From Micavibrio sp. (GTDB lineage Bacteria > Pseudomonadota > Alphaproteobacteria > Micavibrionales > UBA2020), in assembly GCA_028283745.1 (NCBI GenBank), contig JAPWJZ010000008.1, positions 435,290 to 499,289 of the forward strand: 64,000 bases of DNA. The letters run 5' to 3'. The notes under the pieces are model-generated. The model saw only the letters and a program-made list of their open reading frames with translations. It was not told the DNA's origin and did not search any database. Both the position numbers and the translations under genes were made by a program. The stretch's first letter is position 1; each line of letters starts with the position of its first letter. This document shows, piece by piece, positions 1-64,000 of this stretch.

Positions 1-772
1 TATCATCGGCCTGAAGGAAGCGGACGGGCGCATCCGCAAGGTGGATGTCGCAACCTCCTCCGGCCTTGCGCCGTCGGAAAAAGACCGCGGGCGCGTGACC
101 GCCGTGCTGGACGAATATTTTGACAAAACCTTCGACCAGTTCACCGCTGCCGGCCGCCTGCTCAGCACGCAAACGCTGTGGACCAAGCACTGCGTACAAG
201 GTACGGACAGCAGCCTTTACCCCGACGACATGAACCTGCCGCAGGAACTGAAGGATAAACTCGCCGGTGACCTCATGAGCCGCACGGTGTACCACCGTGA
301 TGCCGCCACCGGCAACCAGTTTTACGTTGTGCGCAAAGGCGCGCAGTCGGAAGTCGACAGCTACGGCATCGGCGTCGAAAACGACGGCGAAACGCTGACC
401 GCTGCGTGGGATGTTTTCCGCGGTATCGCCCATAACCTCAAAAAACAGGGCGTGAACGATGTGATTATCAACATCGGCGGCCTTGCCACCAACTTCTGCG
501 TCGAATTTTCCGCCAACAACATCGTCGATTTTCTGGCGGGACACTTCAAGATGCGCGGCATGGAAGTGGAAACGAATTTCGTGCCGGAAATCAGCCGCGG
601 CATTCCCGTGCCGGGCGGTGCCGAAACGCCGTTCAGCCTGGCGGGTACGGAAGAGCGTCTCAGCAAGTCGCGTCATATCGGCACAACGACGGTCGATAAA
701 ATTCTGGCGATGACGTCGGGCGGCGCGCAAGCAGCGCCCGCGCCGCGCAAATTCCCCGGCATGGCAGGGTAA
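1..772 (+). CDS. pncA: nicotinamidase PncA (isochorismatase family); 5' end lies outside the window
   Basis: Reading frame is open to base 2. Motif LWTKHCVQGT resembles E. coli PncA WPDHCVQ. Catalytic-Cys motif GLATNFCV resembles GLATDYCV. Confidence 0.7.
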   Translation, partial: IIGLKEADGRIRKVDVATSSGLAPSEKDRGRVTAVLDEYFDKTFDQFTAAGRLLSTQTLWTKHCVQGTDSSLYPDDMNLPQELKDKLAGDLMSRTVYHRDAATGNQFYVVRKGAQSEVDSYGIGVENDGETLTAAWDVFRGIAHNLKKQGVNDVIINIGGLATNFCVEFSANNIVDFLAGHFKMRGMEVETNFVPEISRGIPVPGGAETPFSLAGTEERLSKSRHIGTTTVDKILAMTSGGAQAAPAPRKFPGMAG

Positions 773-774
773 CC

Positions 775-3700
775 ATGAAGACGTTCTTCCGCGGTCTTGG
801 CCCCGATGTTTCCGCCGACCTCAAGGCGGAAGGTCTGCAATACGGCGTTTCCATTGGCCGCCGCGCGCCCCTGCACCGCGTGCATGCGGATTGCATTGCG
901 GAGATTGCGGAGGCGGGTTTGACGCCCGTCATTTTCATCGGTTCCACCAACGGTGCGGACAGCCCGTTCTTCGACCCCGTCAAAAACCCGCTCACCATCG
1001 AGCAGCAGAAAGCGCAGCTGAAGGCCGCCGTGCCGCAGTATTACGACGATGCCCGCGTGCTGACGCTGGCGGACGTCGGCAACCAGGAAAAATGGTTCGA
1101 CGCGTTCTTTAAAATGTTCGACGGCACGCCCTTCAAGGGCAAATCCGCCGTGCATTACCGCACCAAGGCATCGGATGCAAAGCAGCAGGGCGGCGCCATT
1201 CGCCCGCTTTCGGAATATATGGAAGGCTTCGGCAAGCGTGGCCTGCCCGCGTGGGAATCCCACAACGCCAACCCGGCGGATGATGATATTAACGCCACCG
1301 ACATTCGCAGCTTTGACCTCCGCAACCTGTCACCGGAGCAGCGCGCGCTCATGAGCGCCCCGGAATATATCATCGCCGAGGCGGAAAAAGCCCGGCGCGA
1401 CAACCCCGATCATGCCGCGCTTGAAAAAGCGGGCGTGCCGCTCACCGTCTTCGACCTCACGCTCGATCGCCTGCGCAAAGAAGCCGGCATTTCGACCGGC
1501 GCGGTGCTGAAAGCCGCCAGCGGCGCGAGCCTGCCGGAGCTGTCTTCCGCTGTTACTCTTCTTGTCAAAGAAAACTATTCCCAAAAGGAAAATGCCATGT
1601 CGCAAAAATCAGAAGCGCAACAATTTGCCCTGAAAATTGCTTCCGCCAGCTGCAACCAGACGGGCGGCGACTGGCCCCGCAACGTTGCCAATATCTGCAA
1701 GGCGATCGACAAGGCCGTCGACGACGGCGCGGATATTCTGGCGCTCGAAGAACTGGGCCTGACCGGTTACGAGCGCGGGGATGATTTTTATTATTCCGAC
1801 AACACCAAGACGCGCGAAATGCTGCAGGTGATTGCGGATTACGCAGCGTCCAAAAATCCGAACCTCGTCATCTCCATCGGCCATCCGTGGTATTTCGCGG
1901 ATAAAGATATTCCCGACCAGCAGGAGCGCCGCAAAAGCCCGCTGTATAACCGCATCAACAACCAGTTCAACGTGCAAACGCTGCTTTCTGGCGGCGATAT
2001 TGTTTCCATGTCGGCGAAGCGCTACCTGTTCAACTATGAACGCGGCTATGAAAAGCGCCATTTTGAAGAATGGAGCGATACGCTTGCCGACCAGTACGTG
2101 AACAAGTTCGGCAAGGGACGCGACGGCACCATCATGATCGAGCTGCCGGCGATGTCTTATGCCGACGGCACGGAAGTGCCCGCCAAGGTCATCCCCTTCG
2201 GCAGCCCCGTGGTGCAGATTGGCGCGGGCGGAAAAACCGCCAACCTCACGCATATTATTTGCGAGGAATATTGGGTTGGTTCCCGCTATGACGGTTCTGC
2301 CGACAACCGCGATTACGACCGCGACAACCCGCTGGCGCAAAAAGCGCAGCGCTTTGATCTCACCGTCGCGCTCAACCCCAACGCCAGCCCGCCCGTCGCA
2401 AATAAAATTGACAAGCACTATGAACTCAGCCGCCTTGCGACGCGCCATTGCGACGTGCTGGTGCATACGGATGGCTTGGGCAGCTCCGGTTCCACCTTCG
2501 CGCAGTTCGGCAGCCGCATCATGGCGCAGAAGGGCGAGATTATTTCGGAAGGCGTGCGCGCCAGCTTTGCCGATTTCGCCTATACCAGCCAGACTGTTAT
2601 GGTGACGCCGCCGCGCGACAAAGGCCACGCGCCCCATGCGGTCATCCCGCATGATTTCGCCGTGCAGCACAGTGCCCCGCAGCAGGACGGCCCGGCGGCC
2701 TGGGAAAAATCCCCGAACCGCGAGATGGAAGAGGAAATGCGCAACGAGCTGCTCTGGCTGTTCGATTATATGCGCAAGAATAAAATTCAGGGCGTGACGC
2801 AGGCGCTTTCCGGCGGTGCGGATTCCAGCTACAACGCCGCCAAGGTGCGACTCATGGTCGACCTCGGCATTCATGAGCTGGGCGTTGAAGGCTTCATGGA
2901 CAGCATGAGCCACCTGAAGTACAAAAAGGACGTCCTCGCCGCCTACAAGACCGGCGGGGTGGATGCCGCGCGCGATGTCGTAATGGATAATATCCTGACC
3001 TGCGTGTACATGGGCACCGACAACAGCTCGGAAGATACGCTGCGGGCCGCGAAAACGCTCGTCGAAGGCGGCGTGGATGCGAACGGCAAGCCGTTCAAAG
3101 GCATCGGCGGCAAGTTCCAGTACCGCAACGTGCAGCGGCTGGTTGAGGTCTATGCCGAAATTTTTGCGGGCGTGAACCCCGGGCAGATTTCGGATGAGCG
3201 CGATGCTGAAATCCGCCGCGAAATCGCGGGCGTGCTGCGCCTGCGCAAGGAAGAAACCAGCCCCGAAGAACTCGACCGCCGCGTGCATGTGCTGAAAAGC
3301 ACGTTCGAAGAAGTGGCTTACGATGTGCTGTCGACCGCGAAAGACGAACATTCGATTGCGTATGAAAATATTCAGGCGCGCCTCCGCCAGGTTCTTATCA
3401 TGCTGTTCTCGAACGTCGAGAATAAAATCGCCATTTCAAACCCCAACCTTGATGAAGGGCGCAATTCGTATGCGACCTGGGGCGGTGATTTGCATGGCGG
3501 CATGATTTCCGGCAACGCGCATAAAAACAAGCAGCGCCAGCTTGACCACATGCAGCTGTTGCATGATGTGGGGCTTGAGGGCGTAGCGCCCGTGACGGGC
3601 CTTTACTGGGCGCTGAAAAACCGCCCCTCCGCCGAATTGCAGCCGAAGTCGAAAGACGGCAAGGTCACGCAGTTCGATGAAGACCAGCTGGGCCGCACCT

Positions 3701-4347
3701 TCACGCAGATGGATGTTATTTCGCACTTCATGCTCTACGACCGCCCGTCGGCGCAGGATGAGCGCAAGAACAACGCCATCGAAGTCTTCCAGAAATGCCA
3801 GCAGCACCCGGCCTTCGCGGGTGACAGCATTGAAACGCTGCATGACCGCATTCGCCTCTCCTACGAAAAATGGGCGCATGCGCAGTTCAAGGTGCATGGC
3901 AGCCCCATTGCCGCGACGTATGGCAAGAACATCGACCATCAGTCAAGCTTGCGCACGCCCAACATCGGCTCCTTCCACAAGCCGGAACTGGCGCAGCTGG
4001 CGGTTTTCGCGCTCGACCAGATGGCAGCGCGCGATGGGTCGTCGTTTGAAAAGCTCACCGGCGGGCAGACGCTGAAGTCCATGCTCTCCCGCACGTTGCT
4101 GGATGAAGAATTTGCAAACGGCATCGTGGCGAAAATGTGGACGCCTGCGGCGAATGACGGGCGCAAAATGAAGGTCGGCACGCTGTATAACTATATCCAG
4201 CAAAACGGCTTTGCCGCTTTCGCCGCGCCCACCAAAATGTCCGGCATCTTCCAGGCGGCGGCGGAATACCGCAAGCAGCAGGCCGCCAATGTCAGCAACA
4301 ACAACGGCAAAACCGCGCGCAAGAAAACGGCCGCACCCGGAATGTGA
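775..4347 (+). CDS. nadE: fusion protein: NaMN/NMN adenylyltransferase-like N-domain + glutamine-dependent NAD+ synthetase (nitrilase/CN-hydrolase domain + PP-loop NAD synthase domain)
   Basis: 1190 aa. N-terminal ~270 aa carries PLHRVH (HxGH-like) and INATDIRS (ISSTxIR-like) nucleotidyltransferase motifs. It then has a CN-hydrolase region (ILALEELGLTGY) and an SGGADS PP-loop. ATG sits 3 nt after the pncA stop. Confidence 0.75.
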   Translation: MKTFFRGLGPDVSADLKAEGLQYGVSIGRRAPLHRVHADCIAEIAEAGLTPVIFIGSTNGADSPFFDPVKNPLTIEQQKAQLKAAVPQYYDDARVLTLADVGNQEKWFDAFFKMFDGTPFKGKSAVHYRTKASDAKQQGGAIRPLSEYMEGFGKRGLPAWESHNANPADDDINATDIRSFDLRNLSPEQRALMSAPEYIIAEAEKARRDNPDHAALEKAGVPLTVFDLTLDRLRKEAGISTGAVLKAASGASLPELSSAVTLLVKENYSQKENAMSQKSEAQQFALKIASASCNQTGGDWPRNVANICKAIDKAVDDGADILALEELGLTGYERGDDFYYSDNTKTREMLQVIADYAASKNPNLVISIGHPWYFADKDIPDQQERRKSPLYNRINNQFNVQTLLSGGDIVSMSAKRYLFNYERGYEKRHFEEWSDTLADQYVNKFGKGRDGTIMIELPAMSYADGTEVPAKVIPFGSPVVQIGAGGKTANLTHIICEEYWVGSRYDGSADNRDYDRDNPLAQKAQRFDLTVALNPNASPPVANKIDKHYELSRLATRHCDVLVHTDGLGSSGSTFAQFGSRIMAQKGEIISEGVRASFADFAYTSQTVMVTPPRDKGHAPHAVIPHDFAVQHSAPQQDGPAAWEKSPNREMEEEMRNELLWLFDYMRKNKIQGVTQALSGGADSSYNAAKVRLMVDLGIHELGVEGFMDSMSHLKYKKDVLAAYKTGGVDAARDVVMDNILTCVYMGTDNSSEDTLRAAKTLVEGGVDANGKPFKGIGGKFQYRNVQRLVEVYAEIFAGVNPGQISDERDAEIRREIAGVLRLRKEETSPEELDRRVHVLKSTFEEVAYDVLSTAKDEHSIAYENIQARLRQVLIMLFSNVENKIAISNPNLDEGRNSYATWGGDLHGGMISGNAHKNKQRQLDHMQLLHDVGLEGVAPVTGLYWALKNRPSAELQPKSKDGKVTQFDEDQLGRTFTQMDVISHFMLYDRPSAQDERKNNAIEVFQKCQQHPAFAGDSIETLHDRIRLSYEKWAHAQFKVHGSPIAATYGKNIDHQSSLRTPNIGSFHKPELAQLAVFALDQMAARDGSSFEKLTGGQTLKSMLSRTLLDEEFANGIVAKMWTPAANDGRKMKVGTLYNYIQQNGFAAFAAPTKMSGIFQAAAEYRKQQAANVSNNNGKTARKKTAAPGM

Positions 4348-4350
4348 TGC
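4324..4350. repeat. 27-nt direct repeat copy 1 (aaaacggccgcacccggaatgtgatgc); it overlaps the last codons of nadE
   Basis: Exact 27/27 match to 5078..5104. Confidence 0.85.
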
Positions 4351-4366
4351 AATAAATGGCTTATTG
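4348..4366. terminator. short hairpin GCAATAA-ATGGC-TTATTGC between convergent nadE and the second Yip1 paralog
   Basis: 7-bp inverted repeat seen in sequence. No strong U-run. Confidence 0.3.
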
Positions 4367-5028
4367 CTAAGGGCCGCTCATCGCCGCCGCCATCATGAAT
4401 AGGGCGAAGGCGAGGCTAATGATGAGTGCGGCGGCGGGCACAAAAAGGGCAATCCTGGTCGCACTTCCTCCCGTTACGCGCGGCACACCGAGGTAGATTA
4501 GATATACTGCGTAAAGCGTGAAGATTACAGGCATGCCTAAAATGAGGAAGTAGAGGGGGGTGCCGATGTGTTCGACGTAAGGCCGGAAAGCGGAATGACG
4601 GTCGAACAAAAAACGGTCGGCTAGGCCAGATAATACGGGCATGAATGCTTTTGACAGGTAGTAGGGCGTGGACGCGTAGATAATAAGCTTGTATCGCTGT
4701 ACTGTTTCCAGTCCGTCATCCCTTTTCGGGGTAAAAAGTGCTGTAATGCCGCTTGAAATGGCAACCAACATCACGCCCGTTAACGTGTAAAGAATTACCG
4801 AGATGACCCAATCACCGACGCGTGCATGGTTTTTCTGTGTCACTATTTGCAAGGCGGCGGCTGCCGCGTTAATGACGAAAAGCAGAGGGATGAAATATTC
4901 AAAATAAAGCTTTTTGACGGTCGTTTGCTCTGCCGCAATTTCTTCCCACTCACGCCTTGGGCGAGAAATGATGTTTTTGGCGCGAAGCGCTATCTTTATG
5001 AAGTCGACGTCGATGCTGCTGCCCATGA
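4367..5028 (-). CDS. Yip1-domain integral membrane protein (paralog 2 of tandem pair)
   Basis: N-terminus (IISRPRREWEEIAAE) is paralogous to the upstream gene (IILKPAAEWDKIAGE). Multi-TM C-terminal region. Start set at Met98 of the 316-aa track ORF, because the upstream part overlaps paralog 1. Confidence 0.6.
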
Positions 5029-5077
5029 GATGCCTGTTGGTGATGCCTGTTGCTGTGAATAATGCGCTATCTATTAA

Positions 5078-5113
5078 AAAACGGCCGCACCCGGAATGTG
5101 ATGCGGCCGTTTT
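5078..5113 (-). terminator. 12-bp-stem hairpin (AAAACGGCCGCA...TGCGGCCGTTTT) containing 27-nt repeat copy 2, between the two Yip1 paralogs
   Basis: Perfect inverted repeat with A/T runs on both flanks, lying between 5137 (paralog 1 stop) and the 5026-5028 start codon of paralog 2. Confidence 0.55.
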
Positions 5114-5136
5114 AAAGCGGTTAAGTTGTTTGAAGT

Positions 5137-5694
5137 CTAGCGGGCGAGTGCCATGCCCACAGCCATAACGACGGCGGTCACAACCAGCGCCACCACGGTC
5201 ATGATGACAGCGTTGCTTTGCGGCACTTTTGCCAGTTTCGGCACGCCGATATAGAACAGGTACAGGCCGTACAGTGCGCCAAGGCCTGCAAGCCCGCCAA
5301 GCGACGGCAGAATCCACAGCACGCCCGCAATCCAGCCGGGAGTGGACGAATAAATTGCCAGTTTAAAAGCCTGCTCCTGGTTGCCGTCACCCTGTAGTTT
5401 CGGCGCCAGCTGGCTGACGACAAAGCCGAGAACGCCGACGGCGGCAAGGCTCATCACATAGGTCGTGATCGCAGCGCCCAGCGCGCCGACCAGATGCGCA
5501 TGCAGGAAAAGAACCATGCCGACAAAGCTGCACACTGCGGGAATAGCGGCGAGGATAATGGCGTAGTTCAGGTATAGCCCCTTGATGCTGGCGGCTTCAC
5601 CGGCAATTTTGTCCCATTCGGCGGCGGGTTTCAAAATGATGTTCTTGGCGCGCTCGATAATGTTGTTGATGCGCGCGTCATTGGTGACAGACAT
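5137..5694 (-). CDS. Yip1-domain integral membrane protein (paralog 1)
   Basis: 185 aa. Soluble N-terminal segment followed by a Gly/Ala-rich multi-TM region typical of the Yip1/DUF1282 family. Confidence 0.65.
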   Translation of the reverse strand: MSVTNDARINNIIERAKNIILKPAAEWDKIAGEAASIKGLYLNYAIILAAIPAVCSFVGMVLFLHAHLVGALGAAITTYVMSLAAVGVLGFVVSQLAPKLQGDGNQEQAFKLAIYSSTPGWIAGVLWILPSLGGLAGLGALYGLYLFYIGVPKLAKVPQSNAVIMTVVALVVTAVVMAVGMALAR

Positions 5695-5968
5695 GGCGTT
5701 TCCTTCGCAAGGGGTTGATTTTAAATCTTGAAACGCAGCTTAGCACGCCGGTGCGGGCGCGCCAGTGCCCGTATTTACATTCAACTTTACATTCAGTCGG
5801 GCGGGCGCATGTTTGCCGTAAATTGCGCCGCGCCGCGTTATGCAACAACTTTCGGAAAAGTCATAATGCAGTGCATCATTTTTCCATGAAAAGCTTGGCA
5901 TTCCGCATCCGAATCCCTATATAGTCCGTCTACCAATCTTTCCTTCCCTGTAAGCAGGTGTCTCTGAA

Positions 5969-7465
5969 ATGTGCGGCGTTATTGGCATCATCGGCCCTGA
6001 AGAAATCGGCGGTCGAGGAGTGTCCTGCGCCGCGGCATATGATGCCTATCGCGGTCTTCTGGCGCTCCAGCACCGCGGGCAGGACGCCGCCGGCATTCTT
6101 TCCTACGACAATGTCAGCCGCATGTTCGCTATGGAAAAAGACCTTGGCCTTGTTGCCAATGTCTTCAGCCAGCAAAAAATCGAAAAGCTCAATGGTTACA
6201 TGGCGATCGGCCATACGCGCTACGCCACTGCCGGCAGCGACGGCAAGCGCGACATCCAGCCGATGGTGGAGGGAATCCCCTTCGGCCTCGGCATGGTCCA
6301 CAACGGCAATACACTCAATTATTATAGCCTGAAGAACCAGCTGTCGGATGATTTCCGCCGCCAGCTGCTGACCGGCAACGATCTTGAAGTGCTGATCCAT
6401 TACTTCGGTCACTTCCTTATGAACGGTCAGCCCATGCCGACCGAAAGCACCTTCAGCTTTGAAAATATCAAGCAGGCCGCAGGGCAGATGTTCGATACCG
6501 TCATCGGCGGCTATGCCGTACTGGGGCTGATGGCAGGGCAGGGGCTTGTCGCCTTCCGGGACCCAAAGGGCATCCGCCCGCTTGCGCTGGGCGTGCGCGA
6601 AAACGAAGACGGCACCAAGGTCTGGATTTTGGCATCCGAAACCATTGCCATGACCTACCTTGGCTACAAATACCTGCGCGATGTTGAGCCCGGCGAAGTC
6701 ATATACATTGATACCAAAGGCAACTTCCAAAGCGCGATTGTACGCAAAGACCCGGAGCGCGCGCAGTGCTTCTTTGAATGGGTGTACTTTTCCGGCGCGG
6801 AAAGCGCGATTGACCACCACCCCGTTTACGGCGTGCGCCTGAAGTTCGGCGAGCGCCTTGGCATGAAGGCCCGCGCCGCCATTGAAGCCGCCGAAATTTG
6901 CCCCGATGTGGTCATGCCCGTGCCGGATACCAGCCGCACCGCCGCCATTTCCGTCGCGGATAGTTTGAAATTGCCGTACCGCGAAGGCCTCATTAAAAAC
7001 CGCTACGTCGCCCGCAGCTTTATTTTGAGCAACCAGGACAAGCGCGACCACGCGGTTGAATTGAAGCTTTCGCCCATCGTCGGCGAAATCGAAGGCAAAA
7101 GCATCTTCCTCGTGGATGACAGCATTGTGCGCGGCACCACCTCCAAGCGCATCGTGTCGCTGCTGAAAAAATACGGCGCGAAGGAAGTGACGCTCGGCAT
7201 CACCTGCCCGCCCATTCGGCACCCGTGTTTCTACGGCATCGACTTCCCCGACAGCGCGGATTTGCTGGCGCATGACAAAACGGCGGAACAGCTGGCCGAA
7301 TTCATCGGCGTCAAAAAAGTCATTTATCTTGACGAAGAAGATATGCGCGCCGCCATCGGCATCCAGAAGCTGTGCATGGCCTGCGTCGACAAAAAATACC
7401 CGACCGCGGTTGCGGAAGGGGAGCTTTATTCCCGCGAACGTAAAAAAGCGCGAGCCGCCAGCTAA
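5969..7465 (+). CDS. purF: amidophosphoribosyltransferase
   Basis: N-terminal MCGVIGI (Cys1 nucleophile). Ntn-GATase and PRTase domains. Confidence 0.95.
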   Translation: MCGVIGIIGPEEIGGRGVSCAAAYDAYRGLLALQHRGQDAAGILSYDNVSRMFAMEKDLGLVANVFSQQKIEKLNGYMAIGHTRYATAGSDGKRDIQPMVEGIPFGLGMVHNGNTLNYYSLKNQLSDDFRRQLLTGNDLEVLIHYFGHFLMNGQPMPTESTFSFENIKQAAGQMFDTVIGGYAVLGLMAGQGLVAFRDPKGIRPLALGVRENEDGTKVWILASETIAMTYLGYKYLRDVEPGEVIYIDTKGNFQSAIVRKDPERAQCFFEWVYFSGAESAIDHHPVYGVRLKFGERLGMKARAAIEAAEICPDVVMPVPDTSRTAAISVADSLKLPYREGLIKNRYVARSFILSNQDKRDHAVELKLSPIVGEIEGKSIFLVDDSIVRGTTSKRIVSLLKKYGAKEVTLGITCPPIRHPCFYGIDFPDSADLLAHDKTAEQLAEFIGVKKVIYLDEEDMRAAIGIQKLCMACVDKKYPTAVAEGELYSRERKKARAAS

Positions 7466-7491
7466 CATTTCTTTTTAAGGAGACGGTACGA

Positions 7492-8247
7492 ATGAAAGTT
7501 TTTGTGGTCTTCGGCAGTAAATCTGACGACAACGTGCAAGGCCCGCTCGCCGACGCGTTGAAAAAAGATTTCGACGTTACAAGCGAAGTCATTTCCGCCC
7601 ACCGCGATCTTGAAAAGCTGCAAAGCCGTATGGCGGAATGGCAGGGGCATGCCTATATCGCGGGCGCTGGCCTTGCCGCCGCGCTGCCCGGCGTTGTTGC
7701 CGCCATGACCAACCTGCCGGTCTTCGGCGTGCCGGTGCCCAACCAGTTCGGCGGACTTGATTCCCTCGGCTCCATCGCGCAAATGCCGCCGGGCGTGCCG
7801 GTGATTACCGCAGGGCCCGCCAGCACCGCGCCCATCGTGCAGTTCCTGAAGCAATACAAGGAATCCAAAGTCAACTTCGCGAAAATCAACTTCGTCGCGC
7901 GCAGCGAAGCGCTGCTGAAACACCCGGAGCTGCTGGCCGACGTTGAAAAAGCCCGCCTTGCCGCAGCTGACAAAGGCGGGGAAGTGACGCTGTCGGGTTC
8001 CGAAAGTCCGGATGCTTTCAACGTGCGGATGGTGGCGGATGAAAGCCATATCCGCGCCGATGCGTTTTGCCTGCACGTGCCCTTCGTTGAGAAGGCCAAC
8101 GTGCAAAAGCCTGAAACCTACCTCACGCTGCTGGCCTGGGCCAACAAGGGCGGCCTTTGGGTGGGAGCCAACAATACCCGCAATGCCGTTCATTCCGCGC
8201 TGCGCCTGAATGGCGCCGCCAAAATTGCAAAAGAAAGGGCTGCCTGA
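7492..8247 (+). CDS. purE: PurE-type (N5-)CAIR mutase/AIR carboxylase catalytic subunit with ~85-aa C-terminal extension
   Basis: VVFGSKSD..SAHRDLEKL..AGAGLAAALPG..GVPV motifs; 251 aa against the usual ~165. Confidence 0.8.
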   Translation: MKVFVVFGSKSDDNVQGPLADALKKDFDVTSEVISAHRDLEKLQSRMAEWQGHAYIAGAGLAAALPGVVAAMTNLPVFGVPVPNQFGGLDSLGSIAQMPPGVPVITAGPASTAPIVQFLKQYKESKVNFAKINFVARSEALLKHPELLADVEKARLAAADKGGEVTLSGSESPDAFNVRMVADESHIRADAFCLHVPFVEKANVQKPETYLTLLAWANKGGLWVGANNTRNAVHSALRLNGAAKIAKERAA

Positions 8248-9422
8248 TGCTGCCGGAAATTATTTACGAAGGTTCTGTCAAAAACGTGCGCGGCGAAAAA
8301 GACAAAGCGCCCTACATTTTTGAATTCTCCGACCGCTATTCCATTTTCGACTGGGGCCAGATGCCCGATATGCTGACGGATAAAGGCGCATCGCTCGCCT
8401 TCATGGGCTGGTTCTTTTTCGATTACCTCGGCAAGCCCGAAACCTGGCAAAACTGGCAGGCGCCGGACAACGTGAAAAATGACGCCGCCCTCGTGCGCCT
8501 GCGCGCCAAGGGCCTGTCGCATCACGCGCTTGGCCTTGTCGACCATGACAGCAAGCAAATTCCGCTGGAGCGTGAATACATTTCCCCCACGCGCTGCCTT
8601 GCCGTGCAGCCGGTTACGGTCTTGAACCCCGAAAGCAGCGTCGTAGACGGCAAGCTGCTGTGGGATTACACGCCCTACAAGGCGCAGCCTGAAAACGCGC
8701 TGGTGCCGCTTGAAGTCATCTTCCGCTTCGGCGTGCCGGAAGGCTCGTCCCTTCTGCAGCGCACGGGGGATGCCGCTTATTGCAAGGCCATCGGCCTTGA
8801 TAAAGCGCCCAAAGCCGGCGACACGTTTACGGTGCCGGTTGTCGAATTTTCGACCAAGCTTGAAACGTCGGACCGTTACCTCAGCTACGCGGATGCGCAA
8901 GGCATCGCATCGCTGAACGATGATGAATTCACCGCGCTTCAGCAAATCTCCCGCCTTGTCTCCCTGCGCCTGAAAGACTGCTTTGCCGAAATCGGCATTG
9001 AGCTGTGGGATGGCAAGCTTGAATTTGCCTTTGGCAAACGCCAGGCCGACGGCATGCGCGACTTCATGCTGGTGGATTCCATCGGCCCCGATGAACTGCG
9101 CCTGATTAAGGATGGCCAGCACCTTTCCAAGGAAGCCCTGCGCGGCTTCTACCGTCCCACCAGCTGGTACGCCGCCATTGAAACCGGCAAGGCGCTGGCA
9201 AAAGAACGCGGCGAAAAAGACTGGAAGAAAATCTGCACCGATGAATTGAAGTCCGTGCCGCCGCTGCTGGCCCCTGCGGTGAAGCAGCGTGTCGAGATGA
9301 TTTATAAAGGCATTGCCACGGCGCTGTCTGAAAAGTTCTGCGGCGGCCGTGTCTTTGCGGATGCCTGGAGCCTTGATGATGTCGTCAAGCAGGTGCAGGC
9401 GAAAAAGCAGGAAGTCGCGTAA
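8247..9422 (+). CDS. purC: SAICAR synthetase (long form)
   Basis: IYEGSVKNV and FEFSDRYSIFDW motifs. The start overlaps the purE stop (TGATG). The track ORF 8157 is an upstream extension. Confidence 0.85.
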   Translation: MLPEIIYEGSVKNVRGEKDKAPYIFEFSDRYSIFDWGQMPDMLTDKGASLAFMGWFFFDYLGKPETWQNWQAPDNVKNDAALVRLRAKGLSHHALGLVDHDSKQIPLEREYISPTRCLAVQPVTVLNPESSVVDGKLLWDYTPYKAQPENALVPLEVIFRFGVPEGSSLLQRTGDAAYCKAIGLDKAPKAGDTFTVPVVEFSTKLETSDRYLSYADAQGIASLNDDEFTALQQISRLVSLRLKDCFAEIGIELWDGKLEFAFGKRQADGMRDFMLVDSIGPDELRLIKDGQHLSKEALRGFYRPTSWYAAIETGKALAKERGEKDWKKICTDELKSVPPLLAPAVKQRVEMIYKGIATALSEKFCGGRVFADAWSLDDVVKQVQAKKQEVA

Positions 9423-10729
9423 TGTCCAACGTCCGCACGGTATTGCTTCTCGGCGCCGGCGGACGGGAACACGCGCTTGCCTGGAAAATGGCGCAATCAG
9501 CATCGCTTGACAATGTCTATGCCATGCCGGGGAATGACGGCATGGCCGCGCTTGCAAAAGTCACCTGCCTTGCGGGTGACCCTGCCGATACTAATACGGT
9601 GCTGGCAGCCATTGAAAAAACCGGCGCGGGCCTCGTCGTCATCGGCCCCGAAAAACCGCTGGATGCCGGCGTGGTCGACGCACTGGAAGCCCGCCAGATA
9701 CCTGTTATGGGCCCCCGCCGGGCCGCAGCGCAACTGGAAAGCTCGAAAATTTTCGCCAAGGAATTCATGACGTCCGTCGGCATTCCCACCGCCGGCTATG
9801 CCGTGTGCGACAGTCATGCCGCCGCGCTTGAGGCCTTGAAAGGCTGGAACGTGGACGGCGAGGGCGTCGTCATCAAGGCGGATGGCCTTGCCGCAGGCAA
9901 GGGGGTGGTGGTCACGCATGACCGCGCGGAAGCGGAGCGTACGGCCTATGACTTCATGGTCAACCCCGACTGCAGCGTTAAAAGCAGCCGTCTGTTGCTG
10001 GAAAAAAAGCTGAAGGGCAAGGAAGTTTCCGCCTTTGCGCTATGCGATGGTGAAACCTTTGTCACCCTCGGCTTTGTCTGCGATTACAAACGCGTGCGCG
10101 ATGGTGATGAGGGCCCGAATACCGGCGGCATGGGCGGCTACGCGCCGCAGGACTGGCCGTCGCCCGCCGCCCGCCAGTTCGTGCAGGATCATATCTTCCG
10201 CGCCGTCGTTGATGGCATGAAAAAACGCGGGCAACCCTTTCGCGGCGTGCTGTTCGCGGGGTTGATGATTGACGGCGAAGACGTAAATGTTATCGAATTC
10301 AATACCCGCTTCGGCGACCCAGAAACGCAAATTTTGATGCCGTTGCTGGAGGCCGATGTTTTACCGTTGTTCCTGCAGGCAGCTACCGGCACGCTGGCGC
10401 TGGCGGCGCCCGTGCATTTAAAAAACACGGCGGCCGTGCATGTCGTCATGGCCTCCGAAGGCTATCCGGAAACGCTAGGTACCGGCATGACGCTGGGGCA
10501 GGGCATTGATTTGCCCGAAGCCCTGCTGCAACAGGGCGGCAACGACAACGGCTTTCTTTTCATCATGGGGGCAAAGAAAAGCGCGGACGGCTGGACGAAT
10601 GCGGGCGGCCGCGTCCTCGGCATCACCGCGCTTGGCGACACCATAGATGCCGCGCGCCAAAAGGCCTACGATACTATCGGCCGCATCCGCTTCAAGGGTG
10701 CCCACTGGAGACGCGACATTGGCCGCTAA
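9422..10729 (+). CDS. purD: phosphoribosylamine--glycine ligase
   Basis: LLLGAGGREHALAWKMAQS N-terminus and ATP-grasp domain. TAATG overlap with purC. Confidence 0.95.
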   Translation: MSNVRTVLLLGAGGREHALAWKMAQSASLDNVYAMPGNDGMAALAKVTCLAGDPADTNTVLAAIEKTGAGLVVIGPEKPLDAGVVDALEARQIPVMGPRRAAAQLESSKIFAKEFMTSVGIPTAGYAVCDSHAAALEALKGWNVDGEGVVIKADGLAAGKGVVVTHDRAEAERTAYDFMVNPDCSVKSSRLLLEKKLKGKEVSAFALCDGETFVTLGFVCDYKRVRDGDEGPNTGGMGGYAPQDWPSPAARQFVQDHIFRAVVDGMKKRGQPFRGVLFAGLMIDGEDVNVIEFNTRFGDPETQILMPLLEADVLPLFLQAATGTLALAAPVHLKNTAAVHVVMASEGYPETLGTGMTLGQGIDLPEALLQQGGNDNGFLFIMGAKKSADGWTNAGGRVLGITALGDTIDAARQKAYDTIGRIRFKGAHWRRDIGR

Positions 10730-11399
10730 CCCGCCCATCCGCGCCGCGATACTGGCTTCCGGCAGCGGCTCGAACGCCGAAAATATCATGCGCCACTGCG
10801 CGCTCCTCCCAAACGTCACCATCGCCCTTATAATTACCGACCAGCCGCAAGCTGGGGTTATCCAGCGGGCAGCCGCGGCAGGCATTGACTGCATCGTTGT
10901 GCCGCGCGCCTCGGGCATGACGAAAGACGCGCATGAAGCAGAGCTTTTTGCCACGCTGAAGCAGCGGGGTGCTGACTGGCTGTTTCTTGCCGGCTATATG
11001 CGCATTCTGTCCGCAAATTTTCTGGCCGGGTTTTACGATGCGGTGCTGGGGCTTAACCGCGTCGTCAATATACATCCCTCCATGCTGCCGGCTTTCCCGG
11101 GTAAGGATGGTTATGGCGATGCTTTCAAGGCAAATGTCGCCACCTCCGGCGTGACGCTGCATTTTGTGGATGATGGCGTGGATACCGGACCCGTTATTTT
11201 GCAGCGCGCCTTTGACCGCCTGCCCGCCGACACGCTGGATGCTTTCCGCGCGCGCGGCCTTGCGCATGAATACGATATATACCGCACGTTCCTGAACCAC
11301 CTTGCCGCCGGTACCTGGGCTGTCAACGCGGTTGCGGGCGGCAAAAAAGAAATCCGCCTCGGCGGTACAGAGGAGGCGAAAAAATGGGCGCAGCTTTAG
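10719..11399 (+). CDS. purN: phosphoribosylglycinamide formyltransferase (start uncertain; TTG 10719 proposed)
   Basis: ILASGSGSN..ITD..HPSLLP motifs. No ATG or GTG lies between the purD stop and the conserved N-terminus. GGAG sits 8 nt upstream of TTG. Confidence 0.8.
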   Translation: MAANPPIRAAILASGSGSNAENIMRHCALLPNVTIALIITDQPQAGVIQRAAAAGIDCIVVPRASGMTKDAHEAELFATLKQRGADWLFLAGYMRILSANFLAGFYDAVLGLNRVVNIHPSMLPAFPGKDGYGDAFKANVATSGVTLHFVDDGVDTGPVILQRAFDRLPADTLDAFRARGLAHEYDIYRTFLNHLAAGTWAVNAVAGGKKEIRLGGTEEAKKWAQL

Positions 11400-14386
11400 G
11401 GCCGGCTTTAAGAATTGAAGTTCTCTCCACCATCCCCGACCGCCGCCTTGAAAAATGGGCTTCCGCCGCGCGAGAATACCTTGGCGTAAAGCTGCAGGGG
11501 CTGGAGGAAATTAAAGTCTACAAAGTCGCGCCCGCTACCGCCGCGAATGATACGCCCGCAAAAATCTCCGCCGTTTTTGCCGACCCAATTTTGCAAAAAG
11601 CCTATACCGCCGGCACAGCCTATGATTTTGGCGGCCGCACCCCCGCCTTCGTTGTCGAAGTATCCTATCGCCCCGGCGTGACGGATAACCCGGCCCGCGC
11701 CGCGGAGGAAGCGCTGACGCTTGCCGGCATGGAAGCGCAGGTTGCCAGTGGCAGTCTTTACTTCCTGTTCGGCGATATTGCGGCGGAAGACGCGCGTAAA
11801 ATTTCCCGCGACCTGCTGGCGAACGAGCTTATCCAGAAGGTGGATGTCTGGAACTTTGCCGAATTTTCAACGCTGCTGCGGTTCGACGGCGTGAAGCTGC
11901 CAAAGCCCGTCTTCGCCCACCCGCCGCTGGCGGAACCCGTGTCGCTGGCGCTGGATGATGCCGCGCTTGAAAAGCTCAGCAAAGACCGCTTTCTTGCCCT
12001 GACGCTGGAAGAAATCAAGCACATCCGCAGCTATTACGACGCGCCCGGTGTCATCGCCGCCCGCAAGGCGCAGGGCCTGCCCGCGCAGCCGACGGATGTC
12101 GAGCTTGAGGTTTTCGCCCAGACCTGGAGCGAGCATTGCAAACACAAAATTTTCTCCGCCGAAATTGCCTATAAAGGCCCGCAGGGCGAAGCTGCCACCA
12201 TCAACAGCCTTTATAAATCCTTCATCAAGCGCGCAACCAAAGACGTTGAAAAAGCCCGCGGCATCGACTGGCTTATTTCCGTCTTCAGCGACAATGCGGG
12301 CATTGTGCGGTTTGATAATAAAGTTGATTTGTGCATTAAGGTCGAAACGCACAACAGCCCCTCTGCGCTTGACCCGTACGGCGGCGCGCTCACCGGCATT
12401 CTGGGCGTGAACCGCGACATTCTGGGCTGCGGCCTTGGTGCGCGGCCCATTGCGAATACCGATGTGTTCTGCTTTGCTCCGCCCAGCCTTGGCCCCGCGG
12501 ACCAGCTGCCGGCCGGCCCCAAGCCGCCGCGCCGTATTCTGGAGGGGGTGCATAAAGGCGTTGAGGATGGCGGCAACAAAAGTGGCATTCCCACCGTTAA
12601 CGGCGCATTCTTTTTTGACCGTGATTATGCCGGCAAGCCGCTGGTTTTTGTCGGCACCGTCGGTGTTATGCCGCCGTTGCTGCCCAGCGGCAGGTCTTCG
12701 GCGGAGAAAAAACTTTCCGTCGGCGACCGTATTTTTATGGTCGGCGGTGCGATTGGCGCGGATGGCATTCACGGCGCAACCTTCAGCTCGCTCGAGCTGG
12801 ATGATAACGCGCCCGCGACAGCCGTGCAGATTGGCGACCCGCTGACGCAAAAACGGATGATGGATTTTTTGCTGGAAGCCCGCGACCTTGGCCTTTTCAG
12901 CGCGCTGACGGATAATGGCGCAGGCGGGCTTAGCTCCAGCGTGGGTGAAATGGCGCAAATGTCGAACGGCGCAAATCTTGACCTTGCCAAATGCCCCGTC
13001 AAATACCCCGGCCTGTCACCGTGGGAGCTGATGGTGAGCGAAAGCCAGGAACGTATGACCGTGGCTGTGCCGCCCGCACAGGCCGAAGCCTTCGCGGCGC
13101 TCGCCGCGCGCCGCTCTGTTTCCGCCAGCGACATTGGCGCGTTTGATGACAGCGGCCTTTTGACGGTTTATTACAACGGCACGCTCACCGGCGCCTTGCC
13201 GCTGCATTTCCTGCATGAATCGCTGCCGCAAATGAAGCTGGCTGCCGAATGGCAGGGGCCGAAGGCGCGGGTGAACTGGTCTGCCACCACCGCCTTGAAT
13301 GACAAACGCCTGCCGCCGCCCGCGCGCGTGACGGACGCCTTGGTCCTGCTGCTGCAACGCCCCAACATTACCTCGAAGGAAAAATGGGTGCGCGCCTATG
13401 ACCATGAAGTGCAGGCGGCCACCCACCTGAAGCCTTTTAGCGGCGCTGCGGCGGATGGCCCGTCGGACGCGGGCGTGATCTGGCTGAAGCCGCATGGCGG
13501 CAGTGAAGATGCCGGCGTTGCCATCGGTTGCGGCATGGCGCCGCGCCTGTCGCTGCAAGACCCGTATATAATGGCGCAATACGCGGTGGATGAAGCTGTG
13601 CGTAACGTTGTCGTTGCTGGCGGCAACCCGGATATGCTTTGCCTGCTGGATAACTTCTGCTGGCCCGACCCGGTCGCGAGCGCGAAAAACCCCGAAGGTG
13701 CCTACAAGCTGGGCCAGCTGGTGCGTACCTGCCAGGGGCTTTACGATATTTGCCTTGGTTACGGCGCGCCGCTGGTGAGCGGCAAGGACAGCATGAAAAA
13801 CGACTACCGCGGCAAAGACGGGCGCGGGCAGGATGTTGCCGTCAGCTGCCTGCCAACGCTGATGGTCACCGCCATGGCCCGCACGCAAATGGGCAGTGGC
13901 GTTTCCAGCGGCTTCCGCGCGGCGGGTGATTACATTTATGTACTGGGCGGCATTGGCGCTGGCGGCCTTGCGGCAACTGAATACGAAGCGGCGTTCGAGG
14001 GCGAGGCGAAAGCCGCTGCGCCGCTGGATGTTGCTGCGAACCTGCAACGCTACCGCCAGTTCCACGCCGCGCTGAATGCGAAATTGATTTCCTCCGCCCA
14101 CGACATTTCGGAAGGTGGCCTGTTGGTGGCTGTAGCCGAAAGCATGATTGCGGGCCGGTCGGGCGCGCAGCTGGATGTTGCGGCAGATGCTGCCGTACTG
14201 TTCAGCGAAGGGGCGGGCCGTATTGTGGTTAGCGTATCCCCGCAAAGCGTGGCAGCGTTTGAAAAAGCATTTGAAGGCGGCGCGGTTGCCAAAATTGGCA
14301 CCGTAACGGCGGATACGACACTGCAGGTTGCCGGCGAAAGCGTGGATTTGCAAACGCTGGTCACCGCCTGGAAGAAAGGGTTTTAA
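11384..14386 (+). CDS. purL: FGAM synthase II with fused N-terminal PurS-like domain (PurSL)
   Basis: 1000 aa. N-terminal ~190 aa includes a PurS-like segment (VTDNPARAAEEAL..DLLANELIQKVDV), followed by PurL AIRS-type domains. Strong RBS GAGGAGG precedes the ATG. Confidence 0.9.
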   Translation: MGAALGPALRIEVLSTIPDRRLEKWASAAREYLGVKLQGLEEIKVYKVAPATAANDTPAKISAVFADPILQKAYTAGTAYDFGGRTPAFVVEVSYRPGVTDNPARAAEEALTLAGMEAQVASGSLYFLFGDIAAEDARKISRDLLANELIQKVDVWNFAEFSTLLRFDGVKLPKPVFAHPPLAEPVSLALDDAALEKLSKDRFLALTLEEIKHIRSYYDAPGVIAARKAQGLPAQPTDVELEVFAQTWSEHCKHKIFSAEIAYKGPQGEAATINSLYKSFIKRATKDVEKARGIDWLISVFSDNAGIVRFDNKVDLCIKVETHNSPSALDPYGGALTGILGVNRDILGCGLGARPIANTDVFCFAPPSLGPADQLPAGPKPPRRILEGVHKGVEDGGNKSGIPTVNGAFFFDRDYAGKPLVFVGTVGVMPPLLPSGRSSAEKKLSVGDRIFMVGGAIGADGIHGATFSSLELDDNAPATAVQIGDPLTQKRMMDFLLEARDLGLFSALTDNGAGGLSSSVGEMAQMSNGANLDLAKCPVKYPGLSPWELMVSESQERMTVAVPPAQAEAFAALAARRSVSASDIGAFDDSGLLTVYYNGTLTGALPLHFLHESLPQMKLAAEWQGPKARVNWSATTALNDKRLPPPARVTDALVLLLQRPNITSKEKWVRAYDHEVQAATHLKPFSGAAADGPSDAGVIWLKPHGGSEDAGVAIGCGMAPRLSLQDPYIMAQYAVDEAVRNVVVAGGNPDMLCLLDNFCWPDPVASAKNPEGAYKLGQLVRTCQGLYDICLGYGAPLVSGKDSMKNDYRGKDGRGQDVAVSCLPTLMVTAMARTQMGSGVSSGFRAAGDYIYVLGGIGAGGLAATEYEAAFEGEAKAAAPLDVAANLQRYRQFHAALNAKLISSAHDISEGGLLVAVAESMIAGRSGAQLDVAADAAVLFSEGAGRIVVSVSPQSVAAFEKAFEGGAVAKIGTVTADTTLQVAGESVDLQTLVTAWKKGF

Positions 14387-14389
14387 GCC

Positions 14390-15181
14390 ATGAAGAAGCC
14401 GCTTTTTATCGTTTTGTCGGGTGATGGCATTAATTGCGAGCGTGAAACCGCATTTGCCCTGAATTTCAGCGGCGCTGAAACTAAAATCATCCACGTGAAC
14501 GACCTGCTGGCCGCGCCCGAGAGCTTGAAAACGGCAGATGGTTTTGCCATTCCCGGCGGTTTTTCCTTCGGGGATGAACTGGGCAGCGGGCAGATTCTTG
14601 CGCTGAAAATCCGCCACAAGCTGGGCGACAGCTTTTTCAAAATGGTGGCGGCTAAAAAGCCGGTCATTGGCATTTGCAACGGCTTTCAGGTGCTGGTGAA
14701 GCTGGGCCTGCTGCCGTATCCTGATGCTAAGGAGCGTATCCTGGCGCTTGCCGCAAACGAGCAGGGCAGCTTTATTAACCGCTGGGTGAGTTTAAACGTA
14801 AACAAGCAAAGCGTTTGCCAGTGGACGCAGGGTCTGGACAAAGCCACACTCGACCTGCCCATCCGCCACGGGGAAGGGCGTATTGCCTTTGCCAAGGGCA
14901 CGGAAGAAGCGCACTACAGCGATTTGCAGCAGCGCGGGCTTATTCCGCTCACCTATACCGAAGACGTCAACGGGTCATACGGGCGCATTGCCGCGCTGAC
15001 CGACCCGTCCGGCGCGGTGCTGGGGCTGATGCCGCACCCCGAGGCATTTATGTTTGGCGAAACTTTTAAAACACCGTCGGCTGAAGCGGCGGGAACGCGC
15101 GGTGACGGCGCGCTTATTTTCAAAAATATGCTCCGTATCATGAAGGGTGAGGAAAACAGCAATGAACGACGTTTCGGTTAA
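14390..15181 (+). CDS. purQ: FGAM synthase glutaminase subunit
   Basis: GINCERE..GICNGFQ..HGEGR motifs (class I GATase). Confidence 0.9.
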   Translation: MKKPLFIVLSGDGINCERETAFALNFSGAETKIIHVNDLLAAPESLKTADGFAIPGGFSFGDELGSGQILALKIRHKLGDSFFKMVAAKKPVIGICNGFQVLVKLGLLPYPDAKERILALAANEQGSFINRWVSLNVNKQSVCQWTQGLDKATLDLPIRHGEGRIAFAKGTEEAHYSDLQQRGLIPLTYTEDVNGSYGRIAALTDPSGAVLGLMPHPEAFMFGETFKTPSAEAAGTRGDGALIFKNMLRIMKGEENSNERRFG

Positions 15182-16739
15182 GCGCGCGCTGATTAGCGTG
15201 AGCGACAAGGCAGGTCTTGAAGACATCGCGGCAAAACTGCATGCCCGCGGGGTGGAAATTATTTCATCCGGCGGTACGGGCAAGTTTTTGGAAGGCGCCG
15301 GCATTCCCTACACGCCCGTTGAAAAAGTCACGGGCAACCCCGAAGCCTTCGGCGGCCGCATGAAGACCTTGAGCTTCCAGATTTCAAGCGCCTTGCTGTT
15401 CCGCCGCAACCATGCGGAAGATATCAAGCAGGCGGCGGCGCTGAACATCCAGCCCATTGACCTTGTAATTTGCAACCTGTATCCCTTCGAGGCCGTCGCC
15501 AAAAAGACGGACGACTGGGCGGAAATTATCGAGAATATCGACGTTGGCGGCCCCACCATGATCCGCGCGGCGGCAAAAAATTATGAAAGCGTCGCTGTCA
15601 TCACCAACCCCGCGCAATACGGCATGGTCATTCGCGACCTGAATGAAACCGGCGGCGCAGTGCGCGCCGAGACGCGCGCGAAGCTGGCGCTTGAGGCCTT
15701 CCGCCATACGTCGGAATACGATGGCCTTATTACCGCCAAGATGGAAGAAAAGATGGGCGAGGAACAGCGTACTATCGTTATTCCCGCACGCACGGGCAGG
15801 CCCTTGCGCTACGGCGAAAACCCGCACCAGAAATCGTGGCTGCATGCAGATCCCTTCAATGCGGGTCTTGCCGGTGCAGTGCCGGTGCAGGGCAAGGAAC
15901 TTTCCTACAACAACCTGCTGGATGCAGATGCCGCATGGCGCAGCTGCGGCGATGTTGCGGGGCTTGGCGTTGCGGAATACCCGGCGGCTGTTTCCATCAT
16001 CAAGCACCTCAGCCCCTGCGGTATGGCGCTTGCCAAAACGCCGCTGGAAGCGCTTGAGGAAGCCTGGGCGGGCGACCCCATCAGCAGCTTTGGCGGCATT
16101 CTTGCGTTCAACATGGAAGTCGGCGCGGATATTGCAAATTGGCTGTCGAACCGCTTTGTCGAGGTCATCGTCGCGCCGTCCTTCAGCGCGGATGCGTTGA
16201 AGGTTTTTGCGGCAAAGCCTAACCTGCGCCTGCTGGCGCTGCCGACGTATAAGGGCACGGAAAAATCGCACGTGGTGCGCTCCGTTTCCGGCGGCTGGCT
16301 GGTGCAGCAGGAAGATGAAGGGGCTGACGCCGACTTCAAACCCATGACCGGCAACGGCTTCCCGACCGAAAAAGCAATCCTGGCGCGTTTTGGCGTGATG
16401 GCCTGCAAACACCTCAAAAGCAACGCGATTGGCTTGTTCCTGCAGGGCGCGAGGGGGCTTAGCATGATTGGCGCGGGCATGGGTAACCCCAACCGCCTTG
16501 TCAGCATGAAGCAGGCGGTCGAAAAGGCGCATGAAAACGGGCATAAAGATTTGGGGCAGGCCGTGCTTGTTTCTGATGCCTTCTTCCCGTTCCCCGATAA
16601 CATCGGCATCGCGGCGGCGGCGGGCGTGCGTTACATCGTGCAGCCGGGCGGCAGCGTGAAGGACAAGGATGTCATTTCCGCCTGCAACGAAAACGGCATT
16701 GCCATGACCTTTACGGGTCGCCGCCACTTCCGCCATTAA
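15162..16739 (+). CDS. purH: bifunctional AICAR transformylase/IMP cyclohydrolase
   Basis: KRALISVSDKAGL MGS-like domain plus AICARFT domain. Start taken at the Met preceded by GAGGAAA. Confidence 0.9.
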   Translation: MNDVSVKRALISVSDKAGLEDIAAKLHARGVEIISSGGTGKFLEGAGIPYTPVEKVTGNPEAFGGRMKTLSFQISSALLFRRNHAEDIKQAAALNIQPIDLVICNLYPFEAVAKKTDDWAEIIENIDVGGPTMIRAAAKNYESVAVITNPAQYGMVIRDLNETGGAVRAETRAKLALEAFRHTSEYDGLITAKMEEKMGEEQRTIVIPARTGRPLRYGENPHQKSWLHADPFNAGLAGAVPVQGKELSYNNLLDADAAWRSCGDVAGLGVAEYPAAVSIIKHLSPCGMALAKTPLEALEEAWAGDPISSFGGILAFNMEVGADIANWLSNRFVEVIVAPSFSADALKVFAAKPNLRLLALPTYKGTEKSHVVRSVSGGWLVQQEDEGADADFKPMTGNGFPTEKAILARFGVMACKHLKSNAIGLFLQGARGLSMIGAGMGNPNRLVSMKQAVEKAHENGHKDLGQAVLVSDAFFPFPDNIGIAAAAGVRYIVQPGGSVKDKDVISACNENGIAMTFTGRRHFRH

Positions 16740-16750
16740 GGAACCCCGCC

Positions 16751-17758
16751 ATGAGCAGCCAGCAAAAAATCACCTACAAAGACGCCGGTGTTGATATTGA
16801 ACGCGGGGATGAATTTGTAGAGCGCATTAAAAAGCGCGTGCAAAGCACCTATAACGACCGCGTTATGTCGGGCGTGGGCGGCTTTGCGGCGCTTTATAAA
16901 ATGGGCGCGGACCGTTTGCTGGCCGCAGGCACCGACGGCGTCGGCACCAAGGTAAAAATTGCGCAGATGCTGGGCAAGCATGACACCATCGGCATCGACC
17001 TTGTTGCCATGTGCGTGAACGATGTGATCTGCACCGGTGCAAAGCCCATGTTCTTCCTGGATTACCTTGCGACCGGCAAGCTGGAGCTGCACGTGGCGGA
17101 AGAAATTATTACCGGCGTGGTGGAGGGCTGCAAGCAATCCGAAGCCGCGCTGATTGGCGGCGAAACGGCGGAAATGCCGGGGCTGTACGGTGTTGGTGAA
17201 TATGACCTTGCCGGTTTCTGCGTCGGCGAAGTTGAAACGAAAGCGCTGGTGGATGGCAGCCGGCTGAAAGACGGCGATACGTTGATTGCCCTGCCGTCAT
17301 CCGGCATTCACTCCAACGGCTATTCGCTGGTGCGCAAGCTGATTAAAGACAGCGAAACGGACTTGCTGAAAACAGCGCTCACCCCCACGCGCATTTACTG
17401 GAGCGTGGTGCGCGAGGTGCTGCCGCTTGTGAACGGTATGGCGCATATTACGGGCGGCGGGCTTGGCAATATTCCGCGAATCAACATGGGTTTTGACTTC
17501 AGGCTGGATTACCTGCCGGGTCTTGATGAAACCCCCGCGATTTTTGGCGAAATGGTAAAGCGCTCCGGCATGGAAGGGCGCGAACTGCATGAAACCTTCA
17601 ACATGGGCATCGGCTTTGTTTTTGCAACTTCGCAGCCGGATGCGCTGAAGGCGAAACTTTCGGCCTTGAACCAGCCCTTCTGGGTTATTGGCCATGCCGC
17701 CGCGAACGGCGTGGGCAACGCGGTTGTAAAAACCAAAACGCTCGATTTCAGCTGTTGA
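16751..17758 (+). CDS. purM: AIR synthetase
   Basis: ITYKDAGVDIERGDEFVERIK N-terminus and PurM fold. Confidence 0.95.
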   Translation: MSSQQKITYKDAGVDIERGDEFVERIKKRVQSTYNDRVMSGVGGFAALYKMGADRLLAAGTDGVGTKVKIAQMLGKHDTIGIDLVAMCVNDVICTGAKPMFFLDYLATGKLELHVAEEIITGVVEGCKQSEAALIGGETAEMPGLYGVGEYDLAGFCVGEVETKALVDGSRLKDGDTLIALPSSGIHSNGYSLVRKLIKDSETDLLKTALTPTRIYWSVVREVLPLVNGMAHITGGGLGNIPRINMGFDFRLDYLPGLDETPAIFGEMVKRSGMEGRELHETFNMGIGFVFATSQPDALKAKLSALNQPFWVIGHAAANGVGNAVVKTKTLDFSC

Positions 17759-17759
17759 T

Positions 17760-18332
17760 TTAGTGCAGCAGGCCCAGGTGTTCAACCAGGGTTTGCGTGC
17801 CAAGGAAGATCAGCATCGCGCCGCCGCACAGCTCGGCGATTTTGCCGAAGCGCGCGCCCACGTATTGCCCCATCATCATCCCAATCGTCACCATGAGGAA
17901 CGTCGCAAGGCCGATGGCGGCAGCGGTAAGGCCGATTTCCGACCCGAGGATGGAAATGGTCACGCCCACCGCCATTGAATCAATGCTGGTGGCAAAGGCG
18001 GTGAGGACAAGCTGTCCCAGGCCGTGGCGCTGGGGCTTTTCATCGTCTTCGGTTTTCTGCACGCCTTCATAAATCATCTTCGCGCCGATAAGGCCGAGGA
18101 CGATAAAAGCGATCCAGTGGTCAATGGCGGCAACATAGCTGCTGGCGGCAATGCCAATGGCCCAGCCAATGAGCGGTGTTGCGGCTTCAATGCTGCCAAA
18201 AATGGCGCCGGTGCGAAGCGCTTCCGAAAAGCGCGGCTTGTGCAGGGCTGCGCCCTTGCCGATGGAAACGGCAAAAGCATCTGTCGACATGCTGAAGGCC
18301 AGCACGGCTGTTGCGAGAAGATTGACGGTCAT
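17760..18332 (-). CDS. mntP: manganese efflux pump MntP (DUF204)
   Basis: LLATAVLAFSMSTDAFAVSIGKGA and the repeated DSMAVG motif. Start set at the Met matching the family N-terminus. Confidence 0.8.
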   Translation of the reverse strand: MTVNLLATAVLAFSMSTDAFAVSIGKGAALHKPRFSEALRTGAIFGSIEAATPLIGWAIGIAASSYVAAIDHWIAFIVLGLIGAKMIYEGVQKTEDDEKPQRHGLGQLVLTAFATSIDSMAVGVTISILGSEIGLTAAAIGLATFLMVTIGMMMGQYVGARFGKIAELCGGAMLIFLGTQTLVEHLGLLH

Positions 18333-18394
18333 TTTGTTTAAAAACTCCGCCCGGCGAAAGAGACGACACAATCCAAGCTCAAGGGCCTGCCGAG

Positions 18395-18530
18395 TGAACG
18401 GCCCTTGTGGATTGTATCAGTCTCGCCAAACGGAAAATCCGCCAGCAGGACCATGCAGCGAACTGCAAGTATGTTGACCCTGCTCCACGGGGATGGAATG
18501 TGGAGGCTACTCCCCGATAACTAAGCGATT
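18395..18530 (-). ncRNA. yybP-ykoY (Mn2+) riboswitch-like leader of mntP
   Basis: Minus-strand leader contains GGGGAGUAGCC, CAACAUACUUG and UUGGCGAGACUG segments. These match conserved blocks of the yybP-ykoY motif. It lies directly upstream of mntP, the canonical regulated gene. Confidence 0.55.
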
Positions 18531-18639
18531 GTATAGCAGTCGATTCCAGCCGAAGTCAACCAATAATTCAGGACTAAATTTGTCCTGTAATTTATTGAAT
18601 GATTAGAGCGGTTAAACACGCGCCTTTAATCTGCCCGCC

Positions 18640-20160
18640 TTAATCTGCACGGTAGTTCGGCGCTTCTTTCGTAATCGTCACGTCATGCACGTGGCTTTCG
18701 CGGTAGCCCGCGCCCGTCATGCGGATGAACTGCGCCTTTTCCTTCATCTCCGGAATGGTTTTGGCGCCGGTGTAACCCATGGAAGCACGCAGGCCGCCGA
18801 CCATCTGGTGAATGACGTTGGCGATGGGGCCTTTGCTCGGCACGCGGCCTTCAACGCCTTCCGGCACCAGCTTTTGCGATTCCTTGACGCTGCCTTGCGA
18901 ATAGCGGTCGGCGGAACCGCGCACCATCGCGCCGACAGAACCCATGCCGCGGTATGATTTATAGGAGCGGCCCTGGTAAAGAATGACTTCACCGGGTGCT
19001 TCATCCGTGCCTGCGAAAATGCCGCCCATCATCACGCAATCCGCGCCCGCCGCAATCGCTTTGGCAAGGTCGCCGGATGATTTAATGCCGCCGTCCGCAA
19101 TCACCGGCACATCGTGGCGCATGGCGACGGTGGCAACATCCATGACGGCGGTCAGCTGCGGCACGCCCACACCCGCCACCACGCGCGTGGTGCAGATGGA
19201 CCCGGGGCCGATGCCGACTTTAAGCCCGTCAACGCCCGCGTCAATCAGCGCCTTTGCGGCATCGCCGGTTGCGATATTGCCGGCGATGATCTGCACGCGG
19301 TTGTTGTGGCGGCGCAGGCGCTTCACCATGTCGATCACGTGCTTGGAATGGCCGTGCGCGGTGTCGACGACGATAAGGTCGATATCCGCATCCATCAGCG
19401 CTTCGGCGCGGGCAAAGTTGCCGTCGCCCGTGCCAATGGCGGCGCCGGTGCGCAGGCGGCCTTCTTCGTCTTTCGCGGCGGTCGGGTGCAACTGCGCTTT
19501 TTCAATGTCTTTCACGGTGAAAAGGCCAATGCAGCGCTCGTCATTATCGACCACCAGCAGCTTTTCAATGCGGTGCTTGTGCAGCAGCTTCTTCGCCTTA
19601 TCTTTATCAACCGTGTTGTAAACCTTGACGAGATTTTCCGACGTCATCAGTTCGCGGATGGGCTGCTTTTTGTTGTCGGCAAAGCGCACGTCGCGGTTGG
19701 TGAGAATGCCGACAAGCTTGCCGTTCGCCTTCGTGACCGGCACGCCGGAAATGCGGTAACGCTGCATCAGCTCAAGCGCTTCGGCAAGCGGCGCATCCGG
19801 GTTGATGGTAATGGGGTTCAGCACCATGCCCGATTCATAACGCTTCACGCGGCGCACCTGTTCGGCCTGCGCCTCCGCATCCATGTTGCGGTGAATGATG
19901 CCCATGCCGCCCGCCTGCGCGAGCGCAATGGCGGCTTCCGCTTCCGTCACCGTATCCATCGCGGCGGAAAGGAGGGGGATGTTCAATGAAATCGTCTTGG
20001 TGATGCGGGTGGAGGTATCTGCCTCCAGCGGCTGAATTTCAGATGCGCCCGGCAGCAGCAGCACATCATCAAACGTCAACCCTTCCGTCTTGCGGATTTT
20101 GTCATGCAGGTTGATGGAAACGGCTTTTTTGCGGGGGGCGGTCTTTTTCATGGCAATCAT
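18640..20160 (-). CDS. guaB: IMP dehydrogenase
   Basis: [11 protein letters not shown] and CBS pair; catalytic Cys loop [11 protein letters not shown]. Confidence 0.95.
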
Positions 20161-20307
20161 CCTTGCGAACGGGCGTTAAACGCGACTCGTGATTGCAATT
20201 CTTTATATATGACGCAGTGCAAAAAGTCTAAATAAATCAAAGAATGGCTTTTATTAGAAGATTGCTCGCATAACATTTCGGACGAAATCTTCTTAAAGCG
20301 AGGGTGT

Positions 20308-21252
20308 TTAGTAATGGTAGACGTGGATGACTGTTTTAATATCGGGGGAAATCAGGATAATGCCGCCTAATCCATAGGCATAAAAACTTCCAGGGTGGGT
20401 TACAGCCTGTGTGAAAATTTTCTCTACGTTTTCGTCTACTTGGATCGAATATCCACCAAAATAACTATAAATATAACTTTCGGCAGGAACCTTGTTGGGG
20501 TTGGATACCTGCAGATCAAGCTTAGGGCCCTTTACGGATATCGGGGTTTCGTACCATGTTAAAGTACTCGAATACGTATTGTCGGCCCATTTTGTATTTT
20601 CGAGATATTCAGTTTTTTTGGCTCTTATTGCGGCAATTGTTCTTTCGGGGAGTGCATATAAAATCACACCGGATTCTGCGCCGGAAGGTTTAAATCCCCA
20701 TTCCATCGTATCTCTGTATGTAACTTTAGAAATATTAAGTTCTTTTGGCAATGCTGCTAAGAATTCCTTCGCCACGATATTGTCGTATGTTGCAAAAGAC
20801 ACAACTGTGCACAGAATTATGCTGCATACTAACTTCAAAGCCTGAATAACAATGTCGTAATCTTTTTTACTCCGATTGAGAAGCCAATCGACAGAATAAT
20901 AATAAAAAACTGCAGCAAACGTGACCGTTGAACAGATGAGCGCTGTGTCCAGCCTTAAACGCCATCTATTGAGCCAAAAGTCAATAATTGTTAGCAGCGC
21001 AACAATGCCCAAGCACCAACGCAGTGTAAATTTCTCGAGACTTCTTTTGATGAATTTCAGAATAACAAGCGCGCAAACCAAGAGAGTTGGTGCAGCGATT
21101 AGGACGAAAACGGAAGCTAATTCAAAATCCCCGATAGTGTCGTAAAACAAATTATAAACGAGAAGTCCAAACGTCACTCCCAACACACAGGTGACGACGA
21201 TGCAACCCGCGTGTTTAAGATAACTTGCTTGAGCTTCTTCTTTTACTCCCAC
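20308..21252 (-). CDS. hypothetical polytopic membrane protein, AT-rich (~40% GC) foreign-looking gene
   Basis: 314 aa with ~5 N-terminal TM helices and a ~145-aa C-terminal soluble domain. GTG start is embedded in the last codons of guaA. Composition contrasts sharply with the flanking ~60% GC. Confidence 0.5.
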
Positions 21253-22880
21253 TCAATCGTTCCGGGCGGTTTGGAGGTGATGTCGTAGACGACGCGGTTG
21301 ATGCCTTTGACCTCGTTGACGATGCGGACGGCGCAGCGGCCGAGGAAGTCATGGGGGAGTGGGGCGTAGTCGGCGGTCATGCCGTCGATGGAGGTGACGG
21401 CGCGCAGCGCCAGCACGTGGTCATAGGTGCGGCCGTCGCCCATCACGCCGACGGTGCGCACGGGCAGCAGCACGGCAAAGGCCTGCCAGGTTTCGGTGTA
21501 AAGCTTGTTGGCGTGCAGTTCCTCGATGAAAATCGCGTCTGCCTTGCGCAGAATGTTGAGGCGCTCTTCCGTGATTTCACCGGGAATGCGGATGGCAAGG
21601 CCGGGGCCGGGGAAGGGGTGGCGCATGACGAATTTTTCGGGGATGCCCAGCTCGACGCCCAGCGCCCGCACTTCATCCTTGAACAGGGCGCGAAGCGGCT
21701 CCACCAGCTTGAACTTCATGTCTTCCGGCAGGCCGCCGACGTTGTGGTGCGACTTGATGGTGACGGTGGGGCCGCCGGAGAAGGAAACGCTTTCGATTAC
21801 ATCGGGGTAGAGCGTGCCTTGCGCGAGGAAGGGGGCTTCGCCCGCGCGCTTTTTCGCATCCTCGAACACGTCGATGAAGGATTTGCCGATGATTTTGCGC
21901 TTTTGCTCCGGGTCCGTCACGCCTTTGAGGCGGGAGAGGAAAATTTCGCCGGACTGCTCATGCACCAGCGGAATATTGAAGTGGTTGCGGAACAGGCTGA
22001 CGACTTCTTCGGCTTCATTGAGGCGCATGAGGCCGGTATCGACAAAAATGCAGGTGAGCTGGTCGCCAATCGCGGCATGCAGCAGCGCGGCGACAACGGT
22101 TGAATCAACCCCGCCGGACACGCCGCAAATAACGCGTTCCTTGCCGACCTGTTTGCGGATGGCTTCGATCATCTCGTCTTTAAATGCCGCCATCGTCCAG
22201 TCGGGCTTGCAGCCGGCGATATTGAGGACGAAGTTGGAGATAATCTGCTTGCCTTCGGGCGTATGCACAACCTCGGGGTGGAACTGCACGCCGTAGAGCT
22301 TGCGTTTTTCATCTGCCACCGCGGCATAGGGGCAGGTGGCGCTTTTGCCGATGGTCGTGAAACCGTCGGGAATTTTGGAGACGCTGTCGCCGTGGCTCAT
22401 CCAGACCTGCGGCTGCGTGCCGTTCTGCCAGATGCCGTTGAAAAGCGGGTTCTTGAAATCTTCGACCGTCAGGTGCGCGCGCCCGAATTCGCGTTTCGCG
22501 GAAGGCGAGACTTTACCGCCCAGTTGCTCGCACATCGTTTGCAGGCCGTAGCAGATGCCGAAGACCGGCAGGCCGAGGGTAAAAATTTCCGCATGCGCGC
22601 GGGGGGAATTTGCCTCCGTCACCGAAGCGGGGCCGCCTGACAATATAATGGCCTTGGGGTTCAGCTTTAAAATTTCCGTCATTGGCGCATTAAAGGGTAG
22701 CAGCACCGAATAAACGCCAATCTCGCGGATGCGCCGGGCGATGAGCTGCGTTACCTGCGATCCGAAATCGAGGATAACGACGGTGTCGTGGGCTTTCTTC
22801 GTGGCGGTTTCGGCGGGGGCTGTTGCGGCTTGGGCGGTCATGGCGGGCTTTCGGTTAGGCGTTAAAAAGCGGCCTATCAT
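21243..22880 (-). CDS. guaA: GMP synthase (glutamine-hydrolysing)
   Basis: [17 protein letters not shown] GATase domain. ATP-PPase SGGVDS loop. C-terminal dimerisation domain ends with IEWE. Confidence 0.95.
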
Positions 22881-22949
22881 CCGAAACCGCGCGGCGTCGC
22901 GTCAATTGATTCGCATCTTATCCATAAAGCTGTATCTTTTGCAGTAATA

Positions 22950-24314
22950 TCAGAGCTTTTCCTTGCGGTGGTCAAGCAGCCGCAGCGCAAAAAACGCAAG
23001 GCCGGACAGGAGGATGATAAGGACGCCAACGCGCAGGGCGGAAGGCGCCTGCAATGCGCCGCCTTGCGTGAAGTCCACGGTATCCACAATCACCGATAGC
23101 GTGGAAATCAGCGTGAAGGCCAGCATGAAGACGCCAAGACGCTTGTTTTGCAGGTGGTTCAGGTTGTCGCGGATGCGGTTATAGATTTTCTCGACAAGGT
23201 CGAGCTTGGTGTTGAGGTTGTTGAAGCGGTCGCGCGTGTGCCAGGCTTTTTCAAGGGCGTGCCACACCTTCAGCCCCTGCGGGTCAAGGCTGTTGTCAAA
23301 ATCATCGTAGACGGATTTGAACAGCGTCACCTTCGATTGATATTCGACGATGACGCGCGACTGTCGCTCCAGCAGCGACATGTCGCTGGAGTGCTTATGG
23401 CGGTCAAGGTCGTTGCTGAGGTGGAAAAGGTCGCGGTCGATATCTTCCGCCGAGACATAGAAAATGTTCTGCGCGCGCACCATGCTGGGCAGCGTATTTG
23501 TATCTGAAACTTTCGCGCGGGATTTATCGTAGACGGCGACGGAATTGCCGTTGCCGGGGAACAGGGCGACGCCGGTGGCAATGGCGCTATCCTCAAGCAG
23601 TTCGGCCTGCTCGCTGTACACAAGGTAGCGGGCGCGGTCGCGCAGCATGCCAAAATCGGCTTCCGTATCGCAGGCGACGGTGAAAAGACGGTGGACCCAG
23701 AAAAGGTCGCCGAGCCCGTGCGCGAGGCAGCTGTTCGACCAATAGCCGGTATGGGGCTTGCTGCCCAGGAAGCTGGCGACGACATAGTCGGGCTTCAGCG
23801 CGGCGTGCACCTGCTCGAACGTTTCCATGTAAAGGCTGCGCCAGTCGGCAAGGGCGGAACCCGCGTTTTCGGCGGCGGTGCGGTATTCATCCAGCGTCAG
23901 GTCGCGAAGCGCCGTGATCTCGCCCTTGAAGGTCGCGGAGCCGTAGCCCATGTCGTACAGGCGAACGTCAATACTGGAAATGGTAAAGGCGCAGTCACCC
24001 GCAACCGTTACTTCCCCTTTAAGCGACAGGCGCTTTAGCGTTGCGGTTAAAAAATCCCCCGCCAGCTGGCGGCCGATGAAGTAGCCGGGAATGATGGTGC
24101 GCCCGCGCCGCGTGTCCACGTCGATCTGCATATGGTTGCCGCGCACGGCATAACCGGGGGCATACCATTCCGCGCCCATTTTCTCCGCAAGGTTATGTTG
24201 GTATTCGGCATAGCCCTGCGCCACCAGCGCCCGCGTATCGATAATAAGTCCCGACCGCATGGGGCCGTTATAGGCCATGTCGCAGCGCTGGTTTTTGGCA
24301 AGAAAAATGGTCAT
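22950..24314 (-). CDS. hypothetical protein with a cytoplasmic domain and two C-terminal TM helices (CorA-like topology, no GMN motif)
   Basis: 454 aa with no recognisable catalytic motif. C-terminus is FMLAFTLISTLSVIV...ALRVGVLIILLSGLAFFALRLL followed by a basic tail. Confidence 0.55.
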   Translation of the reverse strand: MTIFLAKNQRCDMAYNGPMRSGLIIDTRALVAQGYAEYQHNLAEKMGAEWYAPGYAVRGNHMQIDVDTRRGRTIIPGYFIGRQLAGDFLTATLKRLSLKGEVTVAGDCAFTISSIDVRLYDMGYGSATFKGEITALRDLTLDEYRTAAENAGSALADWRSLYMETFEQVHAALKPDYVVASFLGSKPHTGYWSNSCLAHGLGDLFWVHRLFTVACDTEADFGMLRDRARYLVYSEQAELLEDSAIATGVALFPGNGNSVAVYDKSRAKVSDTNTLPSMVRAQNIFYVSAEDIDRDLFHLSNDLDRHKHSSDMSLLERQSRVIVEYQSKVTLFKSVYDDFDNSLDPQGLKVWHALEKAWHTRDRFNNLNTKLDLVEKIYNRIRDNLNHLQNKRLGVFMLAFTLISTLSVIVDTVDFTQGGALQAPSALRVGVLIILLSGLAFFALRLLDHRKEKL

Positions 24315-24401
24315 GAATGCACCCGGCCTTATTCGGCTGTTGATGCACGATTTTATCGGGGCGCGGGGGAATTGTCAGTGGTTAATTGACGGCGGCGTTG
24401 C

Positions 24402-24575
24402 TTAATCGGCGCTTTTGAGTTTTTCGATAACGCCGCCAACGTCATCCAGCCCATGTTGCAGGCGCAGTATTTTCAGCTGCCGCGCTTCGACATCCGTCAG
24501 GGCGCGGGGGCCAATGGCCTTCAGGAAGGCGGCAATGGCGGCATTGGCATCTATATCCGGCTTTTTGTCGGTCAT
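24402..24575 (-). CDS. small ORF (57 aa) translationally coupled to the upstream 844-aa gene
   Basis: Its ATG overlaps the stop of the 844-aa gene (ATGA). Peptide is MTDKKPDIDANAAIAAFLKAIGPRALTDVEARQLKILRLQHGLDDVGGVIEKLKSAD. It falls below the ORF-track length cutoff. Confidence 0.35.
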   Translation of the reverse strand: MTDKKPDIDANAAIAAFLKAIGPRALTDVEARQLKILRLQHGLDDVGGVIEKLKSAD

Positions 24576-27106
24576 GCTTTCGGCTGCCTGTTCTTTTGCG
24601 CCGCGCCGGCCTTCAGCGTGTTCCAGGCGGGGCCATTATCGGGGCGGGTATCAAGCCTTAAGGGCTGCACTTCCGGCTGTTGCTGCACATAGGCGGCTAC
24701 CTGCAACAGGCTGCCACTACGGGTATATTCATCAAACTGCTGGGTGAACAGGCGCAGGGCGCGGCCTTCACGCTCCGCCCACAACGCGCGTTCGCCGTCA
24801 TTCGGTTGTGCGCTGTCGATGGCGGCAATATGGCGTGCGGCGTCTGCCGCGCCGGCCTTAAACTGCACCAGCGTGGACATTTCGGGCGGCATGCTGCTGT
24901 CTGGTGTTTCGGGCAGGCGGCTGTATATTGCCCACATGTCGCGGCGCGGGTTGGCGGGGCCTGCATGATCGGGGTGCTGGGCGGCAGCGTTGAATTCGGC
25001 GCTTAACGCGGGCTGGCGGCTTTCCATCACGGCGGCGACATAGCGCAGCACCATGGCTTCACGCCGCGCCATTTCAAGGCGGCCTTCGCACATCTGGCGC
25101 AAATCATCGACAAAAACGTGGCCTTTGACGTCGCCTGCGGGAATTTCACCCTGTACGGTTGCCACCTTCAGGCCATGCACCTGGCCTTTGATTGTCATGT
25201 CGCTGGCGGTCACGTCGCGGAATTTCGGGTCCTGGATATCGGCGAAGGTGATTATGTTTTCATCGCGCAGGTATTCGGCCATGCGGCGGTCAACGGGCAT
25301 GCCCTTGTCGGCCATGAAGGCGGCAATGCCGGTGTGGTTAAGCGCTTCGACGCGGGCGGCAATTTCCTCCTGCGCTTTCTTCAGGTGCTGGGCGCTGATG
25401 AATTTTGGCGCGCCTGCGGCATCCGTCACGCCGGGGCGGATGACGGCGGTAAAATTCGCGCCGCCGTCATGGGCTATAACCCACGGTTTCGGTTCGCTGT
25501 TTGGCAGGCCCGCGGCGGTGAAAGATTGGTCGATAATTTCGGTCATGTGGCGCAGCACAACGTCGCTGTAATGGTGGCCAAGGGTGTTGTTAAGGCCGGC
25601 GAGGTTGTGGAAGCTGACCGACATGGCAAAGGGCTTGCCAATATCCGCCCGCAGCATGCCCGCCTGCAGCAGCGCTTCGCGCACCACGGGGTCTTTACCG
25701 TTGAACTGCATGCGGTAGGCGGCGGTTTCGCGGGCATAAGCCTCGATCGTCGGGGCGATGACCTGCGGCATCATCGCCTGTGCGGAGGGATCGTGGGGGT
25801 TTAGGGCCGCCAGCGTTATATCCAGCATATGGCGCAGCGGCGGTGATAAATCCGGCCATTTTTTAAGCGCTGTCGCCATGCGGCGCTGCTGCAAGTCGGC
25901 CATCGGTTCGGGGGCGCTTTTGGCGGCATCATAGGCGGCCATGCCTTCCGGCGGGGGCGGCGCCTGCAATTTTCCGGGGGCGTAAAGTTCCAGCCGTTCA
26001 TTGGTATATTGCAAAAAGCCTTTGCTGCCGCCTTGCAGTGCGGGGTTGTATTGCGGGTTCATGGCGTGCAGCTTCTCGGCGGTTATTGCGGCGCCGGCGG
26101 TAAAGTACGCAATGCGCTGCTGCGTCAAGCCATCCAGCGTCTGGCCGGGGGCCAGCGGGTTTTCACCAAACAGCACTTGCGCGCGGGTTGATACTGCCAC
26201 CATTTCGGCGTCGATTTTGCCAAGGCGCAGCAGGCCCAGTTCCTGCTTGGCGTATTTAATGCGGCCGTCGAGTTCCTGAATGATGCTTTGCGGGTTTTTA
26301 AGGGTGCCAAGATCCTGAATGGCCAGCGCCGCGCCAAAACCGTTGCGGGCGGGGTTGGCGGGGTCCTTGGTGTGCGGGTGGTCCTGAAGCCCCATGGCGG
26401 CGATATGCTTTTCAATATCCGCATGCATGCGGTCCGCCAGAATGCGGATTTCGCGGGAATCTTCAAGGCCCGTCACCAGAATGCGCAGTTCATCCCCGCC
26501 GGTGCGGATGGGCAGGATTTGCGCATCAGCGGGCAGGTACTGCGCCATGGTATGCGTCATGGAAGCACAAAGCAGGCCCATGGCTATGTTGGTCATGGCT
26601 CGGTCTTCACGACCGGTAATCTCGCTTTCATCCACGCCGCGTTCGGCGGCCAGCATGCGGCGGAAATAATCGTTGGTGCCGCCCATGTTGGAAAAATCAA
26701 CTTCCACCATCGCAATCGGCTTGCCGGTTTCGGTGGCGTACAAATGCGCAAGGCCGGTTGCAGTATAGGCGTGTTCCTTGCTGAGGAAGCCGGTCACATG
26801 GTCGGGCGCGTTACGCGACAGGGCGGTGGCGTGCATAAAATCCAGCAGGTCCTGCGGTGCATGGGGCGCGTATTTTTCCAGCAGAATGCTTTGCGTTTCC
26901 GCGGGAGTTAAAAACCCGCGCTCCCGCCACAATTCGCGCACATCATCCATCACGGCATTGATGCTGTCGGGGAAGGCCTGCCAGCCGGCATCGGGCGCTG
27001 CGGCTATTTTACGTGCGCGGTCTTCGCCTGCCAGCACAAACTGCTGCAGGAAACGGGCGATTTCATCACCCTCGAAAATTTCAGCGAATGCGGTTTCTTG
27101 CGCCAC
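24572..27106 (-). CDS. large uncharacterised protein with two degenerate GGDEF/nucleotidyl-cyclase-like palm motifs
   Basis: 844 aa. Domain 1 has VDFSNMGGTNDYF...RTGGDELRILV. Domain 2 has SFHNLAGLNNTLGHHYSDVVLRHM...HDGGANF. Compare the GGDEF pattern DxxxFKxxNDxxGHxxGDxVL...RxGGDEF. Confidence 0.6.
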   Translation of the reverse strand: MAQETAFAEIFEGDEIARFLQQFVLAGEDRARKIAAAPDAGWQAFPDSINAVMDDVRELWRERGFLTPAETQSILLEKYAPHAPQDLLDFMHATALSRNAPDHVTGFLSKEHAYTATGLAHLYATETGKPIAMVEVDFSNMGGTNDYFRRMLAAERGVDESEITGREDRAMTNIAMGLLCASMTHTMAQYLPADAQILPIRTGGDELRILVTGLEDSREIRILADRMHADIEKHIAAMGLQDHPHTKDPANPARNGFGAALAIQDLGTLKNPQSIIQELDGRIKYAKQELGLLRLGKIDAEMVAVSTRAQVLFGENPLAPGQTLDGLTQQRIAYFTAGAAITAEKLHAMNPQYNPALQGGSKGFLQYTNERLELYAPGKLQAPPPPEGMAAYDAAKSAPEPMADLQQRRMATALKKWPDLSPPLRHMLDITLAALNPHDPSAQAMMPQVIAPTIEAYARETAAYRMQFNGKDPVVREALLQAGMLRADIGKPFAMSVSFHNLAGLNNTLGHHYSDVVLRHMTEIIDQSFTAAGLPNSEPKPWVIAHDGGANFTAVIRPGVTDAAGAPKFISAQHLKKAQEEIAARVEALNHTGIAAFMADKGMPVDRRMAEYLRDENIITFADIQDPKFRDVTASDMTIKGQVHGLKVATVQGEIPAGDVKGHVFVDDLRQMCEGRLEMARREAMVLRYVAAVMESRQPALSAEFNAAAQHPDHAGPANPRRDMWAIYSRLPETPDSSMPPEMSTLVQFKAGAADAARHIAAIDSAQPNDGERALWAEREGRALRLFTQQFDEYTRSGSLLQVAAYVQQQPEVQPLRLDTRPDNGPAWNTLKAGAAQKNRQPKA

Positions 27107-27208
27107 GATAGTTCAAACACCCCTTTGCCCCGCAAAAAAACAAGGCTTTGCGAAGTTGGCTTATTATACCGTGTGGGTATTATTATTTCCTTAATAATAT
27201 AAATATAT

Positions 27209-29611
27209 TTAAGGGGCTGAATTTGTTTGTTTATTTTTGTCGGAATAAATCAAGGCGCCGGGAATCTTCTTCAGCTTCGCTTCAAGCCCACGCACTGCGC
27301 CCACGTTGACCAGCACGTATTCAGCGGGGAAGTGCGTATCCTGTAAAAAGCTGCGCAGGTCTTTATCGCGCGTGGCCTGCCGCTGGAAGCTGCTGCGCCG
27401 CAGGCGGAACCCGACCTGGTAGGACGGGAATTCGCCCAGATACTTTACCCGCTTGCGGGCAAGGTAGACGGCGGAAATTATTCTGTGCCGCGCGGCCACC
27501 GCGGCAATGGCGGCTGGAATTTCGGCTGAAAGCCCGTGCGCTTCATAGGTATCGGTATCAAGAATTAAGTTGCGCTCCTCCTCCGCCGCCATGCGTGCAT
27601 ATTCCCACGCGCGAATTTTTTCGCGGTAAATGTCGGCGGCATCACGGCGCTGCACTTTTTCAAAGTAGTCGATGGCGTGGTGGCAGGCATTGGGCAAAAA
27701 CTGCGGGTGTTCCGCCGCCAGCTTCTCAAGCTCCTGCAACTGCGTTTCATCGTTTAATTGCGACAGGCGGATACCCATGATGTTCAGCCGCGCGCCGGGG
27801 CTGCCAGGATCGCGGCGCAAAATTTCCTCGCTCGCCTGTAGCACGCGGGAATCATCCTGCAACGTGCTGGCGGTGCCAATCAGCTCCCCCAGTTCCTCGC
27901 GGGTCATCATCTCCAGCGGTTTTTCGCTTAAAGCCGCATGGCGGCTGACGGCGGCGGTATGCTCCCCGTGGCGGGTGCGCCAGTGCGGCGCGGCATCTGC
28001 CTGCCATGCGGCGCTGAAACGGTCTGCCAGCTGCAGTTCAAGCGGCCCCAGCAATTCACGCGCGGCGCTGACTGTCATGGGCTGCGGCACGGTGAATTCC
28101 GCCTTCAGCGCATGAATGCGGTCCATGGTGGCGGGGTGGGTGCTGGCGTAATCGGTCGTGCGGTTTTGCACGGCGGCAATGGTTCTTTGCTGGTCGCGCG
28201 TGCCCGCAAAAAACGCGGGCATTAAATGAAAAGGTTTTATGGCGGCAACGTCGGGGTCTTGCTCGGCTTTCTTCCATAGGTCAAGCCAGAACAATTGCCC
28301 CAGCTCGGTGGACCGGATGGCGACGGCGGCCAGCGCCTCGGCATTGTGCTGGGCGCCCGCAAGTCTGGCCGAAAAAGCATCCGCCTCATATTCGCAGCGG
28401 CGCGACAGGGCAAAGCTATAGGCGCTGAACACGCCGATGAACCAGTCGTAAAAGCGGTTGAGCCGCAGGGCATACCACAGTTTTTCAAGGTGCAGCCGCC
28501 CGCCAAGGCTCAGCCAGCTATTGCGAATGCGGTAAACCCAGTGCCCCAGCGCGTTATCCTTCGCTGCCACATGACCGTATTCGTGCCCCACAACCGCGCC
28601 CAGTTGCGGCAGCGTCAAGGCCTGCATAAGGGGCAGCCCCAGCGTCAGCGTCACGGGGCCGAAGCCGAAGAAACCCAGCGCGCCCGTATTGCGCGCAACC
28701 GACGCGTTAAGGTCTGAGCTAATGTAAACATGCTTGAAGCGCGGGCCTTTGGCGGTCGCAATCATTTGTCCCAGCCACTTGAACAGTTCCGGCGCGGCGG
28801 CGGGGGTTATTTCAACGCCTTCCGGCGGGTGGGTTTGCAGCAGCAGGGATTTTGCAAGGTGAAAAGCAAAACCGATGGGCACCGCCGCCACAATAAACGC
28901 GAGCTTTGCCGCCGCCGCATTGCCCCCCGTCAGCACAACCACAACAGCCGCAAGGCCCAGGCCCAGCGGCAGCATTAAAAAAATACTGCCAAACACGACG
29001 ACATACCCCAGCAGCGCAAGGCGAATGGTTTTTTGCCGCAGCCATGCGGGGTTGTGCTGCGCCTTCGCCTCGATCACCTTCACAAGCTCGGCAAAGGCAT
29101 CATCGCGGCGTTTGCGTTCTTCCGGCGTCATAATCGTAATGTCATCCGCCATCAGCCAGAACAAGAACAGCACGGGCATGACCAGCACCAGCAGCGCCGC
29201 CATAATGAACATGCCGTTAAAACGTAGTGCCCCAATGCTGTATTGCAGCCCTGCGTCATGCTCAAGGTCCCAGCGCGTCACATAGGGGCGGTCTTTGATT
29301 TGCGTTTCATAGACGGGGCCAAGCTTGATGTGGTGGCTCATGTGACCGCCGCCATACAGCCACTCGATAAAGTCGGCGCGGATGATGAACAGCACGCCGG
29401 TTTTATCCGGCAATTCGCGTGCGCCTGCAATGCGCATGTCGGGCGCAAGGCCGTGCATGGTAAAGCGCATATCCAGCTTGTGCCATTCAAACGGCCCTTG
29501 CAGCTTTTCAGCCGCGGGCAAGGGCGGCGACAGGCTGGTATTGCCGGTCATAAACAAAATGCACGGCAGCCACAAAACCAGAAACAGCAGGCAGAAAAAA
29601 ATACGCGACAT
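27209..29611 (-). CDS. M48-family zinc metallopeptidase, membrane-bound, with large N- and C-terminal extensions
   Basis: HEXXH motif VGHEYGHV with several TM helices; 800 aa. Confidence 0.75.
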   Translation of the reverse strand: MSRIFFCLLFLVLWLPCILFMTGNTSLSPPLPAAEKLQGPFEWHKLDMRFTMHGLAPDMRIAGARELPDKTGVLFIIRADFIEWLYGGGHMSHHIKLGPVYETQIKDRPYVTRWDLEHDAGLQYSIGALRFNGMFIMAALLVLVMPVLFLFWLMADDITIMTPEERKRRDDAFAELVKVIEAKAQHNPAWLRQKTIRLALLGYVVVFGSIFLMLPLGLGLAAVVVVLTGGNAAAAKLAFIVAAVPIGFAFHLAKSLLLQTHPPEGVEITPAAAPELFKWLGQMIATAKGPRFKHVYISSDLNASVARNTGALGFFGFGPVTLTLGLPLMQALTLPQLGAVVGHEYGHVAAKDNALGHWVYRIRNSWLSLGGRLHLEKLWYALRLNRFYDWFIGVFSAYSFALSRRCEYEADAFSARLAGAQHNAEALAAVAIRSTELGQLFWLDLWKKAEQDPDVAAIKPFHLMPAFFAGTRDQQRTIAAVQNRTTDYASTHPATMDRIHALKAEFTVPQPMTVSAARELLGPLELQLADRFSAAWQADAAPHWRTRHGEHTAAVSRHAALSEKPLEMMTREELGELIGTASTLQDDSRVLQASEEILRRDPGSPGARLNIMGIRLSQLNDETQLQELEKLAAEHPQFLPNACHHAIDYFEKVQRRDAADIYREKIRAWEYARMAAEEERNLILDTDTYEAHGLSAEIPAAIAAVAARHRIISAVYLARKRVKYLGEFPSYQVGFRLRRSSFQRQATRDKDLRSFLQDTHFPAEYVLVNVGAVRGLEAKLKKIPGALIYSDKNKQTNSAP

Positions 29612-29677
29612 AGAAATACTCCAGCTTCCATCCTAGCCGCCGGATGGTGAATAAAAGCTGAACGGTTTTATGTCCAG

Positions 29678-30754
29678 TTAGCCGAACCGGCGTGGCTTTG
29701 GCGCGGCAACGGGGGCAGCGTGGTTAGCCGGCTGGTTGATCAACGGGTGGGCGGCCGGCGGCGCAAGGCGCGCACGCACCTGCGCCAGCAGGTCTGCCTT
29801 GTCCATTTCGCCATAGCGCAAATGCCATGGTTTGCCTTGGCCTTCGCCGGCGCGTTCCTGATACAGCAGGCCAATTTTATCGCCGCGGTCGATGGTATCG
29901 GGGTGGCCGTTTTCACCTGTGCCTTCGGGGTATACGGTCGGGTCAACCGGCGTGCCCATGGGCTTGAAGGGGCCGCCGGGGCTGCTGCCCGCAGCAAAGA
30001 AAACCCGCTGGCGCGTGCCACGGGCTGATGTGTCTTTATCAAGGAAGCAGACGCCGACCATTAAAAAAGCATCTTCCGCCAGCTGAATAACTTTCGCGCC
30101 CTCAAGCCCCCATTCGTAATGGGGGCTGCCGGGGCGGTTGTGGAAGGGAACATCCTCCTGCCGCAGGGCCAGGCGCGGTTGTTGCCATTCAACCGTGCCT
30201 TTTTCGCGCAGGCTGGTAAAAACATCGCCGCAGCCAACGAAAGGATTGGTAATGCCAATGTCGCGGTAGCCTGAAAATGTCATGCATTCAAAGCTTTTGC
30301 CGCCCAGGGTCATGTCGGATATTGCAACGTCGTAGAGCGTAATCACGGGCTCCGCTATATCTGCCCTGGTCAGCGCAGGCGCTGCGTCCCCCGTGAAATG
30401 GATGCCATCGTCGGACGTTGCAACGGCAATCATGCCATCCGCGCCAAAGCAGCTGGTCTGGATGTACATTTTATAAACCGCCTTGCCGTTCTCCACTGTG
30501 CGGATGACGGCGGGGGCGACAACTTCAGGCCCGTCGATGCCGGTGATGGTGACGGGCCCCAGCTCCTGCCACGGGCCTTCCGGCGTATCGGCATAAAAGC
30601 GGCCGACCACCCACGGCAGGTCACGCGAAATGCCGTTGCTGGCATAAAGGTAATAGCCGCCCTCCGGCGCTTCCACCACGCTGGGGTCCTTGATTTCAAA
30701 ATACTCATCCGCACTGGCATGACGGCGGCAAAATTCAACGCGTTCAGATTTCAT
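29678..30754 (-). CDS. beta-propeller glycoside-hydrolase-like protein (GH43/GH130-like fold, tentative)
   Basis: EYFEIKDPSVV and YYLYAS-type beta-propeller sequence features; 358 aa. Confidence 0.4.
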   Translation of the reverse strand: MKSERVEFCRRHASADEYFEIKDPSVVEAPEGGYYLYASNGISRDLPWVVGRFYADTPEGPWQELGPVTITGIDGPEVVAPAVIRTVENGKAVYKMYIQTSCFGADGMIAVATSDDGIHFTGDAAPALTRADIAEPVITLYDVAISDMTLGGKSFECMTFSGYRDIGITNPFVGCGDVFTSLREKGTVEWQQPRLALRQEDVPFHNRPGSPHYEWGLEGAKVIQLAEDAFLMVGVCFLDKDTSARGTRQRVFFAAGSSPGGPFKPMGTPVDPTVYPEGTGENGHPDTIDRGDKIGLLYQERAGEGQGKPWHLRYGEMDKADLLAQVRARLAPPAAHPLINQPANHAAPVAAPKPRRFG

Positions 30755-30988
30755 GAGACGTCCGGCTTATGACTGTTTATTTCTGGCTGTTTTAGGGGAT
30801 GCCGCGATTAAGCCCCAAAACTTTCAGCATGACAACCCGGCAAATGGCGCAACAAAATACGCGGATTATGCTTAAGCAAGGCTGTGGATTTTCAGAATGT
30901 CTAAACAACTGTTTGTTAACCGCTTTTGTCTACAGTCATATCATCCGTCCTCAATCCGGCAGGCGGTTTTTAAAGGCAGGTATTTTAT

Positions 30989-33013
30989 ATGGACACGATT
31001 TTATCGGCGCATTTTATCATCGGCCTTCTGTGCGTTGTGACGCTGCTGGTCGTGCTTGGCAAATTCCTCGTCAACGTCGGCTCGAAGGAGCTGGCAGTCA
31101 TGGAGCGGCAGTTTTTCGGCAAGCCTTTGCACCCCGGCAACGTTTTCGCGCTGCAGGGCGAAGTGGGGCTGAAGGCGCAATACCTGTCACCCGGCCTGCA
31201 TTTCGTCGTCTGGCCTATCATGCGCGTTGTCATGAAGCCGCAGTTCCTGACCATCGCGGCAGATGAACTTGGCATTGTCGAGGCGACGGACGGCGCGGCG
31301 CTGTCCTCCGGCCGTATTTTCGCGGATGACCCTGCCGGTGAAAGCCACAACAACTTTCAAGACCCCGTGCAGTTCCTGCGCAACGGCGGCATTCGCGGCA
31401 AGCAGCTGCGGTTCCTCACCAACGGGACGTTCAAAATTCACCCGTACCTTTTCAAGGTCACGAAAATCAAGAAAACCTTTATTCCCGAAGGCAGCATCGG
31501 CGTTGTCACGGCATCCGACGGCGCGACGCTGCAGGGGTTGCTCGCCAAAAGCGTCGGCGGGCATGACAACTTCCAGAAAGCTGAAACTTTCCTCAAGAAC
31601 GGCGGCCAGAAAGGCCCGCAGATCGACTTCCTGCGCCCCGGCAGCTACAACATCAATACTGAAATTTTCAAGGTCGAAGTGCGCGAAGCCGTGAAAATTG
31701 CCGAAAATGAAATCGGCGTCGTTGAAGCCCGCGACGGCGTGACGATGGAAAGCCGCGATGTTGTGGTGCCCACGCCCGAACATCACAACAACTTCCAGAA
31801 CGGCCAGGAGTTTCTTGATAACGGCGGCAAGCGCGGCCCGCAGGAAAGCATTCTGACCCCTGGCACTTATTACATCAATCCCTACCTGTTCTCGGTCTCG
31901 CGCCGCAAACAAATCATCATCAACCAGGGTGAAGTGGGGGTGTTGATTTCGAACATCGGGCAGGATCCGTCCGAATTCAAGGCGGATGCAACGGCCGAAG
32001 ATGCCTCCGACAATGAAGGCCGCATGCGCCACGTGGTGCCGAAAGGTTTCCGCGGCATTCAGCGCGAGGTTTTGGGCCCAGGCGCCTACAACATCAACCC
32101 GCTTGCGTATATCGTCATTGTCATCCCCACCGTCACGCGGTCGGTTGAATGGAGCGCGGAAGTCGCCAAGAACGGTTCCGCCAATTTCGACCCGTTCCAG
32201 GTCGTTTCGCACGACGGCTTCCCGATGCAGGTGGAAGTGCGCTGCCAATACCGCATTTTGCCGGAAAATGCGCCATATGTGGTGCAAAAAATCGGCTCCG
32301 TCGCGCAGCTGGAAAGCAACGTCATTCACCCGCAGATTGACGGTATCTTCAGGGCGCAGGTGGCGCGCTCCCCCGCCATCGCCTATCAGCAGAACCGCGC
32401 GGAAGAACAGAAAATGGCGGAAGAGGCCGTGCGCAGCGACCTGACCAAATACAGGGTCGACGTTGTTTCGGTCATGGTGACAAACATTCACCTGCCCGAA
32501 GCCCTGATGAAAACGACGCAGCAAAAAAACCTCGCCGAGCAGGAAAAGTCGATGTACGACGCCAAGCAGCAGGCTGAACAACGCCGCATCGAGTTCGAAA
32601 AAACCAAGACGGAAGCCGACGCGCAGGTGAAAATCATTACCGCCGAAGCCGGCATCAAGGTCGCGCAATACGAAGCCAAGCAGACGGAAGAACGCGCAAG
32701 GGGCGATGCCGCCCGCGTGCGCATGCTCGGCGAAGCGGATGCGTCCAAAACCCAGATGGTGGGGGACGCCGAAGCCAGCATCATTCAGGCAAAGGGTGAA
32801 GCGCAGGCCAAGGCGTATCGCGACCAGGTGGATGCGCTGACGGCGCAGGGCGTGACAACGGTGGAAGTAATGAAGGCCATTTCCGCCGCCGGCCTTAAAA
32901 TTACGCCGGATATTCAGGTTAATGGCAACGGCAGCGGCGCTGCCGGCAACGACAGCGGCGGGCTCGTTCAAGTCCTGCTCGGCCGCATGTTGCAGCAGGG
33001 CAAGGTCGCGTAA
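30989..33013 (+). CDS. flotillin-like SPFH-family membrane protein
   Basis: N-terminal TM helix. Three internal ~65-aa repeats (HNNFQ..FL.NGG.RG.Q). C-terminal Ala/Glu-rich coiled coil typical of the flotillin/YqiK family. Confidence 0.65.
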   Translation: MDTILSAHFIIGLLCVVTLLVVLGKFLVNVGSKELAVMERQFFGKPLHPGNVFALQGEVGLKAQYLSPGLHFVVWPIMRVVMKPQFLTIAADELGIVEATDGAALSSGRIFADDPAGESHNNFQDPVQFLRNGGIRGKQLRFLTNGTFKIHPYLFKVTKIKKTFIPEGSIGVVTASDGATLQGLLAKSVGGHDNFQKAETFLKNGGQKGPQIDFLRPGSYNINTEIFKVEVREAVKIAENEIGVVEARDGVTMESRDVVVPTPEHHNNFQNGQEFLDNGGKRGPQESILTPGTYYINPYLFSVSRRKQIIINQGEVGVLISNIGQDPSEFKADATAEDASDNEGRMRHVVPKGFRGIQREVLGPGAYNINPLAYIVIVIPTVTRSVEWSAEVAKNGSANFDPFQVVSHDGFPMQVEVRCQYRILPENAPYVVQKIGSVAQLESNVIHPQIDGIFRAQVARSPAIAYQQNRAEEQKMAEEAVRSDLTKYRVDVVSVMVTNIHLPEALMKTTQQKNLAEQEKSMYDAKQQAEQRRIEFEKTKTEADAQVKIITAEAGIKVAQYEAKQTEERARGDAARVRMLGEADASKTQMVGDAEASIIQAKGEAQAKAYRDQVDALTAQGVTTVEVMKAISAAGLKITPDIQVNGNGSGAAGNDSGGLVQVLLGRMLQQGKVA

Positions 33014-33055
33014 ACCTTATGATACGATACGGGGCAGCGCAAAGCGGCTGGCGGG

Positions 33056-33501
33056 TTATACCGCCGGCCGTTTTGGCATTTCGTTGATGCCGCAGTACTG
33101 CACCAGCATTTCGGCAAGGCGGCTCAGGTTTTCCTTCATGATGTAACCTGCGGCATTGGCGTTGTAGGCGCGCAGCATGTCTTCATCACGGCCGGATGTT
33201 GTCAGCATAAAGACGACGTTGTTCTGGTAGGCGGAATTCTGGCGGCGCAGCGTTTCCAGCAGTTGCAGGCCGTTCATGCGCGGCATGTTGATGTCGAGCA
33301 AGATAACGCAAGGGGCAAGGCTGCCGTCTGCCGCTGCATTTTCACCGGACAGCATTTCCATCGCCTCCACCCCGTCGCGTGCCCGGCGGATGGGGTTGAC
33401 GATTTGCGCCTTGCGCAGCGTGCGCATGACAGCTTCGGCGTCAATGTCGTCATCCTCGACCAGCAAGATCGGAATCTGCTCTTTTTGTTTGTCGGTCATT
33501 G
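33056..33501 (-). CDS. single-domain response regulator (CheY-like receiver)
   Basis: ILLVEDDDIDAE..LLDINMPRMNG..K. Start set at MTDKQKEQ. Confidence 0.8.
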
Positions 33502-33530
33502 CGCCCCCGCTACCAGTCCTTGGTGTTGGT

Positions 33531-34784
33531 TTATGCCGGTTTCTTAGGCCAGTTAAAAACGAATGCCGCGCCGCGGCTAGTGCCGGGCTCCACCCGGACC
33601 GTGCAACCGTGCGCCGCCAGTAATTTGCGCACAATGGGAAGGCCCATGCCGCTGCCTTCGATTTTATCGCGCGGCTTCAGCGTCTGGAACATCTCGAAAA
33701 TTTTTTCCCGGTAATCGGCGGCAACGCCGGGGCCGTCATCGGCAACCGTGAAGATGTAGGCGTTCGCCTCTTCGTGCGCGGTCACGGTAACGTTGCCGCT
33801 GGGCTTATCGTGGTGCTTGGCGGCGTTGTTGATGAGGTTTGAAAAAACCCGCTGCAGCGGCATGCGTGGCAGCTTCATCGTACGGAAGGCGGGGTCAATG
33901 CGCAGGCTGAACGCTTCCGGCAGGCTGACAAGGTTTTCAACTTCCTGCATCAGCGTTTCACCGTCCACCAGTTCGGGCGGCATGTGGCTCAGCTTGTTTT
34001 CAATGCGCGAATAATCAAGAATATCATCCAGCAGTCGCTCCATGCGGCGCACGCGGCCGCGCAGGGTCACAAGGTGGCTTTTGCTTTTGGCGGGCAGGCC
34101 GCCTTCAGCGTCCTCCTCCACCCACTGCGACAGGTTGTCGATGGCGCGAAGCGGTGACTTCAAGTCATGCGATGTCGCCCAGGCGAAGCTGGCAAGCTCC
34201 TCGTTTGACTCTTCAAGCGCTTTCACTTTTTGCTGCAGCTGCGTGTATAAGTCAACGTTGGCGAGCGCGACCGAGGTGGTATGCGCCAGCGCCTGCAAAA
34301 TAGAAACTTCCTCCGCCGTCGGCACATGGCGTTGTGCCCAGTAATTGCCGATTGCGCCCACGGGCGCTTCCTTGCGGATCGGCACCATGACAAGGCTTTT
34401 GACGAAGGTCGGGCGGTACGCATCAATCGGGATGCGCGGGTCGACGTAAATATCCTCGATGATCGCGGGCTGGCTGTTCAGCATCGTCCAGCCGGAAACG
34501 CAGGTATTGAGCGGGAAGCGCTGGCCCTTCCACAAGGGGGCAATGGCGTTTTCTTCCGCGTAAAAGCATTTGTCGTTGTCGCGCAGCACAAATGTTGCGC
34601 CATCTGCCCCGGTCAGATCACGTGCGGCGCGGCGCACAACGTCCATTACGGCATCAAGGTCACGGGCATGCGATAATTCCTGCACAACGCCCACAAGACG
34701 TTCCATGGCGCTGACGTACCAGTCAGAATAAGCCGACGCCGGTTTGACAAGCTTGATTTCTGCACTCATAGAAAATTCCCCCAT
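33531..34784 (-). CDS. GAF-domain sensor histidine kinase
   Basis: GAF region followed by the H-box SHDLKSPL and HATPase_c (DDGPGV..GSGMGL). Confidence 0.8.
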   Translation of the reverse strand: MGEFSMSAEIKLVKPASAYSDWYVSAMERLVGVVQELSHARDLDAVMDVVRRAARDLTGADGATFVLRDNDKCFYAEENAIAPLWKGQRFPLNTCVSGWTMLNSQPAIIEDIYVDPRIPIDAYRPTFVKSLVMVPIRKEAPVGAIGNYWAQRHVPTAEEVSILQALAHTTSVALANVDLYTQLQQKVKALEESNEELASFAWATSHDLKSPLRAIDNLSQWVEEDAEGGLPAKSKSHLVTLRGRVRRMERLLDDILDYSRIENKLSHMPPELVDGETLMQEVENLVSLPEAFSLRIDPAFRTMKLPRMPLQRVFSNLINNAAKHHDKPSGNVTVTAHEEANAYIFTVADDGPGVAADYREKIFEMFQTLKPRDKIEGSGMGLPIVRKLLAAHGCTVRVEPGTSRGAAFVFNWPKKPA

Positions 34785-34962
34785 AGGATTCCTATTTTAC
34801 GCCTATAAATATTAACACAACACTATTTCTGCAATATTGCAGCGCATCACAAGGGCTTAAAGCACATTATCGTGTGCGCGGGGCGCTTGCCCCTGCCGCG
34901 GCTTTGGGGTACATCTTCGGAAAGCTTTATTTACAATATATAATTCCTGCCGGAGTTCTCCC

Positions 34963-36228
34963 ATGCAACATGGCAATACAGGCCTTGCCGCGTCAGTCCG
35001 CAGCATCACCGCAGACCGCGCCACCGCTTTTACAATTCTTGTCGGTGCGCTCGGGTATTTTGTGGATGTGTTTGATTTGCTGTTGTTCAGCATTGTGCGC
35101 GTCAAAAGCCTGAAGGATTTGGGCGTGCCGGCTGAACGCATGTTCAGCGACGGCATTTTCCTCATCAACGTGCAAATGGCGGGGCTGCTGCTGGGCGGCT
35201 TTGCCTGGGGCGTGATTGGTGACAAGTACGGGCGGCTGTCGGTGTTGTTCGGTTCCATCCTGCTCTATTCCCTTGGCAATATTGCCAACGGTTTTGTGCA
35301 TACGGTTGACCAGTACGCGGCCTTGCGCTTTTTGACCGGCCTTGGCCTTGCGGGTGAACTGGGCGTGGGCGTGACGCTGGCATCAGAACTGCTGCCGCGC
35401 ACGGTGCGCGGGCTTGGCACCACCTTCATTGCAGCGGTCGGCGTGCTGGGCGCAACCGCTGCGGCCCTGCTGTCGGATGTTGCGGACTGGCGCACCGCTT
35501 ATATCATTGGCGGGGTTATGGGGCTGGTGCTGCTGGTGCTGCGCATTAACGTAAAGGAATCGGGCCTGTACCGCCATCTGGCGGAACAGCAGCGCAACGT
35601 GAAGCGCGGCAATATCCTTATGTTCTTCCGCAAGTGGGATTTGTTCCGTCGTTACCTTGCCATCACCTTTATCGGCGCGCCGCTATGGGCGCTGGTGGGC
35701 ATGTTTTTTACCTTCACGCCCGAATTCGCCAAAGACTTCGGCATGACCGATATGCCGACGGCGGGCAGTGCCGTGCTATATGGTTACGTCGGCATCGCCA
35801 TGGGCGATTTGCTGAGCGGAATCATGAGCCAGCTGCTGCGCAGCCGCCGCAAATCCATCATGATTTCGCTGTTAATGCTGACGTGCTTCGTTGTGCTGTT
35901 CTGCACGCTGCACCCCGGCAGCGCGCTTGCCTATTACGGGCTGTGCCTGTTGCTGGGCATTGCCGCCGGTTACTGGGCGATGTTCGTGCAGATCGGGGCG
36001 GAGCAATTCGGCACCAACCTGCGCGCCACTGCCGCCACCAGCGTGCCGAACGTGGCGCGGGGCCTGACCATTCCCATCACCGCCGCCTTTCAGGCGCTCA
36101 CGCCGCTGGTCGGGGTGACGCAAGGCGGGCTTATTGTCATGGGCATCGTCATCGCCCTTGCGTTTTTGGGTCTGCTGATGCTGCGCGAAACCTTTTCCGC
36201 CGACCTTGATTACGTCGAAATGCACTAA
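34963..36228 (+). CDS. MFS transporter
   Basis: 12 predicted TM helices; 421 aa. Confidence 0.8.
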   Translation: MQHGNTGLAASVRSITADRATAFTILVGALGYFVDVFDLLLFSIVRVKSLKDLGVPAERMFSDGIFLINVQMAGLLLGGFAWGVIGDKYGRLSVLFGSILLYSLGNIANGFVHTVDQYAALRFLTGLGLAGELGVGVTLASELLPRTVRGLGTTFIAAVGVLGATAAALLSDVADWRTAYIIGGVMGLVLLVLRINVKESGLYRHLAEQQRNVKRGNILMFFRKWDLFRRYLAITFIGAPLWALVGMFFTFTPEFAKDFGMTDMPTAGSAVLYGYVGIAMGDLLSGIMSQLLRSRRKSIMISLLMLTCFVVLFCTLHPGSALAYYGLCLLLGIAAGYWAMFVQIGAEQFGTNLRATAATSVPNVARGLTIPITAAFQALTPLVGVTQGGLIVMGIVIALAFLGLLMLRETFSADLDYVEMH

Positions 36229-36337
36229 GTGACGCAAGATTACAGGCTTATGCGAAATGGCGCGATTGCCTTGTAACCATTTGGGTGGCAGCGCGAAAGT
36301 GATAATATGCTTTAAACCTTATGCGGGAGTATTACCG

Positions 36338-36985
36338 ATGTCGCTTTCCCTTCGCTGCCTTCTTGCCCTTGCGCTCCTTACCGGTATTTTCGCCGCGCCA
36401 GCCATTGCCACGCCAGCCCTTGCCGCCGCTACGGCAGGGCAGGTGGACAGCATTACCGGCACAGTCACGCGCAGCCACAAAGACGGACAGGCGGCAGCGT
36501 TAAAAGCCGGTGACAGCGTCGATACCGGAGATGAAATTGTGACGGGTGCAAAATCCGGCGCGAAGGTCACGCTGGCGGATGGCACGGAAATCACGCTTGG
36601 CAGCGGTAACCGCTTTTTTGTCGATCGTTTTGCCGAAGACGGCGCCCCGCAGGGCAATACGGCATTGCGCATTCTGGGCGGCGCATTTTCCTACGTTGGC
36701 GGCAGCGTTGAAAAAGCGCCGCAATCCAGCGTCACCATCGGGCTTGATTTTGGCAGCATTGGCGTGCGCGGCACCACGCTGTATCGCGCCATGAAAGACG
36801 GCCAGTGCTGGATTTACCTGCAGCAGGGCAAGATTGATGTGTTCAACAAAGGCGGCCGCGTCACGCTGCAGCCGGGTGACGGCACGCGCATGAAGGCCAA
36901 AACAATCGGTCCCGCCGCGCCGCATGTCTGGACGCCTCAGGAAATCAACTGGATTAAATCGGCGGTTGACGCGTCCCAACAATAG
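36338..36985 (+). CDS. FecR-domain secreted protein
   Basis: Signal peptide MSLSLRCLLALALLTGIFAAPAIA. GDSVDTGDEIVTGAKSGAKVTLADGTEITLGSG is a FecR-like motif. No ECF sigma factor is adjacent. Confidence 0.5.
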   Translation: MSLSLRCLLALALLTGIFAAPAIATPALAAATAGQVDSITGTVTRSHKDGQAAALKAGDSVDTGDEIVTGAKSGAKVTLADGTEITLGSGNRFFVDRFAEDGAPQGNTALRILGGAFSYVGGSVEKAPQSSVTIGLDFGSIGVRGTTLYRAMKDGQCWIYLQQGKIDVFNKGGRVTLQPGDGTRMKAKTIGPAAPHVWTPQEINWIKSAVDASQQ

Positions 36986-37022
36986 GACGTATCGCGCCAA
37001 TAATTGCCGCAGGAGTAATGTT

Positions 37023-38627
37023 ATGATGCCCGCAGAAAAAAACGCCGCCTCAGGCCTTGTCATTACCGCGCCCGTGGTGGACGGGCAGCAAAGCATTTTA
37101 ACGCCGGCGGCGCTGGCGCTGCTGACGGATATTGAAACCCGCTTCGGCACCCGCCGCCGGCAGTTAATGGCCGACCGCACGGCCCTGCAAAAAAAGCTGG
37201 ACGCCGGCTGGACGCCCGACTTTGCGGCTGATACCGCCGATGTGCGTGCCGGTGACTGGCGCGTGCGCCCCGCGCCGGCGGATCTTGCCGACCGGCGCGT
37301 TGAAATAACCGGGCCGGTTGACCGCAAAATGATCATCAACGCGCTTAATTCCGGCGCATCCTGCTTCATGGCGGATTTTGAAGATTCCAATACACCCACG
37401 TGGTTCAACCAGATCAGCGGGCAGGCGAACCTGCGTGACGCGAATAACGGCAGCATCCATTTCGCCGATGCCGCCAGCGGCAAGGAATATAAGCTGAAGG
37501 ATAAAACCGCCGTCCTTATCGTGCGCCCGCGCGGGCTGCACATGGAAGAAAAGCATGTGGCGCTGGCAGGCCAGCCCCTTTCCGCCGGGTTCTTCGATTT
37601 TGCGCTGTACCTGCTGCATAACCATGCCGCGCTGGCAGCCAAAAATTCCGGCCCTTATTTTTACCTGCCGAAAATGGAAAGCTGGCAGGAAGCAAAATTG
37701 TGGAGCGATGTGATTTCGCATGCCGAAGACGCGCTGAAGCTGAAGCGCGGCACAGTGCGCGTAACGGTGTTGATTGAAACCATTATGGCCGCCTTCCAGA
37801 TGGATGAAATTTTACATGCCTTGAAAGACCATATCACCGGCCTTAACTGCGGGCGCTGGGATTATATTTTCAGCTTCATCAAAAAATTCTCCGCGCATGC
37901 CGGCCGCATTGTGCCAGACAGGGGCGACGTGACCATGACGGCGCACTTTTTGCGGAGTTACAGCCAGCTTCTCATCAAAACCTGCCACCGCCGCGGCGCG
38001 CATGCCATGGGCGGCATGGCAGCGCAAATTCCCATCCGCAACGACGATGCCGCCAACAAGGCCGCGATGGAAAAAGTCACCGCCGACAAAAAGCGCGAAG
38101 CGGGTGACGGCCACGACGGCACCTGGGTTGCGCACCCGGGGCTGGTGCCGCTGGCAAAAGAAATTTTTGATGCCGCCATGCCCGCCGCGAACCAGCTGGA
38201 TAAACTGCGCAGCGATGTAACGGTCACCGCCGCCGACCTGCTGGCGCTGCCGGAAGGTAAAATTACCGAAGAAGGCCTTCGCAAAAATATCAACGTTGGC
38301 CTGCTCTACCTGAAGGCCTGGCTTTCAGGCAACGGCTGCGTGCCGATTTATAATTTGATGGAAGATGCCGCCACCGCAGAAATTTCCCGCACCCAGCTGT
38401 GGCAATGGCGCAGGCATAAGGCGGTGCTGGCCGATGGCCGCATAATTGACGATGCGCTGATGCAGCAAATGCTGAACGAGGAAGCGGATAAGCTGAAGGC
38501 CGCAAGCAATGACAAGTCCCTGGCCGAAGCGACCAAGCTGTTCAACGGCCTTGTCATGGCGCCCGAGCTGGAGGACTTCATCACCACCCGCGCCTATGAC
38601 GCGGTTTTGAACGACGAAAAGGTATAA
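37023..38627 (+). CDS. aceB: malate synthase A
   Basis: VEITGPVDRKMIINALNSGA..FMADFEDSNTPTW signature. AGGAG RBS precedes the ATGATG start. Confidence 0.9.
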   Translation: MMPAEKNAASGLVITAPVVDGQQSILTPAALALLTDIETRFGTRRRQLMADRTALQKKLDAGWTPDFAADTADVRAGDWRVRPAPADLADRRVEITGPVDRKMIINALNSGASCFMADFEDSNTPTWFNQISGQANLRDANNGSIHFADAASGKEYKLKDKTAVLIVRPRGLHMEEKHVALAGQPLSAGFFDFALYLLHNHAALAAKNSGPYFYLPKMESWQEAKLWSDVISHAEDALKLKRGTVRVTVLIETIMAAFQMDEILHALKDHITGLNCGRWDYIFSFIKKFSAHAGRIVPDRGDVTMTAHFLRSYSQLLIKTCHRRGAHAMGGMAAQIPIRNDDAANKAAMEKVTADKKREAGDGHDGTWVAHPGLVPLAKEIFDAAMPAANQLDKLRSDVTVTAADLLALPEGKITEEGLRKNINVGLLYLKAWLSGNGCVPIYNLMEDAATAEISRTQLWQWRRHKAVLADGRIIDDALMQQMLNEEADKLKAASNDKSLAEATKLFNGLVMAPELEDFITTRAYDAVLNDEKV

Positions 38628-38630
38628 GGC

Positions 38631-39830
38631 ATGAGCGTTGATCTTGTCGCATGGCTGGGGCTGGCGCTGCGCTGGGCGCATATTATTACCGGCATTGCGT
38701 GGATCGGTTCATCCTTCTATTTCGTCTGGCTCGACAATAGCCTGAAGCCGCCCGCGCGCGCCGAAGATAAAGCGCAGGGCGTGGGCGGGGAATTGTGGGC
38801 CGTGCATGGCGGCGGCTTTTACAACAAAAAGAAATACCTGGTTGCACCCGGACATATGCCGGATGATTTGCACTGGTTTAAGTGGGAAGCCTATTTCACC
38901 TTCATCAGCGGCTTCCTGCTGCTGTGCCTTGTCTATTACTACGGCGCAAACCTGTTCCTGATTGATAATGCGAAAATGCACCTTGAGCCGTTACAGGCAA
39001 CGTTGGTCGGCCTTGGCTTCATTCTGGGTGGCTGGGTGTTTTACGATACGCTCTGCGGTTCATCCATCGGCGAAAAGCCGAAAACATTTGGTATTATCTG
39101 GTTCGGCGTATTAACGGCTTCGGCTTATGCACTGTCGCAAATTTTTACCGGGCGCGGCGCGTTTATTCACGTGGGGGCAATGGTTGGCACGGCCATGGCG
39201 CTGAACGTTTTTGCGGTAATCATTCCGAAACAAAAAATCGCCGTCGCCGCCCTGCTGCGCGGTGAAAAGCCGGACCCGCGGCTTGGCAAGGAAGCCAAAA
39301 AACGCTCTATGCACAATAACTACATGACGCTGCCCGTGTTGCTGATCATGATCAGCAACCACTACCCTGTGCTGTATAGCGGCGCGTATAGCTGGCTTGT
39401 GCTGGCGGGCTTGTGCGCTGCCGCCCTGCCGATCCGCCAGTTCTTTAACCTGAAGCACAAGGGCATCGTGAACTATGCCTATCCGGCGGCGGGGGTTGCG
39501 GGGTATATCGTGGTAATGCTGGCGGCATCCGGCGTTTTTTCAAGCGCTGCGCCAAAGGCTGCGAATACCGATAAAGTTTCCGCAACCGAGGTACGCCAGA
39601 TCATCCGCACGCATTGCAGCGCCTGCCACAGCGACACCCCAACCCACGCGGGTATTGAAGAAGCGCCGCAGGGCGTGATGTTTGATACCATGGCGCAAAT
39701 CAAGGCAAACGCGCCGCGCATTCGCCAGCAGGCGGTGGATGCGGAGGCGATGCCGCAGGGCAATGAAACCGGCATGACGGCGGAGGACCGCCGCAAGCTT
39801 GGCCTCGGGCTTGATCAGCTGCCGCGATAG
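38631..39830 (+). CDS. puuD: urate hydroxylase PuuD (membrane cytochrome c)
   Basis: Multi-TM N-terminal part plus C-terminal CSACH heme-binding motif. Genomic context with uraH, puuE, uraD, alc and allA. Confidence 0.8.
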
Positions 39831-40156
39831 GTGGAATAGCCGTAGGGGGAAACGAGCAGCGGCACGTGGTAGTGCGCGGCGGCATCGGAAATGCCGAAGC
39901 TGATGGTGATGACATCCAGAAACGGGGTCTTTGCCAGTGTCACGCCGGCTTTTTTAAAATATTTACCCGCCTCAAATTCCAGCCGGTAGGTGCCGGTTTT
40001 GAAGTTTTTGCCTTCCAGCAACGGCGCATCGCAGCGGCCATCGGCATTGGTTTTGGCGGTTAGAAGCAGCTTGTCGTTTTTGTACAGGCGCACAACCATG
40101 CCCTTGCCGGGCGCGCCATGGGCGGTATCGAGTACGTGAGTGGTGAGCTTGCCCAT
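39815..40156 (-). CDS. uraH: 5-hydroxyisourate hydrolase (transthyretin-like)
   Basis: [14 protein letters not shown] start and C-terminal YRGS signature; 113 aa. Confidence 0.9.
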
Positions 40157-40255
40157 TTGTTTTAGCCTTATGAAAAAACCGATCTTGAAACTCTTTCATC
40201 AAGATACCTGTATTCGGGTTGAAAAAAAGAGCAAAATACAGCTTCCCTTTAAATC

Positions 40256-41233
40256 ATGAGCGAAAGCACCATGGCCCGGAAACCGGCAGTAAAAAAAGCA
40301 GCGACCCGAAAAGCGAAAGCCGCCGCTGTGGATATGCGTGATTACATTGGCTATGGCGAACACCCGCCGCATGCGCAATGGCCGAACGGCGCGCGCATTG
40401 CCGTGCAGGTGGTGCTGAACTACGAAGAAGGCGGGGAGAATTGCGTTTTGAACGGCGATGCCGCTTCGGAAACGTTCCTGTCGGAAATTATCGGCGCGGC
40501 GCGCATTGAAGGCCGGCATATCAGCATGGAATCGCTATATGAATACGGCTCCCGCGCGGGCGTGTGGCGCTTGCTGCGGCTGTTTAAAAAATACAACGTG
40601 CCGGTCACGGTTTTCGCCGTCGCCATGGCGCTTGAAAAATATCCCGATATCGCCAAGGCCTTTGTGCGTGACGGGCATGAAATATGCTCCCACGGCTATC
40701 GCTGGATAAACTATCAGGACGTCGATATCAAGACCGAGCGGGCGCACATGAAAAAAGCCGTGCAGGTGATTACCGACATTACGGGCCAGCGTCCGCTTGG
40801 CTGGTATACCGGCCGCACCAGCCCGAATACGCGCAAATTGGTGGTGGAAGAAGGCGGGTTTGTCTACGACGCAGATGATTACAGCGACGACCTGCCGTTC
40901 TGGGATACGCGGCATGCGAAGCCGCAGCTGATTGTGCCCTATACGCTGGATACGAACGACATGCGCTTTGCAACAGCGCAGGGCTTTAATGCGGGCGACC
41001 AGTATTTCAATTACCTCAAAGACGCCTTCGACGTGCTGTATGCCGAAGGTGAAACGGCGCCGAAAATGCTGTCCATCGGCCTGCATTGCCGCATTGTGGG
41101 GCGGCCCGCGCGCATGGCGGCGCTTGAAAAATTCATCAAGTACGTGCAGTCGCACGACAAGGTATGGCTTTGCCGCCGTATTGATATTGCCCGTCACTGG
41201 GAGAAAAAACACCCCGCCAAAGGTGCCGCATGA
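40256..41233 (+). CDS. puuE: allantoinase PuuE (polysaccharide-deacetylase fold)
   Basis: Polysaccharide-deacetylase-type sequence in urate-catabolic context; 325 aa. Confidence 0.85.
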   Translation: MSESTMARKPAVKKAATRKAKAAAVDMRDYIGYGEHPPHAQWPNGARIAVQVVLNYEEGGENCVLNGDAASETFLSEIIGAARIEGRHISMESLYEYGSRAGVWRLLRLFKKYNVPVTVFAVAMALEKYPDIAKAFVRDGHEICSHGYRWINYQDVDIKTERAHMKKAVQVITDITGQRPLGWYTGRTSPNTRKLVVEEGGFVYDADDYSDDLPFWDTRHAKPQLIVPYTLDTNDMRFATAQGFNAGDQYFNYLKDAFDVLYAEGETAPKMLSIGLHCRIVGRPARMAALEKFIKYVQSHDKVWLCRRIDIARHWEKKHPAKGAA

Positions 41234-41757
41234 CCGGAACGCCGCTTAAAAAAACACCCGCTGCCATGGGGCGCGATGCCTTCGTCAGGGCCTACGGCGG
41301 CGTCTATGAGCATTCGCCATGGATCGCGGAAGCGGTTTTTGTCGAAGCGCCGAATGCCGATACGGTGGAAGGGCTGCATGCCGTGATGCAGGTGGCCGTG
41401 CTGGCCGCGCCGCACGACAGGCTGCTGGCCCTGATTCAGGCGCACCCGGATTTAGCGGTGGCGCCGGCAGAGCTGTCGAACCTCACTGCAGCCTCCATTT
41501 CCGAGCAGACGGGCGCGGGGCTGAACCAATGCACGCCCGAAGAATTCGCGGCTTTCCGCCAGCTGAATGCGGATTACCGCTCCAAATTCGGCTTTCCTTT
41601 CATCGTGGCCGTGAAGGGGCTGACGCGGGGGCAAATTCTTGCGGCCTTCCGCGCCCGCATCCAGAACACGCCAGAGGCGGAATTTAACGCAGCGCTTGAA
41701 GAAATTCATAAAATCGCCAAATTCCGCATTATAGCTTTACAGGAGACGCTTGCATGA
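41230..41757 (+). CDS. uraD: OHCU decarboxylase
   Basis: 175 aa; its start overlaps the puuE stop. OHCU decarboxylase family features plus pathway context. Confidence 0.8.
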   Translation: MTGTPLKKTPAAMGRDAFVRAYGGVYEHSPWIAEAVFVEAPNADTVEGLHAVMQVAVLAAPHDRLLALIQAHPDLAVAPAELSNLTAASISEQTGAGLNQCTPEEFAAFRQLNADYRSKFGFPFIVAVKGLTRGQILAAFRARIQNTPEAEFNAALEEIHKIAKFRIIALQETLA

Positions 41758-42737
41758 CCGCCGCCTTTACCCGCCTCATCAACCTTGCCGTGCCCTATCT
41801 TGGCGCAAAAGTGGTATATGCCACGGACGATTTTTTTGCCGACAAAGCGCGGTTGATTACGCCTGAACCCGCCAAATGGATTGCCGATTTGTACGACGAC
41901 CACGGCAAGTGGATGGACGGCTGGGAAAGCCGCCGCAAGCGTGGCACGGGCTATGACCATGCCATCGTACAGCTGGGGCAGGCGGGGGTGATTGAGGGCG
42001 TGGATATTGACACCAGCCACTTCACCGGCAACTACGCGCCCGCAGCATCGCTGGATGCCTGCGTTTCCGATAAAGCCAACCCCGGCGACAAAGCCAAGTG
42101 GGTGCGAATTCTGGCTCCGACCAAAATGGCGGGCAACAGCAGCAACATACTGCCGATTGAAAGCCGCGCGGCATGGACGCACCTGCGCCTGAATATTTAC
42201 CCCGACGGCGGCGTTGCCCGGCTGCGCGTTTTTGGCCGCATTGACAAAGACTGGTCGAAAACCAAGAAAAGCGAAACGGTGGATTTGCTGGCGATGGAAA
42301 ACGGCGGCCGTTTGCTGGCCGCCAGCGATGCGCATTACGGCTCCCCCGTCAACGTGACCAAGCCGACCGAAGGCGAAAACATGGGTGACGCGTGGGAAAC
42401 CCGTCGCCGCCGCGAACCCGGTTTTGACTGGGCGATTTTTGAACTGGGCCATGCCGGCATCATCAAGGAAATTATGCTGCACACGGCCTTCCACAAAGGC
42501 AATTATCCCGACAGCGCTTCCATTCAGGCCTTCCACATGCCGGGCGCGGATGAAGAAACCATTGCAGCGCAGGCGCTGTACTGGCCGGACCTGCTGCCGG
42601 AAACCAAGCTCGGCCCCGACAAAAAGCACTGGTACAAAAAAGAACTTAAAGCGCTGGGGCCCGTGACCCACGTGCGCGTCAACATGATCCCCGACGGTGG
42701 CATCAGCCGCCTGCGCCTGTACGGCACGCTGGCATGA
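41754..42737 (+). CDS. alc: allantoicase
   Basis: Two internal allantoicase repeats (GWESRRKRG.. / AWETRRRREPG..). Confidence 0.9.
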   Translation: MTAAFTRLINLAVPYLGAKVVYATDDFFADKARLITPEPAKWIADLYDDHGKWMDGWESRRKRGTGYDHAIVQLGQAGVIEGVDIDTSHFTGNYAPAASLDACVSDKANPGDKAKWVRILAPTKMAGNSSNILPIESRAAWTHLRLNIYPDGGVARLRVFGRIDKDWSKTKKSETVDLLAMENGGRLLAASDAHYGSPVNVTKPTEGENMGDAWETRRRREPGFDWAIFELGHAGIIKEIMLHTAFHKGNYPDSASIQAFHMPGADEETIAAQALYWPDLLPETKLGPDKKHWYKKELKALGPVTHVRVNMIPDGGISRLRLYGTLA

Positions 42738-43231
42738 TCATCCTCCAGCCGCGGCCGCTCACCATCGAGGCCTTCGCCCCCTATGGCGATGTGCTGGAAA
42801 CCGGCGCTGCGCACGAACTGCGCCACATCAACTACGGCAATACCGACCGCTACCACGATGTTGCGGCGCTGGATGTGCTGGCGGAGGGTGGGCAGCCGCT
42901 GGTCAGCATTTTTCGCTCCCGCCCGCTGCCGCGCCCGATAGCGGTAACGGTGATGGAGCGTCACCCGCTTTCCAGCCAGGCCTTTTACCCGTTATCGCAG
43001 CACCCTTACATGGTGGTGGTGGCGGAAGCCGGGGAATTTGATGCTGGCAAGCTGCAGGCCTTTATTGCCAGCGGCACGCAGGGCGTGAATTACCGCAAGG
43101 GCACATGGCACCATTACAGCCTTGCGCTCGATAAACCGTGTGATTTTCTGGTGATTGACCGTGGCGGCCCTGAAAAAAACTGCGATGAAGTTTTTCTCGA
43201 CGGCGCAAATATCCGCACCGTTAACTACTAA
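42734..43231 (+). CDS. allA: ureidoglycolate lyase
   Basis: 165 aa cupin-like protein with AllA family N-terminus IEAFAPYGDV. Confidence 0.85.
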   Translation: MIILQPRPLTIEAFAPYGDVLETGAAHELRHINYGNTDRYHDVAALDVLAEGGQPLVSIFRSRPLPRPIAVTVMERHPLSSQAFYPLSQHPYMVVVAEAGEFDAGKLQAFIASGTQGVNYRKGTWHHYSLALDKPCDFLVIDRGGPEKNCDEVFLDGANIRTVNY

Positions 43232-44232
43232 CCGGCGTGCCGGCCCCAAAGCCACGCTGCGCCGCGCACGCCGGATGAATCGCCATGCACGGCCTTCAGT
43301 AGCGGTGTTTTGACGGTGTCGGAAAAAACGTATTTTTTCCACACTTCCGGCACTTCGGCATAAAGCGCCGCAACGTTGCTCATGCCGCCGCCCAGCACAA
43401 TCGCATCGGGGTCGAGGATGTTGATGACCTGCGCAAGCGCGCGGGAAAGCCTGTCCACGTAACGGTCGCGGGCGGCAATGGCCACTGTATCGCCTGCATC
43501 GGCGGCGGCGATAACATCGTGGGTGGATTTATCATCACCCGTTACGCGTTTATAATCGTTTTTAAATCCGGTGCCGGAAATCCATGTTTCAAGGCAGCCG
43601 CGGCGGCCGCAATAGCACAGCGGCCCCGGGTATTCCGCCGTGGCAAGGGCGGAAAAATAAGCGGGCTTTAATTTGTCTTCCGTGTCCGGTGCCTGCTCGA
43701 AATGCGCGAACATGGCTGCCGCGCCATCGCCTGTCGGGTGGCCGTAGGGCAGGGGGTTGTGGCCCCATTCGCCGCCAATGCTGTTCACGCCGCGGTGCGC
43801 ACGGCCCGCCAGCGCCACGCCGCCGCCGCAACCGGTGCCAATGATAACGCCGAATACAACGCCCTTGCCAGCGCCCGCGCCATCCGTCGCCTCGGAAACG
43901 GCGAAACAATTCGCGTCATTCTCCATGCGCACGTCGCGGTTCAGCGCGGCGGCCACGTCTTTTTGCAGCGGCTTGCCGTTGCACCAGACGGAATTGGAGT
44001 TTTTAATCAACCCCGTTTCCGGCACCACGGTGCCGGGAATGCCGATGCCGACGGTGCCGGTGGCCTTCAAGGTCGCTTCCGCCTGCTCCACCAGCATTTT
44101 AAAGGTTTTGACGGTGCCGGCATAATCGTTGCGGGCGGTCGGCACGCGGTGGCGGTACAGCTCCTTGCCGTTGCGGGCGTCAAGGCAGATGATCTCGGTT
44201 TTGGTGCCGCCAAAGTCGATGCCGATGCGCAA
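43228..44232 (-). CDS. ROK-family sugar kinase (fructokinase/glucokinase-like)
   Basis: IGIDFGGTKTE ATPase motif and Zn-binding CYCGRRGCLE. Confidence 0.8.
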   Translation of the reverse strand: MRIGIDFGGTKTEIICLDARNGKELYRHRVPTARNDYAGTVKTFKMLVEQAEATLKATGTVGIGIPGTVVPETGLIKNSNSVWCNGKPLQKDVAAALNRDVRMENDANCFAVSEATDGAGAGKGVVFGVIIGTGCGGGVALAGRAHRGVNSIGGEWGHNPLPYGHPTGDGAAAMFAHFEQAPDTEDKLKPAYFSALATAEYPGPLCYCGRRGCLETWISGTGFKNDYKRVTGDDKSTHDVIAAADAGDTVAIAARDRYVDRLSRALAQVINILDPDAIVLGGGMSNVAALYAEVPEVWKKYVFSDTVKTPLLKAVHGDSSGVRGAAWLWGRHAG

Positions 44233-44240
44233 GGTGTGCC

Positions 44241-44728
44241 TTAGCCTTTCTTCAGCTCGCCAAGAATTTCTTTGTAAACGGCAAGGCTGCGCACGGTTTT
44301 GTCATCATCCGCTGGTTCGGTGCCGCGGCCGTAGGCATCGAAATAGCGGCGAATATCTTCCTCCCGGCAAATGCCGGATTGGATTTCCTTCACGACGCAG
44401 TCACCGGTGCCAAGGTTTGCCATGCAATGCACGCCCTGCAGCGGAATGCGCACGCTTTCACCCTTCGGCAGCGTCAGGCGTTCGCCGTCAAGCACAACGG
44501 TCAGGGTGCCCTGCTTCACAATCCAGTGTTCGCGCCGGTGGTCGTGCGACTGCAGCGACAGAATTTGCCCCGGGTTGACGACGATTTCTTTTTCGCAGAA
44601 TTCCTCATCGTTCTCGTTGATGCCAACGGCGACGACGGTATAAGACCCCCAGGGACGCACATCGCTGTCCCCGACGGTATAGGCGGCCAGCAGTTCGGCC
44701 CCCCGGTTTTGGTTGTCTTTTGTCATGT
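44241..44728 (-). CDS. cupin-domain protein (mannose-6-phosphate isomerase type II C-terminal-like)
   Basis: WGSY..PGQILSLQSHDHRREHWIV..G cupin motifs. Confidence 0.6.
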
Positions 44729-44959
44729 GGTTACTACAGGGGAAGCCCGTCCCCGCTTTCAAGGCGCAGTCGTTCATGCTATTTCGTAAATGCGGGTAAA
44801 TATATTTTCCCGAAAACTTACTTCACACTACCAAGCCAAGTAAACGTTTTCATTTCATTAAAAATTCTCAATGCGTTCTTAACAATTTGCCCCTAAAGTT
44901 AAAGTCTGGATTTTTGCTAAAATCGCTATTTCGATAATGCCCATTCTGGAGGATTTCTG

Positions 44960-47900
44960 ATGCCCGTCGTCAATAATACATTCGTTGGTACCTCTGGTGA
45001 CGATACATTTGATGCGGGCACAAACGTAGATACTGTGCTTGGCGCCGAGGGCAACGACGTTCTGTCGGGCCGTGATGGCGGCAACAATTATTACTTTGAT
45101 GGCGGCACCGGTGCCGACCAGATGACAGGCAACGCAGGTGATGACACATATTTTGTCGATAACCTTGGCGACCAGGTCAACGAAGGAAACTACAGCAGCA
45201 ACGATACGGTTATTTCAACCATTTCATATACCCTTCTCGCCAATCTTGAATCGCTGATTCTTACGACGGGCGATACTTTTGGCAAGGGCAACACGCTCGA
45301 CAACACGCTTACCGGCAGTTCGGGCAATAACACGCTAGACGGCCTTGCCGGCGCGGATACGATGAGCGGCGGCACGGGTAACGATACTTATTATATCGAT
45401 AACCTCGGCGATACCATTATTGAAACGCCGCCCCCTGCGCCCGGCACGCCGAACACGGAAATTGACACGGCGTTTTCGACCATCAACTTCGACATCAGCG
45501 GCGTCAACGGTCTTGAAAACCTGACATTGCTGGGGAGTGCCATTACGGCTATCGGCAATAACGGTGATAACGTATTGACCGGTAACGCGGGTGCAAACTA
45601 CCTGGATGGCGGCAACGGTGATGATACGTTGGACGGCGGCACCGGCGCAGATACAATGCTTGGCGGCAGCGGCAACAATACCTTCGTCGTCGACAATACG
45701 GGTGATCAGGTTAATAATACCGGCGGTGGTATCGATTCCGTCGTCCAGTCTTACATCAGCTTCAACCTGTCGACTGACCTTGCCGCAGGTGTAGTCCAAA
45801 CACTGCAGCTTTTGGGTACTACGAATATCAACGGTACGGGGACCGCGTTCGCCGACGTCCTTATCGGTAACTCCGGCAAGAACACGCTAACTGGCGGCGA
45901 CGGAAATGACATCATTTCCAGCAACGGCGGTGGCGATCTCATGATCGGCGGCAACGGCGACGACCGGTATTACGTGTCCGCGACCAATGATATCGTGAGC
46001 GAGGGATCCGGCGTGCTTGCGGGCCTGCACGACATCGTCGTTTCATCCGCGACCTATACCTTAAGCGCGAACGTTGAAGACTTGCAGCTGACGGGCACCG
46101 GCAATATCAACGGTACCGGTAACGCCCTGAATAACATCCTGGTCGGCAACAGCGGCGACAACACGCTGGATGGCAAGGCCGGTGACGACAGCATGGCCGG
46201 CGGCGACGGCAACGATACCTATTACGTCGATTCCGTGAATGACTTCGTTGATGAGGTCGAGCTGCAGGGCACGCAGGATCTCGTCATCTCTTCCGTCAGC
46301 TACACGCTTTCCTCCACGCTTGAAAACCTGACGCTGTCCGGTACGGCGAGCCTCAACGGCACTGGCAACCAGTTTGCCAACATCATCACCGGTAACTCTG
46401 GCGTCAACATCCTCGACGGCCGCGAGGGCGCGGATACCATGATCGGCGGCGGCGGCGGCGACACCTATATGGTCGACAACACGCAGGACGTTATCACCGA
46501 AGCCGCAGGCGGCGGCACGGACATCGTGCTGTCGACTGTCAGCTACACACTTTCCGCTAACGTCGAAAACCTGACGTTGTTCGAGGCGGCAGACCCGGCC
46601 GACAGTTTTGACCTTAACGGTACTGGCAACGCGCTGGCTAATACCATCATTGGCAATAGCGGCGACAACACGCTTGATGGTGGCGGTGGCGCCGACAAAC
46701 TTATCGGCGGCGCAGGCGACGATACTTATATCGTTGATAGCTCAAGCGCTGTCATCGTCGAAGCCGCAGGCGCGGCTGCGGGCAATGATACTGTCATTTC
46801 CTCTGTCAGTTATACTTTATCCGCCAACCTTGAGAACCTGACGCTGTCAGGCACGGCTATTTCCGGCACGGGTAACGCGGATAACAACATTATTACCGGC
46901 AACGCCGCCAATAACACGCTACTCGGCAACGACGGCGACGATACAATCGACGGCGGCGCGGGCAGCGACCGCATGTCCGGCGGCAACGGCGACGACACGT
47001 TCTATGTTGACGCTACTGGCGATATAGTCATTGAAGCGGCGGGTGCCGGCAACGATGTGGTTTACTCCGCCGCCGTAACGTACACCATTGGCACGAACGT
47101 CGAAACGCTGACGCTTATCGGCGCCGCTGTCACGGGCATCGGCAACGCGGCCGACAACGTTATCAACGGCAACCTTTTCGACAACACGCTCGACGGCAAA
47201 GCTGGCGACGATACGATGGCGGGCGGCGCGGGCGATGATACTTATTTCATAGACAGTATCGGTGACCTTGTCATTGAAGGCTTGGGTGCGGGCAGCGATA
47301 CGGTCGTGACGGGCATTGAAAACTATGCAATCGGCACGAACATCGAAAACCTTGTGCTGGCAAACGGCATTTTGAGTGGCAGCGGCAACACGCTTGATAA
47401 CCTTCTGACAGGCAATGCGGGCATCAACACTCTTTCAGGCCTTGATGGCAACGACACGCTGGACGGCGGCATCGGCGCAGATACGCTGATCGGCGGCGAC
47501 GGTAACGATACGTTCTATGTCGACAATGCGCTGGACACGATTATCGAGACAGCGGGTGGCGCATCCGGTACGGCTGATACGGTTATCGCCGGCGTCAGCT
47601 ACAGCCTGCTCGCGCATGCAGACAACGTTGAAAATATCATTCTTGCCGCGGGCAAGGGCAACCTCGGCGCGATCGGTAATGCGCTTGACAACGTACTCAC
47701 CGGCAACGAAGGCAATAATACGCTGGACGGCGGCGCGGGTGACGATACGCTGATCGGTGGCCTTGGCAACGATACGTATTTCGTGGATTCAGCTTCCGAT
47801 CTTATCGTCGAAAATGGCGGCGAAGGCACGGATGTGGTGCACGCGACGGCCAGCTACGTATTGGGCGACAACATTGAGAATATCATTGTCGACGGTACGG

Positions 47901-50557
47901 CCGGTCTTAGCATCACCGGTAACACGCTTGATAACATCATGACAGGCAATATCGGCAACGATACGCTGAATGGCGGCGACGGCAATGACACGCTGAACGG
48001 CGGCATCGGTGCGGATACGATGATCGGCGGTCTCGGCGACGATGTGTATTACGTCGATGATCTCAATGATAGAATTATTGAAGCTGCGGATGAGGGAACG
48101 GATACGGTTCATGCAACCGCCAGCTATAACCTTGGCAATACCACCGGCATCGAAAGCCTTGTGCTTGACGGCACGGCAGCTATTAATGGCACCGGGGATG
48201 CCAATGACAACGTCATTATCGGCAACACGGGCAACAACAGCCTTACCGGCAATGACGGCAATGATATTCTTTACGGCGGCGCCATTGGCGGTACCGCAGC
48301 TGACGGCGTTGACACGCTGAATGGCGGTGCCGGTGACGATACGCTGAATGGCGGTACCGGCGCGGACGTAATGATCGGCGGTGCCGGTGATGACTATTAT
48401 TATGTCGACAACGCAGGCGATGTTGTTAGCGAAGCTGGCAACAGCGGAACCGATACGGTCGAAATCAGCGTCAGCTACGTCCTTGGCAACAACATCGAAA
48501 ACCTGGTTCTTGGTGGCACAAAAGCTATCAACGGTACGGGGGACATCGGCGATAATACTATTATCGGCAACAGCGCCACCAACGTGCTGACCGGTAATGG
48601 CGGTGATGACGTGCTGGATGGCAAGCTTGGCGCCGACCGCATGGCTGGCGGCCTTGGTAATGACACCTATTTCGTCGATAACAAGTCCGATACCGTGACC
48701 GAGGTTACGGGCGCCGGCTCGGGCGTTGACCTAGTCTATTCTTCCGTCACCTTCACTTTGGGTGCCAACGTTGAAAACCTGACGCTTCTTGGCGGCGAAA
48801 ACATCAATGCCATCGGCAATACGGGCATCAATACGCTGACGGGCAACGATGGCGACAATACGCTGAACGGCATGGCTGGGGCCGATACCATGATCGGTGG
48901 CAGCGGTAACGACACCTATATCATCGACAATATCGGCGATCATGTTGACGAGGCTGCCGGCGGCGGCAACGATACTATTCTTGCCTCCATTGCAGTCAGC
49001 GGCAATACCATCGACCTCAATGACTATGCCAACGTTGAGAACCTTATCCTGACGGGCAGTGCGGCGCTGAACGGCATCGGCACGGATGATAAAAACATTT
49101 TTGTTGGCAATAGCGGGGTCAACACCTTCACGGGCGGTGCCGGCGATGATACTTATTACATCACCTCGAAAGACAAAATTATCGAGCTTGATGGCGGCGG
49201 CAACGACACGGCTTACGTCACCGTAACCGGTAGCTATGTCATTCCCGAGTTCATCGAAAACATCATCATGATCGGCGCTTCAGGCAGCCTTACCGGCAAT
49301 AGCTTCGACAATACCTTAAGCGGCGGCACCGGCACCAATACGCTGGATGGCGGCATTGGTGCGGACGTTCTTTCCGGCGGCAAAGGCAACGATACGTATA
49401 TTGTCGACAACATCGGCGATGTCGTGACCGAGCTTTCGGGTGAAGGTACGGACACGGTCAAGTCATCCATCAGCTATACGCTGACGGCCTACGTCGAAAA
49501 CCTTGTGCTGACGGGTGCCGCTATTTCCGGTACCGGCAACGACCAGAACAATACAATTACCGGCAACGCAGGCGATAACACGCTGGATGGCATGGCGGGT
49601 GCCGACAGGATGATCGGTGGCGCCGGTAATGACACCTACATTGTCGACAACGTGAAGGATGTCATTTCCGACAGCAGCGGCGCGCATGATAGCGTCCATA
49701 CCGCATTGACCTACACGCTGCAGTCTGGCATCGAAGATCTGTTGCTGACGGGAAGCGCCAGCGTTAATGGCATCGGCAATTCCTATGCGAACCATATTGA
49801 AGGCAACACCGGCGATAATACGCTGAACGGCATGGCTGGCAACGACACCCTCGAGGGCGGCGCCGGCAACGACTATCTTATCGGCGGCGCCGGCAATGAT
49901 ACGCTCTTCGGTGGTGACGGCAACGACACATTAGACGGCGGTACCGGCATTGATACCATGACCGGCGGCCTGGGCAATGACATCTATACGGTTGATCATA
50001 TCAGTGATGTGGTCGTGGAAGCTGCGGGCGAGGGCACGGATAGCCTTACAGTCAACGTCAACAATTACCATTTAAGCTCGACCGCTGAAATCGAGAGCGT
50101 CACGCTTGGCACCCGTGCTGTTTCTTTCTATGGTAGTGATACCGATAACACCATCACCGGCAACAGTTACGCCAACAGCATTCATGGCGGCGGCGGGGAT
50201 GATATGCTGCATGGCGGCCTTGGCGCGGACCACCTCTGGGGTGATGCCGGGGCGGATACTTTCGTCTTTGATGCCGGGACGACCACCACTGCCGACTACA
50301 TCCACGACTTCAATATCGGTGATGGTGATAAGCTTGATATCTCCGCTATTCTCAGCGGCTATACGCCCGGCACCAGCGATCTTTCAGACTTCGTGCAATT
50401 TCAGGATCACAACGGTTATGCCGTTATGCAGGTGGATGCGGATGGCCTGGCAGCTGGAAGTACAGTGCATCACTGGGTCAACGTCGCCGTTATTTACGAC
50501 GTTGGCGGCCTTACGGCATCTGAACTTGAAACCAGCGGTGTGCTGATTACCAGCTAA
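44960..50557 (+). CDS. giant secreted calcium-binding repeat protein (RTX/hemolysin-type nonapeptide repeats; likely T1SS substrate or adhesin)
   Basis: 1865 aa. About 18 tandem ~85-95-aa units ([30 protein letters not shown]...[22 protein letters not shown]). Classical GGxGxDxxx runs and an acidic C-terminal tail without Cys. Confidence 0.85.
45200..50100 (+). repeat. tandem ~270-bp coding repeats inside the RTX-type gene
   Basis: Recurring DNA strings such as ggcgacaacacgctggatggc, gatacctattacgtcga and gaaaacctgacgct at a ~270-bp period. Confidence 0.7.
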
Positions 50558-50566
50558 GGCGGGGGG

Positions 50567-51346
50567 TTACGCCAGCAGCTTTTTAACGCAGGCGGCGGTT
50601 GCATTGGCAGCTGCCGCCTGATTTTCTTCGATGATCTTCACAAGTGCGCTGCCGACGACAATGCCATCCGCCTTGCCGCGCAATGCCTGCACGTGCTGTG
50701 GCGTAGAAATGCCAAAGCCGACGGCGACGGGGTTTTGCAGCGTGTCCTTCAGTTCTGCAAGCCGCGCGTTCAGCTGTTGCGGCAGGGCTGCCTGCGCTCC
50801 CGTCACGCCTTCACGCGATACGTAATAGACGAACCCGCTGGAAGATTGATCTACCAGCGTCAAGCGCTCCTTCGATGTGGTGGGGGAGCATAGGAAAACG
50901 GTTTCAAACTGTGCAGCCTTCGCTGCGGTTACATATTCGCCCGCTTCTTCCGGCGGCAGGTCAACCAGCAGCGCGCCCTGCACGCCCGCTTCCTGCGCGG
51001 CTTTAATGAATGCGGTGTAACCCATTTTGTAAACGGGGTTGAGGTAGGAAAAAAGGCAGACCGGCATTTTAAGCCCGCGCGCGCGCAGGCGCTTTACCAG
51101 CGCAAATACGCCCTGCAGCGTTGCGCCCTTGGCAAGCGCGCGCTCGGCCGCGCGCTGGACTGTGATGCCATCGGCGACAGGATCGGAAAAAGGCACGCCC
51201 AGTTCAAGCGCGGCAGCGCCTGCGGCTTCCAGGCCTAAAATAACGTCTTCCGACGCTGCCATGTCGGGGTCACCCGCCATGATGAAGGGGATAAAGGCCG
51301 ATGTTCCAGCGGCGCGGGCCGCCAGCAGGGTTGCGCGCAGGGTCAT
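50567..51346 (-). CDS. trpA: tryptophan synthase alpha
   Basis: [25 protein letters not shown]. Confidence 0.95.
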
Positions 51347-52545
51347 TTTTTGTCTCCGGTGTATTTCTGGATGATGCCGATGTCTTTATCGCCGCGGCCC
51401 GACAGGTTGATGATAAGGGTTTTGCCTTTCATGCCCGGGGCTATTTTGCAGGCGTGCGCAATGGCGTGGGAGCTTTCAAGCGCTGGAATAATCCCCTCCA
51501 GCCGCGCCAGCAGGTGGAAGGCCGCAACCGCTTCATCATCGCTCACGTTGGCATAGGTTGCGCGGTGCGTCGCGTGCAGGTAAGCGTGTTCGGGGCCAAC
51601 GCCGGTGTAATCCAGCCCGGCGGAAACGCTGTGGGTGGGTTCCGCCTGTCCTTCTTTGTCCTGCAAAATAAAAGTGCGCATGCCTTGAAAAACGCCGGGC
51701 GAGCCGCCTGCAAACCGCGCCGCATGGTGGCCGGGGCTGATGGCGGTGCCGCCGGCCTCAACGCCCACCAGCGCGACGCCTGCATCACTCACGAAGCCTG
51801 AAAAAATGCCAATCGCATTGCTGCCGCCGCCAACGCAGGCAACGACGCAATCCGGCAGCCTGCCTTCCGCCGCCATAAACTGCCCCCGCGCCTCCGTGCC
51901 AATCACGGCCTGAAAATCACGGACCATTTTGGGGTAGGGGTGGGGGCCAAGGGCGGACCCGAGCAGGTAATGCGTATCCGCAATATTGCCGACCCAGTCG
52001 CGCATCGCCTCGCTCACGGCATCCTTCAGCGTGCGGGAGCCGCTGTTGACGGCAACAACCTCCGCCCCCAGCAGGCGCATGCGAAAAACGTTCATTTCCT
52101 GCCGCGCCATATCATCCGCGCCCATGTAAACGACGCAGGAAAGACCGAAGGCCGCAGCCGCCGTCGCCGTGGCAACGCCATGCTGCCCCGCCCCCGTTTC
52201 CGCGATGATGCGGGTTTTGCCCATGCGCCGCGCCAGCAGAATTTGGCCGATCGCGTTATTAATTTTGTGTGCGCCTGTATGCGCCAAATCCTCGCGCTTC
52301 AGGTAAATCTTTGCGCCGCCAAGTTGCGCTGACAGGCGCGATGCATGCTGCAGCGGCGTTTGACGGCCGACAAAATTTTTCAACAGGCCTTCATATTCCT
52401 CCCAGAACGCGGGGTCTGCTTCCGCCGTCGCATAGGCCTGCTCGAGTTCTAGCAGCGGTGCCATCAGCGTGTCCGGCACAAAGCGGCCGCCGAATTCGCC
52501 GAAATAGCCGCGGTCATCGGGGTTTGTGCGGGTGTTGGTTTTCAT
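51343..52545 (-). CDS. trpB: tryptophan synthase beta
   Basis: [27 protein letters not shown]. Confidence 0.95.
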
Positions 52546-53168
52546 GCGGGTACTCCTTGCAGGGCGCAGAACAGCGCTTTTAATTTTTCGGGATCCTTGA
52601 TTCCGGGACTGGCTTCAACGCCGCTGGAAAGGTCAAGGGCATAAGGCTGCACTGCCTTCGCGGCGTCGGAAATATTTTGCGGGTTAAGGCCGCCCGCAAG
52701 AATAACGGGAATGCCGTAGTCCTTCGCCTGCACGGCAAGGCCCCAGTCGCCTGTATGCCCCGTGCCGCCATATTGGCCGGGCGCTGCGGCATCGATCAGG
52801 ATCATGTCGGCGAGGCCCTGATAATCTTTTATAGCGTCAAGATCCGCCGGTTTTTCAGGACGCAGCGCGCGAATGACAAGGCCGGGGAAGATTTTACGGA
52901 TTTTTTCGACCATCTGCGGCGTTTCATCGCCATGCAGCTGTACGCCGGAAAGGCCGGTTTTTGCGGCAATGGCGGCAACATCGTCCGATTGATTGACAAA
53001 AACGCCCACCGTCATCGCCGTCATTTTCGGCACAATAACGGCTGCGGCGTCCGGCGTAATGAAGCGTTTGGAGCCGTGATAGAATATAAAGCCGAGCATG
53101 GCCGCGCCAAGGTCTTGCGCCAGCTGCGCATCTTCCGCCCGCGTCAGGCCGCAAATTTTTACGCGCAT
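52542..53168 (-). CDS. trpF: phosphoribosylanthranilate isomerase
   Basis: [15 protein letters not shown]. Confidence 0.9.
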
Positions 53169-53953
53169 GGCAGTTCCTCCCGCAGCGCGCGCAGGGCGGC
53201 GCCGGGGTGATCCTTGCGCATAAAATGCGTGCCCATCAGGAAGGCGTTATAGCCAATGCCGCGCATATCCTGCAGGTCGGTAGCGGTGGAAAGGCCGCTT
53301 TCGCAGACAAAAGCAGCGTTTTTTGGTTTCATGGCGGAAAGGCGGCGGCTGATATCAAGGTCGGTTTTAAGTGTTTTAAGGTTGCGGTTATTCACGCCAA
53401 TAACATCTGCGCCAAATTCAATCGCCATGGCCAGTTCATCTTCGTCATGCACTTCAATGAGAGGGGTAAGCGCGAGGGCCTTTGCAGCATCGAACAGCTC
53501 GCGGCTTACTTCCGGGGAGGTCATGGCGAGGATGATGAGGATGGCATCCGCCCCCGCCGCGCGGGCTTCGAGCAGCTGGTAGGTATCCACCATGAAGTCC
53601 TTGCGCAGCAGCAGCGCATCCGGCGCGGCATTGCGAATGTCCTTCAGGTATTCAAGCGTGCCTTTGAAATATAAGGGCTCCGTCAAGACCGACAGCATGG
53701 CGGCGCCGTTGGCAAGGTAGCTTTTGGCAATGCCGACGGGGTCGTGCTGTTCGCGTATGGTGCCTTCGGACGGGCTGGCGAATTTAACCTCGGCGATGAT
53801 GTTGTAATCATCCCGCAGCAGCGCGGTTTTTACGGCGCCGGGCGGGCGCATGAACAGCGGCGCATCTTCAAGCGCTTCTTTCGGCATGGAAAGTTTTGCG
53901 GCGGCGACGCGTTCGGCAGTCAAACCGGCGATTTTTTGCAGGAACCCGGTCAT
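53159..53953 (-). CDS. trpC: indole-3-glycerol-phosphate synthase
   Basis: IIAEVKFASPSEG. Confidence 0.9.
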   Translation of the reverse strand: MTGFLQKIAGLTAERVAAAKLSMPKEALEDAPLFMRPPGAVKTALLRDDYNIIAEVKFASPSEGTIREQHDPVGIAKSYLANGAAMLSVLTEPLYFKGTLEYLKDIRNAAPDALLLRKDFMVDTYQLLEARAAGADAILIILAMTSPEVSRELFDAAKALALTPLIEVHDEDELAMAIEFGADVIGVNNRNLKTLKTDLDISRRLSAMKPKNAAFVCESGLSTATDLQDMRGIGYNAFLMGTHFMRKDHPGAALRALREELPCA

Positions 53954-54942
53954 GCGGTGTGTTCTTTCATGGCTTTAAGCTTGCGCAAGGCCGCGCCGCT
54001 TTTAACGGTGTCACGGGCGAGGGACATTCCGGTTTTAAAGTCAGGCGCAGTGCCGTTGGTGACAAAACCGGCGGCGGCATTGACGCAAATAACATCCAGC
54101 AGCGGCCCGGGGGTGCCGGAGAAAACGGCGTGGATGATGGCGGCGTTTTGCTCCGACGATCCGCCCGCGAGTTTTTCGAGCGGGGCGGGCACTGCGCCAA
54201 AATCTTCCGGCGTGACCTTGGCGTTGTCAATGCTGCCATTGTGCAGGCGGTAAATATCCGTCGGCGCGCTGAGGCTGATTTCATCAAGCCCGTCTTCGCT
54301 GTGCACGGCCATCAAGTCTGTGCGTCCCAGCAGCTTTGCGGCCTCGGCAACGGCGGGCAGGAAGCGCAGGTCAAAAACGCCCATCAATTGTTTTTTGGTG
54401 CGTGCAGGGTTGCAAAGGGGGCCAAGCAGGTTAAGGAAGGTCGGCCGAGCCAGCGCGCGGCGAATGGGGGCAAGCACTGCCAACGCGGGGTGGAAGGCGG
54501 GCGCGGAAACAAAGCACAGGTTGTGCGCGGCGTGCTGCGCTTCAGCCTCTGGCGCTGTGGTGCAGACCGGCACATGCAATGCCGCCAGTACATCGCTGCT
54601 GCCGCTAAAGCTGGAAACGGCGCGGTTGCCGTGCTTCACGACCGATACGCCGGCTGCCGCCATGACAAAGGCGACGGCGGTTGAAATGTTAAAAGTTTTC
54701 AGGCTGTTTTTGCTTTTGTCGCCGCCCGTGCCGCACACGTCAATGCCGTCAATATTCAGGGGCAGCGCGCGGGACAGCAGGTAATGGGCGGTCGCCGCCA
54801 GCATGGGGCCGTTGATGTCCGCATCATTCACAACCGACAGCAGCGCGGTTTTTTCATTTGCGGAAAGGTCATCGCCGCAAAGGTCGGCCATAAAGGCCGT
54901 CCATTTTTCAAGCGCGATGGGCTGTGCTGTGCTGCCGGTCAT
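53950..54942 (-). CDS. trpD: anthranilate phosphoribosyltransferase
   Basis: DVCGTGGD..VVKHGNRAVSS. Confidence 0.9.
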   Translation of the reverse strand: MTGSTAQPIALEKWTAFMADLCGDDLSANEKTALLSVVNDADINGPMLAATAHYLLSRALPLNIDGIDVCGTGGDKSKNSLKTFNISTAVAFVMAAAGVSVVKHGNRAVSSFSGSSDVLAALHVPVCTTAPEAEAQHAAHNLCFVSAPAFHPALAVLAPIRRALARPTFLNLLGPLCNPARTKKQLMGVFDLRFLPAVAEAAKLLGRTDLMAVHSEDGLDEISLSAPTDIYRLHNGSIDNAKVTPEDFGAVPAPLEKLAGGSSEQNAAIIHAVFSGTPGPLLDVICVNAAAGFVTNGTAPDFKTGMSLARDTVKSGAALRKLKAMKEHTA

Positions 54943-57069
54943 GCTTTTGCCGCCAGATGTTTCATGACGTTTTCAATCATGCGGTGGCCCGCGTAATCCG
55001 CCATCGACAGCACAGATTCCGGGTGGAACTGCACCGACCAGATGGGCAGGGTTTTATGCGCCAGCGCCATGATGACGCCGTTTTCGTTGGTGGCGAGAAT
55101 TTCCAGTGCGTCGGGCAGCGTTTCCGCCTTGCCGAAAATGGAATGATATGCGCCGACGGTGCAGGGGTTTGGCACCTGTTCAAACAATTTGTGGCTGTTG
55201 TGGGTGACAGACCAAGTTTTACCGTGACGCGGGGTTTGCAGGTAACCAAGCGTGCCGCCGAAGGCTTCAAACATGCCCTGCAGCCCAAGGCAGACGCCGA
55301 ACTGCGGCACGCCGGTTGCAGCGCAGGCATGGTAAGCATCCGGCACGCCGAATTGTTCCGGCAGGCCGGGGCCGGGTGAATGCACAATAAGATGCGGCTT
55401 GTGCGCCATGATGTCTGAAAGCGGCGTGCCGTGGCGGTAGGTAATGGCGGTCGCGCCCGTCTGGCGAATATAATCTGCCAGCGTATGCACAAAAGAGTCC
55501 TCGTTATCTATCAGCACCACGGTTTTGCCGGCGCCGGTCTTTTCCGATACGCGTTCCGCCCGCGGCGCAACGTCGCCTGCCAGAATGCGCTTGAAGGAGG
55601 TGGCCTTGGTATGCGTTTCCGCCGCTTCGTCGGCGGGGATGGAATCGTACACAATGCTTGCGCCGGCCTGATAGGTGGCTGTGCCGTTCTTCAGGTGCAG
55701 GGTGCGGATGGTGATGCCGGTGTTTACATCGCCGTTGAAGTGCAATGCGCCCACGGCGGCGCCGTAAAATTCACGCGTTTCGGGCTCAAAACTTTCGACC
55801 AGCTTGGTGGCTTCGGGCTTTGGCGCCCCCGTCAGCGTGACGGCCCACATGTGGGACAAAAACGCGTCAATGCCGTCAAAGCCATCGCGCAGCATGCCTT
55901 CGACATGGTCAACGGTGTGGAACAGGCCGACGTAGCTTTCAATTTGCCGCCGCGCGAGAAGGCGGATGGAGCCGGGCTCGCAAATGCGGGCCTTGTCGTT
56001 GCGGTCGACGTCTGTGCACATCGTCAGCTCGGCTTCGTCTTTTTTGGAATTGAGCAGGTCGCGCAGTATATTCGCGTCTTCAATCACGGCGGCTTGCCCG
56101 GGTGACTTGCTGCGGCGGGCGGTGCCGGAAATGGGGCAGGATTCCACGCGGCGGCCTTCCACGCGCACAAACATTTCGGGCGATGCGCCAACCAGTTGTT
56201 CCGTGCCCATCTGCATCAGGAATTCGTAGGGCGAGGGGTTGATGCGGCGGATATTGCGGAACAGCGTGGAGGGCGGCGTTACGCAGGGCGCGGTGAATTT
56301 GCGGCTGAGGACGACTTCAAAAACATCGCCCTTGCGAATGTGTTTGCCCGCGCGTGCGACCATGGCGGCATATTCATCGTCGCTCATGTTGCTGGAAATG
56401 GCGGGGGCCGCGTTTGCGGCAGGCATCGCAGAAGGTGCGGCAGCTTGCGGGCGGGCAATGCCGGCGGTATCTGCGCCTGCGCCGCTGAATTCGTAATCGC
56501 GGCGGAAGACGCTTTCCTTACGGCGGTCGAGCAGGTAAAGGCTGTCCGGCAAGTACAGGTGGAACAGGCTGTGGTTTGCGCCGCGGTCGTGCTTTAGCGG
56601 AATGGGGTTGAAGCAGAACAGCAGGTCGTATTTAAACGCACCGTAAAAGCCGATAAAACTATCGCTGAAAACGGCCTGCTGCATCAGGTGCCGCAGCGGC
56701 GAAAGGGGGGATGGCTGGCGGGTAGCGTTCTTCTTCCGAAAAGCGGCGCTGCGGTTTTTGAATGGTGCAGGTGATGCTGTTGCCCCTATGCGCCGCGGTA
56801 AAGGAGTCATCCGGCCTGGCGGTAAAAATAGCGGCGAGCATGGCGATGATTTTTTCGCCGCGCGGGTTCAGCGCGGTAAAAACCGTGCGGTCGTTATAGC
56901 CGATGACTTCCAGCGGCGGCGCATCGAAGCCAATGTCCCAGCGGGAATAGCGGCCCGGGTAATCGGTATCGGAAGCCATGTACATGCCCTTGGCGGCATC
57001 AAGGCGGGAGACGAGGAAATCAATCCCCTCGGCATAGGGCAGGGTGGTGTCGGAATGCGTAATCTTCAT
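54939..57069 (-). pseudogene. trpE(G): fused anthranilate synthase TrpE(G), split into two reading frames by an apparent 1-nt frameshift at a C6 run (56705..56710)
   Basis: ORF 57069..56659 encodes a rhizobial-type TrpE(G) N-terminus (MKITHSDTT..YPGRYSRWD). ORF 56810..54939 continues with FIGFYGAFKYDL.., a chorismate-binding domain and a GATase domain. The two overlap in different frames around the CCCCCC run. Confidence 0.8.
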
Positions 57070-57143
57070 AAGGCCGGCCTGTCAAAGGGTGCGGACGAAA
57101 CGGGAAATAGCGGCTGGAAACGGGGAACGACAAATGGGGCGGC

Positions 57144-57194
57144 TTACCGCCACCAAGACTTTGCGAAAGATGTGCTAAAGCTTGTCATTTGCAT
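57144..57194 (-). promoter_or_regulatory. trpL: trp leader peptide trpL (MQMTSFSTSFAKSWWR) with tandem Trp codons: candidate transcription attenuator
   Basis: 16-codon ORF ending WWR-stop, 75 nt upstream of the trpE(G) ATG. It is followed by a GGCGG-UAAG-CCGCC hairpin and a U-containing stretch. Confidence 0.55.
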
Positions 57195-57326
57195 ATACCC
57201 ATAAGACCATATTTCATCGCCCGGAGTCAAAGCCGTAATTTTGAAATAACGCGCTTTAACATCCGCCACAGCTTAGCAAGCCGTTGATGAAAAAGCATTT
57301 AAAACCGCAGTCACGGGCGCGTTTTT

Positions 57327-59168
57327 CTAGGCCGTTTGTTCGGTCCCCTGCTCGAGGCTGTCGGGCAAAAAGCCGCCCGCCTGCAGTTTCCAGAGCCGCG
57401 CGAAGGTGCCGCCGGCGGCCATGAGCGTCTTGAAGCTGCCGTCTTCCACCACGCAGCCGTGTTCCATGACAATAATACGGTCCATGTGGCTTAGCGTGGA
57501 CAGGCGGTGGGCGATGACAAGCGTGGTGCGGCCGCGCATGGCATGGGCCATGGCTGTCTGGATGGAACGCTCCGTTTCGCTATCAAGCGCAGATGTCGCT
57601 TCATCCAGCACCAGCACGGGCGCGTTTTTAATGTTGGCGCGGGCAATCGCAATGCGCTGGCGCTGGCCACCGGAAAGTTTTACGCCGCGCTCGCCCACAA
57701 TGGTATCAAGGCCCTTGGGCATGCGCTGAATAAACCCGTCAGCCTCCGCCGCTGTTGCGGCATAGGTGACTTCATCGGGCGTAGCATTGGCGCGGCCATA
57801 GCGGATGTTTTCGCCCAGCGTGCGGTGGAACAGCACGGGTTCCTGCGGAATGACGGAGATGGAGGCGTGCAGGCTGTCTTGCGTTACAGCCGCAATGTTC
57901 TGCCCGTCAATAAAAATGCCGCCGCCTGTTACGTCGTGCGCGCGCAGCAGCAATTGGCACAACGTGGTTTTGCCGGCGCCAGAAACGCCGACAAGGCCCA
58001 CTTTTTGTCCCGCCGGAATGGTGATGCTGAGCTTGCTGAACAGCAAGGCGCCATCTGCGCCGGCATAGCTGAAGTCAACATCGCGGAAATCAATGGCGCC
58101 TGCCGTCACCTGTAAATCAGGCGCATTTTCGGCATCAAGAATGCTGAGCGGCGTGGATATTTTTTGTAAAGCTTCGTGCAGAATGCCAATGTCGTCAAAC
58201 TTGGTGCTGAGCAGGTTGACGACGCCCGCAAGCGCACCAAACAGGTTCATGGCAAGGCCGACAGTCATGGCCAGCTGGCCTGTGTTCACCATGCCGCTTT
58301 GCCAGCCATAAACGACCAGCGCCATAAAACCGCAGAAAAAGAACGTCATGGCTGAATCGAAAATGCCCCAGAACCAGCTGACATAGCGCATGCGGTCAAC
58401 GAACGACCGGGTCATTTCATTTTGCGCGTAATCCAGCCGCTCCTGTTCTTCACGCCAGCCGACGTTCTGCTGCACGATGGAAAGGTTGGTCGTGCTGTCC
58501 ACAATATAGCCGGTGAGAAGGGATGATTTTTCGGCCTGCTGGGCGGACAGGCGCGTCCACCGCGGTGCGGTCATCACGGCGCAAAACACGCCGACGGCGA
58601 TAAAGCCCGGAATGAACAGCGCGAATTTCGGCGTGATTTGCCACAGCAGCACGCCGCCGGTGGCAAAGCGAACGAACAGCGGCAGAATGCTGTATTGCAC
58701 TTTATCCCGCAGGCTGCTGACAATATCGCCGCCGCGGCGCACATGGTTTGCCAGCACGCCCGCGAAGTTGGCATGCAGGAAAGACTGGCTTTGCTGGATA
58801 AGCCGCGCGAACAGCAGGGAACGCGTGGTGTTTAAAAGCTCCGGCACATAGCGGCGTTCAAGATATTCGCGCGTGCGGTAGCCAGCGTTGCGCACCGTCC
58901 ACAGGGCAGAAAGCAGCAGCAGTTCATGAATGACCGGCGGCCAGACCGTTTCCGGCGTCGAGCTGGTGATAACGCCAACAATACGGCCCAGCACCCAGGT
59001 AATCAGCGTATCCGCAATGGTCGAGGTGATTTCGAGCGCCATGGCCGCCGCCGCTTCCCAGCGCATGCGCATGGAGCAGTGTTGCACGACATAGCGGATA
59101 AAGGCGAGCGGCGTCGACGGCGTGCGCGGAATGCGCTTCGCGATAACGGGGGCGGAGGAGGGCTGCAT
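57327..59168 (-). CDS. ABC exporter, fused permease + ATPase (MsbA/NdvA-like)
   Basis: Six-TM N-terminal domain. Walker A GVSGAGKTT, signature LSGGQRQR and Walker B VLVLDEATSALD. Confidence 0.85.
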   Translation of the reverse strand: MQPSSAPVIAKRIPRTPSTPLAFIRYVVQHCSMRMRWEAAAAMALEITSTIADTLITWVLGRIVGVITSSTPETVWPPVIHELLLLSALWTVRNAGYRTREYLERRYVPELLNTTRSLLFARLIQQSQSFLHANFAGVLANHVRRGGDIVSSLRDKVQYSILPLFVRFATGGVLLWQITPKFALFIPGFIAVGVFCAVMTAPRWTRLSAQQAEKSSLLTGYIVDSTTNLSIVQQNVGWREEQERLDYAQNEMTRSFVDRMRYVSWFWGIFDSAMTFFFCGFMALVVYGWQSGMVNTGQLAMTVGLAMNLFGALAGVVNLLSTKFDDIGILHEALQKISTPLSILDAENAPDLQVTAGAIDFRDVDFSYAGADGALLFSKLSITIPAGQKVGLVGVSGAGKTTLCQLLLRAHDVTGGGIFIDGQNIAAVTQDSLHASISVIPQEPVLFHRTLGENIRYGRANATPDEVTYAATAAEADGFIQRMPKGLDTIVGERGVKLSGGQRQRIAIARANIKNAPVLVLDEATSALDSETERSIQTAMAHAMRGRTTLVIAHRLSTLSHMDRIIVMEHGCVVEDGSFKTLMAAGGTFARLWKLQAGGFLPDSLEQGTEQTA

Positions 59169-59221
59169 AAACGGGTGCTCGGCTCTCGAAAAGGGTCATG
59201 GGGGAGGCGGGCATAAAAACT

Positions 59222-59248
59222 GCCTTATGAGAATGATTCTCATAAGGC
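59222..59248. promoter_or_regulatory. perfect 13-bp-arm palindrome GCCTTATGAGAAT-G-ATTCTCATAAGGC, ~55 nt upstream of the ABC exporter start: candidate operator or bidirectional terminator
   Basis: Exact inverted repeat. Core reads TGA-N9-TCA. T5 runs lie on both sides. Confidence 0.35.
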
Positions 59249-59660
59249 ATTATTCCGGTTTTTGGGCGTACTGCATAATGAATTATAGATGAGGTTGCAG
59301 AATGACCGGCCTGCTTCCGGTTTTTAAGCGAAGGCTTTTGAGGTTTGGGTCGCGTTAGCCTTTTTTCCGCCGTCATTGCCCCCGAAGTCTTGATTTTCTT
59401 CGGCCCACCACAGCAGCAGGGCTTTTTTTTGGTTGCTAAGCTATTGATAACGCTTTTTAAGTTTGTCGTCTGCTTCAATCGCGAGCCAGACGGATTTTTC
59501 ATCTTCCCAGTTCAGCTGGCTATCGACGAGCGCCTGAATGTCATAATCTGTAACCGGTTTTTGTTGCATCTCTACCTCAGAATAGCCGCCCAGATATGTT
59601 GAACGCGCTTACACAGTCTAACGGGCTATGAAAAATTTTAGTTCCCGCCCGTTTTAAGCT

Positions 59661-59684
59661 GAACTTATTTCCCCCTGCGTCGTT
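59661..59684 (+). promoter_or_regulatory. EcfG (general stress sigma)-type promoter-like motif tGAAC-N16-CGTT upstream of the DUF1328 gene
   Basis: ctGAACttatttccccctgcgtCGTTgg, ~110 nt upstream of the ATG at 59796. Confidence 0.35.
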
Positions 59685-59795
59685 GGATTGAGCGAGAGGG
59701 AAGGCCAAGGCAAGGGCGTGACAGCGCCGGGGGTTCAAAACCCAAAATCCAGCCATCCCATTGAATTTTTTGGCAAAACTTTAAGGAGAAGCAAC

Positions 59796-59972
59796 ATGTT
59801 ACGTTGGGCATTTTCATTCCTCATCTTGGCGCTGATCGCTGGTTTCCTGGGCTTTGGCGGCGTTGCTGTCATCTCCATCGAAATCGCGCGCATTCTGTTC
59901 ATCGCCTTCCTGGTTCTGTTCATCATCGCTTTTGCGATGCATGCACTGCAGGGCAAGGCGCCGCCAGTCTAA
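59796..59972 (+). CDS. DUF1328 (UPF0391) small membrane protein
   Basis: MLRWAFSFLILALIAGFLGFGGVAVISIEIARILF; 58 aa. RBS AGGAGAAG. The track ORF 59688 is an upstream extension. Confidence 0.7.
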   Translation: MLRWAFSFLILALIAGFLGFGGVAVISIEIARILFIAFLVLFIIAFAMHALQGKAPPV

Positions 59973-60015
59973 ACTGACTGTCTAAACAGTTATGTAACTC
60001 ATTTGTGAGACGATG

Positions 60016-60055
60016 AAAAAGGGATGCCTTTACAAGTAAAGGTGTCCCTTTTTCC
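60016..60055. terminator. rho-independent terminator (AAAAAGGGATGCCTTTAC-AAG-GTAAAGGTGTCCCTTTTT)
   Basis: Long imperfect hairpin flanked by A5 and T5, 44 nt after the DUF1328 stop. Confidence 0.6.
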
Positions 60056-60126
60056 CGTATTCACCGCGCTGCCTGAAGCTGGAAAAAACTGGCTTTTTAT
60101 TAACGATAAGCTGATAAAGTCAGGCC

Positions 60127-62433
60127 ATGAAACTGCTTACGACCATACGCGCCAAAGTGCCGCCTTTCGTTCACCGGTATATGCAGTACCTGGTGGCGGG
60201 CGGCCTTTTGATTGTCTGCTGCGCGGTTATGTTCTTTAACATTTACGGCAACGCCGTCAGCATCAACCGCTTCAACTTTGATATCGAGCATAGTTATACG
60301 GTGATGAGCAAGAACCAGCAGCTTGCCCTGCATATCGAGCGCATGGTGGCCAGCCTGCGCGGTTACGTCATGACCGGCAACAGCCCCTTGAGCGAAGATT
60401 ACAAACAGGCGCAGGCCGAAAGCTCCGACCTGCTGGCAGATTTAAGCGAGCTGATGCAGACGGATGCATCGCAGTCCATCCGCATCAAGGAATTGCAGCA
60501 CTACTTCCTTATTTTGTCCGAACGGCTGGATAACGAAGCGACGGCGCGCGAAACAGGCTCCCGCCCCGCCCGCATGATGCGCCGCAAGCCGGACGAAAAA
60601 ACCGTCGCCAGCGCAACCGCCGGCAGTGTCGCCTCCATCGACAGCGCGCGGGATAATATTTCGCGCATCAGCAACGACATTTTATTAAACGAAAAAGAAA
60701 CACTGGATGCCCGCCAGAAAGCGCTGGCGGAGGGCCGTACCAGCGCGCGCCTGCGCACGTTTGCCTGCAGCTTCCTGACAGCGGTTATCTTCATGCTCCT
60801 GAACGTGTTTTACACGCGCCAGCGTATGAAGCGCGACCGTAGCGAAGCGGGCCTTGGCGAAGCGGAATCCGTCTTCCGGCTTGCCATTGAAGGCGCGAAT
60901 GACGGCTTTTTCGAGTGGAATTTCACCAACGACACGGCATTTTACTCGCGCCAGTTCTGCGCCATGCTCGGGTACGACATGGGGCAGTTGCCGCCGACGC
61001 AAGCCGCCATGCGCGATATTCTGCACCCCGAAGACCGCACGCGCGTTTTAAGCCACATCGACCGCTACCTTGGCGGCGAGATTTCGGAATATCTGAGCGT
61101 TTACCGCCTGCGCCACCGCAGCGGCCGCTGGGTCTGGGTAACGGCGCGTGGCCGCGCGCTCTATGACCGCGAAGGCAAGCCCATCAGGCTCGTCGGCGCG
61201 CATACCGACATCACGCACATCAAAGCCTATGAAGAAAAGCTGGAAAAGGCCAAGGAGTTTGCTGAAAAAGCCAACCGCGCCAAAACCGAATTTTTGGCGC
61301 ACATGAGCCACGAAATCAGAACGCCGCTGACCGCCATCAGCGGCATTGCCGAAATTTTTGATGCGACCAAGGATGCGTTGACGGACAAGCAGCGCCAGCT
61401 GGTCAAGGCACTGGGGTCCAGCACCGCGTCGCTGAAAGACCTTGTCAACGACATCCTCGACTTCTCCAAAATCGAAAGCGGCGAGCTGGAACTTGAAGAC
61501 AAACCCTTCCGCCTGCAGGACCTGTTCGACCAGGTGGTGGCGATTTTCGAGCTGAAGGCGCAGGAAAAAGGCATCCGCTTCTCGTTTGATTACGGCGGGC
61601 TTGACCGTCAGGTCTTCCATGGGGACCGCACGCGCCTGCGCCAAATCCTTATCAACCTTGTCGGCAACGCCATTAAATTCACCGCCAAGGGTGGCGTTGC
61701 GGTCATTGCCGGCAAAACGGCGGACGCAAACGGCGATGAAACCCTGCGTATCGAAGTGCAGGACACCGGCATCGGCATTGACCCCGCGCAATACGCCATG
61801 ATTTTCGAGCGTTTCAAGCAGGCCGATAGTTCAGTTTCCCGCAAATACGGCGGCACGGGGCTGGGGCTGCCCATTTCGCTGCGCCTTGCGCGGTTGATGG
61901 GCGGGGACATCAACGTTGAATCCGCCGTCGGCCATGGCTCAACCTTTACGCTTGGCGTGCCTATCCGCGCCCGCGTCGCGGAAACACCCGGCGCGCCGCT
62001 GCCGGAAGAACGCGCGCCCGTGCCGACCCCGCAGGAAATTCACGCCAAGCGCGTGCTGCTGGTGGAAGACTATGAAGGCAACATCGTCATCCTCAGTTAT
62101 CTGCTGGATAGCATCCAGTGCGGCTACGACGTTGCGCGCACGGGCCTTGAAGCGCTCAACAAATGGAAAGAAACTCCCTACGACCTTCTGCTGATGGATG
62201 TGCAGATGCCGGAAATGGACGGCTTTACCGCCACCGCGCAAATCCGCCGCATGGAAGCGGAAAAGAAACTGCCCCGCACCCCCATCATCGGCATGACCGC
62301 GCACGCACTGGTGGGCGACAAGGAAAAGTGCATTGAATCCGGCATGGATTCCTACCTTGCCAAGCCCATCATCGAAGCCGATCTTAAATCGAAAATCTTC
62401 GAATTCCTCAACATGAAGAAGAAAGTGGCGTAA
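60127..62433 (+). CDS. hybrid sensor histidine kinase (CHASE3-TM-PAS-HisKA-HATPase-REC)
   Basis: LRGYVMTG CHASE3 motif, PAS region, H-box HMSHEIRTPL, HATPase DTGIGI..GGTGLGL, and a C-terminal receiver VLLVEDYEGN..LLMDVQMPEMDG. Confidence 0.85.
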   Translation: MKLLTTIRAKVPPFVHRYMQYLVAGGLLIVCCAVMFFNIYGNAVSINRFNFDIEHSYTVMSKNQQLALHIERMVASLRGYVMTGNSPLSEDYKQAQAESSDLLADLSELMQTDASQSIRIKELQHYFLILSERLDNEATARETGSRPARMMRRKPDEKTVASATAGSVASIDSARDNISRISNDILLNEKETLDARQKALAEGRTSARLRTFACSFLTAVIFMLLNVFYTRQRMKRDRSEAGLGEAESVFRLAIEGANDGFFEWNFTNDTAFYSRQFCAMLGYDMGQLPPTQAAMRDILHPEDRTRVLSHIDRYLGGEISEYLSVYRLRHRSGRWVWVTARGRALYDREGKPIRLVGAHTDITHIKAYEEKLEKAKEFAEKANRAKTEFLAHMSHEIRTPLTAISGIAEIFDATKDALTDKQRQLVKALGSSTASLKDLVNDILDFSKIESGELELEDKPFRLQDLFDQVVAIFELKAQEKGIRFSFDYGGLDRQVFHGDRTRLRQILINLVGNAIKFTAKGGVAVIAGKTADANGDETLRIEVQDTGIGIDPAQYAMIFERFKQADSSVSRKYGGTGLGLPISLRLARLMGGDINVESAVGHGSTFTLGVPIRARVAETPGAPLPEERAPVPTPQEIHAKRVLLVEDYEGNIVILSYLLDSIQCGYDVARTGLEALNKWKETPYDLLLMDVQMPEMDGFTATAQIRRMEAEKKLPRTPIIGMTAHALVGDKEKCIESGMDSYLAKPIIEADLKSKIFEFLNMKKKVA

Positions 62434-62593
62434 CGCGCCAAATCTTCCACCGCTAAAAAATACAAGACCCCCGGGCGGAGAAAGCCCGGGGGTCTTGCGG
62501 TATTTGGGGATCGGACTGGCCCTTAGGGTGTCAGGGGCGATAAAGGCCGATGCGATCCCCAAGGCGGGACGACTGATGGATCAGGCCGAAGCG

Positions 62594-63190
62594 TTAGGCA
62601 TGGCCATGAAAATCCTGCGCCGCGCCGGCGGTAATCATGTGGGCGGGAATGCCCATTGTTTCGTCGCTGCCGACTTGCAGCGGCACGGGGTTTTCAAGAA
62701 CATCCTGAAGCTGCTTGCGGGCGCGGCTGAGGCGCGAGCGCACCGTGCCGACGGGAATTTGCAGCTTTTCCGAAACTTCTTCATAGCGCAGGCCGCGAAT
62801 GCAGACCAGCACCAGCATTTCGCGGTGTTCGGCCGACAGGGTTTTCATCGCGTCACGCACCTTGGCAAGGTCAGTGACCGCTTCCTGATGCGGCGCGACC
62901 GAGGCTTGCTCGATATACGGCGTGGGGTCGTACTGGGTTTCAAACTTCTTCTTGCGGCGGTATTGCGACGCGAAAATATTGAACATGATTTTAGAAGACC
63001 AGCTGAACAGGTTGGTGCCGTCCATGAAATATTCTTTCTTCTCGAGGGCGCGCAGCAGGGTGGCTTGCACCAGATCTTCCGCGTCGCTGCTGTTACGGGT
63101 CAGGCGCAGCGCAAAACGCTGAAGATTGGCCATTTCCGCAACCAGTGCTTTTTGATCGAACATGAAGACCTTCCTTTTCTTTTCTGTCAT
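62594..63190 (-). CDS. ECF-type RNA polymerase sigma factor
   Basis: Region 2 (DAEDLVQATLLRAL..FSW) and region 4 (LSAEHREMLVLVCIRGLRYEEVSEKLQIPVGTVRSRLSRARKQL). Confidence 0.85.
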   Translation of the reverse strand: MTEKKRKVFMFDQKALVAEMANLQRFALRLTRNSSDAEDLVQATLLRALEKKEYFMDGTNLFSWSSKIMFNIFASQYRRKKKFETQYDPTPYIEQASVAPHQEAVTDLAKVRDAMKTLSAEHREMLVLVCIRGLRYEEVSEKLQIPVGTVRSRLSRARKQLQDVLENPVPLQVGSDETMGIPAHMITAGAAQDFHGHA

Positions 63191-63357
63191 TGTCGTTTGC
63201 TCATCTAAGTTCAGGCTATCAAGCTCGTGTAAGGCCTTGTCGTCAGGCTTGTAACGGCACCGAAAAATTTTGTATCTTTTTTGTAATAAGCTGCTTATAG
63301 CTTGGTTCTAACTATATAAATTTCCAAGATTTTTACATAAATACAAGGTTCCTTGGC

Positions 63358-64000
63358 TTGCATAAGGCGACTGTCCTGACCGTTGACGATGATGAAAACC
63401 TCCAGCTGGTCATGCGCCAGTATCTGGAATCGCAGGGTTATCTCATCCAGTCGGCGCTCAATGGCGCTGAAATGATGCAAAAGCTGGAAACCAGCCATCC
63501 CGATATCATCCTGCTCGACCTTGTCCTGCCCGATAATGACGGGCTGACGCTGCTTTCGTCGCTGCGCACCAAAAGCAAGGCACCGGTTATTGTCGTCAGC
63601 GGCAAGAATGAACCGACCGATCGTATCGTCGGCCTTGAAATGGGTGCAGATGATTATTTGACCAAGCCCTTTGAAATGCGCGAGCTTTCGGCCCGCATCA
63701 AGGCCGTGCTGCGCCGGACGACGGCGGAACCGGTTGAAAAGGGCGTCACCGCGGGCGAGGCCGGCAGCACGCTTGCCAAGGCGAATCGCATCGCCTTCTC
63801 CGGCTGGGTGCTGGACAGGCTGCAGTACCAGCTGTTTGACAGCAATAACGCGCCCGCAGACCTGACCAGCGGCGAATTCAAGCTGCTGGAGGCTTTGGTT
63901 ATTTCCCCCAACCGCGTGCTGTCGCGGGAGCAGTTATTCGAGCTGACCCGCCAGGGTGATTTTGATGTTTATGACCGGGTGATAGATATCCAGATCGCCC
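63358..64000 (+). CDS. OmpR-family response regulator (receiver + winged-helix), 3' end outside the window; TTG start proposed
   Basis: VLTVDDDENLQ..ILLDLVLPDNDG..K receiver, then LTSGEFKLLEALVISPNRVLSREQL trans_reg_C. AAGG lies 9 nt upstream of TTG 63358. Confidence 0.75.
   Translation, partial: MHKATVLTVDDDENLQLVMRQYLESQGYLIQSALNGAEMMQKLETSHPDIILLDLVLPDNDGLTLLSSLRTKSKAPVIVVSGKNEPTDRIVGLEMGADDYLTKPFEMRELSARIKAVLRRTTAEPVEKGVTAGEAGSTLAKANRIAFSGWVLDRLQYQLFDSNNAPADLTSGEFKLLEALVISPNRVLSREQLFELTRQGDFDVYDRVIDIQIA

Follow-up and report, generated by a model that had tools for sequence, protein, structure and literature searches.

A slot of varying AT-rich content behind guaA in Micavibrio-like Alphaproteobacteria

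The 3' end of guaA is a known integration site. GIsul2 integrates there by means of a 19-bp att site with the core GAGTGGGA, and its integrase mobilises an integrase-less, att-flanked unit in trans (PMC9376610). The same end of the gene is listed as the site of ATE-1, a Brucella suis island and Mesorhizobium elements (PMC5704250, PMC8627217). How does the AT-rich DNA that separates guaA from guaB in a Micavibrio genome compare with these islands, IMEs and ICEs (GIsul2, ATE-1, the IncP island of Brucella suis, the elements of Mesorhizobium)? The junction is the same and the C-terminus of guaA is left intact, the variable DNA starts right after the tail with GAGTGGGA, and both relatives and metagenome contigs have duplicate tails where one unit borders on the next; the integrase-less, att-flanked CR2-sul2 unit that moves in trans with GIsul2 offers a further parallel. 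Unlike the described islands, the locus in our window (the whole stretch of 64,000 nucleotides that was analysed) has one 1-kb gene and no integrase, replication genes, transfer genes or second att. Its cargo ORF, orfX, begins within the att core and would be read in continuation of guaA, and the slot that it fills is fixed across a whole clade, whereas the islands are sporadic. The literature on Micavibrio and horizontal transfer yielded nothing relevant.

Two other known systems invite comparison. Like integron cassettes, the units found behind guaA are small, mostly single-ORF, promoterless, often AT-rich and stacked at one recombination site; they have no assigned function, and their expression would depend on the platform. 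Unlike integrons, the locus has no IntI, attI, Pc or attC, the repeat derives from the end of a housekeeping gene, and expression would come from translational coupling and not from a cassette promoter. Reading the 77-nt tail of the segment revealed no GTTRRRY-type core (fold z-score -0.86), and no integrase was found nearby. The locus also resembles chromosomal hotspots flanked by core genes, in which conserved genes bracket AT-rich content of unknown function that differs between genomes. Unlike those hotspots, it has a left boundary of single-nucleotide precision that matches a known att core, and the duplicated tails point to site-specific events, not only to homologous exchange. We therefore read the orfX slot as a local form of something already known, and not as a single insertion that interrupted an operon.

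The minus strand of the window reads, in order, a gene for a 454-aa protein, guaA, orfX, a spacer, guaB, a manganese riboswitch and mntP. The features needed here are the following.

22950-24314, minus strand: conserved gene upstream of guaA, 454 aa
21243-22880, minus strand: guaA (GMP synthase, 545 aa; Pfam GATase 1.2e-46, GMP_synt_C 2.9e-42, NAD_synthase), with the 3' end ...ATT GAG TGG GAG TAA; relatives 75-92% identical
21260-21263, minus strand: GGAA, purine run resembling a weak Shine-Dalgarno sequence, 8-11 nt 5' of the orfX GTG
21247-21254, minus strand: GAGTGGGA in the guaA tail, core of the attB of GIsul2-type integrases (sequence; PMC9376610)
20308-21252, minus strand: orfX (314 aa, GTG start, from the ORF list; GC 0.413, GC3 0.410)
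20231-20307, minus strand: AT-rich tail of the variable segment, 77 nt, fold z-score -0.86
20202-20230, minus strand: guaB promoter-like element, with -35 TAGACT at 20230-20225, a 17-nt spacer and -10 TATAAA at 20207-20202
20161-20307, minus strand: 147-nt spacer from orfX to guaB, with guaB as drawn in the ORF list
18640-20160, minus strand: guaB (IMP dehydrogenase; Pfam IMPDH, 3.6e-161, and CBS)
17760-18371, minus strand: mntP (manganese efflux)

The 454-aa protein encoded at 22950-24314 (minus strand) has 52-76% identity in relatives, and its sole family match is a weak CorA-like C-terminal stretch. At the other end, the manganese riboswitch (yybP-ykoY, RF00080, 53.3 bits, E 3e-12) lies at 18346-18527 on the minus strand, directly 5' of mntP.

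The segment between guaA and guaB has a GC content of 0.409, as against 0.601 and 0.604 in its flanks, and is the sole 1-kb bin below 0.51 GC in the 64-kb window. The three codon positions of orfX have GC contents of 0.457, 0.371 and 0.410, and the last of these compares with a mean GC3 of 0.696 (sd 0.048) in the 39 other long ORFs of the window (z = -6.0). The earlier note had remarked on an AT-rich segment between two genes of about 60% GC and had proposed GC3 as a check; on both counts the segment proves a strong compositional outlier. It had also seen no integrase, tRNA or IS element beside the gene, and none was found at the locus. The 64-kb window contains no tRNA; the single ORF of the segment has no Pfam match; and tblastn with two verified integrase probes gave no match to a tyrosine integrase in the window or in the loci of relatives. 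A search for a repeat pair flanking the segment returned only short, chance-level repeats, and Rfam matched no RNA element in it, the riboswitch before mntP being the only match. Elsewhere in the window, an ORF with a Yip1 domain (4367-5317, minus strand) has a GC content of 0.527 and a GC3 of 0.555, below its neighbours; the only other GAGTGGGA in the window lies inside it (4944-4951), probably by chance.

Is the segment peculiar to this genome? Scanning with GuaA, one genome per species, gave 18 related loci in which GuaA is 75-92% identical; most of their records bear no title beyond alphaproteobacterial MAG, and two carry the name Micavibrio. Both genes were located in 13 relatives, and in each of these the order is guaA, an insert of 553-2628 bp, guaB. 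The inserts have GC contents of 0.42-0.51 with flanks of about 0.60, each lying 5-21 points below its own flanks. Over a wider set (L001-L038, L083 and L213), all slot occupants are 5-24 GC points below their flanks; the low GC extends to a gene of the orfX family in L016 and L022 that looks vertically co-inherited, and family members in other taxa match the GC of their hosts. The ORFs of the inserts are mostly unrelated to orfX and to one another. The low-GC ORFs in the slots of relatives have no match in Pfam or PADLOC, and the only two genes recognised in these gaps, one for a methyltransferase and one for an FAD oxidase, have normal GC. In L001, the closest relative found, with a guaA 92.6% identical, the place of orfX is taken by an unrelated ORF of 352 aa, which bears out the accessory part of the earlier reading of orfX as cargo, and the unrelated occupants of sister genomes are intact ORFs of 92-352 aa. 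Similarity among the 18 loci ends exactly at the guaA stop codon and resumes at the -35 element of guaB. The 1012-nt variable segment of the window has no nucleotide similarity to 211 other loci, in a comparison in which guaA and guaB, as controls, matched 196 and 33 loci, respectively. The slot behind guaA is a clade-wide feature, and its content varies between Micavibrio-like species.

The right-hand edge of the variable segment is the guaB promoter-like element, which is kept in 14/14 aligned loci as T[AG]GACa, 17 nt and TATAAA, with TGCAAyC after it. A generic scan for promoters and terminators did not rise above shuffled sequences and missed this conserved element, and the 77-nt tail that follows orfX contains no convincing terminator-like fold (z-score -0.86). 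The earlier note had supposed a 147-bp spacer with a fresh promoter for guaB and a guaBA operon split by the insert. A promoter-like element does lie in the spacer, but it is not fresh, given its conservation in all the aligned loci. The spacer measures 147 nt as the ORF list draws guaB, from 20160; the start conserved in relatives is the ATG at 20151 (context GGTTGCcATG in 13 relatives, with AAGGA preceding it in the window), which is probably the real one. The operon itself we reject: the order is guaA and then guaB in the window and in the 13 relatives, every one of which has the low-GC insert, and guaB has its own -35 and -10. Since the insert and a separate guaB promoter are common to the whole clade, guaB was already separately promoted and orfX did not split an operon.

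The reading that we favor, with somewhat more confidence than doubt, is that Micavibrio-like Alphaproteobacteria have, directly behind guaA, an old slot for accessory genes that the AT-rich segment fills at present; the slot is bounded on the left by the guaA stop codon and on the right by the conserved promoter-like element of guaB. Its content would change through recombination at the guaA tail and, probably, through homologous exchange as well, by way of the conserved genes on either side; for a swap of the whole slot between guaA and guaB, homologous recombination fits as well as site-specific insertion. Lacking, on this reading, a promoter of its own, orfX would be transcribed with guaA and translated from a GTG in the last codons of guaA by termination-reinitiation coupling. 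What survives of the foreign cargo gene that the earlier note saw breaking up guaBA is its accessory nature and its foreign-looking composition, but neither the broken operon nor the one-off insertion.

Evidence for recombination at the guaA tail comes from the window, from relatives and from metagenomes. The window has GAGTGGGA at 21247-21254, similarity to the 18 relatives ends with the guaA stop codon and guaA is intact, as in insertions at the 3' end of this gene. The far-end att repeat and the tyrosine integrase within the element that mark GIsul2-type elements were not found in the window, and its slot has no second tail copy at <=5/18 mismatches or by local alignment. With a single tail copy and no integrase detected, orfX itself is only a candidate for mobility. 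Extra tail copies on the same strand, placed exactly at the start of an orfX-family gene, do lie inside the slots of L005 and L016 and, in decayed form, at the corresponding position of L022 (mismatches are scored against the 18-nt guaA tail).

L005: extra tail copy AAGGACTATTGAGTGGGA, 3/18 mismatches, core perfect; a 128-aa ORF between the copies
L016: extra tail copy GGGGACGATTGAGTGAAA, 2/18 mismatches; a 110-aa ORF between the copies
L022: decayed tail copy at the corresponding position, 5/18 mismatches; the orthologous 110-aa ORF between the copies and a further 248-aa ORF after the decayed copy

Estimated from the count of near-matching 18-mers, the chance expectation of such tail matches within the slot is <1e-3. 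They represent only two independent tail duplications among the relatives.

When metagenomes were scanned for the guaA tail, 120 loci matched, of which almost all are ends of guaA; several contain near-exact tail copies in tandem. Second tail copies are present also in L093, L114, L135, L142, L149, L152 and L178. In L178 (1432-2985), four copies within 1.6 kb delimit at least two small units and a 237-aa ORF (MGIRG...) begins at a GTG inside a tail copy. In L149, L104 and L135 there are two copies each, 585-859 bp apart, with a BLUF gene between those of L135. In L152 (12994-13975, guaA on the plus strand), two copies of the guaA 3' end of about 45 nt surround a unit of 0.94 kb that lacks an integrase and carries HicB, HicA and DUF2283 genes. 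The 4.4-kb island between the two tail copies of L093 starts with a tyrosine integrase (PF00589, 7.9e-14), an integrase fragment is found at the tail-copy locus of L142, and integrase-like genes follow just behind guaA in L087, L091, L109 and L173. The second tail copy of L114 (5736-5993) belongs to a partial duplicate that repeats 85 codons from the 3' end of guaA; it lies 3.8 kb downstream of the genuine gene, and the island between carries a LysR-like gene and others. Viral contigs gave five tail matches. Two of these (L087, L091) are guaA ends with integrase-like matches just downstream, and two (L089, L090) lie clearly outside guaA; with so few matches, those outside guaA may be due to chance. 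The tandem tail copies and the integrase genes behind guaA indicate that insertion at the guaA tail, with accretion of units, is real and widespread.

Cargo families recur at these ends. Membrane proteins with a YQTLI motif, 28-80% identical, form a second family, found in L009 (7585-8304), L013 (7603-8025), L141 (521-1225) and L135 (886-1671); in these different genomes they sit directly behind guaA or behind a duplicated guaA tail. A further pair of homologous proteins, of 164 and 157 aa and 50% identity, is encoded in L008 (7599-8093) and L010 (8053-8526). One of the pair opens its slot, starting at the GTG embedded in guaA; the other comes after a 123-aa ORF that has a weak match to DUF6188, and no tail copy lies between the two slot ORFs of L010.

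How would a gene in this position be expressed? The GTG of orfX is at 21252-21250 and the TAA of guaA at 21245-21243; their first bases are 7 nt apart, as the earlier note had it, and the two reading frames overlap by 10 nt. An in-frame TGA immediately 5' of the GTG makes a start further upstream impossible. The next start codons of orfX (codons 23-26) lie within helix 1, past the conserved SYLKHAGC, which aligns with SYLRHAAC of the L016 homologue P0107 ahead of any other start codon, and orfX aligns over its full length, N-terminal stretch included, with the 324-aa homologues of L016 and L022. The deposited protein PW788_12140 (Micavibrio sp. MAG) is identical and also of 314 aa, so the depositors' pipeline picked the same GTG. 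With a 10-nt overlap and no alternative start ahead of conserved protein sequence, guaA and orfX have the marks of a coupled pair, and the predicted coupling of orfX translation to that of guaA is well supported by sequence.

The guaA tail itself shows traces that could reflect a role in expression. The GGAA run arises from the Gly-Thr codons of guaA and reads GGGGA in most relatives. Of the 36 invariant Gly columns of guaA in 17 relatives, only the one before the GTG (9-11 nt upstream of it) is never GGC or GGT, appearing as GGGGA or GGA, and the Glu codon that supplies the GTG is the sole codon-invariant one among 16 invariant Glu columns in the same set. GGA and GAG are also frequent in the guaA tails of distant outgroups, which weakens the argument from synonymous constraint. 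An ORF of 92-341 codons is open from the tail GTG in 11/19 related loci, and the proteins read from the GTG within GAGTGGGA in these loci begin with MGV or MGI and are mutually unrelated. Among other guaA ends with the same tail, such an ORF is open in only 10/104; we estimate the expectation in random sequence of 42% GC at ~0.3%. In six more metagenome fragments, whose tails share at least 80% identity, no long ORF runs from the GTG; two of these (L131 and L184) carry just 20-26 codons of guaA, making placement in the clade impossible.

A bolder version of the slot reading, which we hold tentatively and consider doubtful, is that the guaA tail serves as an integron-like platform for both acquisition and expression, with the GTG in GAGTGGGA and the Shine-Dalgarno-like run before it. 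Any integrase-less cassette that recombined at the tail would owe its translation to coupling with a strongly expressed housekeeping gene, and its arrival would shift the older cassettes, along with a tail copy, further downstream.

What does orfX encode? The earlier note described a 314-aa protein with five transmembrane helices and a C-terminal soluble domain, and hydropathy and AlphaFold2 agree with it.

20791-21210, minus strand: membrane region of orfX, five helices (residues 15-154), from Kyte-Doolittle hydropathy and AlphaFold2
20311-20760, minus strand: C-terminal alpha/beta domain of orfX (~residues 165-314), predicted periplasmic

The mean Kyte-Doolittle values of the helices are 2.04, 2.20, 1.42, 0.86 and 1.87; the weakest is that of residues 102-123 (0.86), and the other four are clearly hydrophobic. 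Helices are seen in the single-sequence AlphaFold2 model as well, at low confidence (pLDDT 41.9), and the alignment-based model reaches a pLDDT of 88.6. The K/R-rich loops at 67-77 and 124-131 fit an N-in/C-out topology, which would place the C-terminal domain in the periplasm.

Searches with orfX against Pfam, NCBIfam, PADLOC and PHROGs gave no match above threshold; weak lines to RppB and phrog_29050 were set aside as noise. Foldseek against the PDB and a profile search of PDB sequences gave no match. A word-indexed protein search returned only the orfX protein itself and, with the family profile, five proteins. Exhaustive phmmer over 1.84 billion representatives detected 197 homologues at E<=1e-3 and 45 at E<=1e-10, the best being P0002 (E = 2.7e-21) and none exceeding 37% identity. 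The protein thus has no recognisable motif, as the earlier note had it, in curated libraries, but it does have relatives. The homologues match orfX over residues ~140-313, corresponding to the last helix and the soluble domain, and most are proteins of ~180 aa with one helix and the domain. The family consensus is ...EESWGFGPGGNETG.IVY.LP...W..TP...YGFGI.ID...PGSYYAYGR.G..IV.P..RRV.Y.Y.G. Residues G50, W97 and P101 are invariant in alignment A1, orfX included, and the final Gly of the family is Tyr in orfX. The significant whole-domain match and the invariant residues kept in orfX mark it as a member of the family, whose proteins combine at least one TM helix with a domain carrying WGFGPGGNETG...W..TP...YYAYGR.

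Among the 64 family members scanned, none contains a Pfam domain. Members are present on Rhizobium and Methylobacterium plasmids, where they are annotated 'hypothetical protein', and in unrelated metagenome contexts, where their GC is that of the host contig (0.28 to 0.72); none was found in a phage collection. The neighbourhoods outside the clade (L081, L082, L084, L212, Rhizobium, Methylobacterium) share no common gene that hints at function. A neighbor-joining tree of the family is uninformative and left unresolved by the long branch of orfX, at a distance of at least 0.69 to every homologue. We conclude that orfX is a real gene of an unnamed, widespread family and not an orphan. The protein is probably an envelope protein, and the most likely reading, at low confidence, is an inner-membrane anchor whose C-terminal domain forms a periplasm-facing module for binding proteins. 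The alpha/beta domains of the PsbP, Mog1, DcrB and Eag (DUF1795) type are named among the closest known systems. A role in a defence island or in toxin immunity was dropped, as no match of any kind was found.

Within the clade, the family keeps returning to guaA. The comparison of relatives that the earlier note had in view gives a divided answer: homologues of orfX occupy the same position in L005, L016, L022, L083 and L213, yet not every relative has one there. Searching the ORFs of relatives with a profile detected the family in the slot of L016 and L022 (324 aa each) and of L005 (172 aa). In L083, from another Micavibrio MAG, P0003 (341 aa) has the same 10-nt overlap with the end of guaA and a GC content of 0.368 versus 0.607 for guaA; as guaB lies upstream in this locus, it is the guaA tail, not guaB, with which the family is linked. 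In L213, whose contig is cut, P0138 immediately precedes the guaB promoter. Between L016 and L022, dS is 0.23 for the family gene and 0.29 for guaA, and dN/dS is 0.33 and 0.013, respectively. Identity between family members within the clade is 20-34%, which this rate would account for under vertical descent. The family thus appears to be a recurrent, fast-evolving occupant of the slot position in the clade, and probably its oldest. Whether orfX was inherited vertically in this lineage or regained is close to an even question, in which we lean slightly toward inheritance.

Could orfX instead be one recent horizontal gain from a donor of about 40% GC, inserted between genes that were formerly co-transcribed? 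We judge this unlikely, even though its z of -6 in GC3 and its absence from L001, the closest relative, speak for it, and a GC3 of 0.41 is hard to square with long vertical residence in a genome with a GC3 of 0.70. Nothing more than 37% identical exists among the 1.84 billion representatives, the contig of the nearest homologue (P0002) is small and has a weak NikA-like match next to it, and the plasmid-borne members in Rhizobium and Methylobacterium likewise speak for such a gain. A single recent event, however, leaves a low-GC insert in 13/13 relatives with both genes located, and the orfX family at the same position in five other related loci, to coincidence; guaB was already separately promoted by an element conserved clade-wide, and the flanking repeats and the integrase of an insertion were not found.

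The opposite extreme, which we find decidedly improbable, is a never-mobile ancestral gene whose AT-richness arose from weak selection and AT-biased mutation, and which other lineages lost or replaced through ordinary deletion and de novo ORFs. The family gene of L016 and L022, with its dN/dS of 0.33 and a dS similar to that of guaA, behaves in this manner, the family is present at the slot position in four deep branches, and orfX has no att copy distal to it. Purely vertical descent nevertheless leaves unexplained the duplicated guaA tails of L005 and L016/L022 and the second cargo family at guaA ends (L009, L013 and L141 versus L135). The 29-point GC3 deficit is far beyond the spread of native genes, and intact ORFs of 92-352 aa as unrelated occupants of sister genomes are unlikely for decayed DNA. 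That orfX is a spurious or decaying ORF in AT-rich intergenic DNA, as the lack of a curated family match and the poor single-sequence model (pLDDT 41.9) might suggest, is very improbable in view of a 314-codon open frame in DNA of 41% GC, the retention of G50, W97 and P101, the phmmer match to P0002 at E = 2.7e-21 and the alignment-based model at pLDDT 88.6.

On the favored reading, that of an old slot behind guaA with changing occupants, what looked like an odd foreign gene becomes a single example of a slot that the whole clade shares, located where integration is already known to occur. For annotation, the conserved end of guaA can be used to locate small integrase-less cargo units in metagenomes. 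An unnamed membrane-anchored family of 197 cluster representatives is now defined, with a confident structural model open to study. If the coupling model holds, promoterless cargo would be expressed in a simple way, from a start codon that the att core of a housekeeping gene itself supplies.

Follow-up and report, generated by a model that had tools for sequence, protein, structure and literature searches.

In FimX, LapD and PelD, degenerate GGDEF domains bind nucleotides without catalysis. SiaC, a protein of about 126 amino acids, is controlled by a kinase/phosphatase pair. In the SiaD-SiaC system of P. aeruginosa, a diguanylate cyclase is activated by this small binding partner (7e6g, PMC8457831). 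In type III CRISPR systems, Cas10 makes SAM-AMP, which activates a CorA effector (PMC10600005). The active residues of the diguanylate cyclase PleD are those given in PMC6629876.

In the window (the whole 64-kb stretch of DNA that was analysed), the genes concerned and their neighbours are the following.

24572..27106, minus strand: 844-aa gene PW788_12160 ("big"), GTG start, annotated in a Micavibrio sp. MAG
24402..24575, minus strand: 57-aa gene PW788_12155 ("small"), its ATG overlapping the TGA of the 844-aa gene
22950..24314, minus strand: 454-aa gene PW788_12150 ("mem454"), predicted CorA-superfamily membrane protein
27209..29611, minus strand: M48 peptidase, HEYGH present
29678..30754, minus strand: 358-aa ORF, weakly GH43-like (beta-propeller)
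21243..22880, minus strand: guaA
20308..21252, minus strand: AT-rich 314-aa ORF (GC 0.41)
18640..20160, minus strand: guaB

Conserved homologues were found for the 844-, 57- and 454-aa genes. Against the closest relative, locus L031, dN/dS was 0.14 for both the 844-aa and the 454-aa gene; the 57-aa ORF taken as a whole gave 0.64, its core being well conserved and its ends variable. Homologues, annotation and dN/dS together indicate that the three ORFs are more than chance ORFs.

The 844-aa protein is laid out as an N-terminal helical domain, palm 1, a helical linker, palm 2 and a variable helical or disordered C-terminus. Its model has a pTM of 0.85, which suggests one rigid multi-domain body.

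26222..26725, minus strand: palm 1, predicted catalytically competent (aa 128-295)
26486..26506, minus strand: RTGGDEL of palm 1 (aa 201-207), with GGDEL at 26486..26500, translation checked
25142..25639, minus strand: palm 2, degenerate copy (aa 490-655)
25451..25471, minus strand: HDGGANF of palm 2, in place of GGDEF, translation checked

An earlier note on this DNA had claimed two palm motifs, a retained RTGGDEL and a degenerate HDGGANF. Both translate as claimed, and the GGDEF fold is backed by profiles: palm profile A5 matched solved diguanylate cyclases with an E value of 8.7e-8, the D/S...N...GH...D and GGDEF motifs being aligned. The prediction of two GGDEF/cyclase-type palms, one intact and one degenerate, is thereby supported. 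In palm 1, the motifs are EVDFSNMGGTN (D137, N145), RTGGDEL and HPHTK (K247). Across 43 sequences of 30-86% identity, residues D137, N145, R201, G203, G204, D205, E206 and K247 do not vary, and in the alignment through A5 the palm 1 residues match D327, N335 and GGEEF of the solved enzymes. The equivalent of PleD K332 is Gly; at the D344 position the window protein carries Asn, where 39 of the 43 sequences have Asp, and the specificity for guanine is therefore uncertain.

The order of secondary-structure elements in palm 2 is that of palm 1. Palm 2 can be aligned with palm 1 and with both palms of the distant member P0227; as both copies are intact in P0227, the tandem arrangement would be ancestral. 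Palm 2 has S498 where the metal-binding Asp is expected and keeps N506, G510-H511, D515, K628 and R630. Across the family, S498, N506, G510, H511, D515, H546, K628 and R630 are invariant. The alignments thus show a palm in which both predicted metal-ligand positions are lost and which is under strong constraint all the same.

Compared with GGDEF diguanylate cyclases (PleD 1w25, WspR 3bre/3i5c, T. maritima DGC 4urq/4urs, DgcB 6ttr), the 844-aa protein differs in having two palms in one chain, the second predicted to be catalytically dead, and a dedicated microprotein partner. Its family carries SNMGGTN, an insert of about 20 aa replacing GH, and HPHxK...NGFG; it lacks the I-site RxxD, the K332 equivalent and REC, PAS or GAF sensors, and its Pfam GGDEF score falls just under the gathering threshold. 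Palm 2 resembles FimX (3hva), LapD (3pjx) and PA0861 (5xgb) in its GGDEF fold, with the catalytic acids lost and the nucleotide-contacting positions kept and conserved. In those proteins, however, the partner of the degenerate GGDEF domain is an EAL domain, whereas palm 2 is joined to an intact GGDEF-type palm. The pseudo-heterodimeric cyclases, mammalian adenylyl cyclase C1/C2 (1cs4, 6r3q) and Cas10/Cmr2 (4h4k, 4w8y), belong to different palm sub-families, and the likeness to them is one of architecture, not of membership; unlike Cas10/Cmr2, the 844-aa protein has neither an HD nuclease domain nor Cas partners.

The 57-aa ORF had been proposed to be coupled to the 844-aa gene by an ATGA stop/start overlap, which is present in ...AAAGCATGACC... 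In at least 16 distinct loci and in several genomic contexts (the window and 15 fetched loci with HMM detection), the large gene is followed directly by a homologue, and divergent ORFs of 58-88 aa fill the same position in six further loci. The junction between large and small gene is often a 4-nt overlap. The small family comprises 39 clusters of 44-118 aa on large-protein contigs, all of them stand-alone proteins, with the core motif FLxxIGPRxLTxEEARxLxxLRLxxG; searches of Pfam, NCBIfam and PADLOC with the 57-aa protein gave no match. On the basis of this comparative evidence, the predicted ORF is confirmed as a genuine, tightly coupled and conserved partner of the 844-aa protein. In contrast to SiaC, this partner is a helical microprotein of 57 aa for which no relatives could be detected, and the SiaA/B genes are absent.

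In addition, the leader 27107..27208, put forward as AT-rich and promoter-like, has a GC content of 0.34 and contains a perfect TATAAT and a phylogenetically conserved element.

27163..27196, minus strand: promoter-like footprint before the 844-aa gene, made of TATTAAGGAAATA (27184..27196), a 15-nt gap and TATAAT (27163..27168)

The 11 aligned upstream regions belong to the window's clade and to a second clade at other genomic sites. Both elements are invariant in them and their spacing is fixed; TATTAAG(G/A)AAA...TATAAT is thus shared by both clades. The motif is unique within the window.

The 454-aa protein was likewise found to have the CorA topology ascribed to it, with two C-terminal TM helices and no GMN motif.

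23073..23135, minus strand: TM1 of mem454
23061..23072, minus strand: FTQG loop, replacing GMN
22968..23033, minus strand: TM2 of mem454
24350..24378, minus strand: promoter-like site (CTGACA, 17 nt, TAAAAT) in the 87-bp spacer before the 454-aa gene

Its only two hydrophobic segments are aa 392-415 and 425-449, and F415-T416-Q417 is invariant in 36 homologues. The AF2 model (pLDDT 81.7) gave 43 top Foldseek matches in the PDB that were all CorA, CmaX or MRS2, with E values of about 3e-4 and TM-scores of just 0.2-0.3; the Pfam CorA score is only 14.1 bits. Like the CorA/CmaX/ZntB/MRS2 proteins (MIT superfamily), mem454 has an alpha/beta domain at its N-terminus, then a long stalk helix that continues into TM1, a short loop on the periplasmic side and, after TM2, a basic C-terminus. 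These comparisons support a predicted CorA-superfamily fold with FTQG in the place of GMN. The CTGACA/TAAAAT site is the best minus-strand match in an 11-kb scan (10 of 12 positions). Equivalent -35 and -10 elements occur at the same spacing in the spacers of L031, L009, L002 and L022; L001 has the -10 element only.

The earlier note had read the three genes as one operon and as a single module, in which a nucleotide made by the cyclase-like enzyme, with its microprotein, would gate the 454-aa channel in defence or signalling. The pair stands as a conserved unit; mem454 does not stand as its third member, having its own conserved promoter footprint and lying apart from the pair elsewhere. The module has in its favour that the window and L001, L002, L009, L022 and L031 carry the three genes side by side in one orientation, that within this clade the adjacency persists through about 40-60% protein divergence, that the large-protein and mem454 trees are congruent across the loci having both, and that a CorA fold with a non-GMN loop is what a repurposed channel would be expected to show. 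It also has a precedent in type III CRISPR, where a two-palm signal generator likewise stands beside a CorA-family protein other than a classical Mg2+ channel (PMC10600005). However, the adjacency is confined to that syntenic sub-clade and coincides with wider synteny (SPFH ... guaA, guaB), and it therefore carries little functional weight. Moreover, mem454 is found without the pair in L007, L008, L032 and L033, and the pair without mem454 in about 20 other loci; in GCA_046314385.1 they are on separate contigs. The gene order is propeller, M48, mem454 in L007 (with a 4-nt overlap between M48 and mem454), propeller, mem454 in L008, and propeller, ArsB-like, mem454 in L032, where the start of mem454 overlaps the stop of the ArsB-like gene. 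Judged by this gene order, the M48 and beta-propeller genes go with the 454-aa gene and not, as had been suggested, with the cyclase-like pair. Unlike type III CRISPR loci, this one has no CRISPR array; PADLOC gave no match, no cas genes were found among the seven flanking proteins scanned, and the flanking genes that were examined include neither NrN nor a SAM-lyase gene. Plasmid and phage searches returned no copy of the pair family. Together with the core-genome synteny, these results give no support for a defence system. The effector link between cyclase and CorA-like protein is not supported either, and the single module seems distinctly unlikely, though a functional link between the pair and mem454, in cis or in trans, may exist.

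The distribution of the family bears on another possibility. The large-protein family (214 clusters among 1.84 billion representatives) is nearly confined to Micavibrio-type MAGs: all 22 loci found in 185,579 species genomes come from these obligate predators. The 844-aa protein might be an effector exported into prey cells, or into host cells in the case of Legionella, to make or deplete nucleotides there, the 57-aa protein keeping it inactive or export-competent as an immunity protein or chaperone. A distant LRR-fused member in Legionella anisa, the variable, partly disordered C-termini and one genome with two paralogous pairs, of which one lies next to an integrase/P4-like island, are consistent with this, as is the tight coupling of a small downstream partner, often seen for immunity genes. 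Nevertheless, the 844-aa protein lacks a signal peptide, and genes for secretion systems do not adjoin the pair; its core is N-terminal and central and is conserved, not a polymorphic C-terminal toxin domain; and the conserved promoter, the core-genome context and the lack of plasmid or phage copies also speak against an effector. Furthermore, two members carry a fused HD, class-I-PDE-like domain, which is N-terminal in P0109 (also L020, L021) and C-terminal in P0113. Both fusions carry the HDLDHxGxxN signature, the Pfam match covering only the first ~51 profile positions, at threshold, and they point to a signal made and broken in cis more than to a toxin. We regard an effector as unlikely. 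Both palms could also bind nucleotides such as c-di-GMP without catalysis, in a receptor or scaffold with the microprotein as output partner. This would fit the weak NCBIfam LapD match across palm 2 and the conservation of that palm without catalytic residues. Palm 1, however, keeps its acidic metal ligands and GGDE in 43 sequences down to 30% identity, a pattern typical of active enzymes, and no RxxD I-site precedes its GGDEL, the sequence there being DAQILPIRTGGDEL; a non-enzymatic role is thus very unlikely.

With moderate confidence, we favour two units, the pair with its own promoter (~24402..27196) and a separate mem454, the pair acting in GGDEF-type nucleotide signalling with the microprotein as regulator. 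The mem454 unit lies in a lineage-conserved neighbourhood (beta-propeller, then M48 or ArsB-like, then mem454, then guaA), at which the pair has been gained or lost at least twice. The pair is a rare, previously unstudied two-gene unit, and it would be bicistronic and self-contained, combining asymmetric GGDEF-type palms in a single chain with a translationally coupled 57-aa protein. Palm 1 would bind NTP and Mg2+ and form the phosphodiester bond. Palm 2 would supply, within the chain, the other half of the usual GGDEF dimer, holding an acceptor or allosteric nucleotide through the kept Asn, His and Asp and the Lys/Arg pair. One competent and one disabled palm would leave one catalytic half-site, making a nucleotide second messenger. 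Pairing of two chains through palm 1 could give a cyclic dinucleotide, and a chain acting alone could give a linear pppNpN. The microprotein may serve as a regulatory subunit at a 1:1 ratio. Finally, the fusion of two family members to an HD, class-I-PDE-like domain implies that the product would be a phosphodiester signal that can be hydrolysed and that acts within the cell producing it.

The three minus-strand ORFs of 844, 57 and 454 aa described in the earlier note were reproduced in full by the ORF list, and the annotation of this Micavibrio sp. MAG labels all three hypothetical proteins. In the text, the 844-aa protein with its tandem GGDEF-type palms and its 57-aa partner are called the large and the small protein (together, the pair), and the 454-aa membrane protein encoded next to them is called mem454. 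The genes are arranged as follows.

Genes around the pair in the window
24572..27106, minus strand: large gene, 844 aa, GTG start (ORF list)
24402..24575, minus strand: small gene, 57 aa (ORF list)
22950..24314, minus strand: mem454, 454 aa (ORF list)
27209..29611, minus strand: M48 peptidase gene, upstream of the large gene
29678..30754, minus strand: 358-aa ORF with a weak GH43 match (GH43-like beta-propeller), upstream of the M48 gene

The ATG of the small gene was seen to overlap the TGA of the large gene, and the two motifs picked out by eye were found where the sequence is translated at 26486..26500 (GGDEL) and 25451..25471 (HDGGANF). The AT-rich leader of the large gene is 102 bp long, with a GC content of 0.34 and a perfect TATAAT inside. 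A scan of 20000..31200 with Rfam gave no match at E <= 1, to a riboswitch or to any other RNA family. As no direct or inverted repeats of the kind that mark a mobile insert were found flanking 24315..27208, and as the GC content of this segment is that of its surroundings, its recent horizontal insertion was rejected.

Downstream of mem454 lie guaA, a 314-aa ORF and guaB. This 314-aa ORF (20308..21252, minus strand) is AT-rich (GC 0.41), encodes a multi-TM protein without a family match and overlaps the stop of guaA, at its 3' end, by 10 nt. The guaA-guaB slot is hypervariable across the window and five homologous loci from other genomes (L031, L002, L032, L008 and L033); in these relatives it holds unrelated genes, namely a methyltransferase, pairs of ~200-aa ORFs or several tiny ORFs. 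Elsewhere in the window, a 1865-aa ORF (44960..50557, plus strand) contains several short arrays in which Gly, Asn and Asp codons abound and which repeat every 27 nt (9 aa), reminiscent of RTX-type repeats.

When the large protein was compared with curated profiles, PF00990 reached 23.2 bits against a cut-off of 23.8, spanning aa 494-530 only, and TIGR00254 reached 22 against the NCBIfam threshold of 37.4. A search of PDB sequences with the whole-protein profile A2 (43 homologues, 30-86% identity) gave nothing significant. An AlphaFold2 model computed from the A2 alignment had a pLDDT of 89.5 and a pTM of 0.85; the high pTM implies that the protein would form one rigid multi-domain body. In the predicted secondary structure, the beta-alpha-alpha-beta-beta-alpha-beta-alpha order that forms the core of a GGDEF-type palm occurs twice, at aa 131-294 and aa 493-697. 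No significant match was obtained when the sub-alignments of palm 1 (aa 128-295) and palm 2 (aa 490-655) were compared directly by hhalign. A distant homologue, P0227, has two intact palm copies, with LDVVNLNGLN...RHGGDEF...HRKHPG...NG present twice, and a joint MAFFT alignment (A5) of both palm halves with these two copies put the motifs of palms 1 and 2 in register (N145/N506, G203-G204/G548-G549, K247/K628 and G256/G645). The duplication of the palm is supported by this joint alignment and by the predicted secondary structure. Used as a palm-only profile, A5 matched solved diguanylate cyclases at E 8.7e-8; against 4urq, (D/S)xxxxxxxN..GH...D and GGDEF were aligned to VDLAGFKAINDTYGHLSGD and GGDEF. 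By its fold and by profile homology, the large protein belongs to the GGDEF superfamily. The tandem cyclase-like palms with a degenerate second domain proposed in the earlier note were borne out by the fold, the A5 profile and the residues described below, and were matched by the curated Pfam and NCBIfam models only below threshold.

The active residues of PleD are D327, K332, N335, D344, E/D370, K442 and R446 (PMC6629876). In palm 1, D137, which corresponds to the metal-binding Asp of PleD (D327), and G203-G204-D205-E206, which contains the acidic pair of GG(D/E)EF, are invariant in 43/43 sequences. K287 and R294, placed by reading of the C-terminal helix, are invariant as well. At the guanine-specifying sites, N145 (= Asn335) is invariant, the K332 position is a Gly, and the residue aligned to D344 is Asp in 39/43 sequences and Asn in the window protein; across the palm 1 insert the alignment is uncertain. 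The inhibitory RxxD I-site, expected five residues upstream of GGDEF, is absent, GGDEL being preceded by PADAQILPIRT. The large protein differs from a canonical diguanylate cyclase by its score below the Pfam threshold, by the absence of an I-site and, in the alignment, of a K332 equivalent, by a base-specifying position that appears altered and by the tandem of a predicted active and a dead palm. In palm 2, the metal-ligand positions are occupied by S498 and G/A550-N551 instead of acidic residues. Across the same 43 sequences N506, G510-H511, D515, K628 and R630 are invariant in palm 2; this invariance argues that palm 2 is not decaying and is a conserved non-catalytic domain, which probably binds a nucleotide.

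In five other loci, the small ORF directly 3' of the large gene could be aligned with the 57-aa ORF, and all share the core FLxxIGPRxLTxEEARxLxxLRLxxG. An HMM scan of the six-frame ORFs of all fetched loci detected a small homologue right after the large gene in 15 of them, 16 with the window; one more locus ends at the contig end, and six more distant loci carry divergent 58-88-aa ORFs at the same position. Furthermore, a database search with the small-protein profile gave 39 clusters, all of stand-alone proteins of 44-118 aa, on contigs matching in length those with the large protein. The spacing of the two genes varies between -4 (4 nt of overlap) and about +85 nt. In the comparison with L031, the closest relative, the whole-ORF dN/dS was 0.64 for the small gene and 0.14 for both the large gene and mem454, and in the small protein the core is conserved and the termini are free to vary. 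The 57-aa ORF, for which the earlier note had asked for conservation, is a real gene and the obligate partner of the large protein. In L027, a 285-aa ORF (7876-8733) takes the place of the microprotein 1 nt past the stop of a distant large-protein homologue; by eye it resembles a PP2C-type phosphatase (NEDA...VIDGATG).

The earlier note had treated the three genes as one unit, a cyclase, a microprotein and a CorA-like membrane protein. The gene orders around mem454 are given below.

Gene order around mem454 in the window and in homologous loci
Window and L009: propeller, M48, large, small, mem454, guaA
L031 and L001: M48, large, small, mem454, guaA
L002: propeller, ArsB-like, large, small, mem454, guaA
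L032: order of L002 minus the pair; the mem454 start overlaps the stop of the ArsB-like gene, a 1337-aa ArsB/CitMHS-like gene (7001)
L007: propeller, M48, mem454; no pair; 4-nt overlap of the mem454 start with the M48 stop (9001-9004)
L008 and L033: mem454 beside guaA; no pair

The pair is conserved in at least 16 loci; mem454 adjoins it in only 6, all syntenic, and occurs without it in 4. In the genome of L008, the pair is found on another contig (L015). Without mem454, the pair is found after fliS, beside an integrase/P4-like island and near ribosomal-protein genes; in a second clade it is followed by a protein of ~120-133 aa. The tight spacing of the two genes, kept in contexts as different as the guaA locus, a flagellar locus, an integrase island and a ribosomal-protein locus, is that of a two-gene module. 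In the neighbour-joining tree of mem454, the pairless L032 groups as sister with L002 and L022, which have the pair, and the pairless L007 with L001, which has it; the tree of the large protein is congruent for the loci having both. The pair has therefore been lost or gained at the guaA site at least twice, mem454 staying in place. The adjacency of the large gene and mem454 reflects synteny within the lineage, where the pair came or went more than once, and no conserved system of three components. A three-component cyclase-microprotein-CorA module is therefore unsupported, the linkage between the pair and mem454 not being conserved beyond shared synteny.

Several observations on these neighbourhoods were made in addition. 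The mem454 start overlaps the stop of the upstream gene where the pair is absent in L007 and L032, and the GH43-like beta-propeller gene is usually upstream of that cluster (window 27209..30754); propeller, M48 or ArsB-like gene and mem454 look like a separate conserved membrane-protein cluster. The ~120-133-aa protein of the second clade is conserved, starts a few nt after the small ORF and has a signal-peptide-like N-terminus without a family match (L005 10481-10846; L011 8484-8843; L014 7641-8042; L015 8419-8820). The genome GCA_039808765.1 carries two paralogous pairs (L003 and L004), one adjoining a phage-integrase/P4 cII-like island and the other between fliS and a gene for a PAS hybrid histidine kinase.

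TATTAAG(G/A)AAA followed by TATAAT at a fixed distance precedes the large gene (window 27163..27196, minus strand) and does not vary among 11 loci of the two clades; besides the window, the upstream regions that show it are those of L005, L009-L011, L013-L015, L017-L019 and L031. It holds at the different genomic sites of the two clades, where the surrounding genes differ, and is unique within the 64-kb window. The region's best sigma-70-like match, CTGACA-17-TAAAAT, lies in the 87-bp spacer before mem454; -35 and -10 equivalents are kept at the same spacing in the spacers of L031, L009, L002 and L022, and only the -10 in L001. The conservation of both elements suggests that the pair travels with its own regulatory region and that mem454 has a separate one. 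The TATTAAG(G/A)AAA box is unlike a standard -35 hexamer at 17-bp spacing and may serve an activator or an alternative sigma factor. A CtrA box (TTAA-N7-TTAAC) is not claimed, as just one half-site fits by eye.

As the earlier note had stated, mem454 has just two hydrophobic segments, both C-terminal, and no GMN. Its 36 aligned homologues, from a narrower clade, have a mean column identity of 66%. The AF2 model (pLDDT 81.7) shows the parts of the CorA fold, with a cytoplasmic alpha/beta N-domain, long helices, a stalk helix of ~57 residues running into TM1, and then TM2. Neither GMN nor GVN/GIN is present at the end of TM1, where the loop reads DFTQGG and F415, T416 and Q417 are invariant in 36/36 homologues; PF01544 scored 14.1 bits, below the Pfam threshold of 27. 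mem454 belongs to the CorA superfamily as a divergent member, without the signature of the Mg2+ channels.

The suggestion of a signal-generating defence module found no support. PADLOC gave no match at E <= 1 for any of the seven proteins scanned, no cas genes were present among these flanking proteins, no CRISPR array was found, and tblastn detected no copy of the large family in plasmid and phage collections. The locus belongs to the syntenic core genome, and neither a protein-model match nor an island or mobile context was found for the known nucleotide-signal defence systems (CBASS, Pycsar, type III CRISPR, Thoeris and others). In design, the large protein is like the pseudo-heterodimeric cyclases (mammalian AC C1/C2, Cas10), but it is not a family member. 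The pair and mem454 resemble the Cas10, SAM-AMP, CorA pathway (PMC10600005) only in parts, since the window has no CRISPR array, no cas gene among the seven proteins scanned and no conserved linkage.

The large family is rare: HMMER, run exhaustively on 1.84 billion representative proteins, gave only 214 clusters at E <= 1e-3, and 22 loci were found among the 185,579 species genomes scanned, all in Micavibrio-type MAGs, whose Bdellovibrionales/Pseudobdellovibrionaceae labels are NCBI's placement of Micavibrio. No description of the family was found in the literature on tandem GGDEF and on Micavibrio GGDEF proteins. Two clusters carry an extra HD-type domain of ~330 aa with the class-I cyclic-nucleotide phosphodiesterase signature HDLDHxGxxN. 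The fused members are 1533-1699 aa long (L020 4876-9477; L021 4870-9549; P0113), and the domain lies N-terminal to the tandem-palm core in P0109, L020 and L021 and C-terminal to it in P0113. That one PDE-like domain is fused now to one end of the core and now to the other provides Rosetta-stone evidence for a phosphodiester signal, subject to hydrolysis, as the product. Two further architectures were noted: in L021, and probably L020, a gene of ~870 aa, P-type ATPase-like by eye, follows the small ORF, and a distant member from Legionella anisa (P0221, 878 aa) combines leucine-rich repeats with the GGDEF-like palms of the family, an architecture typical of Legionella effectors.

For the pair, we take as established that the fold is that of GGDEF proteins, that palm 1 has its catalytic set intact and palm 2 is dead yet under constraint, that the microprotein is an obligate partner, that the pair has a conserved promoter-like region of its own and that two family members carry PDE fusions. 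In the proposed mechanism, palm 1 would bind an NTP and metal and form a phosphodiester bond. Palm 2 would stand in for the second protomer of the GGDEF dimer and hold an acceptor or allosteric nucleotide, leaving a single catalytic half-site. The product would be a dinucleotide-type messenger: a cyclic one where palm 1 pairs two chains, a linear pppNpN otherwise. The microprotein would act as a stoichiometric regulator of the large protein, comparable in logic to SiaC-SiaD (PMC8457831). Besides the three-component model of a cyclase with a CorA effector, two rival explanations apply to the same proteins: the large protein could be a secreted effector with the 57-aa protein as its immunity or chaperone partner, or it could be a non-enzymatic receptor.

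Returning to the enzymatic scheme, the joint reading would be that of a previously undescribed single-chain asymmetric GGDEF class making a non-canonical signal (linear pppNpN or a mixed-base dinucleotide, not c-di-GMP), with the microprotein as on/off switch. Such a signal is proposed because the enzyme would have a single catalytic half-site. The step under control would be one particular to the way of life of Micavibrio-type bacteria as epibiotic predators, with mem454 as one receptor in the clade of the window. We give this joint reading only a small chance of being correct.

Few bacterial signalling proteins have been studied as much as the GGDEF enzymes and, to our knowledge, nearly all of those known act as homodimers, with identical catalytic domains under the control of fused sensor domains. 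The large family is distinct in that an intact and a catalytically dead GGDEF-type palm are hard-wired in a single rigid chain, always accompanied by a microprotein of ~57 aa and by a promoter motif of its own, and occasionally fused to a eukaryote-like HD phosphodiesterase domain. The attractive model of a cyclase with a CorA effector is corrected, being unsupported by the neighbourhood data. If this picture of the family holds, it points to a distinct way to build and regulate a nucleotide-signal synthase, possibly with a new product, in Micavibrio-type bacteria, poorly understood obligate predators that are of interest as living antibiotics.
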